A stretch of 64,000 bases of DNA from Patescibacteria group bacterium (lineage in GTDB: Bacteria; Patescibacteriota; JABMPQ01; JAQVVF01), in contig JAQVVF010000002.1 in assembly GCA_028699085.1 (NCBI GenBank), positions 68,557 through 132,556 on the forward strand, in the 5' to 3' direction. The notes under the pieces were generated by a model. The model was given only the letters and a program-made list of their open reading frames with translations. It was not told the DNA's origin and did no database searches. A program made the translations under genes and the position numbers. How positions within the stretch are numbered: position 1 is the stretch's first letter; each line of letters begins with the position of its first letter. Positions 1 through 64,000 of this stretch are shown here, in pieces.

Positions 1-209
1 GCACGAGTCTTAACTGGGGACTGTCCGCTGATTCTTTTTAGATTATCAATCATTATATCAATAAGTTTTGGATCTTTCAAGGTCTTTCCGGCACCAATAT
101 TCAAAACAACTTTAGTGATCTTTGGAATTTCATTTACATTTTTATAACCAAACTTCTCCTTCATAAAAGGCACAATCTTCTCATTATATTTTTTTTGTAG
201 TTCTGTCAT
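1..209 (-). CDS. rplE: 50S ribosomal protein L5 (3' end truncated by window edge)
   Basis: Minus-strand translation reads MTELQKKYNEKIVPFMKEKFGYKNVNEIPKITKVVLNIGAGK..., matching the L5 N-terminus; the start codon is the reverse-complement ATG at 207-209. Confidence 0.8.
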   Translation of the reverse strand, partial: MTELQKKYNEKIVPFMKEKFGYKNVNEIPKITKVVLNIGAGKTLKDPKLIDIMIDNLKRISGQSPVKTR

Positions 210-227
210 TACTTTATTACTTTATAA

Positions 228-536
228 TTAAATAGTTTCTTTGCATTTCTTGCAAATTCTAAATTTTTTCTTGTTTTCACCAATCTTTATTCCTGTTCTA
301 ACAGCCTTATTGCATTTTGGACATTTAAACAAAACATTAGAAATATCAATTGGCATATCTACTTGTATTTTCTGACCTTTCTTATCTTGTCTTTTAGATT
401 TTGCATGCTTTGACAATTTATTAACATTCTCAACAACAATTTTATCTTTTTTTGGCAAAACCGAAAGAACTTTGCCAACCTTGCCTTTGTCTTTGCCTGA
501 TATTACTAATACATTATCGCCTTTTTTAATTCTCAT
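228..536 (-). CDS. rplX: 50S ribosomal protein L24 with a C-terminal CxxC...CxxC zinc-ribbon-like segment
   Basis: N-terminal KOW motif MRIKKGDNVLVISGKDKGKVGKV; the C-terminal part contains CPKC...CKKC. Confidence 0.9.
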   Translation of the reverse strand: MRIKKGDNVLVISGKDKGKVGKVLSVLPKKDKIVVENVNKLSKHAKSKRQDKKGQKIQVDMPIDISNVLFKCPKCNKAVRTGIKIGENKKKFRICKKCKETI

Positions 537-583
537 AAAATTCTTATTTGTAAATATTATCTACAGAACAACATTATTTATTC

Positions 584-949
584 TTATAATACTTCAACTG
601 CTAAAGATATAATCTTAGAAAAATCGCCCTTTCTTAATTCACGAGCTACTGGACCAAAAATTCTAGTCCCTTTTGGCTCCTTGCCATCAATAATTACCGC
701 TGCATTTTCATCAAACTTAATATATGTTCCATCTTCACGTCTTAATTCTTTATTTTGTCTGACGATAACAGCTTTTACTACTTCCTTGTTCTTAACAACT
801 CCGCCTGGAATAGCTTCTAATACAACAGCTGTAATAGTATCTCCAATTCTAGCGTATCTTCTTTTAAATCCTCTATGTACTCTAACACAACGGATAATCT
901 TTGCTCCGGTGTTATCAGCAACTTTCAATTTTGTTTGAGTCTGTATCAT
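584..949 (-). CDS. rplN: 50S ribosomal protein L14
   Basis: [17 protein letters not shown]... is the canonical L14 start; 121 aa. Confidence 0.95.
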
Positions 950-950
950 C

Positions 951-1214
951 TTATTTAGCTAATATTTTCTTTAATCTATAATGTTTATCTTTGCTCAAAG
1001 GCCTGCATTGCTCAATCAAGACAACATTACCAACTTTAGCTTTATTATTCAAATCATGAGCTTTTACTTTCAAAGAAACATAATATCTCTTTTTATAAAC
1101 AGGATGAGCCTTAATTCTTTCAACCTCAACAACAATGGATTTATCCATTTTATCAGATACAACTGTACCTTCTAATTGGCGTGGCATTTTTTTCTTATCT
1201 AAATTTTTTTCCAT
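951..1214 (-). CDS. rpsQ: 30S ribosomal protein S17
   Basis: 87 aa with [19 protein letters not shown]...HPVYKK, the S17 signature, in the expected operon position. Confidence 0.9.
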
Positions 1215-1233
1215 ATAATTTATAATACTGTAA

Positions 1234-1434
1234 TTAAGCTTCTTTAATTAATAATCTTTCTTTCATGACTGTCAGAACTTTTGCAATATCTTTCTTTAAC
1301 AAAGAAATTTCTTTTACATTCTTATGTTGATTTGAAGCAATCTTAAATCTAACTTCACGCAGGCTTTCTCTTTTTTCAGCCAACATTTTCACTAACTCTT
1401 TATCCTTTTTTTCTCTGATTTCTTTAACTTTCAT
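1234..1434 (-). CDS. rpmC: 50S ribosomal protein L29
   Basis: 66-aa basic helical protein sitting between S17 and L16, as in the conserved S10 operon. Confidence 0.8.
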   Translation of the reverse strand: MKVKEIREKKDKELVKMLAEKRESLREVRFKIASNQHKNVKEISLLKKDIAKVLTVMKERLLIKEA

Positions 1435-1461
1435 ACTTTAAAACTTTATAACTTTAAAACT

Positions 1462-1869
1462 TTATAACTCCATTATAAACTTAGTCTTAATCGGTAATTT
1501 GTTAGCAGCCAAACGTAATGCCTCTCGTGCGACTTTCTCCGTTACTCCGTCCATTTCAAATAAAATCTTTCCTGGTGCAACAGAAACAACAAAATGATCA
1601 ACTGCACCCTTGCCTTTACCCATTGGAGTTTCAGCTCCTTTTGTAGTTACTGGCTTATCAGGAAATATTCTAATCCAAACTTTTCCACCACGTTGGATAA
1701 ATCTAGTCATAGCACGTCTAGAAGCTTCAATCTGTCTTGCTGTCAACCACTTACCTTCCATCGCTTTAATACCAAACATACCAAAACTTAATTGACTTCC
1801 ACGAACCTCAAGTCTTTTATTGCTTCCTTTTTGCCATTTTCTATGTTTTACTTTTTTCGGCATTAACAT
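1462..1869 (-). CDS. rplP: 50S ribosomal protein L16
   Basis: [15 protein letters not shown]...[12 protein letters not shown]...[12 protein letters not shown] matches L16. Confidence 0.95.
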
Positions 1870-1898
1870 ATATTCGAAATTAGCTTAATTCTTAAAAA

Positions 1899-2540
1899 TT
1901 ATTTCTGAAAAACTTCACCTTTATAAATCCACACTTTGACACCGATTGTTCCCATTGTAGTTTGCGCATTTCTTTTAGCAAAATCAATATTAGCTCTCAA
2001 AGTATGTAAAGGTAATTTTCCTTCTGCAACCCATTCTCTTCTCGACATTTCCGATCCATCTAATCTGCCAGAAACCATAATCTTGCAACCTTTGACATGT
2101 CTATTCTGCATTGTTCTCTCTAATGCTCTCTTAATAACTCTTCTAAATGAAATTCTTTTTTCAAGTTGTTCTGCAATTAATACTCCAACTGTAGCTGCAT
2201 CTGCTTCTGGCTCTTTTATTTCTTTAATATTAATATCAACCTTTATTCCATTACCAACAATTTTTGCAATATCTTTTTTCATATCTTCAATTTCTGTTCC
2301 ACCACGACCGATAATAATTCCAGGTCTTGAAGAATGCAAAGTAAAAATTATTGATTGTGCAGTTCTTTCAATTTCAACTATAGACAAAGCAGCATTTTTC
2401 AATTTCTCAAAAATCATCTTTCTCAACTTTACATCACTAATCAAATAATTTTTATATTTTTGATTATCAGAAAACCACTTCGATGACCAAGTCTGCAATC
2501 CCCCTATTCTCAAACTGATTGGACTTATCTTATGTCCCAT
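1899..2540 (-). CDS. rpsC: 30S ribosomal protein S3
   Basis: MGHKISPISLRIGG...; KH-domain S3, 213 aa. Confidence 0.95.
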   Translation of the reverse strand: MGHKISPISLRIGGLQTWSSKWFSDNQKYKNYLISDVKLRKMIFEKLKNAALSIVEIERTAQSIIFTLHSSRPGIIIGRGGTEIEDMKKDIAKIVGNGIKVDINIKEIKEPEADAATVGVLIAEQLEKRISFRRVIKRALERTMQNRHVKGCKIMVSGRLDGSEMSRREWVAEGKLPLHTLRANIDFAKRNAQTTMGTIGVKVWIYKGEVFQK

Positions 2541-2583
2541 ATGTTTAAATAAAAATACTTAATAACTTTATAAAACCTTTAAA

Positions 2584-3087
2584 CTACATTGCTTTTCTTT
2601 GGAAGATCTTATTACCACCGCTTGTCTTTCTTCCAAAAAATCCCCGTTTCTGATCATTATTCTTGCCCCATTTCTTTTTTTTCTTTACTTTCTTTTCTTG
2701 TTTTTCTACAATTTTAGCTTCTTCTTTCTTAATTTTCTTAGCTTTTTTTCCTTTTACTTTTTCTTCCAATTCAATTTCAATATGGCTTGTTCTTCTTCTA
2801 ATAGTATAAGCTCTACCAAATGCTCGAGGACGAAATCTCTTCAATGTCGGTGCTTCATTAACAAAAACCTTAAAAACAAACAGATTATCTTTCTCCATAT
2901 TAAAGTTATGAACTGCGTTACTTGTAGCAGATAATAACAATTTCAATACTAAATCTGAAGATTTTTTATTCAAAAATCTCAATTGATTTTCTGCATCAAT
3001 CACATCTAAACCTCGAATTAGATCAACTACTAATTTCGCTTTTCTCGGAGCAATATGTAAATGTCTTAATGTTGCTTTAACTGACAT
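2584..3087 (-). CDS. rplV: 50S ribosomal protein L22 with a Lys-rich C-terminal extension
   Basis: L22 core (AKLVVDLIRG...SDLVLKLL) followed by a KKKK-rich tail of about 50 aa. Confidence 0.9.
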   Translation of the reverse strand: MSVKATLRHLHIAPRKAKLVVDLIRGLDVIDAENQLRFLNKKSSDLVLKLLLSATSNAVHNFNMEKDNLFVFKVFVNEAPTLKRFRPRAFGRAYTIRRRTSHIEIELEEKVKGKKAKKIKKEEAKIVEKQEKKVKKKKKWGKNNDQKRGFFGRKTSGGNKIFQRKAM

Positions 3088-3098
3088 ATATAGATTAA

Positions 3099-3446
3099 TT
3101 ATTCTTTAACTTCTTTTTTTTCACCTTCTTGCGCAGCTGCTAACTTTTGCGTCTCTGCTGCTTGAGCTGCTGCTGCTTCTTCCTTAGCAATTCTACCACC
3201 ATGAACTTCAAATCTTCTTGTCGGAGAAAACTCACCCAATCTATGTCCAACCATTTCTTCTGTTAAAAATACTGGAATGTGTTCTTTTCCATTATGTACT
3301 CCAATTGTAAAACCTACCATTTCTGGAAAAATAGTTGAGGATCTAGACCATGTTTTAATGATAGTCTTATCTCCTTGTCTCAATTTCTTTAATTTCTTTA
3401 AAAGTTTTGGATCACACCACAAACCTTTCTTTAAACTTCGTGACAT
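3099..3446 (-). CDS. rpsS: 30S ribosomal protein S19 with an Ala/Glu-rich C-terminal extension
   Basis: MSRSLKKG...[11 protein letters not shown] is S19; the tail reads [21 protein letters not shown]. Confidence 0.9.
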
Positions 3447-3473
3447 AATATATGTAACTTAGTATCTTATAAA

Positions 3474-4304
3474 TTATTTTCTTCTTCTAAGTATCAACTT
3501 ATCCGATAATCTATGAGGTTTTCTAGTCTTGACACCCATTGCTGGCTTGCCCCATCTTGTCTTTGGATGAATCATACCAATTGAGTTTCTTCCTTCACCA
3601 CCACCATGTGGGTGATCTTTTGGATTCATCGCTTTACCTCTTACTTCTGGTCTTCTGCCCATTTTTCTGCTTCTACCTGCGCTACCAATTATGATATTTC
3701 CATGATCAATATTGCTAATTCTACCAATCGTTGCACAAGAATCAATTAAGATATTTCTTACTTCACCAGAAGGAAATTTTAATTGAGCAAACTTGCCTTC
3801 AATTGCTAAAAGTTGAGCAGCTGCACCAGCACTTCTAACCATTTGTCCGCCTCTATTAGGCGCAAATTCAACTTCAGAAATAAAAGTACCCGTAGGAATA
3901 TATTTCAATGGATATCTATTTCCAACGGTTGCTTCAAGCTTTTTCAATGAACTCTTGACTTTATCACCAACCTTCAAATTTTCTTGAGCTAAAATATATG
4001 CCTTAGAACCATCAGTGTATTCAATCAATGCAACAAAAGCAGATCTATTTGGATCATATTCCAAGCTTTTTACTTCACCTTCAACATCATAATTTGATCT
4101 TCTAAAATCAATCATTCTATATTGTCTTTTGCTGCTTCCACCACGATGACGAATCGTAATTTTTCCTCGATGATTTCTACCACTATGTTTTTTTAATGCT
4201 ACAATCAAACCTTTTTCAGGTTCTTTTTTTGTTAACATTGAAAAATCAACGGTCGTAATATATCGTCTTGATGCTGTAACTGGTTTGTAGGTCTTAATTG
4301 GCAT
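3474..4304 (-). CDS. rplB: 50S ribosomal protein L2
   Basis: 276 aa with the KPTSPGRR-like and GGGEGR motifs typical of L2. Confidence 0.95.
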   Translation of the reverse strand: MPIKTYKPVTASRRYITTVDFSMLTKKEPEKGLIVALKKHSGRNHRGKITIRHRGGSSKRQYRMIDFRRSNYDVEGEVKSLEYDPNRSAFVALIEYTDGSKAYILAQENLKVGDKVKSSLKKLEATVGNRYPLKYIPTGTFISEVEFAPNRGGQMVRSAGAAAQLLAIEGKFAQLKFPSGEVRNILIDSCATIGRISNIDHGNIIIGSAGRSRKMGRRPEVRGKAMNPKDHPHGGGEGRNSIGMIHPKTRWGKPAMGVKTRKPHRLSDKLILRRRK

Positions 4305-4349
4305 TATCGAAAATTATTACTTTATAAATTTTGTAACTTTAAAACTCCG

Positions 4350-4754
4350 TTATACTCCTTCATAGATCTGGATGCTTTTTCCTGCTGGCAATGTTACAAT
4401 CGCTTTCTTTTTTGCGGAAGTCTGTCCAACTGTTTTTCCATATCTTCTTGATTTTCCAGATAAATTTATAACATTAACTTTTATTGGTTTAATTCCATAA
4501 ACTGCATAAATTGCTCTTGCAATCTCTTGCTTTGAAGCTGAGCTCTTTACTTGAAAAACATATTTATTAGAAATATTCAAATCTGCGCCTTTTTCTGAAA
4601 CTACCGGTTTTAACAAACATCTATGTGCTGCGCTATAAATATTTACAGCCTTTTTCGACTTTTCAGTATTTTTAGCAACTGAATCTTTCTTCTTAATAGA
4701 AGTTTCTTTTTTCTCATCTTTCTTTCCTTTTTTGAATACATCTAATAAAGCCAT
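4350..4754 (-). CDS. rplW: 50S ribosomal protein L23 with an N-terminal basic extension
   Basis: L23 core (LLKPVVSEKG...YVFQV...) preceded by a Lys-rich N-terminus. Confidence 0.85.
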   Translation of the reverse strand: MALLDVFKKGKKDEKKETSIKKKDSVAKNTEKSKKAVNIYSAAHRCLLKPVVSEKGADLNISNKYVFQVKSSASKQEIARAIYAVYGIKPIKVNVINLSGKSRRYGKTVGQTSAKKKAIVTLPAGKSIQIYEGV

Positions 4755-4770
4755 ATATTTAACTTGAAAA

Positions 4771-5382
4771 TTATTTAATCATTGCTAAAGATTTCTTATC
4801 TACAACCAATGTATCATATTTAACAACGTCATAAACGTTCAATAAATTTGATAATAATGGTTTTACACTTGAAACATTTCTGATAGACTTCATTGTCTTT
4901 TCATCATTTTCATTCAGCATTACCAAGGCGTTTTTTTCTACTTTAATATTCCTTAAAATCTTTACAAACTCTTTAGTTTTAATTGCTTCCATTTTTAATT
5001 CATCAAGAACAACTAATTTCTTTGAATTGTATTTATCAGAAAGCGCCATATGCAAAGCTTTTCTTTTTTCCTTCTTGTTTATTCTTTTTACATCATTCTT
5101 AGTCGCAACAGGACCAAATGTCTTACCTCCGCCCTTCCATAATGGAGAACGAATAGAACCAACACGAGCACGTCCTGTACCTTTTTGCTTCCATGGCTTA
5201 ATACCGCCACCTCTTACCTCAGCTCTATCTTTTGATTTGGAAGTAACTTCTTTTTTGCTCAATTGGGCAACAACTGCACGATGTACAACAGAATTTTTAA
5301 CTTCAACACCAAAAATATTTGGATCTAAATCCACTGTACCAACTTTCTTTCCTTCTTTGTTCAATATATCAACTTTTAACAT
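4771..5382 (-). CDS. rplD: 50S ribosomal protein L4
   Basis: 203 aa with the RGGG.KPW.QKGTGRAR motif of L4. Confidence 0.95.
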   Translation of the reverse strand: MLKVDILNKEGKKVGTVDLDPNIFGVEVKNSVVHRAVVAQLSKKEVTSKSKDRAEVRGGGIKPWKQKGTGRARVGSIRSPLWKGGGKTFGPVATKNDVKRINKKEKRKALHMALSDKYNSKKLVVLDELKMEAIKTKEFVKILRNIKVEKNALVMLNENDEKTMKSIRNVSSVKPLLSNLLNVYDVVKYDTLVVDKKSLAMIK

Positions 5383-5400
5383 ATGTAGCTAAAATAATCT

Positions 5401-6012
5401 TTAATTTCCACGAATTCTTAACCATGTTCCAACTTTGCCAGGCAAAGCTCCTTTTACGGCTAATACGTTTTCATTCACATTTATATCTAAAACTGATGAA
5501 TTCTTTGAAGTTACATTTTCTCCACCCATTCTTCCACCCATTCTTCTACCTTTCATAACGTGTTGAGGATGACCGGAGTTAATAGAACCAGGAGCTCTCC
5601 AATCGTGCTTATGACCATGCGAATGTGGTGCTCCATGAAAACCATGCCTCTTCATAACTCCAGCAAAGCCCTTACCTTTTGAAACGCCTGAAATAGACAA
5701 AGAATCACCAATTTTGAACTGTGAAATATCAATTTTATCACCAATTTTAAATGGAGTCAAGTCTTCAATTCTGAACTCTGCGAAACTACTTAAATTTTCT
5801 TTGATACCCGCCTTATTTAACGATCCTTTTACTCTACCATCGCCCTTTTTAACAATTTTATAGCCAACTTGAATAGCAGAATAGCCATCCTTTTTAGCAT
5901 CCAAAAGCCTAGTAACAAAACAATTACCAATTCTAATTAAGGTAACAGCTTCAAGTTTACCTTCTTTGTACATTCTACTCATTCCAATTTTTTCGCCAAA
6001 AATGAATTTCAT
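5401..6012 (-). CDS. rplC: 50S ribosomal protein L3
   Basis: MKFIFGEKIGMSRMY... and the Gly-rich loop of L3. Confidence 0.95.
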   Translation of the reverse strand: MKFIFGEKIGMSRMYKEGKLEAVTLIRIGNCFVTRLLDAKKDGYSAIQVGYKIVKKGDGRVKGSLNKAGIKENLSSFAEFRIEDLTPFKIGDKIDISQFKIGDSLSISGVSKGKGFAGVMKRHGFHGAPHSHGHKHDWRAPGSINSGHPQHVMKGRRMGGRMGGENVTSKNSSVLDINVNENVLAVKGALPGKVGTWLRIRGN

Positions 6013-6243
6013 TGCTTAAAAATATATATTAACAATATTTATCTATTTCTAAAAAATAAATAAAGACCTAGATAAATTAGGTTAACAAACCTCAAGCGAA
6101 CTAGTCGCCATCTTATTTGCTAAACTTAGTCTATATCTAAAACTATATCTAAACTCGTAACAAATACCTTTAAAACATTCACAAAATCTTTCTCAAGCAT
6201 TCAAATACTCACTCGATTTATTCGAAAAAGCATTCGAGTAAGA

Positions 6244-6585
6244 TTACATCTTTATTTCAACATCAACACCTGCTGGTAAATTAAGGTTCGACAAAGCATC
6301 AATAGTCTTTGGAGTTGGCTTTACAATATCAATCAATCTCTTATGAATTCTAATCTCAAATTGTTCACGAGCGTCTTTATGAACAAATGTAGATTTCAAA
6401 ACAGTATCCCTATGCTTTTCAGTAGGAAGTGGAATCGGGCCGATAACTTCTGCACCGGATCTCTTTGCAGTTTCAATTATCTGCTCTGCTGATTGATCAA
6501 TAATCTTATGATCAAATGCCTTAATTTTAATTCTTATTCTTGGAGAAGATGTTTCTTCTTTCTTTTCTTGATTCTTTGTCATCAA
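6244..6585 (-). CDS. rpsJ: 30S ribosomal protein S10 with a short N-terminal extension
   Basis: [17 protein letters not shown] is the S10 signature. Confidence 0.9.
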
Positions 6586-6596
6586 AAGGACTTATT

Positions 6597-6630
6597 TATT
6601 AAAACCCGACTCAAGTTTGATGAGTCGGGT
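6597..6630 (-). terminator. Intrinsic terminator or attenuator hairpin between tuf and rpsJ
   Basis: 10-bp stem acccgactca / tgagtcgggt; read on the minus strand it is followed by a short T-run. Confidence 0.5.
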
Positions 6631-6643
6631 CTTACTTAATCAT

Positions 6644-7837
6644 TTATTTAATAATCTTAGTTACAACACCAGCACCAACTGTTTTTCCGCCTTCGCGGAT
6701 AGCAAATTTCATCTTTTCTTCCATAGCAACTGGAGCAACTAATTTAACTTTCATTCCATTTACAGTATCGCCAGGCATAACCATTTCAGTTCCAGAAGGT
6801 AATGTTACTTCACCAGTAACATCAGTAGTTCTGACATAGAATTGTGGTTTATAGCCATTTGTAAATGCTGTATGGCGTCCGCCTTCTTCTTTCTTCAAAA
6901 TATAGGATTCTGCTTCAAATTCAGTATGAGGAGTAATTGAACCTGGTTTTGCTAATACTTGTCCTCTTTCAACATCTTCTTTCTTTGTACCACGTAACAA
7001 GATACCAGCGTTATCACCAGCTCTACCTTCATCCAAAGATTTATTGAACATTTCAATGCCAGTAGCAACAGTTTTTTGAGTAGGTTTTAAACCAACAATT
7101 TCAACAGCATCATTAATTTTAACCATGCCTCTTTCAATTCTACCAGTTACAACAGTTCCACGTCCTTCAATTGAGAATACATCTTCAATAGGCATTAATA
7201 ATGGTTTATCAACATCTCTTTTTGGATCAGGGATATATGAATCTAATTTTTCCAATAATTCTAGAATTGGTTTTCCTGCTTCACCTGATGGATCTTCCAA
7301 AGCTTTTAAAGCTGAACCTTTTACAATTGGAACTTCATCGCCAGGAAAATGATATTTCTTTAATAATTCTCTAACTTCTTCTTCAACCAAAGCAACCATT
7401 TCTGGGTCGTCAACTTGATCAACTTTGTTTAAAAATACAACAATTGATGGAACACCAACTTGATAAGCTAAAAGAATATGCTCTCTTGTTTGAGGCATTG
7501 GTCCATCAGCAGCAGATACAACCAAAATAGCACCATCCATTTGAGCTGCACCAGTAATCATATTCTTAATATAATCAGCGTGTCCTGGGCAATCAACGTG
7601 TGCATAGTGTCTTTTGTCTGTTTCATATTCACAGTGAGCTGTAGCAATAGTAATACCTCTCTCATGCTCTTCTGGAGCTGAGTCAATTTGATCAACTGAT
7701 CTTTCTTGTGCTTTACCTTTTCCAGTAGCATTGATAACTTTCAAAATAGCTGCTGTTAAAGTAGTTTTACCATGATCAACATGGCCAATTGTACCTACGT
7801 TTAAATGTGGTTTTGATCTGTCAAATTTTTCTGCCAT
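6644..7837 (-). CDS. tuf: Elongation factor Tu
   Basis: [18 protein letters not shown] and NKVD GTPase motifs; 397 aa. Confidence 0.97.
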
Positions 7838-8021
7838 TTTTTTATAGTTTAATTATTATTTTAATTATATACGCAAAAAATTATAATGTCAAATCTAAAT
7901 CCTCTATTTTTACAACTTAAAAAAAATTATGCAAAAATAAAAAATAATATTTCAAAAATCTATTTTGCAAGAAGCATTATAACAACATTTATGATATAAA
8001 GCAAGACCTTTTTGTTGATAA

Positions 8022-8465
8022 CTATAAGTCAAATCTCTCATCTTCTTGCTCACAATCAACATCATAATAATAGCTCAAATCTTCCTCAACAAAATTATCT
8101 TTCTTACTATTTTGCTTAAGCGATTCATAATCAATACATTGCTTATCTTCTATCCAATTCTTTTTTGGCAAGTATTCTGAATAATCTTTTTCTGCTTCTT
8201 CGTTTTCTAATTTCCAACTAGCTATGTCAGAATTTATTTTATCAATCAACATTTTTCCTGAACAACACTTATCAGTTTTTTCTTTTTTGCTCAATATTTT
8301 TTCATATTCAGGAATAGACATTAAAACAAAAGAAGGTTTTCCATTTTCTACAATAATATATTTTCCGCCAGTAGATTTAAATAATCTCAAAATTGCCGGA
8401 AATTCTTTTGGATCTAAAACATTGATTGTCATAATATTTTTATTTTTAATTATTAGATTATTCAA
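8022..8465 (-). CDS. Phd/YefM antitoxin-fold protein with a long acidic C-terminal tail
   Basis: N-terminal region ...YIIVENGKPSFVLMSIPEYEKIL fits the YefM/Phd motif (I.r.Gkp.avl.s.eeye.l). It is followed by about 90 aa of D/E/Y-rich sequence. The true start is probably the internal MTINVL near 8432. Confidence 0.5.
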   Translation of the reverse strand: MNNLIIKNKNIMTINVLDPKEFPAILRLFKSTGGKYIIVENGKPSFVLMSIPEYEKILSKKEKTDKCCSGKMLIDKINSDIASWKLENEEAEKDYSEYLPKKNWIEDKQCIDYESLKQNSKKDNFVEEDLSYYYDVDCEQEDERFDL

Positions 8466-8524
8466 TTATCCAATTACTAAATGTTTTCAATTAACATTTA
8501 GTAATTAAGAATTTAATAAACTTT

Positions 8525-10648
8525 TTATTTTCCTTCTTTTTTGCCAGTTCTTCCTTCAACAATCTGCAATTCTACATTCTTTGGAACTTGTTCATAATGA
8601 TCAAATTCCATTACGAAATTTCCACGTCCAGAAGTAATTGATCTGATTGTTGTTACATAGCCAAACATTGATGCAAGAGGAACCATGGCAGAAATAATTT
8701 TTAAGTTATCTCTATCTTCCATTTTTTGAATTTGTGCTCTTTTTGAATTTAAATCTCCAACAATATCACCCATGAACTCAGCTGGCATCATAGCTTCAAT
8801 TTTCATTATTGGTTCAAGTAAAATTGGTTTTGCTCTTCTCTCGCCTTCTTTCATCGCCATAGATGCAGCAATTTTGAAAGCAGCTTCAGAAGAATCAACA
8901 TCATGGAAAGATCCATCATATAATGTTGCTTTGATATCAATTACTGGATAACCAGCAATTACGCCTTCTGTTAATGCCTCTTTACAACCTTTTCCTACAG
9001 CAGGAATAAATTCTTGAGGAATGACACCACCTTTAATTTCATTAATAAATTCAAAACCTTTATTTCTTTCATTTGGTTCTAATCGGAGCCAAACATGTCC
9101 ATACTGACCATGACCACCTGATTGTCTAATATATTTTCCTTCAGCCTCAGCAGTACCCAAAATAGTTTCTTTATAAGCAACTTGTGGATTGCCAATATTA
9201 GCTTCGACTTTAAATTCTCTTTTCATTCTATCGACTAAAACATCCAAGTGTAATTCACCCATACCAGAAATAATTGTCTGCATTGTTTCTTCATCAGTAT
9301 GAACTTTAAAAGTAGGATCTTCTTCCGACAAAGCACGCAAAGCCATCGACATTTTTTCCTGATCAGCTTTTGTTTTTGGTTCAATGGCAATTGAAATAAC
9401 TGGTTCAGGAAAAGTAATTTTTTCCAACATAACAGGATGTTCCATATCACATAAAGTATCGCCAGTAGTAGTACCCTTTAAACCAACAATTGCTGCAATA
9501 TCACCAGCATAGACCTCATCCACTTCCTCTCTTTTATTTGCATGCATACGAATAATTCTACCGACTCTTTCTTTACTATCAGTTGAAGAATTCAAGACAT
9601 AAGATCCAGCTGTTAGAATACCTGAATAAACTCTAAAATAAACTAATTTTCCAACAAACGGATCAGTTGCTACTTTAAAAGCTAAAGCTGTAAATGGTTC
9701 AGTATCACTAACCTTTCTTTCAATTTTTTTTGTCTCGTCTTTTGGATCAAATGCAACTATTGCCGGCACATCTAAGGGGCTAGGCAAACAATCAATTACA
9801 TAATCTAATAACTTTTTGATAATTGCTTTTCTACCATCGCCACCCAAAACTGGAAAAAACTTTCCTGTCAAAGTTGCTTTTCTCAAAGCTGCTCTAATCT
9901 CTTCTTCAGTCAATTCTTGTCCTTCTAAATATTTCTCCATTAATTTATCATCAAATTCAACTATTTTTTCAATCATTTCAGCTCGATATTTTTCACACTT
10001 TTCTTTCATATCAGCAGGAATTTCTTTTGGCTCAGATAATTCCATACCCTCTTCTTTTGCATCGACATTAAAATAAGCCTTCATCATAATAAGATCTACA
10101 GCGCCTTTAATATCTTCGCCAGAACCAATTGGCAACATTACTGGATGAGCATTTTTTGATAATCTGCTGTGAATTGAATCTAAGCTTCTATAAAAATCAC
10201 CGCCAACTAAATTGATCTTATTCAAAAAACAAATTCTTGGAACATGATATTTGTCAGCTTGATGCCAAACAGTTTCCGATTGAGGCTCAACTCCCATTTT
10301 GCCATCAAAAACTACAACAGCTCCATCTAAAACACGCAAGGATCTTTCAACTTCTACTGTAAAATCAACGTGTCCAGGAGTATCAATAATATTAATACGA
10401 TGCTTGTCTTGTTCTTTTTTCCAAATTGGAGACCAAAAACAAGTTGTTGCAGCTGAAGTAATCGTAATTCCTCTTTCTTGTTCTTGTTCCATCCAATCCA
10501 TAGTAGCAGCGCCTTCATGAACTTCACCAATCTTATGTGAAATTCCAGTGAAAAACAAAATACGCTCAGTGATAGTTGTTTTACCAGCATCAATATGAGC
10601 TATAATTCCAATATTTCTTGTTTTTTCAAGTGAGTATTCTCTTGGCAT
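8525..10648 (-). CDS. fusA: Elongation factor G
   Basis: AHIDAGKTT and DTPGHVDF motifs; 707 aa. Confidence 0.97.
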
Positions 10649-10721
10649 AATAAAAATTTAAAAATAAAAATAAATAATAAAAAACACCTACTTAAATATA
10701 TAAAATATCTAAAATCAACTG

Positions 10722-11474
10722 TTATCTTACATCAAAAGGCAGAGTTAAAGGCTCTGAAAATGGCACTGTCACTTCTTCCAATAAGTATCTTTCAGCAATT
10801 CCTACATTAGATTCACATGCTCCCCCATTGGGCGTAAATGAAGCAATGGAAACAGATTGCTTTTGATTTCCATTTTTAACAAAATACCTATCTCCAAACA
10901 CTCTAAGAACTCTAAAATCATCAAGTGGACCATCTGTAATAAAAGCACTTCCTGTGCAATTTGCATCACTGAAATAGACTGTCAAAGAAGAATTTAAGTC
11001 AGCATCAATGTATAAAAATTTCTTCAACGACGGAATATAAATATCAAAAGTCCTTACACCAACATTATTATAAAATCTTAAACTAGCATCTACCAGTATT
11101 CCTAAATCTTGATTATTTGCATCATAAACATGCAATTGCATTCCAGGAACACCCTGTTCACCACGATCTCCTTTTTCTCCCCTTTCGCCTTGGATGCCTT
11201 TAATACCTTGCTCACCTTTATCACCCTTTTCACCTTGAGGTCCCTGATCTCCTTTTACTCCTTGTGGTCCTGTTGGCCCAACGACTGATTTGCTTCCTGC
11301 TTTTAATTTTGCGACATCAACACTTAAAGTATTTACTTTTTTCTTCAAATTTTTTACTAATGTCCAAATTGAAACTTTATTAGCAGCCTGAACAATTGTT
11401 ACACCAGATAATAAAAATAATACAAGAGATACCGCAACAATCGCAACTAAAAACTTTTTGTTTGATTCTTGCAT
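10722..11474 (-). CDS. Collagen-like triple-helix repeat protein with an N-terminal membrane anchor
   Basis: N-terminal TM segment (FLVAIVAVSLVLFLL). Then 15 consecutive G-X-Y triplets (GPTGPQGVKGDQGPQGEKGDKGEQGIKGIQGERGEKGDRGEQGVPG). Then a Cys-containing C-terminal domain of about 150 aa. Confidence 0.75.
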   Translation of the reverse strand: MQESNKKFLVAIVAVSLVLFLLSGVTIVQAANKVSIWTLVKNLKKKVNTLSVDVAKLKAGSKSVVGPTGPQGVKGDQGPQGEKGDKGEQGIKGIQGERGEKGDRGEQGVPGMQLHVYDANNQDLGILVDASLRFYNNVGVRTFDIYIPSLKKFLYIDADLNSSLTVYFSDANCTGSAFITDGPLDDFRVLRVFGDRYFVKNGNQKQSVSIASFTPNGGACESNVGIAERYLLEEVTVPFSEPLTLPFDVR

Positions 11475-11576
11475 ATTTTTTTATAATTAAATTCTATCGT
11501 TCTTATTATAATATAAATTATTTTTTTTGCAAGCTTCTTTCTGCTTTATAACTTTAAAAACTTTACAACTTTACAA

Positions 11577-11610
11577 ACTAAAACCTCCGTTTACTACGGA
11601 GGTTTTTTAT
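11577..11610. terminator. Hairpin terminator downstream of the PLDc_N gene
   Basis: Stem aacctccgt / acggaggtt. A T6 run follows on the plus side and T4 on the minus side. Confidence 0.55.
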
Positions 11611-11629
11611 TTATAGACTTCCTAAAATC

Positions 11630-12052
11630 TTATTGCTTTGGTGCAGCTGGAGCAGATGGAGCAGCAGGATTTGATCCACCCTTCATTGTTCCAACATTTT
11701 TTTTCTTAACCATGAAATAATATAAGATTGATGCTAACCAAGACCATCCAACAAAGAATGTGATGATCAAAACAGCCAACCATACGCCTCTATTTGGAAA
11801 TTCTCTTTTGATACAATCAACTAACATCATAATCCAGAATACCAAGAAAAATAGACCGATCAGTCCACCAATAATTGCGATGATAATTCCAAAGATACCC
11901 ATTCCCATTCCTAATCCTGCCAATGCTTCTGCATCGCTTTCGTTCAATGTTGTAGTAGTTGTATAATTAAAATCTAAATCATTTTGCGCAAAGGCAAAAT
12001 TTGCTCCCAATGTAAGTACGCATACTGTAAGAAAAGCAAAAATTTTCTTCAT
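11630..12052 (-). CDS. Small secreted membrane protein with a PLDc_N-like domain
   Basis: Signal peptide MKKIFAFLTVCVLTLGANFAFA, then two TM helices around ...WIMMLVDCIKREFPNRGVWLAVLIITFFVGW..YYF. This resembles the stand-alone PLD-nuclease N-terminal (PLDc_N) motif. Confidence 0.55.
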   Translation of the reverse strand: MKKIFAFLTVCVLTLGANFAFAQNDLDFNYTTTTTLNESDAEALAGLGMGMGIFGIIIAIIGGLIGLFFLVFWIMMLVDCIKREFPNRGVWLAVLIITFFVGWSWLASILYYFMVKKKNVGTMKGGSNPAAPSAPAAPKQ

Positions 12053-12177
12053 AATTTTTTTATTAATTAATTATTGTTTTGTTTTAAATAATTCTTATTG
12101 ACAGTCGACCTGCATCTGTCTACTTATCTGTAATATATCATCTTAAAAAAAACATGCAAGATTAATAATACACAGGA

Positions 12178-12205
12178 CAAAAAAATATGCGAGCAAGTCG
12201 CATAT
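12178..12205 (-). terminator. Intrinsic terminator after rpsG
   Basis: 8-bp stem atatgcga / tcgcatat; on the minus strand a T7 run follows. Confidence 0.6.
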
Positions 12206-12249
12206 TTGTGTTTTAGTAGTCTTAAAAAATTAGTAAAATTCGTAACTGA

Positions 12250-12720
12250 TTATCTTGCAAAGTGAGCAAAAGCTTTATTTGCTCTTGCCATTCTATGGGA
12301 ATCTTCTTTCTTTCTAACAGCTGATCCTTGATTCTTTGCCGCATCAATTATTTCTGTAGCTAATCTGATTGACATTGGCTGACCTTTTTTAGCTTTTGCA
12401 GCCTCAATAATCCATCTGAAGGCTAAAGTTTGTTTTCGATCGCCTCTTACTTCATAAGGGATCTGATAATTAGCGCCACCGATTCTTCTACCTTTTATTT
12501 CCAAATCTGGAGCTACATTTTTTAAAGCTAAATCAAAAATTTCAATTGGATCTTTTTTTAGTTTTGTAGAAATAAAACCTAATGTATTATAAATTGTTTT
12601 TCTAGCTGCGCCTTTCTTACCTCTTTCCATAATACTGTTGATAAATTTGGATACAACTAAATTACCATATTTTGGATCTGGTTTTAATTCTCTTTTATAT
12701 TGTCTTTTTCTTCTTGCCAT
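12250..12720 (-). CDS. rpsG: 30S ribosomal protein S7
   Basis: MARRKRQYKRELKPDPKYGN... is the S7 N-terminus. Confidence 0.95.
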   Translation of the reverse strand: MARRKRQYKRELKPDPKYGNLVVSKFINSIMERGKKGAARKTIYNTLGFISTKLKKDPIEIFDLALKNVAPDLEIKGRRIGGANYQIPYEVRGDRKQTLAFRWIIEAAKAKKGQPMSIRLATEIIDAAKNQGSAVRKKEDSHRMARANKAFAHFAR

Positions 12721-12828
12721 AAATGATTAAATTCTCAATTTACAATTCTCAATTTTCAAATTATCTAATCCAGCTTTGGAAATTGATTATTGAAAATTTA
12801 TTGTAAATTGATCATTGAAAATTAGTAA

Positions 12829-13272
12829 TTATTTTGTTTCAGCCTTCTTCTTTCCGGAAGCTGATTTCTTCGCGCCATATTTGCTTCTTTGTTGCATTCT
12901 ACCTTCAACACCAGCAGTATCTAAAATACCTCGAACAATATGATATTTTACACCAGGCAAATCCTTAACTCTTCCGCCACGAACAACAACGATTGAGTGC
13001 TCTTGCAAATTATGTCCTTCACCAGGAATATAAGCAGTTACTTCCATTCCGTTTGTTAATCTAACTCTAGCGATTTTTCTCAAAGCAGAGTTTGGTTTCT
13101 TTGGAGTAGTTGTTGTAACTTTTGTGCAAACACCTCTTTTGAAAGGATTGCCTTCTTCTAAAACAACATATCGTTTTTTAATCTTATTAAAATCCCTCTG
13201 CAATGCAGGTGCTTTAGATTTTCTTTTTCCAGATTTTCTTCTTCTCTTAACTAATTGATTTATTGTCGGCAT
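12829..13272 (-). CDS. rpsL: 30S ribosomal protein S12
   Basis: [12 protein letters not shown]...PNSALRK signature. The tracked ORF reaches 13308, but the start is probably MPTINQ at 13272. Confidence 0.95.
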
Positions 13273-13348
13273 ATATAATAATTTTTTATGATAAACAAAT
13301 ATTATCAAATAATAATTTGATTGTCAACAGTTATTAATAGTTTCTAGA

Positions 13349-13975
13349 CTATGCTAAAAACTTATCTATTATTCCAATCACCCAATAGAAATATCTAGAA
13401 AATAAACTGCCACCAATTAACAACAATCCGATCAAAACAAAAAAACCATACTTGTCTAAAAACATTTTGACATTTTCTGCAGAAGGAGGAAGCAAGGCAA
13501 ATAACAATTTTGATCCATCCAAAGGCGGAACTGGAATAACATTAAATGATAGTAACAAAGCATTGATCAATATGAATGTATACAAAAAATCAAACAAGGC
13601 ATTTCCTTCACCTAATCCTGTCAAAGGATAAACAAATTTCAATAACAAAACAAAAATAACAACCAAAATCAAATTAGAAAATGGTCCAGCCAAGGCAACA
13701 ATTGCCGGCCCGATCCTTTGATTCTTAAGATTATATGGATTAAATGGTACTGGTTTGCCCCAACCAAATCCAACAAAAAGCATCAACAATGTTCCCCATA
13801 TATCCATGTGCTTTAGAGGATTCAAAGTCAGCCTTCCTTGATTTTTTGCTGTTGGATCTCCTAATAATGTCCCTGCTAAAGCATGTGAAAATTCATGGAT
13901 CGTAATAGCAAAAATCATTGAAACTGCCCAAGCAAAAAACATTATTGGATTAGTTAAAAGCAATGAAATTATCAT
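13349..13975 (-). CDS. Site-2 protease family (peptidase M50) membrane zinc metalloprotease
   Basis: HEFSHA (HExxH) inside a TM helix, a multi-pass membrane topology, and a downstream LDG motif. Confidence 0.8.
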   Translation of the reverse strand: MIISLLLTNPIMFFAWAVSMIFAITIHEFSHALAGTLLGDPTAKNQGRLTLNPLKHMDIWGTLLMLFVGFGWGKPVPFNPYNLKNQRIGPAIVALAGPFSNLILVVIFVLLLKFVYPLTGLGEGNALFDFLYTFILINALLLSFNVIPVPPLDGSKLLFALLPPSAENVKMFLDKYGFFVLIGLLLIGGSLFSRYFYWVIGIIDKFLA

Positions 13976-14119
13976 ATTTTAGTAATTAATTAGAATTATC
14001 GGCAACTAGTAATTTAGTTATTTTGTTATTTATAATTTTGTTATTCGAAATTCGCTTGTCAAAACAATAATACTCTGTTATTATTACAAATACAAATTAA
14101 CTTTAATTATCTAAATCAT

Positions 14120-14293
14120 ATGGCAAAACGTTGTGATATCTGCAAACGCGGACCAAGAAAATCAGTTTCACGTTCTCATTCTAACATCGCCAATAAAAGA
14201 AGGCAATATTTAAATTTGCAAAAAATTGAGTATAAAGGCGAAAGTTTGAAGGCCTGCACAAAATGCATTAAAACACTATATAGAACAAAGTAA
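14120..14293 (+). CDS. rpmB: 50S ribosomal protein L28 (zinc-ribbon form)
   Basis: 57-aa ORF not in the supplied track: MAKRCDICKRGPRKSVSRSHSNIANKRRQYLNLQ...CTKC. This matches the L28 C-x-x-C...SHS..TKR...CxxC pattern. Confidence 0.85.
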   Translation: MAKRCDICKRGPRKSVSRSHSNIANKRRQYLNLQKIEYKGESLKACTKCIKTLYRTK

Positions 14294-14302
14294 TAAGACA
14301 AC

Positions 14303-16228
14303 ATGACAAAAACAAAAATAAAAACTAAACCAAAAACAAAGACAATGATTTCCATTGCCTTACTCGCATTTATAATTTCCGGCTTAGGTCTCGCTGCCGG
14401 AATTTTTTATAATGTAAATTATCCAAAATCAAAATGCAAAAATGCGTTTAAGATTGTCAAATCAAGCAAATGCCAAGGATCATACAAAAAATATACTGTT
14501 GTATCTTTTTGTTCAAAAAATAAAACAGTCCAAAAATTAGCAATAAAAAAATTAAAGAAAAATAAAAAGTGCTATAAATCTTATAAAATTATTAAGAAAA
14601 AAGCCTGCAAATCTTACTACAACAAAACAATTAAATTGTACTGCCCAAAACAAACTGAAAATAACATTAATCAAAATATTAATCAGCCAAACGAATCAAA
14701 TAATAGCACTAATTCACCAATAGGCGAGAATGCCAGCTTGAATCAAAATGAATCAACAGATAACACAGATGACAATGTATCAATTGACGATCCGATTGAT
14801 GAAGAATTCGAAGATATCGAAGATGAGTTGCCAGCAGAACCTATTACAGATTTAGAAGATAATTTAGCTGACATTAATCTAATCAACAAACCAGGATGGC
14901 CAAAAAATAAAAATCATGACAATGAAAAAATCCAATCCATTATTGCTGCAAATATCGACAATCAAGGATCAAAAGAAATAATCAACCAATCTCTAATTGA
15001 TGGCTATAGCACCTTAAGACTTTATGCTTGGCAAAATAATGGACAGCTCTTTAATAATAATTGGCCGATAGAAATTACCAATTGTCCAGCAGGCTGTGTT
15101 CCAAATCAACAAATCATTTCACATAATTTTAAAGCTGTAAATTTTCAAAATAGAGTCTCCAACTTTGCAACTCCTATTTCCATTGGAAAAAGCAATGAAA
15201 TAATTACTAGTATCTATAAAGCCGGACCTCCAGGTTTTTGGTTTCATGATTTATTCAGTTTCAATAAAGACGGACAGAATAATTCCTTCTGGCCAAAAAC
15301 AAAAGAAAAAAATACTACAAATCTAATTATCTCCAACTTAGAAAACAATCAAAATACAAATGTTCTTTTTGGCAGTTCCAATAATACCTACATTCTCAAT
15401 AATCAAGGTGCTGATATTTTTAATAATCTTTCTAATAAAAAAAGTTTTGCACTAACTATTGATGATTCAATTCAAGCTAATCCTAAATTAATTTCATTAG
15501 GCTTTGACTCTGGATCTCCTACATTGCAAATATATGATACAGCTGGAAACAATTTACCAAGTTTTCCTAAACAATTACCTGAACTAAAATCATACTCATC
15601 TTCTCCTTCTTTGACTCTTTCTGATCTCAATAACGACGGATCAAGAGAAATAATTATTCTTGGCGAACATACTCAAGATGGCCTATATTTAAATGCAATC
15701 CAAAATAACGGAAATTCTTTATCTGGATTTCCAATTCAGATTTCTGCTAACCTTACTTCAGATAGCGGTTTAAAAATTTCTAGTGCTGACATTGATCAAG
15801 ACAACAACAATGAAATAGTTTTATTTTTTAGAAATACTGATGAAAACATTATTACTTTTAAAATAATCAATTACAATGCTACGGTCTCGCTCACTAGCCA
15901 ATTGCCTGGAAACAAATTTAGCGAGCCTTTGCTAGCAAATCTAAACAACGATAATAATTTAGAGATTGTCACCACAATCGACAACTCACTATACATTATT
16001 GATACCGCTGAATTAGCTTTTAGAAAAATTGATGCAGCAGGCGATGATCCAAACGAATTTGGCTATTTTCCAACTGTGTTCTTAACTGATTTAGATAATA
16101 ATAATCGCATTGATTTTGTTTCCAACATTGGCAACAAAACAAATGCTTGGGAATTAAATTTCTCAACTAATAACATGCCTTGGCCAATGCCAGATCAAAA
16201 CAATCAGCGCACCAGAATCGCACCATAA
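14303..16228 (+). CDS. Large surface protein with FG-GAP/VCBS-like beta-propeller repeats
   Basis: N-terminal TM anchor, then a Lys/Cys-rich segment, an N/Q/D/E-rich low-complexity linker, and repeats of D-x-N-x-D/N-G/N-x-x-E-I type (DLNNDGSREIIILG, ADIDQDNNNEIVLFF, ANLNNDNNLEIVTT, TDLDNNNRIDFVSN). It starts 10 nt after rpmB. Confidence 0.6.
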   Translation: MTKTKIKTKPKTKTMISIALLAFIISGLGLAAGIFYNVNYPKSKCKNAFKIVKSSKCQGSYKKYTVVSFCSKNKTVQKLAIKKLKKNKKCYKSYKIIKKKACKSYYNKTIKLYCPKQTENNINQNINQPNESNNSTNSPIGENASLNQNESTDNTDDNVSIDDPIDEEFEDIEDELPAEPITDLEDNLADINLINKPGWPKNKNHDNEKIQSIIAANIDNQGSKEIINQSLIDGYSTLRLYAWQNNGQLFNNNWPIEITNCPAGCVPNQQIISHNFKAVNFQNRVSNFATPISIGKSNEIITSIYKAGPPGFWFHDLFSFNKDGQNNSFWPKTKEKNTTNLIISNLENNQNTNVLFGSSNNTYILNNQGADIFNNLSNKKSFALTIDDSIQANPKLISLGFDSGSPTLQIYDTAGNNLPSFPKQLPELKSYSSSPSLTLSDLNNDGSREIIILGEHTQDGLYLNAIQNNGNSLSGFPIQISANLTSDSGLKISSADIDQDNNNEIVLFFRNTDENIITFKIINYNATVSLTSQLPGNKFSEPLLANLNNDNNLEIVTTIDNSLYIIDTAELAFRKIDAAGDDPNEFGYFPTVFLTDLDNNNRIDFVSNIGNKTNAWELNFSTNNMPWPMPDQNNQRTRIAP

Positions 16229-16254
16229 AAATTTAAAAACATAAGAATATAAAA

Positions 16255-16280
16255 ACGAGACCAACAAGTCTCGTTTTTTT
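16255..16280 (+). terminator. Intrinsic terminator
   Basis: Stem acgagac / gtctcgt followed by T7. Confidence 0.7.
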
Positions 16281-16359
16281 ACTTTTTTGATAATTCAATA
16301 ATTAAGCAATCTAGCAATAAAACAATGAAACGATTTATCATTTAACCAGTCTAACTAAT

Positions 16360-16626
16360 TTATTTTTTATCTTTCTTAAACAATCGAACTAAGAATACAG
16401 CACCAATTACCATCAACAAAGTTAAAAAACCAGCATAAATAAATTTCGCCCAAATATTATCTCTTTGCGGAAAAATATAATCAATAAATGACTTAATCGC
16501 ATCATTCCATGCTAAACCAACAATCAAACCGAAAGCAGCAGCAATATAACCGCTCACTTTCTTCAATGCTTCATCTCTTAATTTTATACTCTGCTCTTTA
16601 ATTTTATTTAAAGCCATTTTTACCAT
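16360..16626 (-). CDS. Small two-TM membrane protein of unknown function
   Basis: 88 aa with a conserved-looking AFGLIVGLAWNDAIKSFIDYIFP motif. Confidence 0.5.
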   Translation of the reverse strand: MVKMALNKIKEQSIKLRDEALKKVSGYIAAAFGLIVGLAWNDAIKSFIDYIFPQRDNIWAKFIYAGFLTLLMVIGAVFLVRLFKKDKK

Positions 16627-16711
16627 ATTTTAATATGCTAATTAATCAATCAAACAAACTAGCATATTTTCGAAATAAAATCAATCTTTAACAATTTAAC
16701 AATAAAAATTT

Positions 16712-16984
16712 TTATTTCTTTCCTTCCCAATAAGCATCTCCTTCTTCTTCCATTTTTTCTAATCTATCATAATAATCAGGAAATTCATTCAAATGTGCTA
16801 GAGCAATTTTTCCAGTCATTACAGGATCATCATTAGTCACATTAGTATGCATATCAACAGTTCCATGCTCTAATTCGACATCTAGACCTCTTCGAAATTG
16901 ATCGACGTCAAATTTTGTCCAATCAATTCCCAATTTTTCACCAATTTGCTTAGTTTCTTCTACTGTAAAATTTTGTTTTGACAT
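16712..16984 (-). CDS. Conserved hypothetical cytosolic protein
   Basis: 90 aa, acidic, with motifs VELEHGT and AHLNEFPDYYDRL. No family assigned. Confidence 0.5.
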   Translation of the reverse strand: MSKQNFTVEETKQIGEKLGIDWTKFDVDQFRRGLDVELEHGTVDMHTNVTNDDPVMTGKIALAHLNEFPDYYDRLEKMEEEGDAYWEGKK

Positions 16985-17206
16985 ATTGTTTAATTAATAT
17001 TTTTATGTTTTTTTATTCTTATATAATCTCTTTCTCTTTTTAATTTTAAAGGAGGAGCAACTCTCAGCCTATGTGATGTTCGATAGGCTACCTTTCCATG
17101 ATGAGTTTTGCTAGAAGCGTAATTTTTCATAAATTTATTTTAACACAAAACCCTGTTATAATATAGTAGTAATAATAACTATTAATCTATATTTAATAAA
17201 TATTTT

Positions 17207-18034
17207 ATGAAAAGATTTTTACTCGCCATCACTTCAACGCTTTTTTTACCAACTCTTGGTTTAGCTTTTTTGTTTCTCAATATCACCCACACCATGCTCT
17301 CGCCAAATATTTACAAAAAAGCTTTGACTGATGCCAATGCTTATGAACGTTTATCAAAAATTAATATCAATCAATTATTGTCTATTTTTTCCAAAAACAA
17401 AAATTTAGATATAATGCAAAAAGTCAAAATTAAAGTTTCCAAAGAAACATTGCAAAAAACAGTTGAGCCAACTATCGATTTCTTTTTTGTTGATGTTTTA
17501 AGAAATGGCAAAAAAACAATTATCATTGATTTATCTGATTTTCAAAAAGATTTTTTAGGCCAATATAATATTCCTATTTATCTTTTTCCAGAAGGAATTA
17601 TTCCGCAAAATTATTCTATTCCCATTCCTGGAACAATCTTGCTATTTCAACCATTTATTGCCATCTTGCCAATTCTAACTTATTTATTTTTTGCACTCTC
17701 TTTCTTTTATTTATTTTTAATAATTCTTTTCAAAAAAAATAATCGCGGAAAATTAAGATTGCCAGCCTATCTTATTTTTAGCTTAGGATTAACTTATCTA
17801 ATTATTTATTTTGTTGCTTGGTTTTTAGATCCATCCAAATATATCTCATTAGGATCGCAAAATTTTGCCCAGATTGCTCTAGATGTTTTAAATAATCTAA
17901 AAGTTGTTTTTATCAGACCTTATTTAATTGAAGGCATCATTTTAATAAGCATCAGTATAATTGCATTTATTATTTCTTTTTTTATTCCTCAAGAAAAAAA
18001 TAAATTAATTTTGCCCAACAAACCAATCAAATAG
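17207..18034 (+). CDS. Hypothetical membrane protein
   Basis: N-terminal signal/TM segment and three or four C-terminal TM helices. A candidate TATAAT box lies at about 17153. Confidence 0.5.
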   Translation: MKRFLLAITSTLFLPTLGLAFLFLNITHTMLSPNIYKKALTDANAYERLSKININQLLSIFSKNKNLDIMQKVKIKVSKETLQKTVEPTIDFFFVDVLRNGKKTIIIDLSDFQKDFLGQYNIPIYLFPEGIIPQNYSIPIPGTILLFQPFIAILPILTYLFFALSFFYLFLIILFKKNNRGKLRLPAYLIFSLGLTYLIIYFVAWFLDPSKYISLGSQNFAQIALDVLNNLKVVFIRPYLIEGIILISISIIAFIISFFIPQEKNKLILPNKPIK

Positions 18035-18043
18035 TTTGAAACA

Positions 18044-18077
18044 AAAAACGGATCTTTCCAGAATCCGTTTTTTTATT
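18044..18077. terminator. Bidirectional intrinsic terminator
   Basis: Stem aacggat / atccgtt, flanked by an A-run upstream and a T-run downstream. It serves the convergent genes 17207..18034 (+) and 18097..18879 (-). Confidence 0.7.
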
Positions 18078-18096
18078 TAAAATAATCCTTTTAATA

Positions 18097-18879
18097 TTAC
18101 ATCGGCCTCAATGTTCCAGAAAAAATTTGCCAAGCCAAAGCTGATTTTGCAATCAAACTTAATAGAATATAAATTGATTCGCCATACAAATAATTTTTCC
18201 AAGGCCCAACTTTCCTATACTGCAAAAACATATTTAAAGCAAAGATATCAAAAAACACAAATATCGAAATCAAAATTCCATAAACAAATTTTGGAATTAC
18301 ATCACCAACGGAAGAAACTGCTCCAGCAAAATAAAGATAAATCACAATCCATGGCACGATTCCCATAATGCAACCAAAAACAAAAGCAGTCCAATTGATC
18401 TTCGTCGTCAATTGATTATATTTTTCCATCATTAGCCCAAATAAAATCATTGCCGAATTAACAGTAAACATTAATATCAAGCTTGATAAGTCATACATAC
18501 CGCATAGCATTGAAATAATCACAATCATTAATGAAGAAGAAATAGCATATTCATACCATCTGATATAATTGATGTGCTTTTTTAAATTTCTTTCATAGAA
18601 TTTAAATAATACTGTTGCAGTCAAAAAATGAGCTAATGCTGAAAGAAATAAGAACATCGCTACCATCGGACCAATTCTCAATTCTGCAACTTCCTTTATA
18701 ACTGTTGTTATTGCTTTTGTTGCCAAATCAAAACTCAAATAAGATGTCGTGATTGGCAATTTAAAATCATTGCTCAACCACAACATTAAGCAAGCTTGAA
18801 TCAAATGGAAAAAACCCATCACTGCATTATAAATCCGCAGCTTGCGATAAGTTTTTTCAGAACCTGTTTTTGTTGTCAT
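18097..18879 (-). CDS. Heliorhodopsin (inverted-topology seven-TM retinal protein)
   Basis: Strong resemblance to heliorhodopsin 48C12 along the whole length: FHLIQ, LSNDFKLP, FLFLSALAHF, NYIRWYEYAISSSLMIVIISMLCG, NSAMILFGLMMEKY and the C-terminal YILLSLIAKSALAWQIFSGTL. That last segment contains the Schiff-base lysine. Confidence 0.85.
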   Translation of the reverse strand: MTTKTGSEKTYRKLRIYNAVMGFFHLIQACLMLWLSNDFKLPITTSYLSFDLATKAITTVIKEVAELRIGPMVAMFLFLSALAHFLTATVLFKFYERNLKKHINYIRWYEYAISSSLMIVIISMLCGMYDLSSLILMFTVNSAMILFGLMMEKYNQLTTKINWTAFVFGCIMGIVPWIVIYLYFAGAVSSVGDVIPKFVYGILISIFVFFDIFALNMFLQYRKVGPWKNYLYGESIYILLSLIAKSALAWQIFSGTLRPM

Positions 18880-18928
18880 TTTTATTTTTAAATTATTTTA
18901 TAAAGAAGCAATTTATGTATCTCTATTC

Positions 18929-19096
18929 TTATTTGCAATTTTCTTTTGGCATTTCCATATTTGGGTTGCCATGCTTCACCCACTTACCTTTTTCACAAAC
19001 CCAAGAATCTTCTGGAGTAGAAAATCTTAATATTAAAACAATTCCAATTCCTAAAATAATTATTGCCCCAATAATAATTAAAAGTGTTTTTTTCAT
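18929..19096 (-). CDS. Small single-TM membrane protein (55 aa)
   Basis: MKKTLLIIIGAIIILGIGIVLILRFSTPEDSWVCEKGKWVKHGNPNMEMPKENCK. It lies between the TerC-like gene and the heliorhodopsin on the same strand and is below the ORF-track size cutoff. Confidence 0.4.
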   Translation of the reverse strand: MKKTLLIIIGAIIILGIGIVLILRFSTPEDSWVCEKGKWVKHGNPNMEMPKENCK

Positions 19097-19105
19097 TAAT
19101 TATCA

Positions 19106-20038
19106 TTAAACTTTAATAAGCTTTTCTTGTTTACCATGCCTGTAAGACAAATATAAAAAGAAAACTAAAAGCGAAATTGTAGATACCGGAGCAATCCAGA
19201 ATGGGAATTCTTTGCCAAAAGATTCTAGAATCATAATTGCGCCAAGAACTCCAATCGAATACATTGCGCCATTTTTTAAATAAGCAAATTTTGCAATCAC
19301 ATCTATTCCTTTGATTGTAAGCTCTCTAACTACAAGCGCGCCCAAACCATTACCAATCAAAATCAAAGGCACATAAATAGTAAAAGCAAAAGCACCAATT
19401 ACACCATCAATAGAAAAAGAAGCATCTAATACTTCTAAATAAAATATCTTGCTCCATGCGCCAACACTGCTTGATTTCAGCAATGTTTTGCCTTTTTCTT
19501 CGGCATTTTTCTTCAAACCATCAGTAATAAAAAAGGCAGTTGCGCCGATTGAAGTCGATAATGCCATTGCCGGATTTCCAGCGCTAACAGACAATCCAAT
19601 CATTACTGTAAAAAATACTGAGGCAATTGCATAAAACCAAACTCCTTGATGAAATATAATATGTTCAACTAAAAAAGCATATTTCTTTTTTTCCAGAAAT
19701 AGCCAAGACAAAGCAACAAACAGCAAATAAATTCCACCACCAGATAATAATAATGGCTTTGATTCTTCCAACGCATCTTTTATAGCTGGATCATTTGAAA
19801 AAGCAAATGTTATAACTTCAAAAAATCCTAGATCAGTATTAGCTAGCCAAACAATCAAAAAAGGCAAGATACCTCTAACCAAAAATACTGCAATCAACAA
19901 TCCCCAAAACAAAAATATTTTCCGAAATCTTTTCGGTAAAGTTTGTAAAACATGAGCATTAACAATTGCATTATCAACACTTGAAATGATTTCAAAAACA
20001 CACAAACCTAAAACAATAACTAGATCTTGTAATAACAT
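19106..20038 (-). CDS. TerC/DUF475-family integral membrane protein
   Basis: Two internal repeats, each carrying an S-x-DN/DG motif (ISSVDNAIVNAHVL and SFSIDGVIGAFAF), in a multi-pass membrane protein of 310 aa. Confidence 0.6.
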   Translation of the reverse strand: MLLQDLVIVLGLCVFEIISSVDNAIVNAHVLQTLPKRFRKIFLFWGLLIAVFLVRGILPFLIVWLANTDLGFFEVITFAFSNDPAIKDALEESKPLLLSGGGIYLLFVALSWLFLEKKKYAFLVEHIIFHQGVWFYAIASVFFTVMIGLSVSAGNPAMALSTSIGATAFFITDGLKKNAEEKGKTLLKSSSVGAWSKIFYLEVLDASFSIDGVIGAFAFTIYVPLILIGNGLGALVVRELTIKGIDVIAKFAYLKNGAMYSIGVLGAIMILESFGKEFPFWIAPVSTISLLVFFLYLSYRHGKQEKLIKV

Positions 20039-20105
20039 TCTTAAGTATTAAAAAAGTAATATTAATATATTATGATATTTTTTTGATTTTTGCTAGTTAA
20101 AAATA

Positions 20106-20294
20106 CTATTTTGTCTCACCACGAAAACCATATCCAGGTTTAACCTTTTTCTTAGCATGATGTTTTTTTTCAGCTTTTATTGTCTTGCCGATATTCTGTA
20201 CATCTTTAAATTCACCTGTCCTTTCTCTCTTAGTGTACAATTTTTTACCACGTCTTTCCATTTTTGTCCTAAAGACACCTTTTCTTTTTGGCAT
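20106..20294 (-). CDS. Small highly basic hypothetical protein
   Basis: 62 aa, Lys/Arg-rich (MPKRKGVFRTKMERRGKKLYTKRER...). No family recognised. Confidence 0.35.
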   Translation of the reverse strand: MPKRKGVFRTKMERRGKKLYTKRERTGEFKDVQNIGKTIKAEKKHHAKKKVKPGYGFRGETK

Positions 20295-20345
20295 AATTTT
20301 AAATTATTAATACTTATCCGCCAAAGTTCAATAGAACAAAGACGG

Positions 20346-20375
20346 AAAAAAATATACCTAGATAATCTAGGTATA
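20346..20375 (-). terminator. Intrinsic terminator after the DEAD-box helicase gene
   Basis: 9-bp palindromic stem tatacctag / ctaggtata with a T7 run on the minus strand. Confidence 0.65.
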
Positions 20376-20403
20376 TTCTAACATAATATTTAAAAAATAT
20401 TAA

Positions 20404-21771
20404 TTACCAGCCAAGCCCATAATTAAATTGTCCGCCATTTCTTTTTGGAAAACGTCTGCTTCCTTGTCCGTCAGTTTGCTGACGTCCACGTCTTTGTCCT
20501 TGAAAATTAGATCTGCCTCTTCCTTGGAAGGAAGTATTAGTTCTAGCTTGTATTGGACGAAAAGAATTGAAAGCAGGCTGGATTGATTGCTCTAATTCTG
20601 GAGTTTTCGAAATACTAATGCTATTTCTAATTAGTCTTTCTATTTGAACAACTTTATATTTTTGATCTGACATAGCAAATGAAATTGCTCGTCCACCTTT
20701 TCCAGCTCTGCCAGTTCTACCAATTCGATGAACATAATCTTCTGGATCATCAGGCAAATCATAATTGATAACTAACTCAATACTTGAAACATCAATACCT
20801 CTTGATGCAACATCAGTTGCAACCAAAATTCTTGATCTGCCTTGCTTAAATAAATTTAAAGCTGCTTGTCTTTGAGCAAAGCTCTTATTGGAATGTATTT
20901 CAGAAGCATTGAATCCAGAAGTAATCAAAAATCTACATAATTTGCTTGCACCAAATTTAGTTCTAGTAAAAATTAATACAGTTCCTTTGTATTGTTTTAA
21001 CAATTTTGATACTAGTAATCTTTTTTGATGAGGATTTACAACAAACAATTCCTGATCAACATTTTCAGCTGCAGTGCCAGCTTGAGCTACTTCAATCCTG
21101 ATTGGACTTTTCATATATTTTGCTGCAATTGCAACTATTCTTCCAGGCATTGTTGCTGAAAACAACATCGTTTGCCTATTTGTTGGTACAGTTTCCAATA
21201 TTTCTTTAATTTGAGGCGCAAAACCCATATCTAGCATTCTGTCAGCTTCATCCAAAACTAAAGTATTAACTTTGCTTAAATTCAAATTGCGTCTTTGTAA
21301 ATGATCAATTATACGGCCTGGAGTGCCGATAATAATGTGTGGATGGCTATAGATTCTTTGTCTTTGCATGCTCATTGATGCGCCACCGACCAATATCGCA
21401 GTTTTGAGACCAAGAGTCCTGCCAATTTTTAATAATGATTCATCAACCTGCATCGCCAATTCTCTTGTTGGCAAAAGAATTAAACCTTGACCATTTGTCT
21501 TGGCAATTCTTTGCATCATTGGCAAACCAAAAGCCATTGTCTTACCAGTACCAGTTTGAGCTATGCCGATAATATCTTTTTCAGAAATAGCAACTGGAAT
21601 AGCCTTTTCTTGAATTGGAGTTGGAATTGTAAATTGTTGTTTTTTCAACGAATTTAAAAGATCTGGGACTAATCCTAGATTTAAAAACGACGCTTTCTTT
21701 GAAAGCACTGCTTCATTTGACATAAATATGTGATCCGATTCCTGCGACGTCACATATTTAGGTAAATGCAT
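20404..21771 (-). CDS. DEAD-box ATP-dependent RNA helicase with an RGG/GRG-rich C-terminal tail
   Basis: Q-motif, AQTGTGKT (motif I), DEAD, SAT and HRIGRTGR motifs. The C-terminus reads ...FQGRGRSNFQGQRRGRQQTDGQGSRR. The start may instead be the internal MSNEAV at 21723. Confidence 0.9.
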   Translation of the reverse strand: MHLPKYVTSQESDHIFMSNEAVLSKKASFLNLGLVPDLLNSLKKQQFTIPTPIQEKAIPVAISEKDIIGIAQTGTGKTMAFGLPMMQRIAKTNGQGLILLPTRELAMQVDESLLKIGRTLGLKTAILVGGASMSMQRQRIYSHPHIIIGTPGRIIDHLQRRNLNLSKVNTLVLDEADRMLDMGFAPQIKEILETVPTNRQTMLFSATMPGRIVAIAAKYMKSPIRIEVAQAGTAAENVDQELFVVNPHQKRLLVSKLLKQYKGTVLIFTRTKFGASKLCRFLITSGFNASEIHSNKSFAQRQAALNLFKQGRSRILVATDVASRGIDVSSIELVINYDLPDDPEDYVHRIGRTGRAGKGGRAISFAMSDQKYKVVQIERLIRNSISISKTPELEQSIQPAFNSFRPIQARTNTSFQGRGRSNFQGQRRGRQQTDGQGSRRFPKRNGGQFNYGLGW

Positions 21772-21888
21772 GAGCGAGGCTCGAATCTATGGGTGAAAAC
21801 ACCCTAATTTCTAATTACTCTAAGTATAGCAAAAAATTAATCTTTTGTCAATAAATAAAAAATCTAGTTGAATAAATTAACGTTAAGA

Positions 21889-22407
21889 TTAAATTTTTCG
21901 ACTATCATATGCCCAATGCAACACTGCCTGTCTTTGTCTTTTCCGGCAATCCCAATCACCCTTAAAACAATTTTTCTTAATCTGAGCAATATGGCGCTTT
22001 ATTGCCTTCCAACGCTTTATCTGACGCTGATCATCGTTGTGTCTTCTTCCCAAATAGTATCTACAATACCATTGAAACCAACCTCTAGGATCATCAACAT
22101 GAATCCATCCTTTAGCTCTCCAAACTGACAAAGGCTGACTAGCATTAATGCCAAAATAATTCAATTTTGGATCATGAAATTCATGACAAAGCTTTGCTTT
22201 TTTATACCAATCTACTGGAAATTCTTTTTTACAATCAGTCATATACTTTCCGCCAAAAACACCCATTTCTAACATTTCTTTCGGCGTAAGTTCGGGCCGA
22301 AATTCAGGATCAAAATTTTTACCCATTGGTTCTGTCAAATAATATCGATAATTCTTCTGCATTAAATCATTAACTACCACCAATTTTTTATACTTTTTAT
22401 TTTTCAT
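21889..22407 (-). CDS. Conserved hypothetical protein (Trp/Cys/Arg-rich)
   Basis: 172 aa with motifs GVFGGKYMTDC and GWIHVDDPRGWFQWYCRYYLGRR. No family assigned. Confidence 0.5.
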   Translation of the reverse strand: MKNKKYKKLVVVNDLMQKNYRYYLTEPMGKNFDPEFRPELTPKEMLEMGVFGGKYMTDCKKEFPVDWYKKAKLCHEFHDPKLNYFGINASQPLSVWRAKGWIHVDDPRGWFQWYCRYYLGRRHNDDQRQIKRWKAIKRHIAQIKKNCFKGDWDCRKRQRQAVLHWAYDSRKI

Positions 22408-22565
22408 ATTAATATATTTTATTTTTCTTCAAAGACACTTCTTAATTCATCTTTTCTCTCCTTAAAATTTTCTTTCGGTTCCTTACTTTTTTTTATGCTC
22501 TTTATATCTAAAGTATATCAAAAATCTAATCAACAAAAAATCCCCACACAGGAGGATTTTTAATT

Positions 22566-23579
22566 TTATTTTATTTTTAAAATCTTACTCGGCGAATTAA
22601 ACATCGCATTCATCAAAGATTCAGCCACATGAAAAGGCTTGCCTCGATATGGCACTTCATGAATATCAAAACCAGGCATGTAATTTATTTCAATTATTCC
22701 AAATTTTTCAAACTTTTTAATATCAGAAGCAATCAAATCAATCGCGCAAAATCTTAATTGAAAAATTTCCGCAATTTCTACTGCCAACTTTTTATATTTT
22801 GGATTTACTTCACTATCACATTCAAATGATCTTCCTCCAGTACTAACATTAGCATTCTGTCGCAAAAAAACTTTGTCATCTTTCACAACAACATTATCCT
22901 CAGTTAATTTCTTTTCTCTCAAATTTCTTCTGAATTCAAAATCATTTACAATTGGACATAATGGCTGATCTTTGCCTACTCCTGGCTGATCATTATATTC
23001 GTCAATTAATTGTCTGATTGTTTGCTTACCATCTCCATCAACATAGGCAGGCTCACGTCGCAATGATGTTAACACTTTTCCGTCCATCACCAACAATCGA
23101 TAATCACAACCAAAAAGATATTCTTCAATCAGAAAAGAATTCGGTCTGCCTTTTTTACGACGATTATATTTGTAAACCTCTTTAATTGCTCCAATCAAAC
23201 ATTCCTTATCTTTTATTCCAACAGTTACTGCATGTCCTTGACTGCCATCTATTGGTTTGACCACAACAGGAAATTTAATAATTTTCTGATCAACCATCTG
23301 CAAAGTCTTGCGCATATTTTTCAAAATCCAACCCTTTGGATTCGGAATTTTATGTTTATTCAAGATCAATTTTGCCAAAGCTTTATTACCAGAAACAGTG
23401 CAAGAAACATGGCTATTCAAATCAGGCACATGCCATTTTACATAGACATTTTTACCTTTTTTACTGAATATTCTTAAACCTCTAGCTTTATCAACTAGCT
23501 CAACATCAACACCATTTTTCTCGGCTGCCGATAATAACGCTCCCGTGCAATTAAATTTCGAATACGGTATTTTTTCCAT
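22566..23579 (-). CDS. ATP-grasp family ligase (cyanophycin-synthetase N-domain / RimK-like)
   Basis: VVVKPIDGSQGHAVTVGI nucleotide-binding segment and ...DGDGKQTIRQLIDEYN... C-terminal ATP-grasp half. Confidence 0.65.
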   Translation of the reverse strand: MEKIPYSKFNCTGALLSAAEKNGVDVELVDKARGLRIFSKKGKNVYVKWHVPDLNSHVSCTVSGNKALAKLILNKHKIPNPKGWILKNMRKTLQMVDQKIIKFPVVVKPIDGSQGHAVTVGIKDKECLIGAIKEVYKYNRRKKGRPNSFLIEEYLFGCDYRLLVMDGKVLTSLRREPAYVDGDGKQTIRQLIDEYNDQPGVGKDQPLCPIVNDFEFRRNLREKKLTEDNVVVKDDKVFLRQNANVSTGGRSFECDSEVNPKYKKLAVEIAEIFQLRFCAIDLIASDIKKFEKFGIIEINYMPGFDIHEVPYRGKPFHVAESLMNAMFNSPSKILKIK

Positions 23580-23717
23580 GATTTAAAACTTTCTTTATAT
23601 TTTTATATAAAAAGACACTCTGTCCAGACTGTCTTTTTAGAAAAACTTGATTATTTGATTATTATGATATAATAACAAAAATTAAATAATATGTCAAGTT
23701 TGCAACTTTTTATCACT

Positions 23718-23788
23718 TCGGGGACCCGGGAATCGAACCCGGTCTACATCCACCCCATGGACGCGTACTACCGGTATACTAGTCCCCG
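23718..23788 (-). tRNA. tRNA-Pro (anticodon GGG)
   Basis: Folded by hand: acceptor CGGGGAC/GTCCCCG, D-arm GTAT-ACCGGTA-GTAC, anticodon stem CGTCC/GGATG with loop AUGGGGU (U33, GGG, G37), T-arm CCGGG-TTCGATT-CCCGG, discriminator A. No CCA is encoded. Confidence 0.85.
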
Positions 23789-23901
23789 ACTTAAACATTA
23801 TTATATGCTTTAACAACCGCAAAATCAACAAAAAAAAAGAAGCTATATATAACTTCTTACATAAAAAAACAAAAAATATCATAGATCAAAATTAGAATTT
23901 T

Positions 23902-24579
23902 CTATTCGATTACTTCACATCTTATTGTCGGCTTGTTGCTCCATACGTACACCGCAGTAAGTGTAATATCAGCAACTGTCTCACTACCAACTGTTTGATA
24001 AAAACTAGTTTGGTACACATTGAAACGCAAAGAATCACTTCCTATAGACCTTTTGCTTCCATCATCTTCAATAATAAAACATTCGGAATCAACAAATTTA
24101 CTTTCTTTCCCATTGAGCGGAGCTTCTACTTTGACCTCATAACCACCAATCAATAAATTAGAAAAAGAATATGTCCCATCAAAATCTGGCGTATCAATTC
24201 CTTCATATTGGCAAAGAGGATTAGATCTACAAGCATCTATTAAATCGCTGTTATTGCCCTTATAGCTATACCGTATTCTCAGTTCCGTTTCAAAATCATT
24301 ATATTGCCCATTACATTCATGTTTATAAGTGTCTTCAACAAATACGCATTGTATTTTTCTACCTTCTTTCATGGCAGAATAAGGAATAACGCCTCCTCCC
24401 GGAAACCTGATATATATACTACCAGACACGCTTCCAAACTGATCTTCTGACAAAGTAATGGTTTGATTTTGACTCTGATCTTGTTCACAAGACAACAAAA
24501 CGCTTATCAAAACAAATATCACGACACTGAAAAATCGAGTCTTGTTCTCTAACATTCTCCCTCCTCTTTTGGGTTTCAA
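23902..24579 (-). CDS. Putative lipoprotein
   Basis: Signal peptide with lipobox ...VLLSC|EQD, and a Cys-containing mature domain. A consensus-like promoter (TTGACA-16-TAATGT) lies upstream. Confidence 0.55.
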   Translation of the reverse strand: MKPKRGGRMLENKTRFFSVVIFVLISVLLSCEQDQSQNQTITLSEDQFGSVSGSIYIRFPGGGVIPYSAMKEGRKIQCVFVEDTYKHECNGQYNDFETELRIRYSYKGNNSDLIDACRSNPLCQYEGIDTPDFDGTYSFSNLLIGGYEVKVEAPLNGKESKFVDSECFIIEDDGSKRSIGSDSLRFNVYQTSFYQTVGSETVADITLTAVYVWSNKPTIRCEVIE

Positions 24580-24661
24580 CTATCACGAAATAATTTTCTA
24601 AAGATCTTTCTTTACATAAATTAATTTTCTTTAAACATTAATTTACATTACAACACTTTTC

Positions 24662-24678
24662 TATTTTGTCAATAAAAA
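24662..24678. repeat. Left copy of a 17-bp perfect direct repeat (tattttgtcaataaaaa) flanking the GC-rich islet
   Basis: Identical 17-mer at 24662-24678 and 25850-25866. On the minus strand it reads TTTTTATTGACAAAATA, an A-tract followed by a perfect -35 TTGACA. Confidence 0.7.
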
Positions 24679-24891
24679 AAGCCACATTGCTGTAGCTCTA
24701 CAAAAAGAACAAATTAACCACGAAGTTTCAAAAAATTCAATCTCTTATCTTTCGTTTTTCTCTGAATCGGAACTGTCAAAAATTTTTTCTTACAATGCTC
24801 AAAAGGAATACCTTCGCCTCGTCTTGTTTGATTTAACATAAAAACAGAATCTACCGACAAATGGTTGCTGAACAAAGTAATGAGCAATGCT

Positions 24892-25308
24892 TCAAAAAGT
24901 CTGCTTCCCATCTTGATCTCCTGTATCATCGAATATCCCTGAGAATCTGACCAAATCAGTCCTTAAATCACCAGGTCTCTTTCTTTCATCCTGCAATAAA
25001 AAATGGAAACCTTTGCCTTCAGATTCAACAGGATTACTATCATGTGGCAAAATCACCAAGTTCCAATTCTGAATACAGGTAGTATCTTGAAAAGGATTGA
25101 AATTCCTCAAGATCTCACAATCACATTTGATTTTCAAAGCCATGAAAAAAATGGTTACCCTTCCGAAATGAATTCTGCCAATTCCATTTTTTTGCATTTC
25201 ATTATATTCAGCGATCACTTCTCTGGTCTTTTCCAAACTATGAATTCCACCTTCACAACAACCAGCACGTCGCGCATTCAATTCTTGGTAAAAAGTTCCT
25301 ATCTGCAT
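24892..25308 (-). CDS. Cys-motif protein B (CC-x45-CDC); paralog of the adjacent gene
   Basis: MQIGTFYQELNARRAGCCEGGIHS...IFFMALKIKCDCEILRNFN. It aligns with gene A (CC..HS ... I.F....CDC...LN). Local GC is noticeably higher than the rest of the window. Confidence 0.5.
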   Translation of the reverse strand: MQIGTFYQELNARRAGCCEGGIHSLEKTREVIAEYNEMQKNGIGRIHFGRVTIFFMALKIKCDCEILRNFNPFQDTTCIQNWNLVILPHDSNPVESEGKGFHFLLQDERKRPGDLRTDLVRFSGIFDDTGDQDGKQTF

Positions 25309-25309
25309 T

Positions 25310-25699
25310 TCACACCCCCTCCGATCCGACACAGCACTGCGGCATCATCGGATCGCATACGCCACGCACGTAATCTAAATTGATTACACCCAAATCACCA
25401 ATCGAAATTCCCTTTCGCACTCCCTTAATAGACAAATCCCACTGCTCAGACAGCCACCCATTGCCCATATTCAAACATTCCACCTGGCAATCGCATCTCG
25501 CTCCAATTTCCATCAAAAATTCAATCGCCCAATCAGCACGAATTGAAAACTCCAAAGACAGCTCCTGCACTCTGCTAAAAGAATGAACATCATTGCTGCA
25601 ACATTTACGGCCTTCGCGCATCAACTTTACAAAACCAATCAAATCCAAACTGCCTTTTTCAATAGAAAAACCAGAATCGTAAATAGAGCTCATTGGACT
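25310..25699 (-). CDS. Cys-motif protein A (CC-x35-CDC, plus a C-terminal CC)
   Basis: Strong SD GGAGGAAAAGGAA precedes ATG(MSPMSS...). Motifs ...GRKCCSNDVHS...AIEFLMEIGARCDCQVECLN...QCCVGSEGV. Paralog of gene B. Confidence 0.5.
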   Translation of the reverse strand, partial: SPMSSIYDSGFSIEKGSLDLIGFVKLMREGRKCCSNDVHSFSRVQELSLEFSIRADWAIEFLMEIGARCDCQVECLNMGNGWLSEQWDLSIKGVRKGISIGDLGVINLDYVRGVCDPMMPQCCVGSEGV

Positions 25700-25798
25700 C
25701 ATTTCCTTTTCCTCCATCACCAGCATAACTTTTGCTGGTTGCCTGCCAAAATTGGCAGGTCTTTTTTACCTTTTGGGCGTCAAATTTAAGAACAAAAA

Positions 25799-25817
25799 AT
25801 TGACATCAAAATGTCAA
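25799..25817. promoter_or_regulatory. Perfect palindrome TTGACAT-caaa-ATGTCAA (candidate operator) just downstream of the islet promoter
   Basis: 7-bp inverted arms separated by 4 bp. It lies between the right 17-bp repeat (-35 TTGACA, -10 TATATT on the minus strand) and gene A. Confidence 0.4.
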
Positions 25818-25849
25818 AAGAACATATCTACTAATATATACTATTTTAA

Positions 25850-25866
25850 TATTTTGTCAATAAAAA
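25850..25866. repeat. Right copy of the 17-bp direct repeat, likely the -35 of the islet promoter on the minus strand
   Basis: See the left copy. Downstream on the minus strand: TTGACA-16-TATATT. Confidence 0.7.
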
Positions 25867-25906
25867 CAAATCACAAATCATGAACTGTATGTAATCTTAT
25901 AATATC

Positions 25907-26977
25907 TTAATTTATAGCTATATTCTCAATAATTCTTACAATATTTACCAAATCAGCTATTTTAATTTTCTCTTTTACACTATGACATTTTTCCCGACCA
26001 TAACCAATACTCAAAGACTCAATTCCTTTTTCACAAAAAACATTTGCATCTGTCGCTCCCATTCTCTTTTCATATGCTACTTTCAATCCCGACTTTCTAA
26101 TACCCTTTGAAATCATTTCGACTAAAGCGCTGTCTTTTTTATAATTATATCCAACAACTTCCTGCATTTTTTTCAATTCATATTTAGCATTGAATTTTTT
26201 ACAGCTATTTTTTAATTTTTTTTCTAATATTCCAATTTGTTTTTTAAAAATATTTTTATCAATCGCCCGAATCTCACCAACAAAATTTATTTCATCACAG
26301 ATTACATTTCCGCCTCTGCCACCAGAAACAACACCAATATTTGAAACACAATATTTGCTAATCCTGCCCGGCTTCCACATATTAATAAATTCTGCAAGAC
26401 AATTAATCGAATTCACGCCTTCTTCTGGCGCGCGCGAGTGCGCCATTTTTCCAATTACCTTACCCGAAAAACTCTGAATATATGGAGCGCCACAAGTTAT
26501 AAAGCCACAACGCGATGAACTATCAATAATTACTGCTCTCTTTGATTTCAAATTTTCGAAAACTAAATTCCTTGCTCCAACGCATCCAATTTCCTCCTGC
26601 ACTGTAAAAATCAATTCCAATGGCCGTACATTTTTTTGTTTTCGTAAATTTTTAACTGCCAACAAAATACCTGCAACACCGGCTTTATCATCAGCTCCCA
26701 AAATTGTCCTCCCATCGCTTCTGATAACACTATTTTTAATTATTGGCTTAATATTTTTTCCCGGCGAAACTGTATCCATATGAGCCGACAAAATTATTGG
26801 CTCGCCTCTGCCTTTTGTTTTTGCAATCACATTGCCGATTTTATCTTGCTTTGCTTTAATTTTAATTTTTTTTAAATAATCAATAATAAAATCAGCAACC
26901 TTTTTTTCATTGCCAGTTTCACTATTAATTTTTACTAGTTTCAAAAAAACTCTTACAACTTCAAGATCTCTCTTCAT
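25907..26977 (-). CDS. M20/M42-family metallopeptidase (peptidase T / FrvX-like)
   Basis: SAHMDTV, GADDKAG and the E-E pair (TVQEEIG), typical of the M20/M42 dinuclear zinc peptidases. Confidence 0.7.
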   Translation of the reverse strand: MKRDLEVVRVFLKLVKINSETGNEKKVADFIIDYLKKIKIKAKQDKIGNVIAKTKGRGEPIILSAHMDTVSPGKNIKPIIKNSVIRSDGRTILGADDKAGVAGILLAVKNLRKQKNVRPLELIFTVQEEIGCVGARNLVFENLKSKRAVIIDSSSRCGFITCGAPYIQSFSGKVIGKMAHSRAPEEGVNSINCLAEFINMWKPGRISKYCVSNIGVVSGGRGGNVICDEINFVGEIRAIDKNIFKKQIGILEKKLKNSCKKFNAKYELKKMQEVVGYNYKKDSALVEMISKGIRKSGLKVAYEKRMGATDANVFCEKGIESLSIGYGREKCHSVKEKIKIADLVNIVRIIENIAIN

Positions 26978-27045
26978 AAAAAATAATTAAATAATTATAT
27001 CTTAAATTTAATAATTCTCAAAAAAAGGATTAACTAATTTCTTAA

Positions 27046-28767
27046 TTAATCCATAAAAGAACAACTTGTCATTGCCGAATTAGATCGGCCATGAACAATA
27101 TAACCATCAGAGATTGGAATGCAAGTCACTGTATTTCCGCCAAAACTAGAGCTATTTGCATCATTATCAAGCCAATACCAAACACAAATTCTCGTCCGCA
27201 CATTTTCTTTGTCCGCCTTTTTATTAGCTGGATCAAAAATCATCATTTCATCAATTACCATCTCGCAATATTCTTGAGCAATAACAGTTCGTTGTTTTGC
27301 CATTTCCGCAAATGTTTTCACTAGCTTTCTCCATGTACTCCGCATCATCCCCTTACTAATTGCCACAGCATGTCCGCCAGCAGCTTTGTTATCACCACCC
27401 GACAACTTCAGCACTACTTCCGCATCCAATCTTTTTCTAGCCTGTCTAATTTTTACAAACCAATTTTCTCGACCAGACATCACAAAAATTTCTCGCCCAA
27501 CATTTTTAAACATTGTTACCATCTTTGTGGATTCAGGATCAGCCATTTTCCATCCTCTCGTTGACTTTGCCAAAGCCATCAAAGACTTCAAATCTCCCAA
27601 TCCTAAAAATATCTTTTTTCCTAGTTCCAAATCTTTTTTATCTCCCAACTCACGAAAACCAATCAGTTGCAAATTATTATCAAAAGCAAACCAATATTCC
27701 CGAATCTGCATATCTGAAAGTTCCTGCATTGATTCATTAGAATATTCAACGCCCTTCCAAATAAAATTGTTTCCTTTCCAAACAACTGTATAGGCAAAAA
27801 AATTTTTCAATTCAACAAAACCATCGCTTCCCAAAAATTTGATCCATTCTTCATTCAAACGCTCATCAAATAACCATGCCATCAATTCTTTATAATCCAA
27901 AAAAGTCAGCAGATTTGGATGCAGTAAAACTTTGCCATCAAAATAGGCATCAATAATCTTCTTTTCAATATCTGCTGCAAATACTGCCATCCTGTTTTTC
28001 TGTAAATCATTTTTGTCAATTTCAGAATATTCTTTGAAGACTCTTTCCACCAAATCAAGTTTTTTGCCTTTCAAATAAACTCCATCATCTTTGACTTCTG
28101 CCAGAAAAGATATCCCAAACAAAAAAGTCAAACCAAATTCTTTTCCGTATTCTTCAAACAGCTTTGTCAAAGCCTGCTGTTCCGGACCATAACCATCGCG
28201 CCAAGGAGTCAAAAGAATTCCCACATTTCCGCCATTTGGCAACAAATCATGGATAGCTTCGACATACTTTTTGGCAATTGGCTCAAAAAATTTTTTGTCA
28301 GGGAAAAAATTACGCGAAATAATATCAATTACTGCTCCATAACCAGAACCAGTTGCACCCAAAGTAAATTCATTAATCTTCAATCCTTCAGCAGTTCTGA
28401 TTGCATCAATCCGAATTCTTTTTGCCAAAATTACGTTTTTTCTTTCCAATTCTTTTTTCCAAATCTCAATCTGCAATTTTGACCGACCGCAACACAAATC
28501 CTGCCACAGCCAAGAATATTCGCCATTGCTTGATCTCCTCGCCAAATCAACACAACCTCTCAAAAATCTTGGAATCAGATCTTCAAGCCTTTTCAAAGTT
28601 GCAATCTCTCCACAAGTCAAAGCATAAGTTTCCAGCCCAATTCTTGCCGTATAATTTTTTGGCATAGTCCCAATTTTTCCCCAATAAAGACCTTGTTCCA
28701 AATATTCCTTTTCCATTTGCCTACCCAAATCATCATAATCAAACAGCTGTCTGCTCGTTCCCTGCAT
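27046..28767 (-). CDS. Large conserved hypothetical protein, possibly a ligase-like enzyme (family not assigned)
   Basis: 573 aa, soluble, with no recognisable canonical motif. It sits next to the M20 peptidase and near the ATP-grasp ligase. Confidence 0.3.
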   Translation of the reverse strand: MQGTSRQLFDYDDLGRQMEKEYLEQGLYWGKIGTMPKNYTARIGLETYALTCGEIATLKRLEDLIPRFLRGCVDLARRSSNGEYSWLWQDLCCGRSKLQIEIWKKELERKNVILAKRIRIDAIRTAEGLKINEFTLGATGSGYGAVIDIISRNFFPDKKFFEPIAKKYVEAIHDLLPNGGNVGILLTPWRDGYGPEQQALTKLFEEYGKEFGLTFLFGISFLAEVKDDGVYLKGKKLDLVERVFKEYSEIDKNDLQKNRMAVFAADIEKKIIDAYFDGKVLLHPNLLTFLDYKELMAWLFDERLNEEWIKFLGSDGFVELKNFFAYTVVWKGNNFIWKGVEYSNESMQELSDMQIREYWFAFDNNLQLIGFRELGDKKDLELGKKIFLGLGDLKSLMALAKSTRGWKMADPESTKMVTMFKNVGREIFVMSGRENWFVKIRQARKRLDAEVVLKLSGGDNKAAGGHAVAISKGMMRSTWRKLVKTFAEMAKQRTVIAQEYCEMVIDEMMIFDPANKKADKENVRTRICVWYWLDNDANSSSFGGNTVTCIPISDGYIVHGRSNSAMTSCSFMD

Positions 28768-28817
28768 TTTTTTCTCTCCTGCCTACATTTTTGTAGGCCC
28801 TGGTTGTAAAGAACAAT

Positions 28818-28841
28818 CAAAAACCGGCTTTTAGAGCCGGT
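28818..28841 (-). terminator. Intrinsic terminator on the minus strand
   Basis: Stem accggct / agccggt; T5 follows on the minus strand. Confidence 0.55.
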
Positions 28842-29036
28842 CTTTGCACAATATAATTTCTTTAAAAATTATCTTATATAATACAAAAATCGACTCATAA
28901 AAATGAAATGATAATGCCATGAATAAAATTTAAATTGTTGACTGATACTTAACATATATATACTTAATTGCTTATATTCGTACGATTAGTTGCAGTTGCA
29001 GTTGCATTCGCAATATTAATAAGATGAAAACAAAAA

Positions 29037-29065
29037 CTGGCCCAGATATTGAGCCAGCTTTTTAA
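29037..29065. terminator. Bidirectional hairpin with T-runs on both sides inside a 443-bp intergenic region
   Basis: ctggc-ccagatattga-gccag, followed by cttttt on plus and gttttt on minus. The stem is weak (5 bp). Confidence 0.35.
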
Positions 29066-29159
29066 AAAAATTATTTAAAATTTATACAATAAAAAGTCGA
29101 CTCAATAATCTTGAATGCCAGTAATGTGTATAAAATTGTCGGCTAATATTTTTCATAAT

Positions 29160-29195
29160 AATATATTATATAACACCTACATCTTTTGTCAATAT
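29160..29195 (-). promoter_or_regulatory. Consensus-like sigma70 promoter pointing into the intergenic region
   Basis: Minus strand reads TTGACA-aaagatgtaggtgtta-TATAAT (16-bp spacer). No annotated CDS lies downstream before the hairpin or terminator. Confidence 0.45.
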
Positions 29196-29210
29196 AACTT
29201 ATCAACAGGC

Positions 29211-29693
29211 CTATTCTGTTCCTTTTTCTTTTTCAGAATATAAATAATCATAATCTATTTTTTTGTATTTAAATAATTCATCATTATTAAAAAATCTGAA
29301 TACTTCTTTCTCCGTATTTTCAGGACTATCGGAAGCATGAACAATGTTGCTTGAACCAGATATACATAAATCGCCTCTGATACTTCCAGCATCAGCTTCA
29401 TAGCCCTTTGTTGGTCCAACTAGCAAGCGAACAGCTGATATCGCATTATAACCTTCCAAAACTGCAGCAACACAAGGCGCACTTTTCATAAAACCCTTTA
29501 AGTCATTAAAAAAAGGCTTGTCCTTATGATGAGCATAATGTTCATCTAATAATACATCGCTTAATTGCATCATTTTCAATGCTGTAATTTTCAATCCTTT
29601 TTTTTCAAAACGAGAAATCACTTCACCTAAAAGATTTCTTTGCAAACCATCTGGTTTTATGATAACTAATGTTCTTTCAATTTTGTCTGGCAT
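29211..29693 (-). CDS. ndk: Nucleoside diphosphate kinase
   Basis: LVIIKPDG, active-site NIVHASD (His) and the overall NDK fold. Confidence 0.9.
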   Translation of the reverse strand: MPDKIERTLVIIKPDGLQRNLLGEVISRFEKKGLKITALKMMQLSDVLLDEHYAHHKDKPFFNDLKGFMKSAPCVAAVLEGYNAISAVRLLVGPTKGYEADAGSIRGDLCISGSSNIVHASDSPENTEKEVFRFFNNDELFKYKKIDYDYLYSEKEKGTE

Positions 29694-29711
29694 AAAATTG
29701 TTTTATTTAAT

Positions 29712-31016
29712 TTAACCTTTAATTTTGTCCATTAATTTTCTTAACTTTTTCAAAATCCTGAACTGTCCATCTTCCATAAAAAAATCTTTCAAATTTATTT
29801 CTTTATTCAATCCTCTTTTTATTCTCTTTCTCCAAGAAGACTGCTCATGTGATTCTATTGTTTCAAGATACAGATTTAATAATTTCTGAGTTTGATTTTG
29901 GATCGAAAATAATTTTGCTAGTTCTAAAGACTTTGTCGACATTTTAGCACGTAAATCTGGATTTCGCAACAACTCTAAAACTTTTTCAGAATATAAATCT
30001 GAATCATCATTTGGAATTTCAAAACCATTCTCTAAATCCGCCACAACTGAAGTCAAACCTTCATCCTTCAACATTACAATTGGCAAACCAGAAGCTGCTG
30101 CTTCCAACAAAACCAAACTTTGAGTATCAGTCTTCGATGCAAAAACAAAAAATTCTGCATCTGCAAAACATTTTGGCACTTCATCTCGATTCGCAAATCC
30201 GCCAAAAATAACTCTGTCTTGCAATTTCATTTTTTCAAATTCATTTTTTAAATCATCTAAACTTGGTCCAGAACCGATTATCGCCATCACGCAATTTTCA
30301 TCTTCTTTAGCTACTTTTTCAAACATCTCCGCTAAAAACATCGGATTCTTGGGAAGAGCCACTCTGCCCAAATACATTATTATTTTCTTGTCAGCTGGAA
30401 TATTAAACTTTGATCTTAAATATTTTTTTTCAACATTACTAAATTTATCCAACTCAATTCCAGTCTGAATAACTGAAATATCATTTTTTACTCCATATTC
30501 TTGCAACATTTTTTTAACTTTTTCCGAAGGCGAAATTAAAGCATCGCATCTTTGGCTATAAAAAACTGAGATATCTTTTGCCAAGCTCATCACTGCTTTA
30601 TCCATCCTATACCAATTTTTAAATAATGAATGACCTGTATATTTTTCATAAAGCGTATGATAAGTATGGACAACTGGAATATTATAAAATAATGCTACAA
30701 TACTTGCATACATTCCCATATAAAATGGCGTATGAGAATGAACTATGTCAATTTTAAATTTATAAAAATCATGAAAAATCGGAGGTAGATTTGGAAGCGT
30801 CATTGTGAATTCCGAAAATACATCTTGCTTCAATGATTCAATACGATAAACTCTTGGACCATCTTTTGGAACATTTCCATTTTCATCTTTTAATAATGGC
30901 GCAAAAATAAAAACCTGATGACCTTGTTTTTCCAGTTCATCTTTGAATAAATCTATTGAGTTCGCAACACCAGAGACATAAGGATGATAGGTGTCTGTAA
31001 AAAATGCTATATTCAC
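29712..31016 (-). CDS. Glycosyltransferase family 4 (GT-B), with a C-terminal extension
   Basis: EAAASGLPIV and the E-x7-E region; 434 aa; GTG start. Confidence 0.75.
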   Translation of the reverse strand: MNIAFFTDTYHPYVSGVANSIDLFKDELEKQGHQVFIFAPLLKDENGNVPKDGPRVYRIESLKQDVFSEFTMTLPNLPPIFHDFYKFKIDIVHSHTPFYMGMYASIVALFYNIPVVHTYHTLYEKYTGHSLFKNWYRMDKAVMSLAKDISVFYSQRCDALISPSEKVKKMLQEYGVKNDISVIQTGIELDKFSNVEKKYLRSKFNIPADKKIIMYLGRVALPKNPMFLAEMFEKVAKEDENCVMAIIGSGPSLDDLKNEFEKMKLQDRVIFGGFANRDEVPKCFADAEFFVFASKTDTQSLVLLEAAASGLPIVMLKDEGLTSVVADLENGFEIPNDDSDLYSEKVLELLRNPDLRAKMSTKSLELAKLFSIQNQTQKLLNLYLETIESHEQSSWRKRIKRGLNKEINLKDFFMEDGQFRILKKLRKLMDKIKG

Positions 31017-31106
31017 GTTAAAAAAGTTAAAAGTTAAAAGTTAAAAGTTAAAAGTTAAAAGTTAAAAGTTAAAAGTTAAAATTAAAAAGTTAAAAGTTAA
31101 AAGTTA
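31017..31106. repeat. Tandem heptanucleotide repeat (gttaaaa), about 12 copies
   Basis: Eight perfect consecutive copies at 31026-31081, then degenerate copies. It is followed at 31130-31170 by a T-rich ttttact-type repeat that is partly complementary. Confidence 0.9.
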
Positions 31107-31174
31107 CAAATCGAAAGTCGTCATCATTCCTTTTTATTTTTTACTTGCAGTTTTTTACTTTTTACTTTTGACTT

Positions 31175-31891
31175 CTATCTTATGTCGACAAAATCACTTG
31201 GCTGTTTTTTTAAAATAAAAACATTCCAATAATTTTTGATGTGAAACCATAAAAATTTAAAAAATCCCTTCTGAAAACGTCTTGGAGATGTATACACAAA
31301 AATCTTTGGATCAAAAACAACTTTACCATATTTTTTTAATTTCTGGCCTAGATATATATCTTCTGCTGATTTTAGATTCAAATCATATCCGCCAGCTTTT
31401 TCAAAAAAATCTTTTCGATATGCAAAATTCATTCCCGTCACATTATCTTTTCCAAATAATCTCGATATGTGCAAAAACAAAGTATAAATATATCTTGCTA
31501 GAAATCTTAAATAAAATGGACCACCGTTCATTCTTACACTGCCATAAAACAAGACCGCATTATTTTCTTCAAAATATTTGCTAATTTGACTAAGCCAGTT
31601 TTTTGGATAAACCGTGTCAGCATCGCAACTAACAATAATATCACCTTGTGCAATTTTAGCTCCAGATTGCCTAGCATAAGACACGCCTTTTCTGTTTTCT
31701 TTAACAATCTTTAAATTAGAAAAATTATGTTTTTTTGCTACATCCAAAACAACGCCTTCAGTATTATCAGTGCAAGCATTCAAGCTAATAATTAATTCAT
31801 AATCAACAAAATCTTGACTGACCAATGATTCAACGCAAGGTCTAATATATTTTTCTTCATTATATGCTGGAACAACAATCGAAATTTTCAT
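31175..31891 (-). CDS. Glycosyltransferase family 2
   Basis: VVPAYNEE, DAD (CDADT) and a GT-A fold; 238 aa. Confidence 0.8.
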   Translation of the reverse strand: MKISIVVPAYNEEKYIRPCVESLVSQDFVDYELIISLNACTDNTEGVVLDVAKKHNFSNLKIVKENRKGVSYARQSGAKIAQGDIIVSCDADTVYPKNWLSQISKYFEENNAVLFYGSVRMNGGPFYLRFLARYIYTLFLHISRLFGKDNVTGMNFAYRKDFFEKAGGYDLNLKSAEDIYLGQKLKKYGKVVFDPKIFVYTSPRRFQKGFFKFLWFHIKNYWNVFILKKQPSDFVDIR

Positions 31892-31903
31892 GATCGAAAT
31901 TAA

Positions 31904-32830
31904 TTATAATTTGTTGCAATTAATTTTAATTCCATCTCCAACACATTTTATATCTTCATCCAGATCAGTCCTAAAAACTTTAATGCCTGAATTATTCAAG
32001 TTATCCAAAGTAGTTTGATGCGGATGATGATAAGAATTTTTCAAACCTACCATAATTATACCATAATTCGATGCAACTTTTTCCAAAAAATCCACTGAAC
32101 TTGAATACTTGCTTCCGTGATGCCCAACTTTCAAAATATCACTCTTTAAATCTGCGTTATTATTCAAAATTTCTTTTTCAATTTCCATTCCTGCATCACC
32201 TGTCATCATAATCGAATTTTGTCCATAAATCAACCTTAAAACAATTGAAGAATTATTCAAATCATCACTTTCAACATTATTGATTGGCGCTAATATTTTT
32301 ATTGTTGTTTGACCCAACAAAACCTCATCTCCAGCTTTAACATTCTTTGAAACAATATTTTTTTCTTTAATTAAATTTAATAGTTCCAGATATCCAGCAT
32401 AATCATTTTTAGTTCCATAATATAACACCTCGCCAACATCATATCTTTTTAAAATATCAACTAAACCATCGACATGGTCGCTATGTCCATGACTTAGAAT
32501 TACTAATTCAATTTTTTTATCATAATATGGCATTATTTCTCCTAATTTTGACAGCACTTTACTACCCGGCCCACCATCAATCAAAATATCTTGAGAATCA
32601 GCAGTTCGAAAATAACTAGCATCACCTTGTCCTACATCAAAAAAATAAGCAGTTAATTTTTGATCATTACCTTTAAATACCATTGGCCACAAAACAATGT
32701 TTAACAATCCAAATACCACCATTACGCTATATGCAAATTTTTTATTTTTAATTTTAACCATTATTTTTTTCTTAATGCCCTCCAGATAATATAAATAATA
32801 ACATAATATATAATAACTAACCCAAACCAA
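31904..32830 (-). CDS. comEC: ComEC C-terminal metallo-beta-lactamase domain (separate ORF)
   Basis: FDVGQGDA and HGHSDH..GHHG MBL motifs typical of the ComEC C-terminus. It overlaps the upstream ORF by about 70 nt in another frame. Confidence 0.7.
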   Translation of the reverse strand: MVWVSYYILCYYLYYLEGIKKKIMVKIKNKKFAYSVMVVFGLLNIVLWPMVFKGNDQKLTAYFFDVGQGDASYFRTADSQDILIDGGPGSKVLSKLGEIMPYYDKKIELVILSHGHSDHVDGLVDILKRYDVGEVLYYGTKNDYAGYLELLNLIKEKNIVSKNVKAGDEVLLGQTTIKILAPINNVESDDLNNSSIVLRLIYGQNSIMMTGDAGMEIEKEILNNNADLKSDILKVGHHGSKYSSSVDFLEKVASNYGIIMVGLKNSYHHPHQTTLDNLNNSGIKVFRTDLDEDIKCVGDGIKINCNKL

Positions 32831-34227
32831 ATTTTTTTTACTTCAATTGCTGCCCAATTAAATTGCGAAAAAAATTCCACAATCTTAATCATATATGACA
32901 CAAACAACCAGGCAATCAATCCTAATAATTTTCCTAAAGGAAAAAATATTATTCCAGCTAATCCTCCCAAAAAACCAACTAGCATTGTAATCGGAATTAT
33001 CGGCAAGATCAACAAATTTGCTAAAGGTGAAATTAAAGATAATCTTTCAAAATTATTAAATATTATTGGTAAAACCAAAAATTGTGCAGCAAATGTTGTT
33101 GCTAATACCTCTCTCAACTTAAAGACATTCGGCATTTTTTTCAAATATCTCAAAATAATTGGCGTAAAATAAACAATTCCGATCGTTGCCAAAAATGATA
33201 ATTGGAATCCGACATCAAAAGACAAAAACAATGGATTAACTGTAACTATTGCAATTGCCGAAAACAATAACACATTGCGAATATTCGACATCCTGCCAAA
33301 ATTCAATGCCACAACAACTAATCCGCCCATAATTGATGCTCTAATCGCCGACGCTTGGATTCCAGTCAATAATACAAAAAATATTAAACCCAAAACAGCT
33401 AACCAAAACGCCTTTTTGCGATCAAAAACCATTATCCCAAGATATAACAGTATAGAAGAAATCACTGTCACGTGATAACCTGAAACAACAATTACATGAG
33501 ACACGCCAACTAAATTGAATTTATCCAATAATTCCTTCGGCAAACCGCTTTTATTTCCTAACAATAAACCATCAATCAACGATGCCTGAGGTTCTGGCAA
33601 AATTTTATTTATGCTGTCTCTAAAATAATATTTAATTTTCAAAACAAAATTAAATATAAAATTTCCTTTATTCTTATCAGCTAGAATAATCTCTGGATTA
33701 TATACTACAGAATAAATACCTGACTTTGCTAAATAATCACGATAATTAAATTCATTAAACTCTCCAGGATCTTTTAATTTAGCTTTTACTTCCAATAGAT
33801 CGCCATAATTAAAAACTGGATATCTTGGCACTGTAATCAAAATTCTGCCTTTTAAATTTTTATCAAGCTCTTTTGATCTTAAATTGCCAAGCACTAATTT
33901 TGTGTTTTCTATTCGTAAATCAGGTTCAACAATTACCGTTCCAACCAACACAATTTCCCTTTTTTCATTATAATATTGAATCCAATCACTATTTATTTTT
34001 GGCAAAGCTAATTCATATCGAAGCATACCAAGAAAGAAAACGATGATCCCAAATCCAATTACTAAACACACCTTAAATTTATGCCAAATAAAAATCAAAA
34101 TAAAAGCGCAATTTAAAAGCGCTAATTTTATTATTAAATCAATCAAAAAAAATTGAGATAAAAAAATCCCTCCTAAAAATGACACTCCAAGCCAAAAAAA
34201 TATTTTTGCTTTAGACAATTTGAACAC
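32761..34227 (-). CDS. comEC: ComEC/Rec2 N-terminal membrane 'competence' domain
   Basis: 488-aa polytopic membrane protein with an N-terminal DUF4131-like region and a competence-domain-like core. Confidence 0.7.
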   Translation of the reverse strand: MFKLSKAKIFFWLGVSFLGGIFLSQFFLIDLIIKLALLNCAFILIFIWHKFKVCLVIGFGIIVFFLGMLRYELALPKINSDWIQYYNEKREIVLVGTVIVEPDLRIENTKLVLGNLRSKELDKNLKGRILITVPRYPVFNYGDLLEVKAKLKDPGEFNEFNYRDYLAKSGIYSVVYNPEIILADKNKGNFIFNFVLKIKYYFRDSINKILPEPQASLIDGLLLGNKSGLPKELLDKFNLVGVSHVIVVSGYHVTVISSILLYLGIMVFDRKKAFWLAVLGLIFFVLLTGIQASAIRASIMGGLVVVALNFGRMSNIRNVLLFSAIAIVTVNPLFLSFDVGFQLSFLATIGIVYFTPIILRYLKKMPNVFKLREVLATTFAAQFLVLPIIFNNFERLSLISPLANLLILPIIPITMLVGFLGGLAGIIFFPLGKLLGLIAWLFVSYMIKIVEFFSQFNWAAIEVKKIWFGLVIIYYVIIYIIWRALRKK

Positions 34228-34349
34228 TATATCTGTTCATGACTAAATAAAAAATAAATCAATGATCTAAATATTTGTTCAAAATTTATTATAACAAAAA
34301 GTCCGTGACATTTCACGGACTTATATTTTATACCTTTAATCTATTTTGT

Positions 34350-35498
34350 TTATTTATTCAATTTTCTTCTAATAAAAGCTGGCACATCTAATTCATCATC
34401 ATCTGCCTCAATTGGTCTGCGAGGCTCTTGAATTTTAGGTTTATTATTATCTACTGATTGATAGCTAAATCCCTTAAAAACATCATTTTGGATTGAAGAA
34501 GAAGACGTTGATAATGGCATAGAATCATCTAAGCTCTTTTTCTTTTTCTTAGATGAGAATCCAGTTGCAATTACTGTAATCTTAATTTCATTATTTAAAC
34601 TTTCATCTCTAACAGCGCCAAAGATAATTTTTGCTTTTGGATCAACAGACTCAGTAATAACCTTTGCAGCCTCATCAATTTCTAACATTCCCAAATCATC
34701 ACCGCCAGAAACATTGAATAATACACCAGTCGCACCATCAACAGATTGTTCAAGCAATGGACTATCAATCGCTTTCTTTGCAGCTTCTGCGGCTCTATTC
34801 TCGCCAGATGCAACACCAATACCCATCAATGCTGAACCAGTACCTTCCATAATTGCTCGGACATCTGCAAAGTCAACATTAACAACTCCAGGAATTGTAA
34901 TCAAATCAGATATACCTTGAACACCTTGTCTCAATACTTCATCAATAACCTTGAAAGCATCGGTTAAAGCAGTTTTTTTATCAATTATCTGTAACAACTT
35001 ATCATTAGGAATTGTAATTAATGTATCAACTTTGCTTTCTAATTCTTCATGTCCTTTTTCAGCAATTTCATTTCTTTGAGCGCCTTCAAAAGCAAACGGT
35101 TTTGTTACTACTCCGACAGTCAAAGCACCAGCTTCTTTTGCAATACTAGCAACAACTGGAGCTGCACCTGTACCAGTTCCACCACCAAGACCGCAAGTAA
35201 TAAAAACCATATCACTGCCTTTTACAGCTTCTTGAATTTCTTCTTGATCTTCCTCAGCTGCCTGTCTTCCAATTTCTGGATTCATGCCTGCTCCTAATCC
35301 TCGAGTTAAAGTCTTTCCAATATTAATTCGCGTTTTAATATTTGATACCTGTAATGCTTGTGCGTCAGTATTAACAATAATAAAATCTACACCCTTCATT
35401 GACGAAGAATGCATTCTACTCACCGCTGAACATCCACCTCCACCAACACCGATTACTTTAATTCTTGCAAATGTTTCAATTTCCGGTTTTATCTCCAT
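34350..35498 (-). CDS. ftsZ: Cell division protein FtsZ
   Basis: GVGGGG and GGGTGTG tubulin-signature motifs. Confidence 0.95.
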
Positions 35499-35650
35499 AA
35501 ATTTATTTTAAATGCTAAAAAAATATCTTAAACAAAAATGAGCTTATCTAATAGCTCATTATAGGTTAAAAAATTTTATTCATCAAGAATCAATGTGGAT
35601 AAGTTGAACAAGACTATTGTTCAAACCGACCAAATTTTGTTTACAGCAAT

Positions 35651-36886
35651 CTAGGGAAGAAATGTTTTAAACCAACCTTTTATCTTATCGACTGTATTAC
35701 CCATCGAAGAAATTCCAGGGATATCTTTTCTTTCTTCAACATGAGAGAGACCCCACATAATTAAACCTTCTGGAGTTGCATATGATGGATCATCCATCTT
35801 GTCAACGACTCCTGGGATACTTTCTGGAAAGCCTATTTGAGCAGGAAGTCTCAATTCTTTTTTAGCCAAATCAACAATGTTTGGCAACTTCGCACCACCG
35901 CCACATAATACTATTCCTGCCGGCAATTTTCCTGATCGATCAATCTTTCTTAATTCTTTATCTACCATTGAAAACATTTCTGAAAGTCTTGCTTCAATTA
36001 TTTCAACAATTTTTTTTCTAGCAACTAATTGTGGCTCACCGCCAACAATTTTTGATAAATCAACCTCATCTCTTTTATCAACATCAGATGTAGCCGCAAC
36101 TCCATATTCTAATTTAATTCTTTCAGCATCTTCGATTGAGGTTCTTAATCCAATCGCTAAATCATTTGTAATATGTTCTGAACCAATTGGCAAAACAGAA
36201 ACAGTCATTAAGTCACCTTCCTCATAGACAACTAATCCTGTTGTTCCTCCGCCAATATCTACCAAAACAACACCAAGTTCTTTTTGTTTTTTTGACAAAA
36301 CAGAATAACTTGCTGCCAAAGGAGATACAATCAGATCGTCAATTTCGATTCCTGCTCTAGCAATACATTTAGTTAAATTTTTAATATATGATGTAGCACC
36401 TTCAACTATTACAGCCTCAACTTCTAATCTAACGCCATTCATCCCGATTGGATCCTTAATGCCTTCCTGATTGTCAACAATAAAATATCTTGGCACAACA
36501 TGTAAAATTTCATGATTAGGTGGCAATGAAATAGCTGATGCCGCATCAATTGCTCTAGAAACATCATCATTAGTAATTTCATTATCAGCACGACCAACAG
36601 CAATAACACCTTTGCTATTTTCAGAAATAACATGACTGCCGCCAACAGAAACAAAGGCATGCTCAATTGGCACACCACTTGTTCTTTCTGCTTTTTCAAT
36701 AGACGAGGATATACTACTTGTTGCTTCTTCAACATCAACAACAACACCACGTCTTATCCCATTAGAAAAAGATTCCCCCAAACCAATAATTTGCGGTTTT
36801 TCTGTTTCAAAATCAACTCTTGAAACAATTGTTCTAATTTTGTGAGACCCTATATCTAGTCCAACAATAATTTCTTCTTTAGGCAT
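35651..36886 (-). CDS. ftsA: Cell division protein FtsA
   Basis: Actin-like ATPase (GLDIGS, DIGGGTT), 411 aa, immediately upstream of ftsZ. Confidence 0.9.
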   Translation of the reverse strand: MPKEEIIVGLDIGSHKIRTIVSRVDFETEKPQIIGLGESFSNGIRRGVVVDVEEATSSISSSIEKAERTSGVPIEHAFVSVGGSHVISENSKGVIAVGRADNEITNDDVSRAIDAASAISLPPNHEILHVVPRYFIVDNQEGIKDPIGMNGVRLEVEAVIVEGATSYIKNLTKCIARAGIEIDDLIVSPLAASYSVLSKKQKELGVVLVDIGGGTTGLVVYEEGDLMTVSVLPIGSEHITNDLAIGLRTSIEDAERIKLEYGVAATSDVDKRDEVDLSKIVGGEPQLVARKKIVEIIEARLSEMFSMVDKELRKIDRSGKLPAGIVLCGGGAKLPNIVDLAKKELRLPAQIGFPESIPGVVDKMDDPSYATPEGLIMWGLSHVEERKDIPGISSMGNTVDKIKGWFKTFLP

Positions 36887-37002
36887 TTAATTTTGATTTT
36901 GTTTTGTAAATATAATACTTTTCAATAATAGATTTATTGTAACAAAAAAATCAATAAATTGTAAGATTAGTTTGTTGATAATTAGATCTAAAAAATTTCT
37001 AA

Positions 37003-37380
37003 TTAAATATTAAATAAATTTAAAATTCTTGGCAAGAATATAATCACTCCAATTGCAACAGCCGCTACTGCTGCAACAAGTACAGTTGCTGCCATCATAT
37101 CTTTAATTACCATTGCATAAGAATGAATTCGAGGCTTCAAAATATCAACGATTCTTTCAAAAATTGAATTAACAAGTTCAGCAAAAATAACCAATGTCAT
37201 TGCAATTATCAATACTAAGGATTCTAATCTTGATACTTTAAAAAATACCATCAAAATTATCACTATCACGGCAAAAAATAAATGGATTCTAAAATTCTGT
37301 TCTTCTTTAAATGTATAAATCAAACCCTTAAAAGAATAACCAAAACTTTTTATCAATCTTTTTAAATCAATTATTTTCAT
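37003..37380 (-). CDS. dgkA: Diacylglycerol / undecaprenol kinase family (DgkA)
   Basis: 125 aa with three TM helices and an N-terminal amphipathic region; ...AELVNSIFE... is the DgkA core. Confidence 0.65.
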   Translation of the reverse strand: MKIIDLKRLIKSFGYSFKGLIYTFKEEQNFRIHLFFAVIVIILMVFFKVSRLESLVLIIAMTLVIFAELVNSIFERIVDILKPRIHSYAMVIKDMMAATVLVAAVAAVAIGVIIFLPRILNLFNI

Positions 37381-37781
37381 TTTATTTTTTTTAATATCTG
37401 ATTTTGCATAAAAACCATTTTTTTATAACCATTTTCATCTTCATCCGAATAGTCAAAAAGATGTAAAATCCCATGTATAAGAATTTCTGCTAACTCTTCT
37501 TTTTGATTTCTTTTAGCCTTTTTTGCTTGTTTGCTAACTTGATCCAGACAAATAAAAATCTGACCTAAAAATTTCTCTTCTTTAATGTTAAAAGTCAGAA
37601 CATCAGTAATTTTATCAATTTTACGATATTTTCTATTTAAATATCTTATCTCTTTATTTTTAACCAAAACCAGATCAAAGTCATAATTACTTTTTTCATT
37701 CAGATAGCTAAAAGTATTTTTAGCTATCTTTTCAAAAAAGTCTTTACTAATTATTCTCTTTGTGCGATTAATTAAATTCAT
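37377..37781 (-). CDS. ybeY: rRNA maturation endoribonuclease YbeY
   Basis: HGILHLFDYSDED matches the H..LHL.GYDH zinc motif. Confidence 0.85.
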   Translation of the reverse strand: MNLINRTKRIISKDFFEKIAKNTFSYLNEKSNYDFDLVLVKNKEIRYLNRKYRKIDKITDVLTFNIKEEKFLGQIFICLDQVSKQAKKAKRNQKEELAEILIHGILHLFDYSDEDENGYKKMVFMQNQILKKIK

Positions 37782-38023
37782 TATTGTTTGAATGCTTGAC
37801 TATCTAATTTTCCAATCCTACGTAAATAATCTCTTTCTTTTCTAAATTCACTGCGCTTAATAGCGCTTCTTCTTGTTAAATTCTTACTTTTCTTTCTTTC
37901 AAATCGTTTTTTGCTTCTTGCCAAAACTAAAACTCCACTTCTCTGAAGTTGTTTTTTAAACCTTCTTAGCATGCTTTCAATTTTCTCATCGCCTCTTTTG
38001 GTTACATCAACCATTAGATTCAC
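37781..38023 (-). CDS. rpsU: 30S ribosomal protein S21
   Basis: LRRFKKQLQRSGVL...RKERDY matches S21; small and very basic. Confidence 0.8.
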   Translation of the reverse strand: MNLMVDVTKRGDEKIESMLRRFKKQLQRSGVLVLARSKKRFERKKSKNLTRRSAIKRSEFRKERDYLRRIGKLDSQAFKQ

Positions 38024-38053
38024 CCACCTTTCTAATAAATAATATTTAATAAA

Positions 38054-39388
38054 CTAATTCTTTTGATTTAACTTCTTTTTGATTTCAATAGCTAGATTAT
38101 CTTGACTTAATACTTCCTGAATACCACTTTGCATATCTCTAATTAAAACACTTTTATCTAGAACTTCTTTTTGACCCAAAATTAATGCATATCTAACACC
38201 TTGGTTGCTTGCATATCTTAATTGCGATTTAATACTATCTTTATGCATATTTTCAATAACAAAAATACCATTATCCATTAATGTATTGATAATTCCTAAA
38301 GCTTTTTTTCTAGCCATATCTCCCAACTGTACTAACATTATATCAGCTTTCTTTCTAGGCAAATCTTTCCTTTCTCTGTTCTCTTTTAAATAATTAATTA
38401 TTCTTTCTACACCTAATGCCATGCCTATCGCTGGAGTTTCTCTTCCACCCATAATTTCAACTAAATCATCATATCTGCCTCCACCACCGAAACTTCCTTG
38501 TGAAGCAGATGCCTTTTCAGAAGTTGGCCAAAATTCAAAAGCAGTTTTTGTATAGTAATCTAAACCACGAACTAATTTAGAATTCAAATTATAAGGAATT
38601 TTAGCTTCATCCAAATATTCAAGTACTTCTTTAAAATGATTGTGGCATTCATCACACAAATAATCAATAATTTGAGGTGCTTCATTTACTACTTCCTGGC
38701 ATCTTGAATTTTTGCAATCCAAAATCCTTAAAGGATTCTTTTTTAATCTTTTTTTACAATCAATGCACAATCTTTGTTTTTTACTAGACAAAAAATCAAC
38801 AAGCATTTCACGATATTGTTCACGACAGACTCTACAACCAACACTATTAATCTGAACCTCAAAATTGTTCAATCCAATTTTCTTCAAAACTTTCCATGCA
38901 ATAAAAATAACTTGCGCATCAATAACTGGTTTTGAACTACCCAAAGCTTCAATATTAAATTGATGAAATTCTCTTTGTCTTCCTGCTTGAGGCTTTTCTC
39001 TGCGAAACATCGGACCAACGTAATATAATTTTACTGGTTGAGGATAGGTATGCATTCCATTTTCTATATAAGCTCTAACAACACCGGGAGTACCCTCTGG
39101 TCTTAATGTTAAATCATCTCCCCCTTTGTCTAGAAAAGAAAACATTTCCTTCTGAACAATATCTGTGTTCTCTCCAGTCGATCTTTGGAACAACTCAGTC
39201 CTTTCTAAAATAGGGGTTTCTACTTTACTAAAACCAAAAGTTGCAGTAGTTTTTTCTACAGCATCTAAAAATAAATCCCAATATGGCATTTCTGAAGGCA
39301 ATATATCATGCATCCCTCTAACTTTTTCAACTAATTTTTTCTTTACTCTTAATTTAGGTTTCTTTAATGTTTTCTTAGGTCTGCCCAT
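38054..39388 (-). CDS. hisS: Histidine--tRNA ligase
   Basis: GMHDILP, RPEGT, FRREKPQAGRQREF and class-II motif 3. Confidence 0.9.
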   Translation of the reverse strand: MGRPKKTLKKPKLRVKKKLVEKVRGMHDILPSEMPYWDLFLDAVEKTTATFGFSKVETPILERTELFQRSTGENTDIVQKEMFSFLDKGGDDLTLRPEGTPGVVRAYIENGMHTYPQPVKLYYVGPMFRREKPQAGRQREFHQFNIEALGSSKPVIDAQVIFIAWKVLKKIGLNNFEVQINSVGCRVCREQYREMLVDFLSSKKQRLCIDCKKRLKKNPLRILDCKNSRCQEVVNEAPQIIDYLCDECHNHFKEVLEYLDEAKIPYNLNSKLVRGLDYYTKTAFEFWPTSEKASASQGSFGGGGRYDDLVEIMGGRETPAIGMALGVERIINYLKENRERKDLPRKKADIMLVQLGDMARKKALGIINTLMDNGIFVIENMHKDSIKSQLRYASNQGVRYALILGQKEVLDKSVLIRDMQSGIQEVLSQDNLAIEIKKKLNQKN

Positions 39389-39397
39389 AGTTAATAA

Positions 39398-39982
39398 TTA
39401 ATTTTTAACACTAAAATAAAGCGGCGTTTTAAAAATACCAACTTTTGCCAATGGCCAGCCTCGCAGCCAAACACGTCCTATCAAATTTTTTTCTGGCAAA
39501 GGACCCCATATTCTCGAATCACTACTGGCTTTTCTATTATCACCCAAGACAAAATATTCATCATCATTGACTTTATAATCGATTTTACCTGGAGTTTTCA
39601 AATCTGCTGGCAAATAACTCTCGTCAACCAAAACTCCTTCCGGATGATCTTGGTTATATATTTTAACACTTCCATCAAAAATTTCAAGTCTTTCACCTGG
39701 CAAAGCAATAATTCTCTTTATAAAATATTGAGATGGATCTTTTGGATATTTTAAAATAACAACGTCTCCTCGCTTAGGTTTTTCGAAACGATAGCTTATT
39801 TCATCAACGATAAGATATTGACCATCAGAAAAATTCGGCTCCATGCTATCACCTCTTACAAAAAAAGGTTGAAACAAAAAATATCTTATTGGAACAATAA
39901 TTGCTAGAGAAATCAAAATAATCTTTACCAATTCAACAACAAATTCTTTTGTTGAGGTCTTTTGCACTGTTTTTGTTTCCAT
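39398..39982 (-). CDS. lepB: Signal peptidase I
   Basis: GDSMEPNF (catalytic Ser), an N-terminal TM segment, and a VLGDNR box. Confidence 0.9.
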   Translation of the reverse strand: METKTVQKTSTKEFVVELVKIILISLAIIVPIRYFLFQPFFVRGDSMEPNFSDGQYLIVDEISYRFEKPKRGDVVILKYPKDPSQYFIKRIIALPGERLEIFDGSVKIYNQDHPEGVLVDESYLPADLKTPGKIDYKVNDDEYFVLGDNRKASSDSRIWGPLPEKNLIGRVWLRGWPLAKVGIFKTPLYFSVKN

Positions 39983-40075
39983 TTTAAAACCTCCATCGCT
40001 TTTTTAAAAAAGCAAATTAGTATTTTTTTAATTAATATAATTATACCACAACTAAAGATTTGTTAGCAAGACCAA

Positions 40076-41497
40076 TTGACATCAATAAACAACAACTTAT
40101 ATAATACATTATATATTATGTTAAATCATAACAGCGAAAAAAATAAAAACTGGAAAGATAAAATTGTCCCAACATTCTTGATTATTTTTTTATTGATTGC
40201 TTCACTTATTTCATATAAGTTTTTTTCAATTGGCAAAACAATTTTCAAAATAACAGCTGCAAATACGTCGTTATTAGGACAGCTTCAAAAATTTGCAATA
40301 CCTAACAAAAAACTAAAAGGCGAAAAAGAAAAAAGAACAAACATATTACTTCTTGGAGTTGGCGGAGAAGGTCATGATGGCGCAATGCTTACTGACACAA
40401 TTATTATTTTCAGTATTAAATATGAAGATGATAAACCTAGAGTTGCTCTGATTTCTATCCCTCGAGATCTCTATGTTGATCTAAAAAATTTTGGCAACAC
40501 AAAAATTAATAGCATTTATGCTTTAGACAAAGATAGCAGTCCTGATTCAAATCGCATTATTAAATCAATCGAAGATATCACTGGTCTGCCAATCCATTAT
40601 TATGTTCAAGCTGACTTTGAAGGTTTTAAAAAAGCCGTTGATGCTATTGGCGGAATTAATGTTAATGTAGAACACAGTTTTATCGATGAAGAATACCCAA
40701 CTGATGACTTCGGATATGAAACAATTTCTTTTGAAAAGGGGTTAAATCACATGAATGGAGAAACAGCACTAAAATATTCTCGATCTCGACATGGCATTGT
40801 TACTGATGGCTCAGAAGCATACGAAGCAAACGACAGTGCTAGAGCAAAAAGGCAACAACAAATTCTTTACGCTTCAAAAGAAAAAGCAATGTCTCTCTGG
40901 ACTATTAGTAATCCTAAAAAAATTAATGATCTTTTAGGAATTCTTGGAGAACATATAAGAACGAATTTAGAGCTATGGGAAATGTTAAAACTTGGAGAGC
41001 TTGCCAAAAATATTGATTCAAGCGATCTAAAAAATCACGTTCTAGATGATTCTCCAAATGGCTTGCTCTATGCTTCAACTAGTCCGGACGGTGCATTTAT
41101 TTTTCTGCCAAAAACAAATAACTTCACAGAGATCCATCATTACTGCAAAAATGTTTTTGAGCCAAAACAAGAAGATATTGAAACAGCAAATATTAAAGTC
41201 CTGAATGGAACAGAAATTCCAAATCAAGCGCAAGAAGCAGCCGCAATGATCGCCTATGATAATATCAAAATATTAGCTCTTGACAATGCATCGAAAATAG
41301 ATTATAACAAAACGATAGTCTATGATTATTCAAATGGCAAAAAACCAAATACTATCGAATTTTTAAAAAACAGATTTGATGCTAAAGTCATTAAATCAAC
41401 AACCATTCCGAAAGAATATATTGATAATAATAATCAAATAGACATTATTATGATTATCGGTAAAAATTTTTCGCAATTACCTCGCTATGAATACTAA
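40076..41497 (+). CDS. LytR-CpsA-Psr (LCP) family cell-envelope polymer transferase
   Basis: N-terminal TM segment; NILLLGVGGEGHDGAMLTDTIIIFSI LCP core. Confidence 0.8.
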   Translation: MTSINNNLYNTLYIMLNHNSEKNKNWKDKIVPTFLIIFLLIASLISYKFFSIGKTIFKITAANTSLLGQLQKFAIPNKKLKGEKEKRTNILLLGVGGEGHDGAMLTDTIIIFSIKYEDDKPRVALISIPRDLYVDLKNFGNTKINSIYALDKDSSPDSNRIIKSIEDITGLPIHYYVQADFEGFKKAVDAIGGINVNVEHSFIDEEYPTDDFGYETISFEKGLNHMNGETALKYSRSRHGIVTDGSEAYEANDSARAKRQQQILYASKEKAMSLWTISNPKKINDLLGILGEHIRTNLELWEMLKLGELAKNIDSSDLKNHVLDDSPNGLLYASTSPDGAFIFLPKTNNFTEIHHYCKNVFEPKQEDIETANIKVLNGTEIPNQAQEAAAMIAYDNIKILALDNASKIDYNKTIVYDYSNGKKPNTIEFLKNRFDAKVIKSTTIPKEYIDNNNQIDIIMIIGKNFSQLPRYEY

Positions 41498-42821
41498 TGT
41501 CGTTATAATTGGCAGACCAAACTGTGGCAAATCAACACTTTTTAACAAACTTGTTGGACGTAGTAAAGCTGTTACATCACCCATTGCTGGTACAACAAGA
41601 GACGTTGTCAAAGGTTCTACTAGTTGGAAAGGAAAAGTATTTACGCTTTTTGACACTGGAGGATTCGAATACAAAGTCAAAGAACAAGATGTTATAAGTA
41701 AAAGTGTTCAAGACCAAATCCAATTCGCTTTAAAAAAAGCGGATATTATTTTATTTATAACAAATATTAAAACAGGCATTACTGCCCCAGATATTAGTTT
41801 TTCTCAAGAACTTAAAAAAGTAAAAAAACCAATAATTCTTGTTGCAAATAAAGCTGACAATGAAGATTTAAGACAAAGAGGATCAGAGATGTTAAGCCTT
41901 GGACTCGGACAACCACAAGTAATTTCAGCCTTAACTAGCGTTGGCGTTGGAGATTTGCTTGATAAAATATCTGCCTTAATAGAAAAAACAGAAGAATCAG
42001 AAAATGAAGACAATGAAATTAAACCAATTAGAGTGGGTTTTTTTGGCAAACCTAATGTCGGAAAATCTTCAATAATTAATGCTTTAACTGGTGAAGAAAA
42101 AGTTATTGTTTCTGATATTCCAGGAACAACAAGAGATGCAATCGAAAATACTATTAATTATAAGAATAAAAAATTAATTGTAATTGACTCTGCTGGAATA
42201 AAAAGAAAAAGAGAAGCCAGATTTGATATTGAAAAATTTTCTATCAGAAAAAGCTTGCAAACAATTTTAGATTGTGATGTTATCTTGTTTGTTGTAGATT
42301 GCGAGGACTTTTTATCAAGACAAGATAAAAGAATTTCCGAAAGAATTCTAGAAAGTAAGGCTAGTGTCATCATTGTCGCCAACAAATTTGATTTAATGGA
42401 ACAAAAACAAAATAATATTGATAAAATAGTAAACTCACTACGTTTCCATTTTAATTTCCTTTATTTTGCTCCAATTATTTTTACTTCCGCAAAGACAAAT
42501 CAAAATATTAAAGAAATTTTAGATTTAATACTTTTAGCTGATGAAAAAAGAAAAAAAGTTGTTAATCAAGAAGAATTAACAAAATTTTTATTAGACATCT
42601 TAAAAAATTATCCTCCTCATCGCAATAAAAAATCAAAGAAAAGACCAAAGCTAATTAGGCTAATTCAATTCAGAACTGATCCGCCAAAATTTAATCTTTA
42701 TTTAGAAGGACCAGAAACAATCGCTCCTCAATATTTAAGATTTTTAGAGCGAAAAATTCACGAAAAATATGGATTTGAATGCGCTCCACTTCATATTTCA
42801 GTAGCACGTGAAGACAAATAA
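41487..42821 (+). CDS. der: Ribosome-biogenesis GTPase Der (EngA)
   Basis: Two tandem G-domains (GRPNCGKST and GKPNVGKSS) and a KH-like C-terminus. Confidence 0.9.
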   Translation: MNTNVVIIGRPNCGKSTLFNKLVGRSKAVTSPIAGTTRDVVKGSTSWKGKVFTLFDTGGFEYKVKEQDVISKSVQDQIQFALKKADIILFITNIKTGITAPDISFSQELKKVKKPIILVANKADNEDLRQRGSEMLSLGLGQPQVISALTSVGVGDLLDKISALIEKTEESENEDNEIKPIRVGFFGKPNVGKSSIINALTGEEKVIVSDIPGTTRDAIENTINYKNKKLIVIDSAGIKRKREARFDIEKFSIRKSLQTILDCDVILFVVDCEDFLSRQDKRISERILESKASVIIVANKFDLMEQKQNNIDKIVNSLRFHFNFLYFAPIIFTSAKTNQNIKEILDLILLADEKRKKVVNQEELTKFLLDILKNYPPHRNKKSKKRPKLIRLIQFRTDPPKFNLYLEGPETIAPQYLRFLERKIHEKYGFECAPLHISVAREDK

Positions 42822-42896
42822 TTTAGCATTATATTTTTAAAATCCGATTCAAATAATTTCCTAAAATAAAAAAAACAAAAAATAACAACTTCAATT

Positions 42897-43282
42897 ATGA
42901 TAAACATTTGCCGGGCAATAGGAAAAAGAATTGATCAAAAATTTCTAGATGATTTTTCAAAAGAAGGTATCCTTTATGATTCAAAAAAAATCTGGCTTAC
43001 TATTACAGGCAATAGTGTGCGAACTCCTCGTTTTATCTGCGGAATTTCAAAACAATTAACACGCGGACAATTAATTAAAACCAAAAAAAATTAATTATCT
43101 TGGCTGGAAGTTTTAAAATTGTTGATATTCCTTTAGAGCATCCTCTATATCAAGAAATAATAATTGATCGCACAAAGCCAAAAAGATTTGTTATTACGCT
43201 TGATCTATCTAAATTTCCTGCTGGCTATTCAGGAAATATAAAATTATCTTTTCATTTAGATCCTAAAAGCGTTCTGATCTAA
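42897..43282 (+). pseudogene. rplY: L25/Ctc-like ribosomal protein gene disrupted by a frameshift at an A8 tract
   Basis: Frame 1 (42897-43094): INICRAIGKRIDQKFLDDFSKEGILYDSKK aligns with the L25 N-terminus. The reading frame continues in another frame from 43079 (…IILAGSFKIVDIPLEHP…). The break coincides with an aaaaaaaa run at 43082-43089. It lies immediately upstream of pth, as rplY often does. Confidence 0.4.
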
Positions 43283-43314
43283 ATCTTATTAAAAAAATAA
43301 ATAATATTTAATTT

Positions 43315-43836
43315 ATGAAAATAATTATTGGTCTAGGCAATCCAGGTGAAAAATATAATAACACTCGTCACAATGTTGGCTTTCAAACTTTAAACATATT
43401 AGCAAAAAAGCTGGATCTAAATTTTAGTTTAGAAAAAAAATTCAATGCTGAAATTGCTCAGACTACTCTAAAAGACGAAAAAACAATTCTTGCCAAACCA
43501 CAAACTTTTATGAATAATTCCGGTCTTTCAGTTCAAGCTCTTGTTTCATTTTACAAAATTGATCCTAAAAAAGATCTAATTATAATTTACGACGACATTG
43601 ATTTGCTAATTGGTGAAATCAGAACTTCTGGACAATCTTCTGGCGGTCATAACGGCATGCAATCAATTATTCAATCATTAGGAACAAATGAAATAAAACG
43701 CTTTAGAATCGGTATTTTAAATTTGCCAAAAGAACAGATTTCCAAAACTTCTAATTATGTTCTTGGAAATTTTTCGAAAAAAGAGCAAGACATTATTAGT
43801 AAAAGTATAGGCCAAGTCATTGAAGAAATTGTTTAA
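43315..43836 (+). CDS. pth: Peptidyl-tRNA hydrolase
   Basis: MKIIIGLGNPGEKYNNTRHNVGF. Confidence 0.95.
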   Translation: MKIIIGLGNPGEKYNNTRHNVGFQTLNILAKKLDLNFSLEKKFNAEIAQTTLKDEKTILAKPQTFMNNSGLSVQALVSFYKIDPKKDLIIIYDDIDLLIGEIRTSGQSSGGHNGMQSIIQSLGTNEIKRFRIGILNLPKEQISKTSNYVLGNFSKKEQDIISKSIGQVIEEIV

Positions 43837-43857
43837 AACAGAATAAAAAATCGCAAT

Positions 43858-43885
43858 AATGCGATTTTATTTTATAATTTAATCA
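43858..43885 (+). terminator. Intrinsic terminator after pth
   Basis: Stem aaatcgca / tgcgattt plus a T-run. Confidence 0.65.
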
Positions 43886-43899
43886 TGCTTTATCCATTT

Positions 43900-43990
43900 T
43901 CCTGTCTGCAAGCCTAAGCAAAAGCTTAAATTATAGCTACTCACAAAACTTAAGGAGGGATAGTTTTGCTTTGGCAACTCGCAGACAGAA
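43900..43990. other. About 90-nt nested imperfect hairpin in the pth-mfd intergenic region
   Basis: P1 ctgtctgc/gcagacag, P2 aagcaaaa/ttttgctt, P3 cttaa/ttaag, and an unpaired taaggaggga. No ORF follows. Confidence 0.35.
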
Positions 43991-44088
43991 AAATGAAAAA
44001 AACTTTTTCATAACATATTAGCAAATGGAAAAAAAATGTCAAGATTCGAAATCTTGCCAAAAAGATAAAAATATGCTATCCTCTACCC

Positions 44089-47000
44089 ATGCTAGAACAA
44101 CTAGCCAAAACGCTTTCTTCAAACAAAAAAACGGTTTTTACCGGCATTTGTGAACAAGCAAAGCCATACATTATTACCAAGCTGATACCCCCAGAAAATC
44201 AAAATCAGCCGATTTTTTATTTTGTAAAAAATCATCAACTTGCATTATTCACATATTATAATCTAAAAAACTGGCAACACAATACCATAGCCAGAATTTT
44301 CAAACCAATCGAAGAAAAATCACTAAATCTAGACAATGAAAAAATACGACAAAATTTCATAGAAAAACAAAATTTTTTATCAGATATATCAGAAAATAAG
44401 CCTGGATTTTATGTTATTCCAATCGAACATATTGATAGCTCATGTCCAAAGATTAACAATTTTGAAAAAAATTTCTCAAGTGCTACAAAAAATGAGCTTA
44501 TAGATCCAAATGATTTAGCAAAAGATCTAACTTCTCAAGGATATGAACGAGCAACAAATGCCGTCTCAAAAGGATACTTTTCTAAGAAAGGCGGTCTTAT
44601 CGAAATATTTCCAATCAACAAAAAATATCCAGTCAGAATAGAATTTATTGGTAATAGAATTGAAGAAATTCAACTCTTTGATCCAAAAAATAGAAAAGGA
44701 TTAGAAAAAATTGATTTAATATTTATTCCACCTATCAAGACCAATGACAGTAACGGCAAGTTATCTGATTATTTAAAATTAACAAAAAAAGCAATTGCTA
44801 TTATTAACGATCCTCAAAGCTTAAAAGAATCCATCGATCCATTTTCTTACAAACCATACCAGCAATTCGAAAAAACAATCAGTGAATTAACACAAATTAT
44901 CATTCAATCTTTTCCTGAAGAAAAAACAATTGATCTTGATTTTTCATCAATTCCAAATTATAGCAACAATTTATTAGCTCTTAAAAAAGATTTACAAAAA
45001 TATCAAGATTTTAAAATAATTATTTTTACCCAAGAAGAAAAAATAATTAAAAAAATATTTGCTAATTTAAATATTGATCCTTCTGAAATAATTTTTGAAA
45101 AAAAAGAATACTTAAAAAATATTACGGGCTTTAAAAGCAATCAACATAAATTACTATTTTTAACTGACAATGAAATAATTCAAGAAAAAACTGAAAATAA
45201 AAAAAGAATTAATGAAGCTTTTATTTCCGAATTAAAAATTAACGACTTTTTAGTTCATGAAGATCATGGTATTTGTTTATTTAAAGGAACAACAAAAAGA
45301 ATTATTGATAAAATTGAAAAAGAATATTTGATTTTGGAATATGCCAATAACGATAAACTTTTTTTGCCAGTTGAATATTCTGAAAAAATAACTAAATATA
45401 TTGGCCAATCACATCCAAAAATCAATCGCCTTCATACTGCTTCTTGGTTAGAATTAAAAAGTAAAATAAAAAAAAGGACTGAAATTATTGCCAAGGATCT
45501 TCTAAAAATTTATGCCAGTCGCGAAAAATCACAAGGCTTTACTTTTTCAGCTGATACAGAGATTCAAAAAGAATTAGAAAATAGTTTTCCATATCAAGAA
45601 ACTCCTGATCAAATAAAAGTCATTAAAGAGGTAAAAGACGATATGGAAAAGAAAAAATCAAAAAAACCAATGGATCGATTAATTTGTGGCGATGTTGGTT
45701 TTGGTAAAACAGAAATCGCGTTACGTGCTGCTTTCAAAGCTACTCAAGATAAAAAACAAGTTGCTATTCTTTGTCCAACAACCATTCTTGCTAAACAACA
45801 TTTTGATAATTTCAAAAATCGATTAGAAAATTTTGATTTAAAAATTGCAGTTATTTCTCGCTTCCAATCAAAATTGCAACAACAAGATATCTTGGAAAAA
45901 TTATCAACTGGACAAATTGATATCATCATTGGTACTCACCGACTATTATCAACTGATATAAAATTTAAAGATTTAGGTCTTCTAATCTTAGACGAGGAAC
46001 AAAGATTCGGTGTTAAACATAAGGAAACAATCAAAAAATTAAAAGCTAATATTGATATTCTGGCATTATCAGCAACTCCAATTCCCAGAACTTTGAATTT
46101 ATCATTATCCGGACTTCGAGATATTAGTATTATCAGCACTCCGCCTCCAGGTAGACAATCAGTAATTAATTACATAAAGCCATATTCTGAAGATACAATC
46201 TATAATGCTTTCAAAAAAGAGCTTGATCGCAATGGCCAGATTTATTTTCTCCATAATAAAGTCCAAACTATCCAGGCTGCAACAGAAAAAATTAAAAATT
46301 TGTTAAAAAAATATAACAAGCCAATTTCAGTTGCCTTCGCTCATGGACAAATGCCAGAAAACAATCTTGAAAAAATCATGGCTGAATTTTACGACAAAAA
46401 AATTGATATTTTGATTGCTTCATCAATTATTGAGAATGGCCTTGATATTCCAAATGTTAATACCATCATTATTGATAATGCTTCCAATTTTGGTCTCGCT
46501 GATTTATATCAGCTAAAAGGAAGAGTCGGAAGAGGACAAAAACAAGCCTTTGCTTACTTTTTGTATAAAAGCACAGAATTAAAAGAAAAAGCAAGACGCA
46601 GATTAGAAGCATTGCTTGAAGCAAAAGAGCTTGGATCTGGTTTTCAATTGGCATTAAGAGATCTTGAAATTAGAGGTGCAGGAAATATTTTAGGTAAAGA
46701 GCAATCTGGCGCTGTCACAACAGTTGGCTTAAATTTATATTGCCGACTACTAAATCAGGCAATTCAAAATCTAAAATCAGGACAAGAAAAGACAACTGAA
46801 GAAAAAATATCGCCAACTCTTGATTTGCCATTATCAGCTTATTTATCTGAAAAAATATTTCCTAATTTTGAAAAAAGATTAAAACTATACCAACAAATTA
46901 CGAATATCGAAAATATTAATGAACTAGAACAACAAAAAAACAATCTGCTCAAAGACATCGTAAATAATAGCGCTGAAGCAAATACTCAAATAAACTACTT

Positions 47001-47274
47001 AAATAATTTATTCTATATATTAGAACTTAAAATTATTGCCCAAAAAGCAAAAGTTAAATATATCAAGACAAAGCAAATTAATCAGCCAGACGGAAAAAAT
47101 TTTAATCGTTTTGTTATTAACTTCATTGGACAAACAAATTACGAAAAAGCATATCAATTAATCAAAAAAAATCCTCAATGGGATATTGAAGATACTGAAA
47201 TAAAAATAAACCAGTCTGATCTTGGACCAGACTGGAAAAATTCATTAAAACAAAGTTTACAATTTTTTATTTAA
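44089..47274 (+). CDS. mfd: Transcription-repair coupling factor Mfd
   Basis: 1061 aa: a degenerate UvrB-like N-terminus, a CarD-like domain, a superfamily-2 helicase core (GDVGFGKTE, DEEQRFGV) and the TRCF C-terminal domain. Confidence 0.85.
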   Translation: MLEQLAKTLSSNKKTVFTGICEQAKPYIITKLIPPENQNQPIFYFVKNHQLALFTYYNLKNWQHNTIARIFKPIEEKSLNLDNEKIRQNFIEKQNFLSDISENKPGFYVIPIEHIDSSCPKINNFEKNFSSATKNELIDPNDLAKDLTSQGYERATNAVSKGYFSKKGGLIEIFPINKKYPVRIEFIGNRIEEIQLFDPKNRKGLEKIDLIFIPPIKTNDSNGKLSDYLKLTKKAIAIINDPQSLKESIDPFSYKPYQQFEKTISELTQIIIQSFPEEKTIDLDFSSIPNYSNNLLALKKDLQKYQDFKIIIFTQEEKIIKKIFANLNIDPSEIIFEKKEYLKNITGFKSNQHKLLFLTDNEIIQEKTENKKRINEAFISELKINDFLVHEDHGICLFKGTTKRIIDKIEKEYLILEYANNDKLFLPVEYSEKITKYIGQSHPKINRLHTASWLELKSKIKKRTEIIAKDLLKIYASREKSQGFTFSADTEIQKELENSFPYQETPDQIKVIKEVKDDMEKKKSKKPMDRLICGDVGFGKTEIALRAAFKATQDKKQVAILCPTTILAKQHFDNFKNRLENFDLKIAVISRFQSKLQQQDILEKLSTGQIDIIIGTHRLLSTDIKFKDLGLLILDEEQRFGVKHKETIKKLKANIDILALSATPIPRTLNLSLSGLRDISIISTPPPGRQSVINYIKPYSEDTIYNAFKKELDRNGQIYFLHNKVQTIQAATEKIKNLLKKYNKPISVAFAHGQMPENNLEKIMAEFYDKKIDILIASSIIENGLDIPNVNTIIIDNASNFGLADLYQLKGRVGRGQKQAFAYFLYKSTELKEKARRRLEALLEAKELGSGFQLALRDLEIRGAGNILGKEQSGAVTTVGLNLYCRLLNQAIQNLKSGQEKTTEEKISPTLDLPLSAYLSEKIFPNFEKRLKLYQQITNIENINELEQQKNNLLKDIVNNSAEANTQINYLNNLFYILELKIIAQKAKVKYIKTKQINQPDGKNFNRFVINFIGQTNYEKAYQLIKKNPQWDIEDTEIKINQSDLGPDWKNSLKQSLQFFI

Positions 47275-47999
47275 TTTTTTACTTGAATGTTTTCAAGCAA
47301 AGCATCCATGTGCTTTATATTATTTTCAGTATAATAATCTTCTGCTTCTTTTGTTGGAAAAGCTTGACCAGGAGTAATTGTGAATACTTTATTGCCAGCA
47401 GAAAAGAGATACTTGATTCCTAAAATACCATATTTTTGATCAAATTCATCTGTAACTATAACTTTTAAAGCATTAATTTTTTGATCCTTACCAATCATAA
47501 CACTTTCTAATTCTAACAAATTATCTTGGTCAAAATTATAAGTTATAACATCTCTTAGAGATTCTTTTGCATCGTTATTAATAACGCCAACTCCGAATAT
47601 TCCAAAATCATAAAAATCATATTTTCTTTCACCAGGAATATCAATTTGTCTTACCTTTCGACTTTGTTCTAATACTTCAGGATATAAGAAAGAAATTCCT
47701 TGAACATCAAATTCCAACCAATCAGCAGTTACATTTTTGCTCTCATTTAAATTTACATTTTCATTTACAGCAGTATTTTCATTAACATTTACTTTTTGTT
47801 CATTTACCTTAATTTCTTCTATTTTTTTATCTTTCTTTAAACTAATATAGTTCTTAAATTCAATATCACTTGTAACTAAAAAAGCAATTAAATATCCTCC
47901 TAAACCTAAAACCAAAACACCAAAAATTATTCCCAAAACAATTTTTAATGTTTTTTCTCGATTTTGCTTTTTTTGTTCTTGATTTTGTTCGTTAATCAT
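47271..47999 (-). CDS. Hypothetical membrane-anchored protein
   Basis: One N-terminal TM helix, then an N/E/V-rich linker and a globular domain. Confidence 0.45.
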   Translation of the reverse strand: MINEQNQEQKKQNREKTLKIVLGIIFGVLVLGLGGYLIAFLVTSDIEFKNYISLKKDKKIEEIKVNEQKVNVNENTAVNENVNLNESKNVTADWLEFDVQGISFLYPEVLEQSRKVRQIDIPGERKYDFYDFGIFGVGVINNDAKESLRDVITYNFDQDNLLELESVMIGKDQKINALKVIVTDEFDQKYGILGIKYLFSAGNKVFTITPGQAFPTKEAEDYYTENNIKHMDALLENIQVKN

Positions 48000-48061
48000 A
48001 AAAAATGATTTAAAATAAATTATCTAACAGTATAATTTATTTTTGGCTTTTTGTCAACAGT

Positions 48062-49210
48062 TTGTTTATAACCTACTTTTTTGCTACCATAAAACAAATA
48101 GTCAATTTTGTAAAATCTATGAATAATGACCTCAAATACTGGAATGCTCTAAATCAAAATTTAAAAATTGGTGCCAGAAGATTCAAAAAAATATATAACT
48201 ATTTTTCCGACATGGAACAAGCCTGGCATGCCGATTCATTAGAATTAAGCAAAGCTGGCTTAGAAGATAAAGTCATAGATTATATTCTAGTAAAAAGACC
48301 AACCATTTCAATAGATTTTGAAATGGAAAGATTAGAAAAAGAAAATATCCAAATCATTACAATCAAAGATAAAAAATACCCAAAATTGCTCAAAGAAATT
48401 TATGACCCGCCTGCTCTACTCTATGTCCGAGGCGAATTAAAAGAGCAAGACGAATTTGCCATCAGCGTTGTTGGCACTAGAAAAATTTCTCAATACGGTA
48501 AACAAGTTGTTCCTGATATTGTCCATGAATTAGCAAGCAACAAAATCACAATAATATCTGGTTTAGCACTTGGAACTGATACTTTTGCTCATCAAGCAGC
48601 AATTGCTGCCCAAGGTCGAACTATCGCAGTCTTAGGATCAGGACTCGATCGGCAACATATTTACCCGTATTGCAACAAATCTCTTTCTGAAATTATTTCT
48701 CAACATGGAGCAATAATTTCCGAATATCCATTGGGTACCTTGCCACTAAAACAACATTTTCCTGCTCGTAATAGGATTGTATCTGGCATGTCACTTGGGA
48801 TATTAATAATTGAAGCACCAATGGATTCTGGCGCTTTGATTACAGCTAAATTTGGTTTAGAACATAATCGAGATATCTTTTCGATTCCTGGCAGTATTTA
48901 TTCTGAAAACTCAAAAGGACCAAATAATTTAATTAAACAAGGTGCAAAATTAATTACTTGTGCCCAAGATATCTTAGATGAACTTAATCTATCGCTTGCA
49001 ACTTCATATCAACAAACCAAAAAAATTGTTCCAGAAAGCAAAGAAGAAGAAATCTTATTAAATATAATTACCAAAGAACCTCTTCACATTGACAAAATAG
49101 TTCAGCAATCCAAAATGCCTGCTTCACAAGTTAGTGCATCTTTAACAATAATGGAGATGAAAGGTAAAGTTCGTAATTTAGGAGCAATGAATTATGTATT
49201 AGCCAGATGA
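48062..49210 (+). CDS. dprA: DNA processing protein DprA (Smf)
   Basis: Rossmann-like DprA core ...ISGLALGTDTFAHQAA... and a C-terminal winged-helix region. The start is probably MNNDLKYW at 48119. Confidence 0.85.
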   Translation: MFITYFFATIKQIVNFVKSMNNDLKYWNALNQNLKIGARRFKKIYNYFSDMEQAWHADSLELSKAGLEDKVIDYILVKRPTISIDFEMERLEKENIQIITIKDKKYPKLLKEIYDPPALLYVRGELKEQDEFAISVVGTRKISQYGKQVVPDIVHELASNKITIISGLALGTDTFAHQAAIAAQGRTIAVLGSGLDRQHIYPYCNKSLSEIISQHGAIISEYPLGTLPLKQHFPARNRIVSGMSLGILIIEAPMDSGALITAKFGLEHNRDIFSIPGSIYSENSKGPNNLIKQGAKLITCAQDILDELNLSLATSYQQTKKIVPESKEEEILLNIITKEPLHIDKIVQQSKMPASQVSASLTIMEMKGKVRNLGAMNYVLAR

Positions 49211-49296
49211 AAATTTGACTTATTCCATAAAAAGATTATTGTAGAAAATATACAATAAAAATATTTTTTACTTTTAAAATTTTACTTTTAAAATTT

Positions 49297-51540
49297 ATGC
49301 CTAAGTTAGTTATAGTTGAGTCGCCTACAAAAGCCAGAACAATAACTCGTTTTTTACCAAAAAAAGATTATATTATCGAATCTTCTTACGGCCATATCCG
49401 CGATCTCCCCAAAGCAGAATTAGGAGTTGATGTTGAAAATAATTTTGAACCAAAATATATTATTCCAACAAAAGCTAAAAAACAAGTCAGCATTTTAAAA
49501 AAAGAAACTAAAAAAGCTGATAGCGTGATACTTGCAACTGATGAAGACCGCGAAGGAGAAGCAATCGCCTGGCATCTCGTTAAGGCTCTCGATCTAGATC
49601 AAGACAAAGCTGATCGTATTGTTTTTCATGAAATTACCGAAAAAGCGATTCTTAATGCTTTAAAAAAGCCTCGAAAAATAAATTTAGATTTAGTCGATGC
49701 TCAACAAGCACGACGTATTTTAGATAGATTAGTTGGCTACAAACTATCGCCTTTTTTATGGAAAAAAATTAGACGCGGATTATCAGCTGGACGTGTTCAA
49801 TCTGTTGCTGTCCGCTTAATTGTTGATAAAGAGAGAGAAAGAGAAAAATTTAAAGAACAAGAATATTGGCAAATAGAAGCAGAACTAAAGAAAAAAAACG
49901 CTAAAGAATCATTTCTAGCAAGATTAATTAAAAAAGACGAAACAATCTTCAAGAAATTAGACATTAAAAATAAAGAACAAGCCGACAAAATTGTTACTGA
50001 TCTTAATAATGCAGAATATTTAGTATCAGATATTATAAAAAAAGAAATCAGAAAATCTCCAACTCCTCCATTTACAACCAGTACTTTGCAACAAGAAGCT
50101 TCAAAAAAATTAGGCTATTCTGCAAAACAAACAATGATGCTTGCTCAACAACTCTACGAAGGTATTAATATTGATGGTAAATCAACAGGCTTGATTACAT
50201 ACATGAGAACAGATTCTGTTAACTTAGCTGAAGATGCTTTAGCTGAAGCAAAAAATGTTATTGAACAAAAATATAGTTCAGAATATTCTCTATCTGAACC
50301 AAGACGTTTCAAAACTAAATCAAAAGGCGCGCAAGAAGCACATGAAGCAATCAGACCGACTTCTTTCACTAGAATCCCGGACGAAATACAAAACAGTTTA
50401 GATCCAAAACAGTACAAACTTTACCGCCTAATTTGGCAAAGAGCTCTTGCCTGTCAAATGCAACAAGCAACCCTAGATTCTGTCTCTGTTGATATCAAAG
50501 CAAAAAATTATACCTTCAGATCTAATGGTTCAACAGTCAAATTCGCTGGCTTTTTAAAAGTCTATGCGCAAGATGGAAAATTACCTTTGAAAGAAGTAAT
50601 TTTGCCAGAATTAACAAAAAACGAAATTTTAGATTTTGTAAAGTTACTTCCAGGCAAACATATGACCGAACCGCCTGCTCGCTATTCTGAAGCAACATTG
50701 ATTAAAGCACTAGAAGAACAAGGTATCGGCCGTCCATCAACCTATGCTCCAACCCTCTCCACAATTCAATTACGAAACTATGTTACTAAAGACGAAAACC
50801 GCAAATTCTATCCTACTGAAGTCGGAATTTTAGTTGATGACCTTCTAGTTAAACATTTTCCACAAATTGTCGATATTAAATTTACAGCTTTAATGGAAGA
50901 AAGCTTAGATAAAATTGCAGAAGGTGAAAAAAAATGGCAACCAACTATCAAAGAATTTTATGATCCTTTTGCTAAAAATTTAAAAACCAAAGAAACTGAA
51001 GTTAAAAAATTTGAAGAAGAAACTGGAAAAAAATGTCCAAAATGCGGAAAACCAGTTGTTATCAAATATGGACGTTTTGGGAAATTCCAAGCTTGCTCTG
51101 GCTTTCCAGAATGTAAATTTGCCGAACCAATCGAATCAGAAAAGAAAGAAAAAGAAGAGCTTGAAAAAAAATATGCTGGAGAAAAATGTGAAAAATGCAA
51201 TTCGCCGATGATTATTAAACAAGGACGTTTCGGCCAATTCTTAGCTTGCTCTAAATATCCAGAATGCAAAACAACTAAGCCAATTGAAAAAACAACTGGG
51301 GTCAAATGTCCAAAATGTGGCAAAGGAGATATTATTGAAAAAAGATCAAAACGAGGCAAAACTTTCTTTGCCTGCAACCAATATCCAAAATGCAAAAATG
51401 CCTATTGGAGCAAACCTACTGGCGAAAAATGTCCTAAATGCCAATCACTATTGATTTATGCTACTGATAAAAAAATAAAATGTTCGAGCAAAGAGTGCGA
51501 TTTTACAAAAGATCAGCCAGAAAAAAAAGAAGAAAAATAA
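49297..51540 (+). CDS. topA: DNA topoisomerase I with a C-terminal array of zinc ribbons
   Basis: TOPRIM N-terminus (LVIVESPTKA), catalytic Tyr region, and four or five CPKCG/C..C ribbons at the C-terminus. Confidence 0.95.
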   Translation: MPKLVIVESPTKARTITRFLPKKDYIIESSYGHIRDLPKAELGVDVENNFEPKYIIPTKAKKQVSILKKETKKADSVILATDEDREGEAIAWHLVKALDLDQDKADRIVFHEITEKAILNALKKPRKINLDLVDAQQARRILDRLVGYKLSPFLWKKIRRGLSAGRVQSVAVRLIVDKEREREKFKEQEYWQIEAELKKKNAKESFLARLIKKDETIFKKLDIKNKEQADKIVTDLNNAEYLVSDIIKKEIRKSPTPPFTTSTLQQEASKKLGYSAKQTMMLAQQLYEGINIDGKSTGLITYMRTDSVNLAEDALAEAKNVIEQKYSSEYSLSEPRRFKTKSKGAQEAHEAIRPTSFTRIPDEIQNSLDPKQYKLYRLIWQRALACQMQQATLDSVSVDIKAKNYTFRSNGSTVKFAGFLKVYAQDGKLPLKEVILPELTKNEILDFVKLLPGKHMTEPPARYSEATLIKALEEQGIGRPSTYAPTLSTIQLRNYVTKDENRKFYPTEVGILVDDLLVKHFPQIVDIKFTALMEESLDKIAEGEKKWQPTIKEFYDPFAKNLKTKETEVKKFEEETGKKCPKCGKPVVIKYGRFGKFQACSGFPECKFAEPIESEKKEKEELEKKYAGEKCEKCNSPMIIKQGRFGQFLACSKYPECKTTKPIEKTTGVKCPKCGKGDIIEKRSKRGKTFFACNQYPKCKNAYWSKPTGEKCPKCQSLLIYATDKKIKCSSKECDFTKDQPEKKEEK

Positions 51541-51622
51541 TTCAATTACCCTAGCAAAACTAGGGTTTTTTATTAAATTTGACTTGCTTAAAATTTAGAT
51601 TTATGCTAATAATATCAAGTTT

Positions 51623-53773
51623 ATGAACGAAAAAATATTTTTCGACCAAGCTAAACAACTTTACCAAGATAATGAGCTTGAATTAATCAAGAAGGCTTAT
51701 CTTTTTGCAAATCGCTGCCATATTGACCAAATGCGCGAAAGTAAGGAGCCTTTTATTACTCACCCACTTAATGTGGCTCTTTTTTTAATGAAAATGAATC
51801 TTGACGCCACTACAATCGTTGCCGCACTACTACATGATACTGTCGAAGATACATGCATTAAATTAGAGGACATAAAAAAAGAATTTGGCAACGAAGTTGC
51901 TAAATTAGTTTCTGGTGTTACAAAATTAAAACAAGCCGTAATTTACCAAGAAAATATTAAAAGTTATTCAGCTGAAAATATTAGAAGAATGTTTCTAGCA
52001 ATGGCACAAGATATTCGTGTTGTCTTGATCAAATTAGCTGATCGATATCACAACATGGCTACTTTAGATTACAAAGAACCAAAAAAAAGATTAGAAAAAG
52101 CCCGTGAAACACTTGATATTTATGCTCCTTTAGCAAATCGTCTTTGCATGGGTGAACTAAAAGGCCAATTAGAAGACTACGCCTTCCCTATACTAATGCC
52201 AAATGAATATAATTGGGTCAAAGGCTTAACCCAGAAAAAGATTGAAGAACGAAAAAAATACATTGATAAAGTCATAATTGATATAAAAAGAAAACTAAAA
52301 AAAGCAAATTTTAAATATATTGATATTCACGGAAGAGCAAAACATTATTACAGTCTTTATAAAAAATTATTACGCAATAATAAAAATATCAATGAAATTT
52401 ATGATATCGTTGCTTTACGTATAATAGTTAAAGACATTCCAACATGTTATGCCGTGTTAGGTCTTATTCATCAAAATTGGAGACCTTTAATAGGTAGAAT
52501 CAAAGACTATATTGCGTTACCAAAAACAAACGGCTATCAATCTATACATACTACTGTAATCAGACCAGATGGCGAAATCATCGAAATCCAAATTAGAACA
52601 GCAACTATGCACGAAGAAGCAGAACGCGGTATTGCAGCTCACTGGCAGTACGATGAATTAGGTAAGCCAAAAAATCCAGCGAAACTACCAGCTGAAAAAA
52701 TTGCTTGGATTAAAAAATTGACTGATTGGCAAAAAGAGCTGCCAATCAAAAATAGGTCAGAAAAATTTGCTGAATCTCTAAAAATTGATATCTTTAAAGA
52801 TCGCATCTTTGCTTTCACGCCAAAAGGTGACGTTTTAGATTTACCAGAAAACGCAACTCCAATCGACTTTGCTTATCAAGTTCATACTGAAATTGGACAC
52901 AGATGCAAAGAAGTTTGGATTAACGGCCATATTGCTTCATTAGATTATAAAATCAAAAATGGTGACGTTGTTAATATTGTCACCTCATCAATTGCAAAAC
53001 CAAAAAGAGATTGGCTAACTTTTGCTAAAACTAGCATTGCTCAAAGTAAAATTAAAGATTGGTTTAAAAAGGTAGATAAAGACAAAAATATCGCTTACGG
53101 GAAAAGAATTTTAAATATTGAGCTTGCTCAGTTAGGACACAAGCCAATTGAAACCGTACCTAAAACTAAACTTTCTAATGCTTTACAAAAATTAAATTAT
53201 CATGATTTAAATGGCATGCTCGCTGCATTAGGAGAAGGAGAAATCAATTTAAATCAAATCATCAAAGCTATTTATGAAGAAAAGGAATTCTTAGAAAAAG
53301 ATGACAAAAAATTTATTTTCTTTAAAAAAGAACCACAACCAAGAGCAATAATTTCCGAAACTGGCGGGTTTTTAACCAAAATAGCAAAGTGCTGTAATCC
53401 AACGATTAACGATAAAATCAAAGCTCATATCACCAGATCTGAAGGCGCTAGTATTCATAAATATAATTGCCCAGAGTTGCTAAAAGCAGAACAAGGTAGA
53501 ATTGTTGATGCTAAATGGGATACAGATCTAAAAGAAAATTTTCACGCTAAGATTGAAGTCGAAAGCCTTAATCGCATTGGTATGATCAAAGATATATCAA
53601 CACTCTTATCAAATTTTAATATTAATATTGAAAATTTTCACTCAAAACAAAATCCTAAAAAGGATACTTTTATCCTTTGTTTACACCTTGAAATAAAAAA
53701 CCTCGATCAGTTTTTCGAGGTTTTGCATGAAATTTCTAAAATTGAAGGTATAATTGATGTCAGAAAAGTTTAA
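51623..53773 (+). CDS. RelA/SpoT-family bifunctional (p)ppGpp synthetase/hydrolase
   Basis: HD domain (HDTVED), synthetase domain, TGS and ACT-like C-terminus; 716 aa. Confidence 0.9.
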   Translation: MNEKIFFDQAKQLYQDNELELIKKAYLFANRCHIDQMRESKEPFITHPLNVALFLMKMNLDATTIVAALLHDTVEDTCIKLEDIKKEFGNEVAKLVSGVTKLKQAVIYQENIKSYSAENIRRMFLAMAQDIRVVLIKLADRYHNMATLDYKEPKKRLEKARETLDIYAPLANRLCMGELKGQLEDYAFPILMPNEYNWVKGLTQKKIEERKKYIDKVIIDIKRKLKKANFKYIDIHGRAKHYYSLYKKLLRNNKNINEIYDIVALRIIVKDIPTCYAVLGLIHQNWRPLIGRIKDYIALPKTNGYQSIHTTVIRPDGEIIEIQIRTATMHEEAERGIAAHWQYDELGKPKNPAKLPAEKIAWIKKLTDWQKELPIKNRSEKFAESLKIDIFKDRIFAFTPKGDVLDLPENATPIDFAYQVHTEIGHRCKEVWINGHIASLDYKIKNGDVVNIVTSSIAKPKRDWLTFAKTSIAQSKIKDWFKKVDKDKNIAYGKRILNIELAQLGHKPIETVPKTKLSNALQKLNYHDLNGMLAALGEGEINLNQIIKAIYEEKEFLEKDDKKFIFFKKEPQPRAIISETGGFLTKIAKCCNPTINDKIKAHITRSEGASIHKYNCPELLKAEQGRIVDAKWDTDLKENFHAKIEVESLNRIGMIKDISTLLSNFNINIENFHSKQNPKKDTFILCLHLEIKNLDQFFEVLHEISKIEGIIDVRKV

Positions 53774-54690
53774 TAACTTTTTCCAGAAATTACTTCCATA
53801 ATATTTCCTAATTCTTCTTCAGAAAAGAAATCAACAATCACCTTACCTGTTTTTCCAGTTTTCTTTATTTCTACTTTTGTACCCAAAGATTGAGCCAAAC
53901 GCTCCTCATAATCTAAGATTAGAGGAGTTTTTTGATTGAAAGATCTTAAATGTTTTTTTACTTTTACACTCTTTGCTCCATTTTCAGAATCCCGAACAGA
54001 TAAATTGTTCAGCAAAATATTCTTAAATAATTTCAATTGTTCTTCTTCAGTTTTCAAACTTAAGATTGCTTTTGCATGACCAAAGCTAATTTTCTTTTCA
54101 AAAATAGCCTTTTGTATCTCTTCTGGCAAAGTCAACAATCTTAAAGTATTTGTCACAAAAGCACGGCTTTTAGCAACTTTTTTTGCTACTTCTTCCTGTT
54201 TTAAATTAAATTCATCAATTAAACTGCTGTAAGCCAAAGCTTCTTCCATGGGATTCAAATCTTGACGCTGGACATTTTCGACTAAAGCCATTTCTAATTT
54301 TTGCTGTTCAGTCAACTCTCTAACAATCACTGGAACTTTTTTTAAACCAGCAAGTTTTGATGCTTGAAGTCTTCTTTCTCCAGCCAATAGCTGATACTGA
54401 TTATCAAAAACCTTCGTTGCAATCAATGGCTGTAAAATTCCATGTATTTTAATTGATTCTGCCAACTCTTTTAACTGTAATTCATCAAAATGTTTTCTTG
54501 GTTGATGCGGATTTGGTTCAATAAAATTAGTTTCAACCAAAATTACCGACTCACTCAAAGCAGGCGAAAATTTCTTTAATCTTTCAACTGTTTTCTGACT
54601 GACTTCCTTTTTTTGACTATTTTTAACAAATTGATTCTTTTTTAATGGGATTAAAGATTCCAAACCACGTCCCAAACTCTTATTTAGCAT
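53770..54690 (-). CDS. parB: Chromosome partitioning protein ParB/Spo0J
   Basis: ParB box GERRLQAS and an HTH; it lies downstream of parA. Confidence 0.85.
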   Translation of the reverse strand: MLNKSLGRGLESLIPLKKNQFVKNSQKKEVSQKTVERLKKFSPALSESVILVETNFIEPNPHQPRKHFDELQLKELAESIKIHGILQPLIATKVFDNQYQLLAGERRLQASKLAGLKKVPVIVRELTEQQKLEMALVENVQRQDLNPMEEALAYSSLIDEFNLKQEEVAKKVAKSRAFVTNTLRLLTLPEEIQKAIFEKKISFGHAKAILSLKTEEEQLKLFKNILLNNLSVRDSENGAKSVKVKKHLRSFNQKTPLILDYEERLAQSLGTKVEIKKTGKTGKVIVDFFSEEELGNIMEVISGKSY

Positions 54691-55492
54691 AAATAGTTTT
54701 TACTTTTTGTTGTGAATTTTCTAAATTTATTTTATTAATAACGTCTAATGCTTCTTTGCCTAAACTCCGATAAGCACGAGCTCCTTTTGACCAAGAAGCA
54801 TATTGTAGAATTGATTTTCCAAAACTTGGAGCTTCAGCTAATCTAACATTGCGAGGAATAATTGATTCAAAAACTCTAAATGGAAACTTTGTTCTAACTT
54901 CTGATACAACCTCTTCCGACAATTTGATTCTTCGATCATGCATTGTCAGTAATACTCCTAAAATTTCCAAATTAGGCTGTAAATTATCTTTAATCAACTG
55001 AATTGTTTTCAATAATTGGCCTAAACCTTCCAAAGCATAATACTCACATTGTACTGGAATTAAGACATAATTAGAAGCAACTAAACTGTTAATAGTTAAC
55101 AACCCTAAAGAAGGTGGACAATCAATTAATACAAAATCAAAATCAACAAGTTTCTCTAATGCTTTTTTCAATCTATATTCTCTATCCTCCATGTCAACCA
55201 ATTCGATTGTTGCACCAGCTAGAGATTGATTAGTTGGTAACACAAAAAGATTTTTCACCACTGATTCCATAATCACATCATGAATGTCAGCTTTATCAGT
55301 CAGCACTTCATAAATTCCTTTTGTCTCTTCATTAACCAAGACACCAACACCAGAACTCGCATTTCCTTGTGGATCAAAATCAACAATTAATACCCGTTTT
55401 CCCAATTCAGCCAAAGCTGCCGCAAAATTTATTGTTGTGGTTGTTTTACCAGTACCGCCTTTTTGATTTACAATTGATATTATATTTGGCAT
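54680..55492 (-). CDS. parA: Chromosome partitioning ATPase ParA/Soj
   Basis: Deviant Walker A KGGTGKTTT. Confidence 0.9.
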   Translation of the reverse strand: MPNIISIVNQKGGTGKTTTTINFAAALAELGKRVLIVDFDPQGNASSGVGVLVNEETKGIYEVLTDKADIHDVIMESVVKNLFVLPTNQSLAGATIELVDMEDREYRLKKALEKLVDFDFVLIDCPPSLGLLTINSLVASNYVLIPVQCEYYALEGLGQLLKTIQLIKDNLQPNLEILGVLLTMHDRRIKLSEEVVSEVRTKFPFRVFESIIPRNVRLAEAPSFGKSILQYASWSKGARAYRSLGKEALDVINKINLENSQQKVKTIYAK

Positions 55493-55570
55493 ACTTTTAT
55501 CTTATCATACTATATTTAATTAAAATTGACAACAACGTAAAATCAAGCTAAAATTGATTTAAAGTGACTA

Positions 55571-55651
55571 GCCGAAGTGGCGAAATGGCAGACGCGCACG
55601 ACTCAAAATCGTGTGAGTTTACTCATGAGGGTTCGACTCCCTCCTTCGGCA
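55571..55651 (+). tRNA. tRNA-Leu (anticodon CAA), class II with a long variable arm
   Basis: Acceptor GCCGAAG/CTTCGGC, 3-bp D-stem, anticodon stem CACGA/TCGTG with loop CUCAAAA, variable arm TGAG-TTTA-CTCA, T-arm GAGGG-TTCGACT-CCCTC. Confidence 0.85.
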
Positions 55652-55675
55652 TTTATATTATACCAAATTTATTCA

Positions 55676-55702
55676 AAAACGGCTCACTCGAGTCGTTTTT
55701 TT
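55676..55702 (+). terminator. Intrinsic terminator after tRNA-Leu
   Basis: Stem acggctc / gagtcgt plus T7. Confidence 0.6.
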
Positions 55703-55729
55703 GTTATTTCATTATTTAGTTATTTCTAA

Positions 55730-56965
55730 TTATTTAAGTCCTGGCATTTCATATTTTCCACACAACTTCTTAACTTCATTCTTTATCCTTTTTAAAACTC
55801 GTTCGTTATTCACATTCTCGCTTACTTCATTCATCCAAAAAGCAATTTGCTTCATTTCTTTTTCTTTCATACCCAAAGTTGTTATTGCCGGTGTTCCAAT
55901 CCTAATTCCAGACGGATCAAAAGGTGAGCGCTTATCATAAGGTACTGTATTTGCATTACATTCAATTCCTGCTTTGATTAAAGCAGACGACATTTGTTTG
56001 CCAGACAAATTCTTGTTTGTCATATCAATTAAAATCAAATGATTGTCAGTTCCACCAGTTACCAAATCAAAATTATAATTTAATAATTCTTTTGCCAAAG
56101 CTTGAGCGTTTTTGATAATCTGCTTAGCATAATTCTTAAATTTTGAAGTATCAGCTTCTTTCAACGCTACAGCAATTGCCGCAGTTGTATTATCATGCGG
56201 TCCCCCTTGAAGACCAGGAAATACGGCTTTATCAATCAATTTAGCATGTTTTTCTTTACACATAATCATCGCTCCTCTTGGACCTCGTAAAGATTTATGT
56301 GTTGTCGTTGTTACAACATCAGCATAAGGAACTGGACTTTGATGCAATCCTGCTGCTACTAATCCTGAAATATGGGCAATATCAGCCAAAAAATAAGCAC
56401 CAACCTCATCAGCAATCTCTTTGAATTTTTTAAAATCAATCTTACGAGGATAAGCAGTTGCACCAGCAACAATAATCTGTGGTTTTTCACGTTTTGCTAT
56501 CTCTAAAATTTCATCGTAATCTAACAGGTTCGTTTTTTTATCAACAGCATATTGAACCGCATTAAAAAACTTGGCAGTTGCTGAAACTTTCCAGCCATGA
56601 GTTAGATGTCCGCCATGAGGCAAGCTCATTCCCATTATTTTTTCTGAAGGTTTAAGTAAAGCAAAATAGACCGCCAAATTTGCTGGAGAACCAGAATATG
56701 GCTGAACATTAACATGATCTGCCCTGAACAACTTTTTTGCTCGGGCTACAGCTTCTTCTTCAATTTGATCAATGTACTCTTGTCCTTCATAATATCTTTT
56801 TCTAGAATAGCCTTCAGAATACTTATTTGTCAAAATAGAGCCAGTTGCTTCTAATACGCTCTTTGAAACATAATTTTCAGAAGGAATTAAACGAATACTC
56901 TCAGCTTGTCTTTTCTGTTCTTTTTTAATAAGATCGTAAATCTTTCTATCTGTTGCTTTTAGCAT
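55730..56965 (-). CDS. glyA: Serine hydroxymethyltransferase
   Basis: PLP-lysine region TTTTHKSLRGPRG. Confidence 0.95.
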   Translation of the reverse strand: MLKATDRKIYDLIKKEQKRQAESIRLIPSENYVSKSVLEATGSILTNKYSEGYSRKRYYEGQEYIDQIEEEAVARAKKLFRADHVNVQPYSGSPANLAVYFALLKPSEKIMGMSLPHGGHLTHGWKVSATAKFFNAVQYAVDKKTNLLDYDEILEIAKREKPQIIVAGATAYPRKIDFKKFKEIADEVGAYFLADIAHISGLVAAGLHQSPVPYADVVTTTTHKSLRGPRGAMIMCKEKHAKLIDKAVFPGLQGGPHDNTTAAIAVALKEADTSKFKNYAKQIIKNAQALAKELLNYNFDLVTGGTDNHLILIDMTNKNLSGKQMSSALIKAGIECNANTVPYDKRSPFDPSGIRIGTPAITTLGMKEKEMKQIAFWMNEVSENVNNERVLKRIKNEVKKLCGKYEMPGLK

Positions 56966-57019
56966 AATTTAAAATTTAAATATCAAAAATAAAAATTACA
57001 ATGCAAAATTTAAAATTTT

Positions 57020-57643
57020 TTATTTTACATTGTCATTTTCCATTTTGATTTTTGCATTTTCAATTTTCACATCTCCTTGTCTTAACATTTTAATTTTATT
57101 TTCAGTTACATCAACTACTGTTGAGATATGGCCTTCTGTTAATTTTCCGCCATCGATCACTAAATCAGGTTCATTGCTTTTTCCCTCAAACTGTTTCTTA
57201 ATGTCTTCAACAGAATAGCAAGTCTTCTCGCCTGCCAAATTTGCACTTGTTGAAGTTACTGGAAAATCTACCTTCTCCATTATTTTTTTTATTAAATCAT
57301 AACTTGATATTCTAATTCCTAATGTATTTTTTACAAAAGGAATATTTTTTTTATTTTTTAAAACCAAAGTTAAAGGTCCAGGCAAATATTTTTTTGCCAA
57401 TTCCAATGCATTGTTATTAATCTCAACATATTCTTTTGCCATTTCCAAATCTTTCATAAAAACAGATAATTCCTTACTAACATCGCGCTGCTTAATCTCA
57501 AAAACCTTTTTAACAGCATCTTTACTCAAAGCATTAGCCAGTATTCCATAAGCAGTTTCTGTCGGTGCAACAATAACTTTATTATCTTTTAAATATTTTA
57601 TAATCTCATCAATTTTTATTTCATCGATATCAACTATTTTCAT
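57020..57643 (-). CDS. tsaC: L-threonylcarbamoyladenylate synthase (YrdC/TsaC domain)
   Basis: YrdC fold: VIVAPTETAYGILANA; 207 aa. Confidence 0.8.
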   Translation of the reverse strand: MKIVDIDEIKIDEIIKYLKDNKVIVAPTETAYGILANALSKDAVKKVFEIKQRDVSKELSVFMKDLEMAKEYVEINNNALELAKKYLPGPLTLVLKNKKNIPFVKNTLGIRISSYDLIKKIMEKVDFPVTSTSANLAGEKTCYSVEDIKKQFEGKSNEPDLVIDGGKLTEGHISTVVDVTENKIKMLRQGDVKIENAKIKMENDNVK

Positions 57644-57761
57644 AGCAATTACTTTATAAACTTTAGAAACTAATTAATTTATCTTATCATAGCCAAAACT
57701 TATTGCAAAGTTTTCTCATCTTGTTAAAATATAATTAAGATTATTAAATAATCCAAAACAA

Positions 57762-57926
57762 ATGGCAAAAGCAAAATTTGTTGGCAACAAAGAAACAAAA
57801 ATGTGCCACGTATCAGGATGCGGTGCTTTGAAAAACATCAAAAAAAGCAATCGCGAGAATTTTTCTTCCTGCAAAATTGCACAAAAAAAAGGCTACAAAT
57901 GCTGCAAGCTTTGTGGTAAAAAATAG
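57762..57926 (+). CDS. Stand-alone Ada-like zinc-binding mini-protein (54 aa)
   Basis: MAKAKFVGNKETKMCHVSGCGALKNIKKSNRENFSSCKIAQKKGYKCCKLCGKK parallels the Ada N-terminal YCrpsC...N..F.s..eA...GfrpCkrC zinc motif. It is below the ORF-track cutoff. Confidence 0.45.
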   Translation: MAKAKFVGNKETKMCHVSGCGALKNIKKSNRENFSSCKIAQKKGYKCCKLCGKK

Positions 57927-57933
57927 TTAAAAT

Positions 57934-57966
57934 ATAAAAAGACAGCACTGCTGAAGGGCTGTCTTT
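57934..57966. terminator. Hairpin terminator between convergent genes
   Basis: Stem aagacagc / gctgtctt; an A/T run is preferentially on the minus side. Confidence 0.55.
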
Positions 57967-57977
57967 AAAATTAAAAA

Positions 57978-58709
57978 TTATTTTACCATTTGCTTTGCTC
58001 TTTCAAGCTCTTCTGGCCTATTTATTCCAAGTACATTATTTAAATCAGTAGTTACTACAGTATCTAACTTTAATCCTTTTTTATTCATAATCTCAATCAG
58101 ATCAGTCAAATAATATTCTTTCTGAACATTATTATCAGTAATTAAATCTAAATTGTCTAATAATGCTTTTACTTTAAAACAATAAACGCCAATATTCATT
58201 TCTGAAATTTTCAATTCTTCTGCGGTTGCATCTTTTTGCTCAACAATTTTCAAAACATTATTATCTTTATCTCTAATTATTCGCCCCCATTCAGGCGGAT
58301 TTTTTTTGATATCAACTGTCAGTATGCAACCATCTAAATTATTCTTTTCACATTTGTCTAATAACGACAAAAACATTTCTTTTTTCAAAAAAGGCATATC
58401 TCCATAAGAAATCAAAACATATCCATCAGCATGCATTAATAAATCCTTTGCCTGCATTACAGCATGTCCAGTACCCAATTGTTCTTTTTGATATACATAT
58501 TCAACTCTATTTTTTAAATAATCTCTGACTAATTCTTGTTTAAAACCAACAACTAAAATAATTTTTTCAACATTCAGATCTTCCATTGTTCTTACCTGGT
58601 ACTCAATCATTGGTTCCTCGCCTATCTTCATCATCACTTTTGGCATATCAGTACAATTTAATCTTGTCCCTTTTCCTCCTGCCAAAATGACTGAAATAAT
58701 ATTTTTCAT
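57978..58709 (-). CDS. Sugar-phosphate nucleotidyltransferase (GlmU N-terminal-domain-like)
   Basis: LAGGKGTRL pyrophosphorylase signature; 243 aa with the NTP-transferase domain only. Confidence 0.8.
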   Translation of the reverse strand: MKNIISVILAGGKGTRLNCTDMPKVMMKIGEEPMIEYQVRTMEDLNVEKIILVVGFKQELVRDYLKNRVEYVYQKEQLGTGHAVMQAKDLLMHADGYVLISYGDMPFLKKEMFLSLLDKCEKNNLDGCILTVDIKKNPPEWGRIIRDKDNNVLKIVEQKDATAEELKISEMNIGVYCFKVKALLDNLDLITDNNVQKEYYLTDLIEIMNKKGLKLDTVVTTDLNNVLGINRPEELERAKQMVK

Positions 58710-58718
58710 AAATTTAAA

Positions 58719-58746
58719 TAAAATAAAAAGTGAAACTAGTTCACTT
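58719..58746 (-). terminator. Intrinsic terminator after the kinase-like gene
   Basis: Stem aagtgaa / ttcactt; T-run on the minus strand. Confidence 0.55.
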
Positions 58747-58751
58747 TAATT

Positions 58752-59345
58752 CTAACCCAAAGTTCGAAACCATTCAAGAATTGCCTGTGCATTTTGTTCC
58801 GCTGATTTACCAGTTGTATTCAGCAACAATTTCTTTTTCATTCTACTACTTGCAAATGCTTCTCGATATGCATCACGCTTTCGAAAAATACTTTTCAAAT
58901 CTTTGTCCCAATTACCAGTTTTTCCTAAAATCCGCCTTTCTTCCATCCTTCTATGCAATTCATCGTCATCAACATCTAACACAATCAAACAAACTCCAAT
59001 ACTATTCAGATATTCTTCCAACTCGTCATGCTCTGTATCAATTCCATGGAACAGTTTCAAATACACGATATCGGTCAGATGCAAACGCAACATTAATACT
59101 TCCTCATGTTCAGCAGCTTCAAAAACAGGCAAAAGAGATTCCATCTTTGTCCTTCCATATTCAACCATTTCCCACAACTTACCTTCATAAGACGCAACAA
59201 CAGCTGGATGATAATACCCATGAACAGTTACTGACACACATTCAGTGAATAACCTCTCCAATTCTGCCATAATGCTCGATTTTCCAGATTGATTACAACC
59301 TTCAAGAATACCCTTGAACAGCTGCATTCCCTTCCCTCCTTGCAA
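58752..59345 (-). CDS. P-loop NTPase / small-molecule-kinase-like protein, GC-rich
   Basis: Walker A GCNQSGKSS. The size and pattern resemble zeta-toxin / nucleotide-kinase-like P-loop kinases. The gene is visibly GC-richer than its neighbours. Confidence 0.5.
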   Translation of the reverse strand: MQGGKGMQLFKGILEGCNQSGKSSIMAELERLFTECVSVTVHGYYHPAVVASYEGKLWEMVEYGRTKMESLLPVFEAAEHEEVLMLRLHLTDIVYLKLFHGIDTEHDELEEYLNSIGVCLIVLDVDDDELHRRMEERRILGKTGNWDKDLKSIFRKRDAYREAFASSRMKKKLLLNTTGKSAEQNAQAILEWFRTLG

Positions 59346-59428
59346 AGTACGTTATCTTAAGATTATATAATAAAAATAAAAAAAGTCAAGATTACTTGGC
59401 TTTATTTTTTAACCATTTTTTTATAATT

Positions 59429-60082
59429 CTACAATATACATTTTACAATATTTGTTGCTTGATAAAGGCCTTTTACAGTAAAATTATTCAGTTCTGCTTT
59501 CTCTTCTGAATATTTACCGCCTGGTCTTTCAATCTTGATTGCTACAATATATGGAAAACCTCTTTTTATATAATCAATGTTATCAGGCACATCTTCTATG
59601 ATTGCAATTTTTTTATCTCGATGCTCATTAATCACATCTTTCAATACATCTTTCATAAAACTGCCATCGCCTTCAGTCACAATAATTTTTGAGAAAAAAC
59701 CATTTATTTGGCAACTATTAATTTTTGCCTCTTGGAATCTTTTTGTCCCTAATGAAACTAAAAATAGCTCACATTCATCCTTGATACTCTCCAAGAATGA
59801 AATGACATCATCGTACAAATAAGTTTTTGAATTTGAAACAAGACCGTTTACTTCAGCCATTAGGCTTTGAATATCCGTAATCTCACCTTCCAAAAGTCTC
59901 AAATGCAAAGCAGGATCATAAGGCCTTTTTAACTTTTTTTTAATATATGTGTAAGTTTGTTCATATCTTTCAGAAGACACATTATAACGCATAAAAATAG
60001 TCTTCAAATGCCTCTTGAAAAGCTCGGTATTGAATATGGTATGATCAAAGTCTAATATTACTAATTTATCCTTTTTTAACAT
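59429..60082 (-). CDS. HAD-superfamily hydrolase
   Basis: Motif I LDFDHT (DxDxT), plus K and DD motifs further on. Confidence 0.7.
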   Translation of the reverse strand: MLKKDKLVILDFDHTIFNTELFKRHLKTIFMRYNVSSERYEQTYTYIKKKLKRPYDPALHLRLLEGEITDIQSLMAEVNGLVSNSKTYLYDDVISFLESIKDECELFLVSLGTKRFQEAKINSCQINGFFSKIIVTEGDGSFMKDVLKDVINEHRDKKIAIIEDVPDNIDYIKRGFPYIVAIKIERPGGKYSEEKAELNNFTVKGLYQATNIVKCIL

Positions 60083-61056
60083 AATTTTAACAAAATCTTA
60101 GCTAACTTATTTGGATCATGATGAATCAGACTTCGCTTCAAAATATCGCCTTTTTTCTTTTCTTTAAGCTTGCCCAATAAATCTGCACCAACAAATCCCA
60201 ATTTGGATTTACTAGCTGAGTATTCAACAAAGCTTTCCTTTCTTTTTTTGTATTCTGTAAGGACTTTTTCATCAGGTCTCACATTATTATATAACACAAA
60301 ATCTATTTTTGAGCCAGAATATTTTTTGACAATACTAACATGTTCCTGAACACTAAAATTGTTCGTCTGCCCCCACTTGGTCATTAAATTACAAACATAT
60401 ACTTTTTTAGCTTTACTAATCTTTAAAGCATTAGCAACTCCAGGAACACACAAGCATGCCACAACCGATGTATACAAATCTCCAGGTCCAATTACAATTA
60501 GATCAGCATCCAAAATTGCCTTCACAACCTTAGAATTAACCTTAATTTTCGGCTCAATCCAAGCTTTTTCAATCTTCAATTTGCCCTCAAATCCAACAAC
60601 TTCATCAATTAAAGTTTCAGACTTTATAATTTGCCTATTTTCAAGCTCAATACATAAATTAGCTCTCTTCAAGGCAACAGGAAATATATCAGCCTTAATT
60701 TTTAATTCTTTTTTCAATTCATCAATCGCTTTTTCAATATTGTTATTTTTTTCCTGCAAATTAGCAATGATAATATTCCCCAAATTATGGCCTGCCAATT
60801 TTCCTTTTTCAAAACGTAAATCCAAAATCTCTTGCCATTTTTTATTTTCTGGCATCAAAGCCAAAATCATCTTTCTCAAATCTCCCATTGGCAACAAATC
60901 TATATTTTCTTTCAATAATCTACCAGTTGATCCCCCATTATCAGTAATTGGATAAATTCCTGTTAGTTCACAATTTTTTGCATTTTTCAAACCACCTAAA
61001 ACAACGCTTGCTCCTGTTCCACCGCCGAGATAAACAATTTTCTTGACTTTTTGCAT
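60076..61056 (-). CDS. CofD/YvcK (UPF0052) family protein
   Basis: LGGGTG...DNGGSTG signature. Confidence 0.8.
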   Translation of the reverse strand: MQKVKKIVYLGGGTGASVVLGGLKNAKNCELTGIYPITDNGGSTGRLLKENIDLLPMGDLRKMILALMPENKKWQEILDLRFEKGKLAGHNLGNIIIANLQEKNNNIEKAIDELKKELKIKADIFPVALKRANLCIELENRQIIKSETLIDEVVGFEGKLKIEKAWIEPKIKVNSKVVKAILDADLIVIGPGDLYTSVVACLCVPGVANALKISKAKKVYVCNLMTKWGQTNNFSVQEHVSIVKKYSGSKIDFVLYNNVRPDEKVLTEYKKRKESFVEYSASKSKLGFVGADLLGKLKEKKKGDILKRSLIHHDPNKLAKILLKLC

Positions 61057-61113
61057 AGAAATGTAATTATGTAGAAAGTTAACGATTCCACCTTAGACAG
61101 AAGGAGAGAAAAA

Positions 61114-61338
61114 ATGCAAACGCGCAAAAATCTCCAGATATTTCTTCTCGTAATTGAAATCCTCTTAATAATAGCAGTCATATACCCAATCGCCCTTTCA
61201 ATCTTTAATTTCGTAACAAAGAACGAAAGTATCTATCAAATCGCCAGCAACAATAGTAATTTAATACCTTTGTACGGTTCTTTTATCCTCTTAATTTGTG
61301 GAATTTTTTATGCAAGATACGATCTAAAAAAACAATAA
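61114..61338 (+). CDS. Small two-TM membrane protein
   Basis: Good SD (aggagagaaaaaATG); 74 aa; terminator at 61352-61372. Confidence 0.45.
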   Translation: MQTRKNLQIFLLVIEILLIIAVIYPIALSIFNFVTKNESIYQIASNNSNLIPLYGSFILLICGIFYARYDLKKQ

Positions 61339-61351
61339 CCAGCCCTTTCTC

Positions 61352-61372
61352 AACCTCATCCGAGGTTTTTTT
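61352..61372 (+). terminator. Intrinsic terminator
   Basis: Stem aacctc / gaggtt plus T7. Confidence 0.55.
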
Positions 61373-61417
61373 GTATTCGAAAATAAATTTGATTTATTCG
61401 AAAAATTATTAGAGTGA

Positions 61418-63235
61418 TTATTCCACTGTTACGCTCTTTGCCAAATTCCTCGGCTTATCAACATCCAAGCCTTTTATTTCTGCCATATGATAAGCCAAAA
61501 GTTGTATTGGAATTACTGTTAGCAAAGGCTCCAACATTTCCAAAGTTTCTGGAATATAAATCACATCATCAACATATTTTTCGATTTCATAATTATCTTC
61601 TGTTGTTACAGCAATAATTTTTCCTGATCTTGCTTTAATTTCCTGCATATTGCTAATTGTTTTATCATAAACACTATCTTTTGGCGCTACAAAAACGCAT
61701 GGAAATTTTTCATCAATCATTGCAATTGCGCCATGTTTCATCTCGCCAGCAGAATAACCTTCGGCATGCACATAAGAAATTTCTTTCATTTTCAAAGCAC
61801 CTTCCAAAGCTAATGGATAATTGAATCTTCTGCCTAAATAAAGGAAATTTTTATAATCACGATATTTTTCCGCCAAGTTTTTTATTTTATCATTTTGTTC
61901 TAAAATCTTTTTGATCTTTTCTGGAATTTTTTTAATCTCGGAAGCTATTTCTTTTCCTTCCATAAAAGACAAATTTCTCACTCTACCAAATTCCAATGCC
62001 AAAATTGCTAAAACTGTAATTTGCGCTAAAAATGCTTTTGTAGAAGCAACTCCAATTTCTGGTCCAGCATGAACAAACACTCCGCCATCAGTCTCACGCG
62101 CAATTGTTGATCCAACAACATTAGAAATTCCTAACACCTTAATTCCTTTTCGCTGAATCTCTCGCATTGCTGCAATCGTATCAGCTGTCTCACCAGATTG
62201 CGAAATCACAAAAACCAAAGTATCTTTATCTAGTAAAATTCTTTTGTAACGTAATTCTGATGCGCATTCTGCCTCGCAAGGGATAGAAGCACATTCTTCA
62301 ATCATATATTTCCCAACCAATCCAGCATGCAAAGCAGTACCACAAGCAATAAAAATAATTCTTTTAACCTTCAATAATTCTTCTGTTGTTAAATTCAAAC
62401 CGCCTAAATGCGCAATACCTTCTGAAGGAATAATTCTTCCAGCAAAAGCATTTTCCATTATTTTTGGTTGTTCAAAAATTTCTTTCAACATGAAATGATT
62501 GAATCCTTTCTTTTCTGCTAAATCAGCTTCCCAATCAATTTCATGTATTTTTGAATCAACTTTTTTATCATCAATTGTAATTGTATAGAAACCATCTTTT
62601 GTGATTTCCACAATTTCATTTTCCTCAATAAAAACTACTTTTTTTGTGTATGGCATCAAAGCCGTCGCGTCAGAAGCAAAATAATTTTCGCCCTCGCCAA
62701 CTCCCACGACTAATGGACTGCCATGACGGGCTGCTACAATTCTATCAGGTTCTTTAGATGAAATTACAACAATTCCATATGTTCCATCAACACAAAGTAG
62801 TGCACGCCTTACTGCCTCTTTTAGATTTCCTTCATAATATTTTTCAATCAAATGCGATAATACTTCTGTATCAGTTTCTGACCGAAATTTATGGCCTTCG
62901 TTAATTAATTGTTCTTTCAATTTCGCAAAATTTTCAATAATGCCATTATGAATTACTGCAATTTTTCCTTCACAATCTAGATGCGGATGAGCGTTTTGAT
63001 CAGTCACTCCACCATGAGTTGCCCATCTTGTATGACCCATACCAATTGTTCCAACAAGATTTGTCATTTCCAAATTTTGCCCAATTCTTCCAACACTTTT
63101 TACAAAATTAATTTTACCAGAATCTACAGTTGCCAATCCCCAAGAATCATACCCGCGATATTCTAATTTTTTCAAACCATCAACCAAAATTGGCGATGCT
63201 TTTTTATCTCCGATATAAGCAATTATTCCACACAT
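61418..63235 (-). CDS. glmS: Glutamine--fructose-6-phosphate aminotransferase
   Basis: N-terminal MCGI nucleophile and two SIS domains; 605 aa. Confidence 0.95.
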   Translation of the reverse strand: MCGIIAYIGDKKASPILVDGLKKLEYRGYDSWGLATVDSGKINFVKSVGRIGQNLEMTNLVGTIGMGHTRWATHGGVTDQNAHPHLDCEGKIAVIHNGIIENFAKLKEQLINEGHKFRSETDTEVLSHLIEKYYEGNLKEAVRRALLCVDGTYGIVVISSKEPDRIVAARHGSPLVVGVGEGENYFASDATALMPYTKKVVFIEENEIVEITKDGFYTITIDDKKVDSKIHEIDWEADLAEKKGFNHFMLKEIFEQPKIMENAFAGRIIPSEGIAHLGGLNLTTEELLKVKRIIFIACGTALHAGLVGKYMIEECASIPCEAECASELRYKRILLDKDTLVFVISQSGETADTIAAMREIQRKGIKVLGISNVVGSTIARETDGGVFVHAGPEIGVASTKAFLAQITVLAILALEFGRVRNLSFMEGKEIASEIKKIPEKIKKILEQNDKIKNLAEKYRDYKNFLYLGRRFNYPLALEGALKMKEISYVHAEGYSAGEMKHGAIAMIDEKFPCVFVAPKDSVYDKTISNMQEIKARSGKIIAVTTEDNYEIEKYVDDVIYIPETLEMLEPLLTVIPIQLLAYHMAEIKGLDVDKPRNLAKSVTVE

Positions 63236-63398
63236 AATAATAAAATTTAAAATTAATACTCAACCTGTTAATTCATAATATTATATTTTTTCATCTATTT
63301 CAAGACACTTGTCCGCCAAAAATTTTTGACAAAAACAAATAAAAACCGGCCAAAAACCGATTTTTTTAATTTTCTTCAAAATTTTTTATTTTTAAGTT

Positions 63399-64000
63399 TT
63401 ACTTTTTTATCACAACCATCGCTTTTCTGCCATTCAAAATCGGATAAGGATTTGATTTGCTAGTTCCATCAATAAAATCATGAATTGAATCAAACAAATT
63501 ATCAAAAGTATATCTGAATTTAAATCCTTGCCATACTCCTGGATCATTAGTAATAAAACCATTCTCATCAAATCCTACAACCACTAAATTATGATAAACA
63601 GGTCCTGGAGCTGTAAAATGTGGATTAGCTAGCAATTGACCAGCAGTTGGCACTAATACTGGATTGCCTTTTGCAACTTCTTCTTTAATATCATCAATCA
63701 TAATATCATATTTAACTTCCACATTCTTATAACCATAATATTCCTTAGCTAATTTGGCAATATTTTCAGCCTTCAAATCATAATGTCCGCCCCAATTCTG
63801 CATTTGCCAATCTACCATATCTAAAATTTCCTGATTTGCCACATTCTTTGGCATTTCTTGATTAAAATATTCACCTTTTAGATAATGATCGATCATCATT
63901 AAAGAGGCTTCCTCACAAGCTTCTTGCCATGGTTCTGCCCAATTTTGATAAGGCGCTTGACAAGTAAAAGGCACCTCTAAATCACAAGCTTCTGGAATCA
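63399..64000 (-). CDS. Papain-like (C39-like) cysteine peptidase domain protein; 5' end lies beyond the window
   Basis: CQAPYQNW...ACEEASLMM resembles the Q...C oxyanion/nucleophile region of C39-like peptidases. The ORF is still open at position 64000. Confidence 0.4.
   Translation of the reverse strand, partial: IPEACDLEVPFTCQAPYQNWAEPWQEACEEASLMMIDHYLKGEYFNQEMPKNVANQEILDMVDWQMQNWGGHYDLKAENIAKLAKEYYGYKNVEVKYDIMIDDIKEEVAKGNPVLVPTAGQLLANPHFTAPGPVYHNLVVVGFDENGFITNDPGVWQGFKFRYTFDNLFDSIHDFIDGTSKSNPYPILNGRKAMVVIKK

Follow-up and report, generated by a model that had tools for sequence, protein, structure and literature searches.

A heliorhodopsin gene in a strain-variable cassette behind a DUF475/TerC-clan gene in Patescibacteria

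Heliorhodopsin (HeR) is a membrane protein that senses light. Its function is known for few proteins, and in each case it has been inferred from an operon neighbour. In a Patescibacteria group bacterium, a HeR gene follows a gene for a DUF475/TerC-clan membrane protein and an ORF for a 55-aa membrane peptide, which raises the question of whether this order reflects a functional unit or the place at which the HeR gene was inserted. An earlier note on this DNA had leaned towards the former and proposed that the trio may be co-transcribed as a 'light-linked membrane module'. We examined the window, the whole stretch of 64,000 nucleotides that was analysed, in which the locus consists of the following features.

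20106..20294, minus strand: lysine/arginine-rich ORF of 62 aa, upstream of the DUF475 gene
20038..19106, minus strand: gene for a DUF475/TerC-clan integral membrane protein of 310 aa; a housekeeping gene that belongs to the syntenic backbone
19096..18929, minus strand: ORF for a 55-aa single-TM signal-anchor peptide, between the DUF475 gene and HeR
18879..18097, minus strand: HeR gene, 260 aa, full length; third of the trio
18091..19083, minus strand: presence/absence cassette (55-aa peptide and HeR), about 993 nt, delimited by blastn against L169
18073..18043, minus strand: intrinsic terminator hairpin, AAAAAAACGGAUUCUGGAAAGAUCCGUUUUUU, with an A-tract and a U-tract on its flanks
17207..18034, plus strand: gene for a convergent multi-TM protein of 275 aa, at the downstream edge of the insertion site

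The three genes point the same way and lie close together, as the earlier note had stated, with gaps of 9 nt (TGATAATTA) between DUF475 and the peptide and 49 nt between the peptide and HeR. They share a strand, have short spacers and contain no internal terminator, as a HeR-partner operon would. On either side, the 275-aa gene is syntenic in the related loci L082, L085, L169 and L171 (54-93% identity) and its product found no match in Pfam or NCBIfam, leaving it with no family assigned, and the 62-aa ORF is kept in relatives at 84-100% identity. The terminator scan detected nothing between the 62-aa ORF and the DUF475 gene.

The heliorhodopsin and its retinal

When we compared the 260-aa protein with family models, the Pfam profile PF18761 matched over its entire length (positions 1-242 of 242, E=4.3e-101, 337.7 bits, cutoff 26.7), and the NCBIfam equivalog NF038020 gave 348 bits (cutoff 100). 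The PDB entry 6is6 of TaHeR was matched at 8e-87. The AF2 model (pLDDT 89.1, pTM 0.85) contains seven long helices and two strands (40-51 and 56-68), and its predicted fold, with a long β-hairpin between TM1 and TM2, is superimposable on the solved HeRs. Foldseek placed the model on 6is6 with TM-scores of 0.91/0.95 and an rmsd of 1.7 Å, while type-1 rhodopsins reached just 0.5-0.65.

The functional residues are in place. TM7 (helix 230-256) carries the SxxxK pattern S241-x3-K245 within the lysine motif SLIAKSALAWQIFSGTL, and K245 aligns to TaHeR K238 and is invariant in 36 homologues. E110 of the RWYEY motif on TM3 aligns to TaHeR E108 at the counterion position, and the conserved His pair is formed by H25 on TM1 and H84 on TM2; in the 36-sequence alignment K245, S241, E110, H25 and H84 are all invariant or near-invariant. 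The charge count, which is a prediction only, gives 5 K/R in residues 1-15, while the loops TM2-3, TM4-5 and TM6-7 hold a further 8; the opposite face has 6 K/R offset by 6 D/E. This distribution agrees with a cytoplasmic N-terminus. The profile search and the structure prediction that the earlier note had proposed thus bear out its call of a full-length heliorhodopsin and place the lysine on TM7 and the glutamate on TM3. Based on its sequence and predicted fold, the protein is a bona fide heliorhodopsin and an ordinary member of the family, and GenBank already lists the identical protein under the label 'heliorhodopsin HeR [Patescibacteria group bacterium]' (MDD3887442.1). It would bind all-trans retinal at K245 with E110 as the counterion, in a predicted inverted 7-TM topology, and by homology it would act as a slow-cycling photosensor, not as a pump.

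TaHeR of the Thermoplasmatales archaeon SG8-52-1 (6is6, 7clj, 7u55) is 54% identical to the window HeR over the Foldseek alignment, and the two have the lysine and the Glu counterion in common, along with the His pair and the long β-hairpin on the extracellular side. They differ in host, archaeal for TaHeR and bacterial (Patescibacteria) for the window protein, which, unlike TaHeR, carries 5 additional residues in the region of the TM5-TM6 loop.

The suggestion that HeRs are scarce in tiny, possibly symbiotic genomes did not survive comparison with the published and sampled record. CPR genomes have been reported to contain 115 rhodopsins in 86 genomes, all but 17 of them HeRs, with SLIAK among the commonest motifs (Chiriac et al. 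2022, PMC9166423), and 31 of the 80 best HeR genome loci in our search belong to Patescibacteria. The window HeR shares family, SLIAK motif and reduced-genome host with the CPR HeRs described previously (PMC9166423; Bulzu et al. 2021, PMC8612252). Those reported are mostly from Saccharimonadia, whereas the nearest named relatives of the window HeR (70-76% identity) are from 'Paceibacterota' and 'Patescibacteria group' MAGs. Our scan of viral contigs found no close HeR relatives, and so gives no hint that the gene is carried by phages.

As for the chromophore, we scanned 39 ORFs of the window, comprising most of those of at least 200 aa outside the ribosomal-protein/translation-factor block (1-13,000) and the ORFs around the locus. 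None matched the BCD/blh, SQS_PSY, lycopene cyclase or amino oxidase Pfam families, in agreement with the earlier statement that the window holds no genes for retinal synthesis. HeR hosts commonly lack retinal genes, and TaHeR quickly binds retinal supplied from outside (PMC9296517); retinal would presumably be scavenged from other organisms.

A cassette between DUF475 and its terminator

The first gene of the trio encodes a protein that matched Pfam DUF475 (PF04332; 4.4e-45, 155.2 bits, cutoff 27, profile positions 1-288 of 293), Pfam TerC (PF03741; 7.4e-21, 75.1 bits, cutoff 27.8) and NCBIfam NF010612 (392.6 bits, cutoff 386). It missed TIGR03716 for YkoY/MeeY (65 against a cutoff of 138.5 bits) and TIGR03717 for the YjbE type (22.5 against 134.8). 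No yybP-ykoY Mn riboswitch or other Rfam element was found near the locus, either in the whole window at gathering thresholds or in 17900-20500 at E<=1. Since the YkoY/MeeY cutoff was missed and the Mn riboswitch is absent, a metal link for this protein could be drawn only at the level of the clan. MeeF and MeeY, TerC proteins of Bacillus subtilis to which PMC10550928 ascribes a role in Mn metalation of exported enzymes, fall in the same Pfam clan as the window DUF475 protein, which also matches PF03741 and, unlike MeeY/YkoY, falls below that cutoff and has no yybP-ykoY riboswitch upstream. Our literature search returned no characterised DUF475 member. DUF475 homologues number at least 7969 at E<=0.001 (all but 31 of 8000 scored candidates were significant), and the best 120 of these at least 7969 are 65-99% identical, the named ones being all Patescibacteria. 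Judging from this distribution, DUF475 is a core housekeeping gene of Patescibacteria that is present in thousands of HeR-less genomes.

The comparison with the syntenic relatives L169 and L170 bears on the origin of the gene order. Both loci hold an intact DUF475 gene without the peptide and HeR, in the order DEAD helicase, 62-aa ORF, DUF475, convergent 275-aa gene, DUF5661 and DUF5654. Merely 60 nt separate DUF475 from the 275-aa gene, and this interval holds the same terminator hairpin (AAAAAACGGATTCTGAAAAGATCCGTTTTT) about 27 nt past the DUF475 stop codon; by this sequence comparison, the hairpin is the native terminator of DUF475. When we aligned the window to L169 by blastn, 20054..19084 and 18090..15612 matched and nothing between them did. 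The peptide and HeR are an indel of about 993 nt between the DUF475 stop codon and DUF475's own terminator. A junction repeat, AT(G/A)AAAAAAAC, with copies at 19096..19086 and 18076..18067, leaves the cassette boundaries uncertain by about 20 nt, and 24 nt of L169 find a match at each junction. An NJ tree built from four shared proteins has no root and hence gives no direction, gain or loss, for the cassette; a midpoint root placed on L085 would favour its loss in L169.

Because the cassette sits between DUF475 and the terminator of DUF475, the adjacency reflects the place of insertion and not a conserved DUF475-HeR unit. HeR and the gene for the two-cysteine, membrane-anchored peptide form a strain-variable cassette of about 1 kb in one narrow Patescibacteria lineage, lying between the stop codon of housekeeping DUF475 and its putatively bidirectional terminator. 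The account as a whole, in which a genuine HeR belongs to an accessory cassette, DUF475 is an incidental neighbour, transcription is by probable read-through and retinal is scavenged, is in our judgement rather likely.

The terminator itself folds at -14.1 kcal/mol (18073..18043, z=-3.6), and 0 of 200 shuffles were as stable. It is read as bidirectional because an A-tract and a U-tract flank it, and it is common to HeR and the convergent 275-aa gene. A simple terminator scanner missed this hairpin, which was detected by folding. The DUF475-peptide spacer is unstructured (z=-0.04), and the peptide-HeR spacer contains a weak AU-rich hairpin of -6.1 kcal/mol without a U-tract; the earlier observation that a strong terminator follows only the last gene was therefore correct. 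When the window, L085 and L171 were scanned for sigma-70 promoters, matches were no more frequent than in shuffled controls, so such scans are uninformative in this DNA of 31% GC. Since no terminator lies between the genes, we infer that read-through from the DUF475 promoter probably accounts for at least part of the transcription of the cassette.

The best-surviving alternative is that HeR, with or without the peptide, has its own promoter in or just past the 3' end of DUF475, in which case the trio would not be an operon. The spacer between DUF475 and the peptide extends in L085 over 106 nt to a TTG start and contains a perfect TATAAT, and L171 has a GC-containing hairpin in its peptide-HeR spacer; both features were read by eye, and they indicate that the internal architecture differs among relatives. 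The scanner, however, did not call the L085 TATAAT, which is not accompanied by an acceptable -35 element. DUF475 and the peptide are just 9 nt apart in the window, no minus-strand promoter-like site was called near 18880-19200, and the genes are not separated by a terminator. We consider a separate promoter unlikely, while giving it more weight than the other alternatives.

Gene neighbourhoods and the remaining alternatives

In the 172 HeR loci that we surveyed by tblastn and clade-specific HMMs, DUF475 adjoins HeR only in L001, L082-84, L171 and L085, whose HeRs are 91-100% identical. Neither a DUF475 nor a TerC gene adjoins HeR in any of the 163 other, out-of-clade loci. The two families are likewise absent from the 25 families with at least two members in a Pfam census of 140 upstream neighbours and from 28 distinct multi-TM neighbours on either side of HeR. 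When we ran the DUF475 HMM at low stringency (--max, E<=100) over six-frame ORFs of the 172 loci, nothing out-of-clade rose above noise. A TerC-clan neighbour was thus found in the clade of the window HeR and in published Cryobacterium loci only, and it does not recur across independent HeR lineages beyond these.

A separate observation concerns the nearest out-of-clade HeRs (70-74% identical), which are preceded by an ECF sigma gene and a gene for a 250-aa membrane protein. This order of ECF sigma, membrane protein and HeR may be a better lead to HeR signalling. We found no literature on heliorhodopsin together with DUF475 or with anti-sigma.

A true 'light-linked membrane module' would, by analogy, have photoactivated HeR bind the DUF475/TerC-clan protein and modulate a presumed metal (Mn-type) export or metalation. 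The analogy is to the operon-encoded pairs AbHeR-glutamine synthetase (PMC9529153), TfHeR-photolyase (PMC9769723) and OcHeR-OmrDE ABC transporter (PMC11109279), in which the characterised HeRs regulate their operon neighbours, interaction and light modulation having been demonstrated. The window resembles them in that a HeR gene lies beside a candidate partner in a putative operon; it differs in that the DUF475-HeR pair is known from gene order, with a weak comparative signal. The common strand, the short gaps and the absence of an internal terminator are consistent with a module, as is the adjacency, which the window, L082, L171 and L085 retain although their flanks were rearranged. PFK/flavodoxin lies upstream and DUF378 downstream in L085, and a P-type ATPase is found near the locus in L171, and both keep the order DUF475-peptide-HeR; an order kept in at least three diverged lineages despite insertions or swaps on both flanks could reflect selection for linkage. 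Redox and oxidative-stress genes are enriched around HeRs (PMC8612252), with VKOR, DsbB and thioredoxin among the neighbours in our survey, and the Mn metalation ascribed to MeeF/MeeY would fit as well.

The HeR-TerC pairing is not a new idea, since an operon group with a 'TerC family protein' (group 9) was described in four Cryobacterium strains, in which TerC precedes helR by 66 nt (Cho et al. 2024, PMC11109279). As in the window, a TerC-clan membrane protein gene lies directly upstream in the same orientation, separated by a short spacer. The Cryobacterium protein, in contrast, is a classical TerC of an actinobacterium with no peptide gene, whereas the window has DUF475, a patescibacterial host and the 55-aa ORF in between; both are putative pairs known from gene order. 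Two independent lineages in hundreds of HeR contexts are about what chance would give, the rough expectation being about 0.5-1. With 0 of 163 other loci, intact DUF475 without HeR in L169/L170, DUF475 in thousands of HeR-less Patescibacteria and a metal link at clan level, the adjacency is explained by the indel of about 1 kb, and we regard the module as improbable.

The 55-aa peptide gave no match in Pfam or NCBIfam. It begins with MKK and a TM helix, followed by RFSTPEDSWVCEKGKWVKHGNPNMEMPKENCK with two conserved Cys, and its family comprises 675 cluster representatives at E<=1e-3, either stand-alone (about 56 aa) or as residues 1-54 of proteins of 100-500 aa. The ORF is in frame in L082, L171 and L085, which with the window make four lineages without indels (pN/pS 0.34-0.51). 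This in-frame conservation and the 675-cluster family rule out a spurious AT-rich ORF. We also rejected an extension of DUF475 by stop-codon read-through, as three stops (TAA TGA TAA) intervene in the window, and in L085 the two lie in different frames.

That HeR and this peptide are the functional pair, the peptide being an accessory subunit or extracytoplasmic partner that moves with HeR while DUF475 is irrelevant, agrees with their joint presence or absence (both are missing from L169/L170), with the stop-to-stop ORF spacing, always 33-42 nt, upstream of HeR within the clade, with the preserved frame, and with a predicted N-in/C-out topology that would put the Cys domain on the side of the large extracellular β-hairpin of HeR. 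This pairing is nevertheless very unlikely: a canonical start ahead of the TM helix exists only in the window (ATG) and L085 (TTG), L082 and L171 having none in frame; the MKK start of the window coincides with the junction repeat (the terminator A-tract) and may therefore be a junction by-product; the family represents a generic anchor module, placed N-terminally to diverse C-terminal domains; and the peptide does not adjoin HeR in other lineages, the single other match lying 4 kb off in L017.

Meaning for heliorhodopsin biology

Because HeR functions have become known through operon neighbours, a second independent TerC-clan neighbour would be a usable lead. By analogy, TerC-clan proteins might be recurrent HeR partners that arose independently in Cryobacterium and in the window clade, with HeR acting as a light-dependent gate on metal (Mn-type) export or on the metalation of exoproteins, a proposal that we hold to be quite improbable. 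If it were true, light-gated metal export or metalation would be a defence against photo-oxidative stress.

The comparative evidence instead favours an accessory cassette that happens to lie behind a housekeeping gene, and the practical value of this case is modest. It carries a caution, in that an insertion site alone can yield tight spacing and a shared terminator. Natural strains with and without the cassette, represented by the window and L169, form a clean, near-syntenic presence/absence pair and thus a ready-made comparison.

The heliorhodopsin and its genomic setting

Three consecutive co-oriented ORFs with short spacers, and a strong terminator only after the last of them, had been described in the earlier note, and all of these particulars were confirmed. 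The features of the locus are as follows.

20038..19106, minus strand: 310-aa TerC-clan membrane protein (Pfam DUF475, 4.4e-45; TerC, 7.4e-21)
19096..18929, minus strand: 55-aa ORF without Pfam match (the peptide)
18879..18097, minus strand: 260-aa heliorhodopsin (HeR; PF18761, E=4.3e-101, profile positions 1-242 of 242)
18073..18043, minus strand: hairpin after the HeR gene (folding -14.1 kcal/mol, z=-3.6)
17207..18034, plus strand: convergent 275-aa gene on the other side of the shared hairpin

The spacers are 9 nt (DUF475 to peptide) and 49 nt (peptide to HeR). None of 200 shuffles folded as well as the hairpin, and when both internal spacers were folded, no comparable structure was found. 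Since an A-tract and a U-tract flank the hairpin, it can terminate HeR as well as the convergent 275-aa gene.

The heliorhodopsin identity is established by the full-length profile match and by the NCBIfam equivalog NF038020 (348 bits; cutoff 100). Of the relatives with a solved structure, the best is the HeR of Thermoplasmatales archaeon SG8-52-1 (TaHeR, PDB 6is6), which aligned end to end (E=8e-87). An AlphaFold2 model built from 36 homologues (mean pLDDT 89) shows seven long helices and, between TM1 and TM2, the beta-hairpin typical of HeRs, and superposes on 6is6 with TM-scores of 0.91/0.95 and an rmsd of 1.7 Å, while type-1 rhodopsins reach only ~0.5-0.65. As had been proposed, the lysine is on the seventh helix (K245, motif S241-L-I-A-K245). 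The RWYEY glutamate (E110) is on the third, and H25 and H84 are located in the first and second. K245 and E110 align with K238 and E108 of TaHeR and the His pair is matched; the two proteins have the lysine, glutamate, histidines and fold in common. All four residues are invariant or nearly so across homologues. The N-terminus is predicted to be cytoplasmic, which fits the charge distribution.

GenBank already lists the exact protein under MDD3887442.1 as 'heliorhodopsin HeR [Patescibacteria group bacterium]', and the contig there is 200,518 bp long. Significant homologues in the family search numbered 4,522, and Patescibacteria (Saccharibacteria, Dojkabacteria, Paceibacterota and Woesebacteria) account for 31 of the 80 best genome loci. 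Among CPR genomes, 115 rhodopsins have been reported in 86 genomes, all but 17 of them HeRs, with SLIAK among the commonest lysine motifs (Chiriac et al. 2022, PMC9166423). Contrary to the premise, HeRs are thus not scarce in tiny genomes, and the window HeR is correctly spotted but ordinary.

The lack of retinal-synthesis genes in the window was borne out by four Pfam runs on 39 ORFs (most of those of at least 200 aa outside the ribosomal-protein and translation-factor block 1-13,000, plus the locus ORFs), among which no carotenoid or retinal enzyme was found; this result speaks for the 64-kb window and not for the whole genome. The window encodes ribosomal proteins, FtsZ/FtsA, ComEC, DprA, topoisomerase I, RelA/SpoT, ParAB, SHMT and similar proteins. 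Such an absence is normal among CPR rhodopsin hosts, and TaHeR rapidly takes up external retinal via a lateral opening (PMC9296517).

Elsewhere in the window, a 250-aa ORF with collagen triple-helix repeats (10722-11474, minus strand; Pfam 1.3e-09) lies between the EF-G and ribosomal S7/S12 genes, an insertion that is unusual for the str operon region. At ~40 kb both gene orientation and GC skew change, the skew being strongly negative up to that point and close to zero between 40 and 54 kb, and parA/parB lie at 53.8-55.5 kb (53770-55492) beside the window's only tRNA; together these are possibly a replication-related landmark.

A peptide-heliorhodopsin cassette behind DUF475

An exhaustive HMMER search placed the 55-aa ORF in a family of 675 cluster representatives (E<=1e-3), which rules out an artefact. 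The unit consists of a basic N-terminus, a TM helix and RFxTPEDxWxCxxGxWxKHGNPxxxxPxxxC. It stands by itself (about 56 aa) or makes up the first ~54 residues of diverse proteins of 100-500 aa, and so is a generic membrane-anchor module in which two cysteines are conserved. The module (18929-19096; homologues P0244-P0393) is frequently joined to large extracytoplasmic domains; it matches no model in Pfam or NCBIfam and is apparently uncurated. Within the clade of related loci that carry DUF475 beside HeR, the frame is kept without indels (pN/pS 0.34-0.51). An in-frame ATG/GTG/TTG before the TM helix is present only in the window (ATG) and L085 (TTG); L171 retains a truncated 34-aa ORF and L082 none, so that translation of the peptide in all lineages is uncertain. 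Outside the clade, no family member adjoins HeR, and one lies at 4 kb in locus L017.

The layout is best understood from a syntenic relative, L169, on a 654-kb contig of GCA_964574655.1 (L170 is a second copy), whose DUF475 homologue P0122 is 88% identical. First, its gene order is that of the window (DEAD helicase, 62-aa ORF, DUF475, convergent 275-aa gene, DUF5661, DUF5654, FG-GAP protein, L28, M50 peptidase, S12, S7, EF-G), with neither peptide nor HeR at the syntenic locus. Second, the gap between DUF475 and the 275-aa gene is only 60 nt, and it contains AAAAAACGGATTCTGAAAAGATCCGTTTTT, the same hairpin as that after HeR in the window. Third, blastn aligned positions 20054..19084 and 18090..15612 of the window to L169, leaving 19083..18091 (993 nt) unmatched, and 24 nt of L169 match both junctions. 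Finally, AT(G/A)AAAAAAAC is present at both junctions, where it forms the terminator A-tract (right) and the beginning of the 55-aa ORF, ATG-AAA-AAA (left).

Peptide and HeR thus form a presence/absence cassette between the stop codon of a housekeeping DUF475 gene and its native terminator. Such a position by geometry alone explains the same strand, the tight spacing and the single end terminator, and makes read-through from the DUF475 promoter into peptide and HeR likely. Four shared proteins gave an unrooted NJ tree, midpoint rooting of which would favour loss in L169 rather than primary absence.

Relatives show the neighbourhood to be a hot spot for insertions: a DUF378 gene stands between HeR and the 275-aa gene in L085 (6172-6378), a P-type cation ATPase follows the 275-aa gene in L171 (4007-6517), and in L169 (9432-9860) and L171 a 142-aa gene separates the 62-aa ORF from DUF475. 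The window and L082 are also mosaic: DUF475 (19106-20038 vs L082:8850-9782) is only 84% identical, as it is between L082 and L171, despite near-identical window and L082 flanks of 93-100% (HeR 99%, DEAD helicase 98%, 62-aa ORF 100%, DUF5661 100%), a pattern that suggests recombination at the locus.

DUF475 adjacency across heliorhodopsin loci

We searched 172 loci (80 species-representative genomes, 80 metagenome contigs, and contigs surrounding the nearest homologues of HeR and DUF475) by tblastn and HMMs built from homologue sets. DUF475 stood beside HeR only in L001 (identical to the window), L082-84 (HeR 99% identical), L171 (94%) and L085 (91%); the other 163 HeR loci had no DUF475 in their available flanks of up to 10 kb per side. 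Nor did a Pfam census of 140 upstream neighbours and 28 distinct either-side neighbours with at least four hydrophobic segments, a filter that the window's own DUF475 protein passes, contain any TerC or DUF475. The census included DUF3159, ABC-2 permeases and the commonest upstream families of the 140 loci, namely VKOR (6), B12-binding plus MerR (CarH-like light regulators, 5-6), NAD-dependent epimerases (5) and ECF sigma factors (4). DsbB, DsbD, thioredoxin and VIT1 also occur among HeR neighbours, and the set fits the published redox and oxidative-stress theme. Of the 8,000 candidates scored in the DUF475 search, all except 31 reached significance. The best 120 homologues are 65-99% identical, the named ones all Patescibacteria; DUF475 is a core gene of Patescibacteria.

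A true functional module of DUF475 and HeR has some points in its favour. The DUF475-peptide-HeR order is kept in three diverged lineages despite gene changes on both sides, including PFK and flavodoxin upstream in L085 besides the insertions in L085 and L171. HeRs elsewhere bind and modulate operon neighbours, namely glutamine synthetase (PMC9529153), photolyase (PMC9769723) and an ABC exporter (PMC11109279). One of ten published helR neighbour groups is 'TerC family protein' (Cho et al. 2024, PMC11109279), comprising four Cryobacterium strains with TerC, 66-67 nt and helR (Supplementary Data 9), the one published parallel to this adjacency. MeeF and MeeY, which are TerC proteins, have a role in the Mn metalation of enzymes that are exported (PMC10550928). 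However, assuming one to three TerC-clan genes per ~1,000-4,000-gene genome, we estimate a chance expectation of about 0.5-1, which is close to the two independent lineages seen in several hundred HeR contexts. DUF475 also functions without HeR in L169 and thousands of other genomes. The 310-aa protein falls below the MeeY/YkoY subfamily cutoff and is barely above that of NF010612 (a 'hypothetical protein' equivalog), and no Mn riboswitch was found for its gene. We thus consider such a module improbable; a real TerC-clan functional link keeps a low probability, but the comparative data do not support it. For the light-linked three-gene module suggested earlier, the best reading is an accessory cassette, specific to the lineage, that sits in the 3' untranslated region of the housekeeping DUF475 gene.

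ECF sigma genes beside heliorhodopsin

The closest HeRs outside the clade (70-74% identical) all lie in one co-oriented trio, in which a 250-aa multi-TM gene has its start overlapped by an ECF sigma gene (188 aa) and is followed by HeR.

Loci of the co-oriented trio
L088:5887-7998
L003:8662-10768
L004:3253-5359
L092:2063-4169
L093:4662-6768

The 250-aa protein matches no Pfam family and is anti-sigma-like, and our literature search found no paper pairing heliorhodopsin with an anti-sigma factor. In 15 Caldisericota/Cryosericum-type loci, a divergent ECF sigma gene lies directly upstream of HeR. For HeR signalling, the ECF sigma association may offer a better lead than DUF475.

Follow-up and report, generated by a model that had tools for sequence, protein, structure and literature searches.

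A predicted three-gene operon in a narrow group of Saccharibacteria, flanked by promoter boxes that resemble insertion repeats

The stretch of DNA analyzed here (the window, 64 kb of a Patescibacteria/Saccharibacteria MAG) carries a cassette at positions 24662-25866, between an M20 peptidase gene and a lipoprotein gene, that stands out by its base composition and by a 17-bp direct repeat at either end. An earlier note, made from the letters alone, had described it as a small, horizontally acquired and auto-regulated pair of genes. Is this cassette a fresh insertion, or a resident operon whose repeats have another explanation, and what could its products do? The features on which the answer rests are collected in Table 1.

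Table 1. Predicted features of the cassette, with positions in the window
Feature	Position	Strand	Description
Gene A	25310..25702	−	130 aa, acidic, pI 4.7; distantly DUF2695-like, predicted all-alpha Cys/His protein
Gene B	24892..25308	−	138 aa, paralog of A; ATG 1 nt past the A stop codon
Gene C	24714..24911	−	65 aa, very basic, pI 10.7; GenBank MDD3887450.1
GC-rich hairpin	25321..25356	−	3' end of gene A, just before the B Shine-Dalgarno; stretch quoted in the earlier note
Cassette promoter	25833..25860	−	TTGACA, 16-nt spacer, TATATT; 11/12 consensus positions
Inverted repeat	25800..25817		TTGACAT-N4-ATGTCAA, then a U/T run; candidate operator or 5' stem-loop
Leader hairpin	25742..25759	−	CCTGCCAA/TTGGCAGG; sole leader structure predicted consistently in all four lineages
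Second leader hairpin	25719..25739	−	ACCAGCA/TGCTGGT; lineage-specific, predicted in the window
Intrinsic terminator hairpin	24678..24699	−	T-run continues into 17-mer copy 1
17-mer copy 2	25850..25866	−	TTTTTATTGACAAAATA; T-rich upstream tract and −35 box of the cassette promoter
17-mer copy 1	24662..24678	−	Terminator T-tract and −35 box of the lipoprotein promoter

Three small genes of atypical composition

The jump in base composition reported in the earlier note is real. The cassette is the most GC-rich stretch of the window (37.7% GC against a window mean of 31.6%), and the top-scoring 1205-, 400- and 200-bp stretches start at 24681, 25221 and 25311, that is, in or adjoining it. This excess is concentrated at the third codon positions of the cassette genes, whose GC content (GC3) reaches 0.47 in gene A (z +6.8), 0.32-0.33 in gene B (z +2.9) and, in gene C, 0.37 when read as 71 aa (z +4.0) or 0.32 when read as 65 aa, against 0.22 ± 0.037 (maximum 0.318) for the 54 other ORFs of the window. 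Codon usage is likewise atypical for all three genes (z −4.1, −2.3 and −2.2). High expression does not explain the GC3 excess, since EF-Tu of the same genome has a GC3 of only 0.16. The contrast between cassette and flanks is softer than it first appears, however, because two neighboring genes, one encoding a 573-aa protein (0.32) and the other the lipoprotein (0.28), also lie at the upper end of the window range.

The description of the segment as a two-gene unit did not hold, as it overlooked a third minus-strand gene, gene C. All three genes are annotated as hypothetical proteins in GenBank, where gene A is called as 135 aa (MDD3887452.1). The GGAGGA Shine-Dalgarno sequence mentioned in the earlier note (25710-25715) lies 9 nt before the ATG of gene A. 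The genes are tightly spaced or overlapping, with the stop codon of B overlapping the called ATG of C (ATGA) in close relatives and preceding it by 11 nt in lineage L008, and with an A-C bicistron in L088. In the window genome the 3' end of gene B is frameshifted by a 1-nt deletion with respect to five relatives. Gene C is conserved in L001, L008, L007 and L088, and its products share an invariant C-terminal FLK(L/I)RG. Across lineages, the isoelectric point ranges between 4.7 and 6.3 for A, 5.8 and 9.9 for B, and 9.7 and 11.2 for C. The GC-rich hairpin at the end of gene A also folds in L001 and L005 and has no counterpart in L008, L090 and L007, which makes it specific to the clade of the window.

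That the ORFs might be spurious, and the region non-coding or decaying DNA, would fit with their lack of recognized domains, their deviant codon usage and the frameshift in B. Nonetheless, dN/dS is well below 1, at 0.07-0.49 for gene A, 0.08-0.51 for gene B and 0.26 for gene C against L008, the close-strain comparisons of C being uninformative for their scarcity of changes. The annotated frame outscores the other two for all three genes in coding-potential scoring. Even lineages with saturated dS agree in gene lengths, Shine-Dalgarno sequences and the spacing of the genes. Furthermore, the AlphaFold2 model of B is confident over residues 1-98 (pLDDT 80-90, five helices). The low dN/dS, together with the profile-level paralogy of A and B described below, thus refutes this reading, to which we assign next to no probability, and the three ORFs are taken as protein-coding genes in what follows.

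Promoter, leader and bounding repeats

Read on the minus strand, the cassette has the makings of one complete chromosomal transcription unit, consisting of a near-consensus sigma-70 promoter, a leader of ~125 nt, the three genes and an intrinsic terminator. The promoter is near-invariant in four lineages, with TATACT as the −10 hexamer in the others. L008 and L088 retain the terminator hairpin and its T-run, as does L007, where the stem has another sequence. Promoter and leader are thus almost invariant across lineages, in contrast to protein A, which is only 30-40% identical. Relatives carry CCGCCA…TGGCGG at the consistently predicted leader hairpin, so that the extra base in each arm of the window hairpin is compensated. 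The site of the second leader hairpin harbors a different hairpin in L090 and none in L008 or L088. A reading of the 25741-25760 hairpin as a plus-strand terminator failed on its T-run, which neither L008 nor L088 conserves, and a putative leader peptide (MFFDI*) was discarded for want of conservation as well.

Between this promoter and gene A we confirmed the palindrome that the earlier note had pointed out, at about +10 to +27 of the inferred transcript. It is unique in the window and private to the locus, is kept as TGACAT-N3-ATGTCA in L008 and L090, and carries one mismatch, in a single half-site, in L088. A conserved inverted repeat just past the promoter is compatible with dedicated regulation, and it could act on DNA as an operator. 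The change in half-site spacing (N4 or N3) and the L088 mutation, however, are accommodated by an RNA hairpin no less readily than by a dimeric operator. The repeat would then form a 5' stem-loop that, with the U-tract behind it, serves as a stabilizer or weak attenuator, and this U-tract would pair with the long, purine-rich Shine-Dalgarno region to gate translation of A. The variable loop (3 or 4 nt) on a retained stem and the U7 that follows it in all lineages speak for such a role, as do an RNAalifold consensus that pairs the U-tract with the GGAGGGAAAGG…AUG region, including one compensatory pair, and the leaders of the window and L008, which fold more favorably than shuffled controls (z −2.7 and −2.2). 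Yet the corresponding z values are only −0.7 and −0.8 for L088 and L090, the stem is short and AT-rich, and its half-sites are conserved in sequence rather than covarying, with the L088 change breaking the stem. Minimum-energy folds also differ between lineages, leaving the Shine-Dalgarno unsequestered in the fold of the window itself, and Rfam returned no match at the gathering threshold and none at E ≤ 1 over 24500-26000. We therefore regard action in RNA as possible but rather doubtful, and retain the operator for the model discussed below.

The 17-bp direct repeat at 24662 and 25850 proved to be an exact match, and the earlier suggestion that its copies are promoters rather than target-site duplications turned out to be the apt one. 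On the minus strand the copies read TTGACA-16-TATATT and TTGACA-16-TAATGT, the second corresponding to the lipoprotein promoter (TTGACA at 24667-24672, −10 hexamer at 24645-24650). The combination of T-tract and −35 box (ATTGACAAAA) occurs at four promoter-like sites of the window (21851, 24672, 25860 and 29192), and GTTGACAAAA at a fifth (48057). Moreover, the same AT-rich window holds ~10 unrelated exact repeat pairs of at least 17 nt, so that an exact repeat of this length is unremarkable here. In L008, L088 and L090 the site of copy 2 reads CTTTTCTTGACAAAATATT, of which only TTGACAAAATA is common to the other copy. In L008 just these 11 nt are shared by the two sites, which indicates that the 17-nt identity arose within the clade of the window and is not the remnant of a decayed ancestral duplication. 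The similarity of L088 and L007 to the window stops inside copy 1, after …TTTTTATTG. The conserved cassette block, which starts ~55 nt upstream of one 17-mer and ends inside the other, thus has boundaries that differ from the repeats. Judged from these alignments, the 17-mers are the T-tract plus −35 box of the cassette promoter and of the promoter of the next gene, not insertion scars.

Distribution and age of the cassette

The check on related genomes that the earlier note had proposed for the 1.2-kb segment spoke for a resident locus. The presence/absence sample was thin, comprising six close contigs and L008, and GTDB representatives offered a single other species; the cassette is present in all six contigs and in L008, with no empty site found among them, and it was also recovered from three further lineages. 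In L008 (Ca. Saccharibacteria) the genes follow one another as in the window (573 aa – M20 – A – B – C – lipoprotein), although its M20 protein shares 74% identity with that of the window (75% by tblastn) and a dS of 1.1 indicates saturation of the synonymous sites. Occupation of the same M20-lipoprotein site in a species at dS above 1 means that the window genome did not acquire the cassette recently, and the horizontal gain claimed in the earlier note did not stand in that sense. Gene content varies among the other lineages, with A and C but no B in L088, A and a B-type gene (B') in L090, and an A-type gene (A'), B and C in L007. Wherever the respective region is readable, a lineage has A, C, the promoter-leader and the terminator, and B is absent in one lineage (L088); A and C therefore appear to be the core pair, and B optional. 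The neighbors of the cassette in L088 and L090 differ from those in the window and L008. A scan of a genome-contig collection with A gave no match because A diverges too fast; a scan with M20 then recovered L008. A metagenome DNA scan with a 16-base leader motif yielded, among the matches listed, chance hits and the already-known L090 contig.

These data weigh directly on the reading of a recently acquired mobile islet lodged between the M20 and lipoprotein genes with the 17-bp repeats as target-site duplications. Its atypical GC and GC3, the exact repeat at both ends and the unlike neighbors in L088 and L090 would agree with mobility. It is largely refuted, however, by the shared site in L008, by the limited identity of the two L008 repeat sites (TTGACAAAATA), by the promoter-like makeup of both 17-mers and the abundance of such repeats in the window, and by the offset of the conserved block from the repeats. 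Neither terminal inverted repeats nor, in agreement with the earlier note, any recombinase accompany the segment, as the ORF list and Pfam scans revealed no recombinase, integrase or transposase in it or in both neighbors. We consider recent insertion very improbable. With genomic islets the cassette has in common its atypical GC and codon usage and its narrow taxonomic distribution, but it lacks an integrase and a target-site duplication, is not beside the 3' end of a tRNA gene, and keeps its position in a species with saturated dS. As a separate observation, a real integrative element with a large serine recombinase lies just after tRNA-Pro in the relatives L001 and L002.

The locus is thus best described, on comparative grounds, as a small operon of three genes, complete in itself, that is shared within a narrow group of Saccharibacteria and is not freshly inserted. 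Its GC3 excess would then be old, either left over from a transfer long ago out of a GC-richer donor or maintained by selection. Such a transfer would have reached the ancestor of this Saccharibacteria clade, possibly from an actinobacterial host, followed by incomplete amelioration and a later A-to-B duplication. In favor of it, the GC3 of gene A is raised in every lineage examined (0.47, 0.44, 0.46, 0.39 and 0.33), the family is absent from all other sampled taxa and A is distantly linked to DUF2695. At dS above 1, however, a neutral GC3 signal should have largely faded, the searches brought up no homolog from a donor, the similarity to DUF2695 is below threshold and the high GC3 of the 573-aa and lipoprotein genes makes the cassette less exceptional. 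Ancient transfer is compatible with the main explanation given below, and we hold it as a tentative, rather unlikely addition to it.

The A/B family and a working model

BLASTP detects only weak similarity between A and B (24% over 50 aa, E 5e-5), whereas profile-profile comparison with hhalign gives 97.1% probability (E 5.5e-11 over 83 columns), which bears out the paralogy proposed in the earlier note; by this measure A and B are true paralogs. The CC-x4-HS and CDC motifs are present as it had described. Among 10 family members, F, L, C, H, F and CDC are invariant, and A-type members have a further invariant Cys at CDCQxxC. In the predicted structure of B, the loop that joins helix 1 to helix 2 carries CC…H, and helix 4 opens with CDC. 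The four candidate ligands (C, H and C-D-C), conserved in 10/10 sequences, are compatible with metal binding, and zinc is plausible. Like structural zinc domains of the Cys3His type, the family has one Cys, one His and a Cys-x-Cys that are invariant in all ten sequences, and no signal peptide was detected in A or B. Unlike them, it has these residues arranged as C-x4-8-H … C-D-C on an all-alpha scaffold, in an order and with a spacing that matched no zinc-finger class, and Foldseek of the B model against PDB and BFVD gave nothing below E = 1.

An exhaustive profile search through 1.84 billion cluster representatives returned 6 cluster matches, which marks A and B as an extremely rare family as far as sequence collections tell. 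Near relatives alone came up in word-indexed protein searches, whether run with A, with B or with a 9-sequence profile, PDB sequences gave no match to A or the family profile, and NCBIfam, PADLOC and PHROGs none for the cassette proteins. Scans of further collections were equally barren, with noise only from tblastn against phage and plasmid records, nothing from a protein-pattern scan of IMG/VR for the family, and one match, attributable to chance, from the IMG/VR DNA scan. The earlier statement that neither protein matches anything recognizable stands insofar as no hit passed a threshold; it does not for A, which is similar at a distance to DUF2695 (PF10905, a 53-position profile with a gathering cut-off of 25 bits). 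Four of the five A-type members match this profile in the same region (best E 2e-4), all scores remaining below the cut-off (14 bits, E 0.056, for A of the window, 19 for member P0005 and 17.4 for A of L008), with alignments spanning profile positions 11-51 where coordinates are listed. B-type members showed no DUF2695 match at all. We infer from these sub-threshold hits that the A/B family is distantly related to the uncharacterized DUF2695. Common to both are 35-40 matched profile residues in a helix-loop region ending …G.RCDCQV, small size and an uncharacterized function, while the cassette family differs by its own N-terminal F..L…C(C)-x4-8-H motif and by a fixed partner gene, C.

The explanation that we favor, with a probability of roughly one half, combines an orphan transcription unit with zinc-holding A/B proteins, an A-C complex, a repressed promoter and an old GC3 excess. 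One zinc ion would be coordinated by the invariant Cys…His…Cys-Asp-Cys set. Basic C would be bound in a complex by acidic A, and by the duplicate B, much as a partner is bound by its antitoxin or immunity protein, and a repressor sitting on the inverted repeat, perhaps this same complex, would keep the strong promoter in check. Against this explanation, the charge of B varies between lineages, and in so small a family a conserved gene order could just reflect shared descent. A toxin–antitoxin or immunity-like complex under operator control is hence offered as a working model by inference. Its most specific version, in which A and C, with B optional, form an unrecognized Saccharibacteria-restricted conflict module whose zinc-binding A neutralizes C and represses the promoter at TGACAT/ATGTCA, is conjectural and we think it unlikely.

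The cassette resembles type II toxin-antitoxin and toxin-immunity bicistrons in its small, adjacent genes that are predicted to be co-transcribed, its acidic first and basic last product, the inverted repeat at its promoter, the duplication of the putative antidote gene, and fast-evolving proteins behind a conserved regulatory region. It departs from them in that Pfam, NCBIfam, PADLOC and PHROGs searches of A, B and C revealed no domain known from toxins or antitoxins, that no DNA-binding domain and no toxin or antitoxin fold was recognized, and that all close strains sampled carry the locus. Two candidates were examined and dismissed: a functional tie to the M20, 573-aa or ATP-grasp genes, given that L088 and L090 lack that neighborhood, and the gene after P0007 in L089, vaguely toxin-like by eye, which matched nothing.

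Alternatively, C might be a ubiquitin- or Pup-like tag, conjugated through its C-terminal glycine by nearby ATP-grasp-type ligases, with A and B as zinc-binding accessory factors. Its invariant C-terminus invites this thought, together with a GEGIP stretch that on inspection resembles the KEGIP of ubiquitin and with the RimK-like ATP-grasp and M20 peptidase genes nearby in the window. However, C has no match to Pfam ubiquitin families, and its single-sequence AlphaFold2 model, a poor one (pLDDT 50), shows one helix and an otherwise unstructured chain rather than a beta-grasp. Besides, no E1-like gene occurs in any context examined, and the M20 and ATP-grasp neighborhood is not kept in L088 or L090. 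We deem a tagging role exceedingly improbable and stay with the complex-forming pair of A and C as the preferred reading.

The locus is a well-delimited orphan operon in an uncultivated Saccharibacteria genome, and the immediate value of its analysis is a correction, in that it is apparently no fresh islet and the supposed bounding repeats are promoter boxes. On account of its near-invariant promoter and leader, fast-diverging proteins, persistent GC3 excess, acidic-basic pair and rarity, it may reasonably be proposed as a candidate module for conflict or regulation specific to this lineage. If A and B are truly relatives of DUF2695, any function found here would carry over to that family; if the conflict-module reading is true, it would offer a first way into the function of the DUF2695 superfamily and into that of a lineage-specific system of an episymbiotic phylum. 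The sole literature context that we found for DUF2695 is clusters encoding cyclodipeptide synthases, which are tRNA-dependent and take part in natural-product biosynthesis (PMC5767969). An annotated DUF2695 gene is also carried by a plasmid of K. pneumoniae ECL8.

Genes and control region of the cassette

We regard the cassette as a real, lineage-restricted orphan operon. All genes of the region are encoded on the minus strand, as judged by ORF reading in the window, and the cassette carries three of them instead of the two previously claimed, since the small gene C had been overlooked (see table). By exact sequence match the window belongs to a GenBank MAG labelled 'Patescibacteria group bacterium', in which each of them is annotated as a hypothetical protein. 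For A, B and C alike, the annotated frame had a higher codon score than the other two. In strain and species comparisons dN/dS spanned 0.07-0.49 in A and 0.08-0.51 in B; that of C was 0.26 against L008, a contig of another Saccharibacteria species, whereas close-strain pairs have too few changes in C to be informative. A purine-rich Shine-Dalgarno sequence always precedes B. The gap between the A stop and B measures 1 nt in the window clade, in L008 and in L090, and 17 nt in L007 (L090 and L007 belonging to further lineages), and C either overlaps the B stop (ATGA) or starts 11 nt after it. Judged from sequence, A, B and C are thus three genuine genes. In the window, B bears a 1-nt deletion near its 3' end with respect to five close relatives (TCAG-GGAT versus TC[A/C]GAGGAT at 24939-24944), which could be either a true change or an assembly error; it swaps the final 4 residues for 15 others, in a low-confidence portion of the AlphaFold2 model, and generates a 20-nt overlap with the start of C.

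Features of the cassette and its surroundings in the window
Feature	Coordinates	Strand	Remarks
(AAAAGTT) × 12 repeat	31022-31106	plus	heptanucleotide tandem repeat
GT4 glycosyltransferase gene	29712-31016	minus	GTG start
573-aa protein gene	27046-28767	minus	
M20 peptidase gene	25907-26977	minus	directly before A in reading direction
GC-rich hairpin	26426-26445	plus	antisense within M20 coding region
Upstream 17-mer	25850		cassette promoter
Inverted repeat	25800-25817		
Gene A	ATG 25702, stop 25310	minus	130 aa; PHN19_01625
Gene B	25308-24892	minus	138 aa; ATG 1 nt past A stop; PHN19_01620
Gene C	24911-24714	minus	65 aa; PHN19_01615
Terminator hairpin	24699-24678	minus	
Downstream 17-mer	24662		lipoprotein-gene side
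Lipoprotein gene	from 24555 or 24579 to 23902	minus	next gene after C
tRNA-Pro(GGG)	23789-23717	minus	last in order, past lipoprotein gene

The direct repeat said to bracket the segment, TTTTTATTGACAAAATA in minus-strand reading, is indeed exact at both sites, and a 2-mismatch copy lies at 21841. By itself the 17-mer does not stand out statistically, because the window, AT-rich as it is, has about ten unrelated exact repeat pairs of at least 17 nt. The upstream copy of the 17-mer forms the −35 region of TTGACA-16-TATATT, which matches 11 of 12 consensus positions. Downstream, the other copy overlaps the intrinsic terminator's T-run and also provides the −35 box of TTGACA-16-TAATGT ahead of the lipoprotein gene. 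The window has 14 sites of the form TTGACA-N16-18-TAnnnT, five of which (21851, 24672, 25860, 29192 and 48057) are headed by TTGACAAAA; the first four of these five read ATTGACAAAA. The 17-mers being −35 boxes that recur at promoter-like sites, their proposed nature as promoters rather than target-site duplications is well founded. The upstream site reads CTTTTCTTGACAAAATATT in L008, L088 and L090, and therefore shares only 11 nt with the downstream site there; the 17-nt identity arose inside the window's clade, the opposite of what is expected of a decaying target-site duplication. Comparison of contexts across lineages fixed the cassette edges: similarity starts in all of them at AAATTAAGATA, ~55 nt upstream of the −35 box, and stops at …GGCTTTTTTTATTG, within the downstream 17-mer, past which L088 and L007 carry differing sequence.

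From −35 to ~+45 the control region is nearly invariant in the window, L008, L088 and L090 (TTGACAAAATATT…TATA(C/T)T…GATATGTTCTTTGACAT-N3/4-ATGTCATTTTTTT(A/G)TTCT), unlike the A proteins of these lineages, which are mutually just 30-40% identical. The inverted repeat noticed earlier is perfect and occurs once in the window. An operator role would agree with half-sites that are conserved in sequence without covariation and with the restriction of the repeat to this locus. A 5' stem-loop ahead of a U-tract is an equal possibility, given a loop of 4 nt in the window clade versus 3 nt elsewhere and one stem-breaking change in L088. In RNAalifold the U-tract also base-paired with the long purine-rich Shine-Dalgarno stretch, one of the pairs being compensatory. 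Single-sequence leader folds differ by lineage, and a CCGCCA/TGGCGG hairpin alone is predicted in all, its window version (CCTGCCAA/TTGGCAGG) having a compensated one-base insertion per arm. Rfam gave no match for the leader or cassette region.

Distribution, age and composition

A search with the M20 protein among GTDB species representatives retrieved a single close relative, L008 ('uncultured Candidatus Saccharibacteria' MAG, M20 75% identical), the runner-up matches being at most 39% identical and from other phyla. L008 has the same gene order as the window (573 aa – M20 – A – B – C – lipoprotein – ATP-grasp – DEAD helicase). Between the two, dS lies at 1.1-1.8 in M20, A, B and the 573-aa gene, with C at ~1.0 and the lipoprotein gene at 0.6. 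Occupation of the same site at these dS values indicates that the cassette predates a deep split. It is also found in all six close-strain contigs (L001-L003, L005, L006 and the window) and in different surroundings in three further lineages: L088 (TrpR/YerC-like gene, 128-aa gene, A, C, then a tRNA-like sequence, B being absent), L090 (TrpR-like gene, 128-aa gene, A, truncated B) and L007 (736-bp contig covering the final part of A, then B and C). Where readable, the constants are promoter-leader, A, C and terminator; B is probably a duplicate of A that can be dispensed with.

The GC shift that had been noticed was borne out. Cassette GC is 37.7% versus a window mean of 31.6%, and the top-GC 1205-, 400- and 200-bp stretches of the 64 kb all lie inside or adjoin the cassette. 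At third codon positions (GC3), where the excess concentrates, A reaches 0.47 (z +6.8) and B 0.33 (z +2.9). C comes to 0.37 (z +4.0) in its 71-aa reading and to 0.32 in its 65-aa reading; 54 other window ORFs have a mean of 0.22 ± 0.037 (maximum 0.318). High expression does not account for the excess, given a GC3 of 0.16 in EF-Tu. The flanking genes also reach the top of the background range (573-aa gene, 0.32; lipoprotein gene, 0.28). All other cassette-bearing lineages share the excess in A (0.44, 0.33, 0.39 and 0.46), and this recurrence of both cassette and GC3 excess does not fit a recent acquisition by the window genome; the earlier note had favored a horizontally acquired cassette. A mobile islet was likewise rejected: recombinase, target-site duplication and empty site were all absent at the locus or among the relatives examined, and atypical composition is the sole islet-like trait of the cassette. 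Two sources of the GC3 excess are conceivable: an old transfer, of which it would be a remnant, from a donor richer in GC, or maintenance by selection. A purely neutral residue is the less likely, being hard to sustain where dS exceeds 1.

Encoded proteins and a working model

Paralogy of A and B was confirmed by BLASTP (24% identity over 50 residues, E 5e-5) and by alignment of the subfamily profiles (97.1% probability, E 5.5e-11, 83 columns). The family is extremely rare: a profile search found six matches among 1.84 billion cluster representatives, and word-indexed searches of 5.8 billion proteins returned the same clusters and nothing further. Ten members have invariantly an F, an L, one Cys of the 'CC', a His 4-8 residues on, an F and Cys-Asp-Cys, and A-type members an extra Cys four residues past CDC. 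Of the 'CC-x4-HS' motif proposed earlier, one Cys and the His thus stand, as does CDC; the CC and the x4 spacing are not strictly conserved, because A of L008 has a single Cys and C-x8-H spacing. For the Cys/His/Cys-x-Cys set, binding of a structural zinc ion is the likeliest role. The most divergent member, P0007 (L089, 55-735), is a solitary 105-aa protein with 8 Cys and no C gene, followed by an unrelated partial ORF without database match.

AlphaFold2 modeled B residues 1-98 from a 9-sequence alignment as a five-helix domain (pLDDT 80-90) with a disordered C-terminal tail, and Foldseek found no similar structure in PDB or BFVD. DUF2695 is the nearest named family: four of five A-type members gave matches below the Pfam cut-off of 25 bits, to the same part of the profile (best E 2e-4), and B-type members gave none. 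Since neither A nor B reaches Pfam-threshold membership, we term them 'DUF2695-like'; DUF2695 is itself uncharacterised, literature mentions merely listing it. C is basic (pI 9.7-11.2); its N-terminal helix is moderately hydrophobic, and its C-terminus invariably reads FLK(L/I)RG. Its single-sequence structure model was unusable. A is acidic (pI 4.7-6.3), and the pI of B ranges from 5.8 to 9.9 across lineages.

As a working model, A and C could form an antidote-effector pair (toxin-antitoxin or immunity-like) under tight control, because an acidic Cys/His-rich protein is encoded just before a small basic one, behind a strong promoter and a private inverted repeat, and the A, B and C proteins evolve far faster than the control region. 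The cassette resembles type II toxin-antitoxin loci in layout only, and no recognised toxin, antitoxin, DNA-binding or defence domains were detected in A, B or C. Its value is modest, chiefly as a corrected annotation and an experimental candidate.

Other features of the window

Divergence from the close-strain contig L005 is mosaic: dS reaches 0.46 in the lipoprotein gene and 0.59 in the 573-aa gene, yet is only 0.005 in M20 between them, which points to recombination or diversifying exchange of the two outer genes. L005 also has a 2.6-kb insertion (2846-5483) between NDK and a 571-aa gene, absent from the window (28768-29210) and L001, that encodes a 337-aa protein, a TrpR/YerC-like HTH protein and a 129-aa protein with an HWSH end; L088 and L090 have the TrpR-like gene and the 128-aa gene immediately ahead of their cassette. 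The 573-aa protein adjoins M20 in L008 too (62% identity); it had no Pfam match at E ≤ 1 and no credible match in NCBIfam, PADLOC, PHROGs or PDB sequences, and by eye we presume a resemblance to circularly permuted ATP-grasp or GspS-like amide ligases.

ARAGORN called the tRNA-Pro(GGG), on which the Rfam tRNA model was silent at gathering threshold; both called a tRNA-Leu at 55571. In L001 (from 11977) and L002, an element of >8 kb is integrated at the same junction, right after the 3' end of tRNA-Pro(GGG), and encodes a 610-aa large serine recombinase, a primase-like zinc-ribbon protein and an N6/N4 methyltransferase. This site is empty in the window, which diverges from both contigs immediately past …GGGTCCCCGA. 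The strong hairpin within M20 is followed by a T-run (TGGCGCGCGCGAGTGCGCCA TTTTT) and resembles a terminator of the non-coding strand. Finally, the AAAAGTT repeat lies directly upstream of the glycosyltransferase start and varies by strain (3+8 units in the window, 2+2 in L001/L002, degenerate in L005); slipped-strand phase variation of a surface-glycan gene is a possibility.
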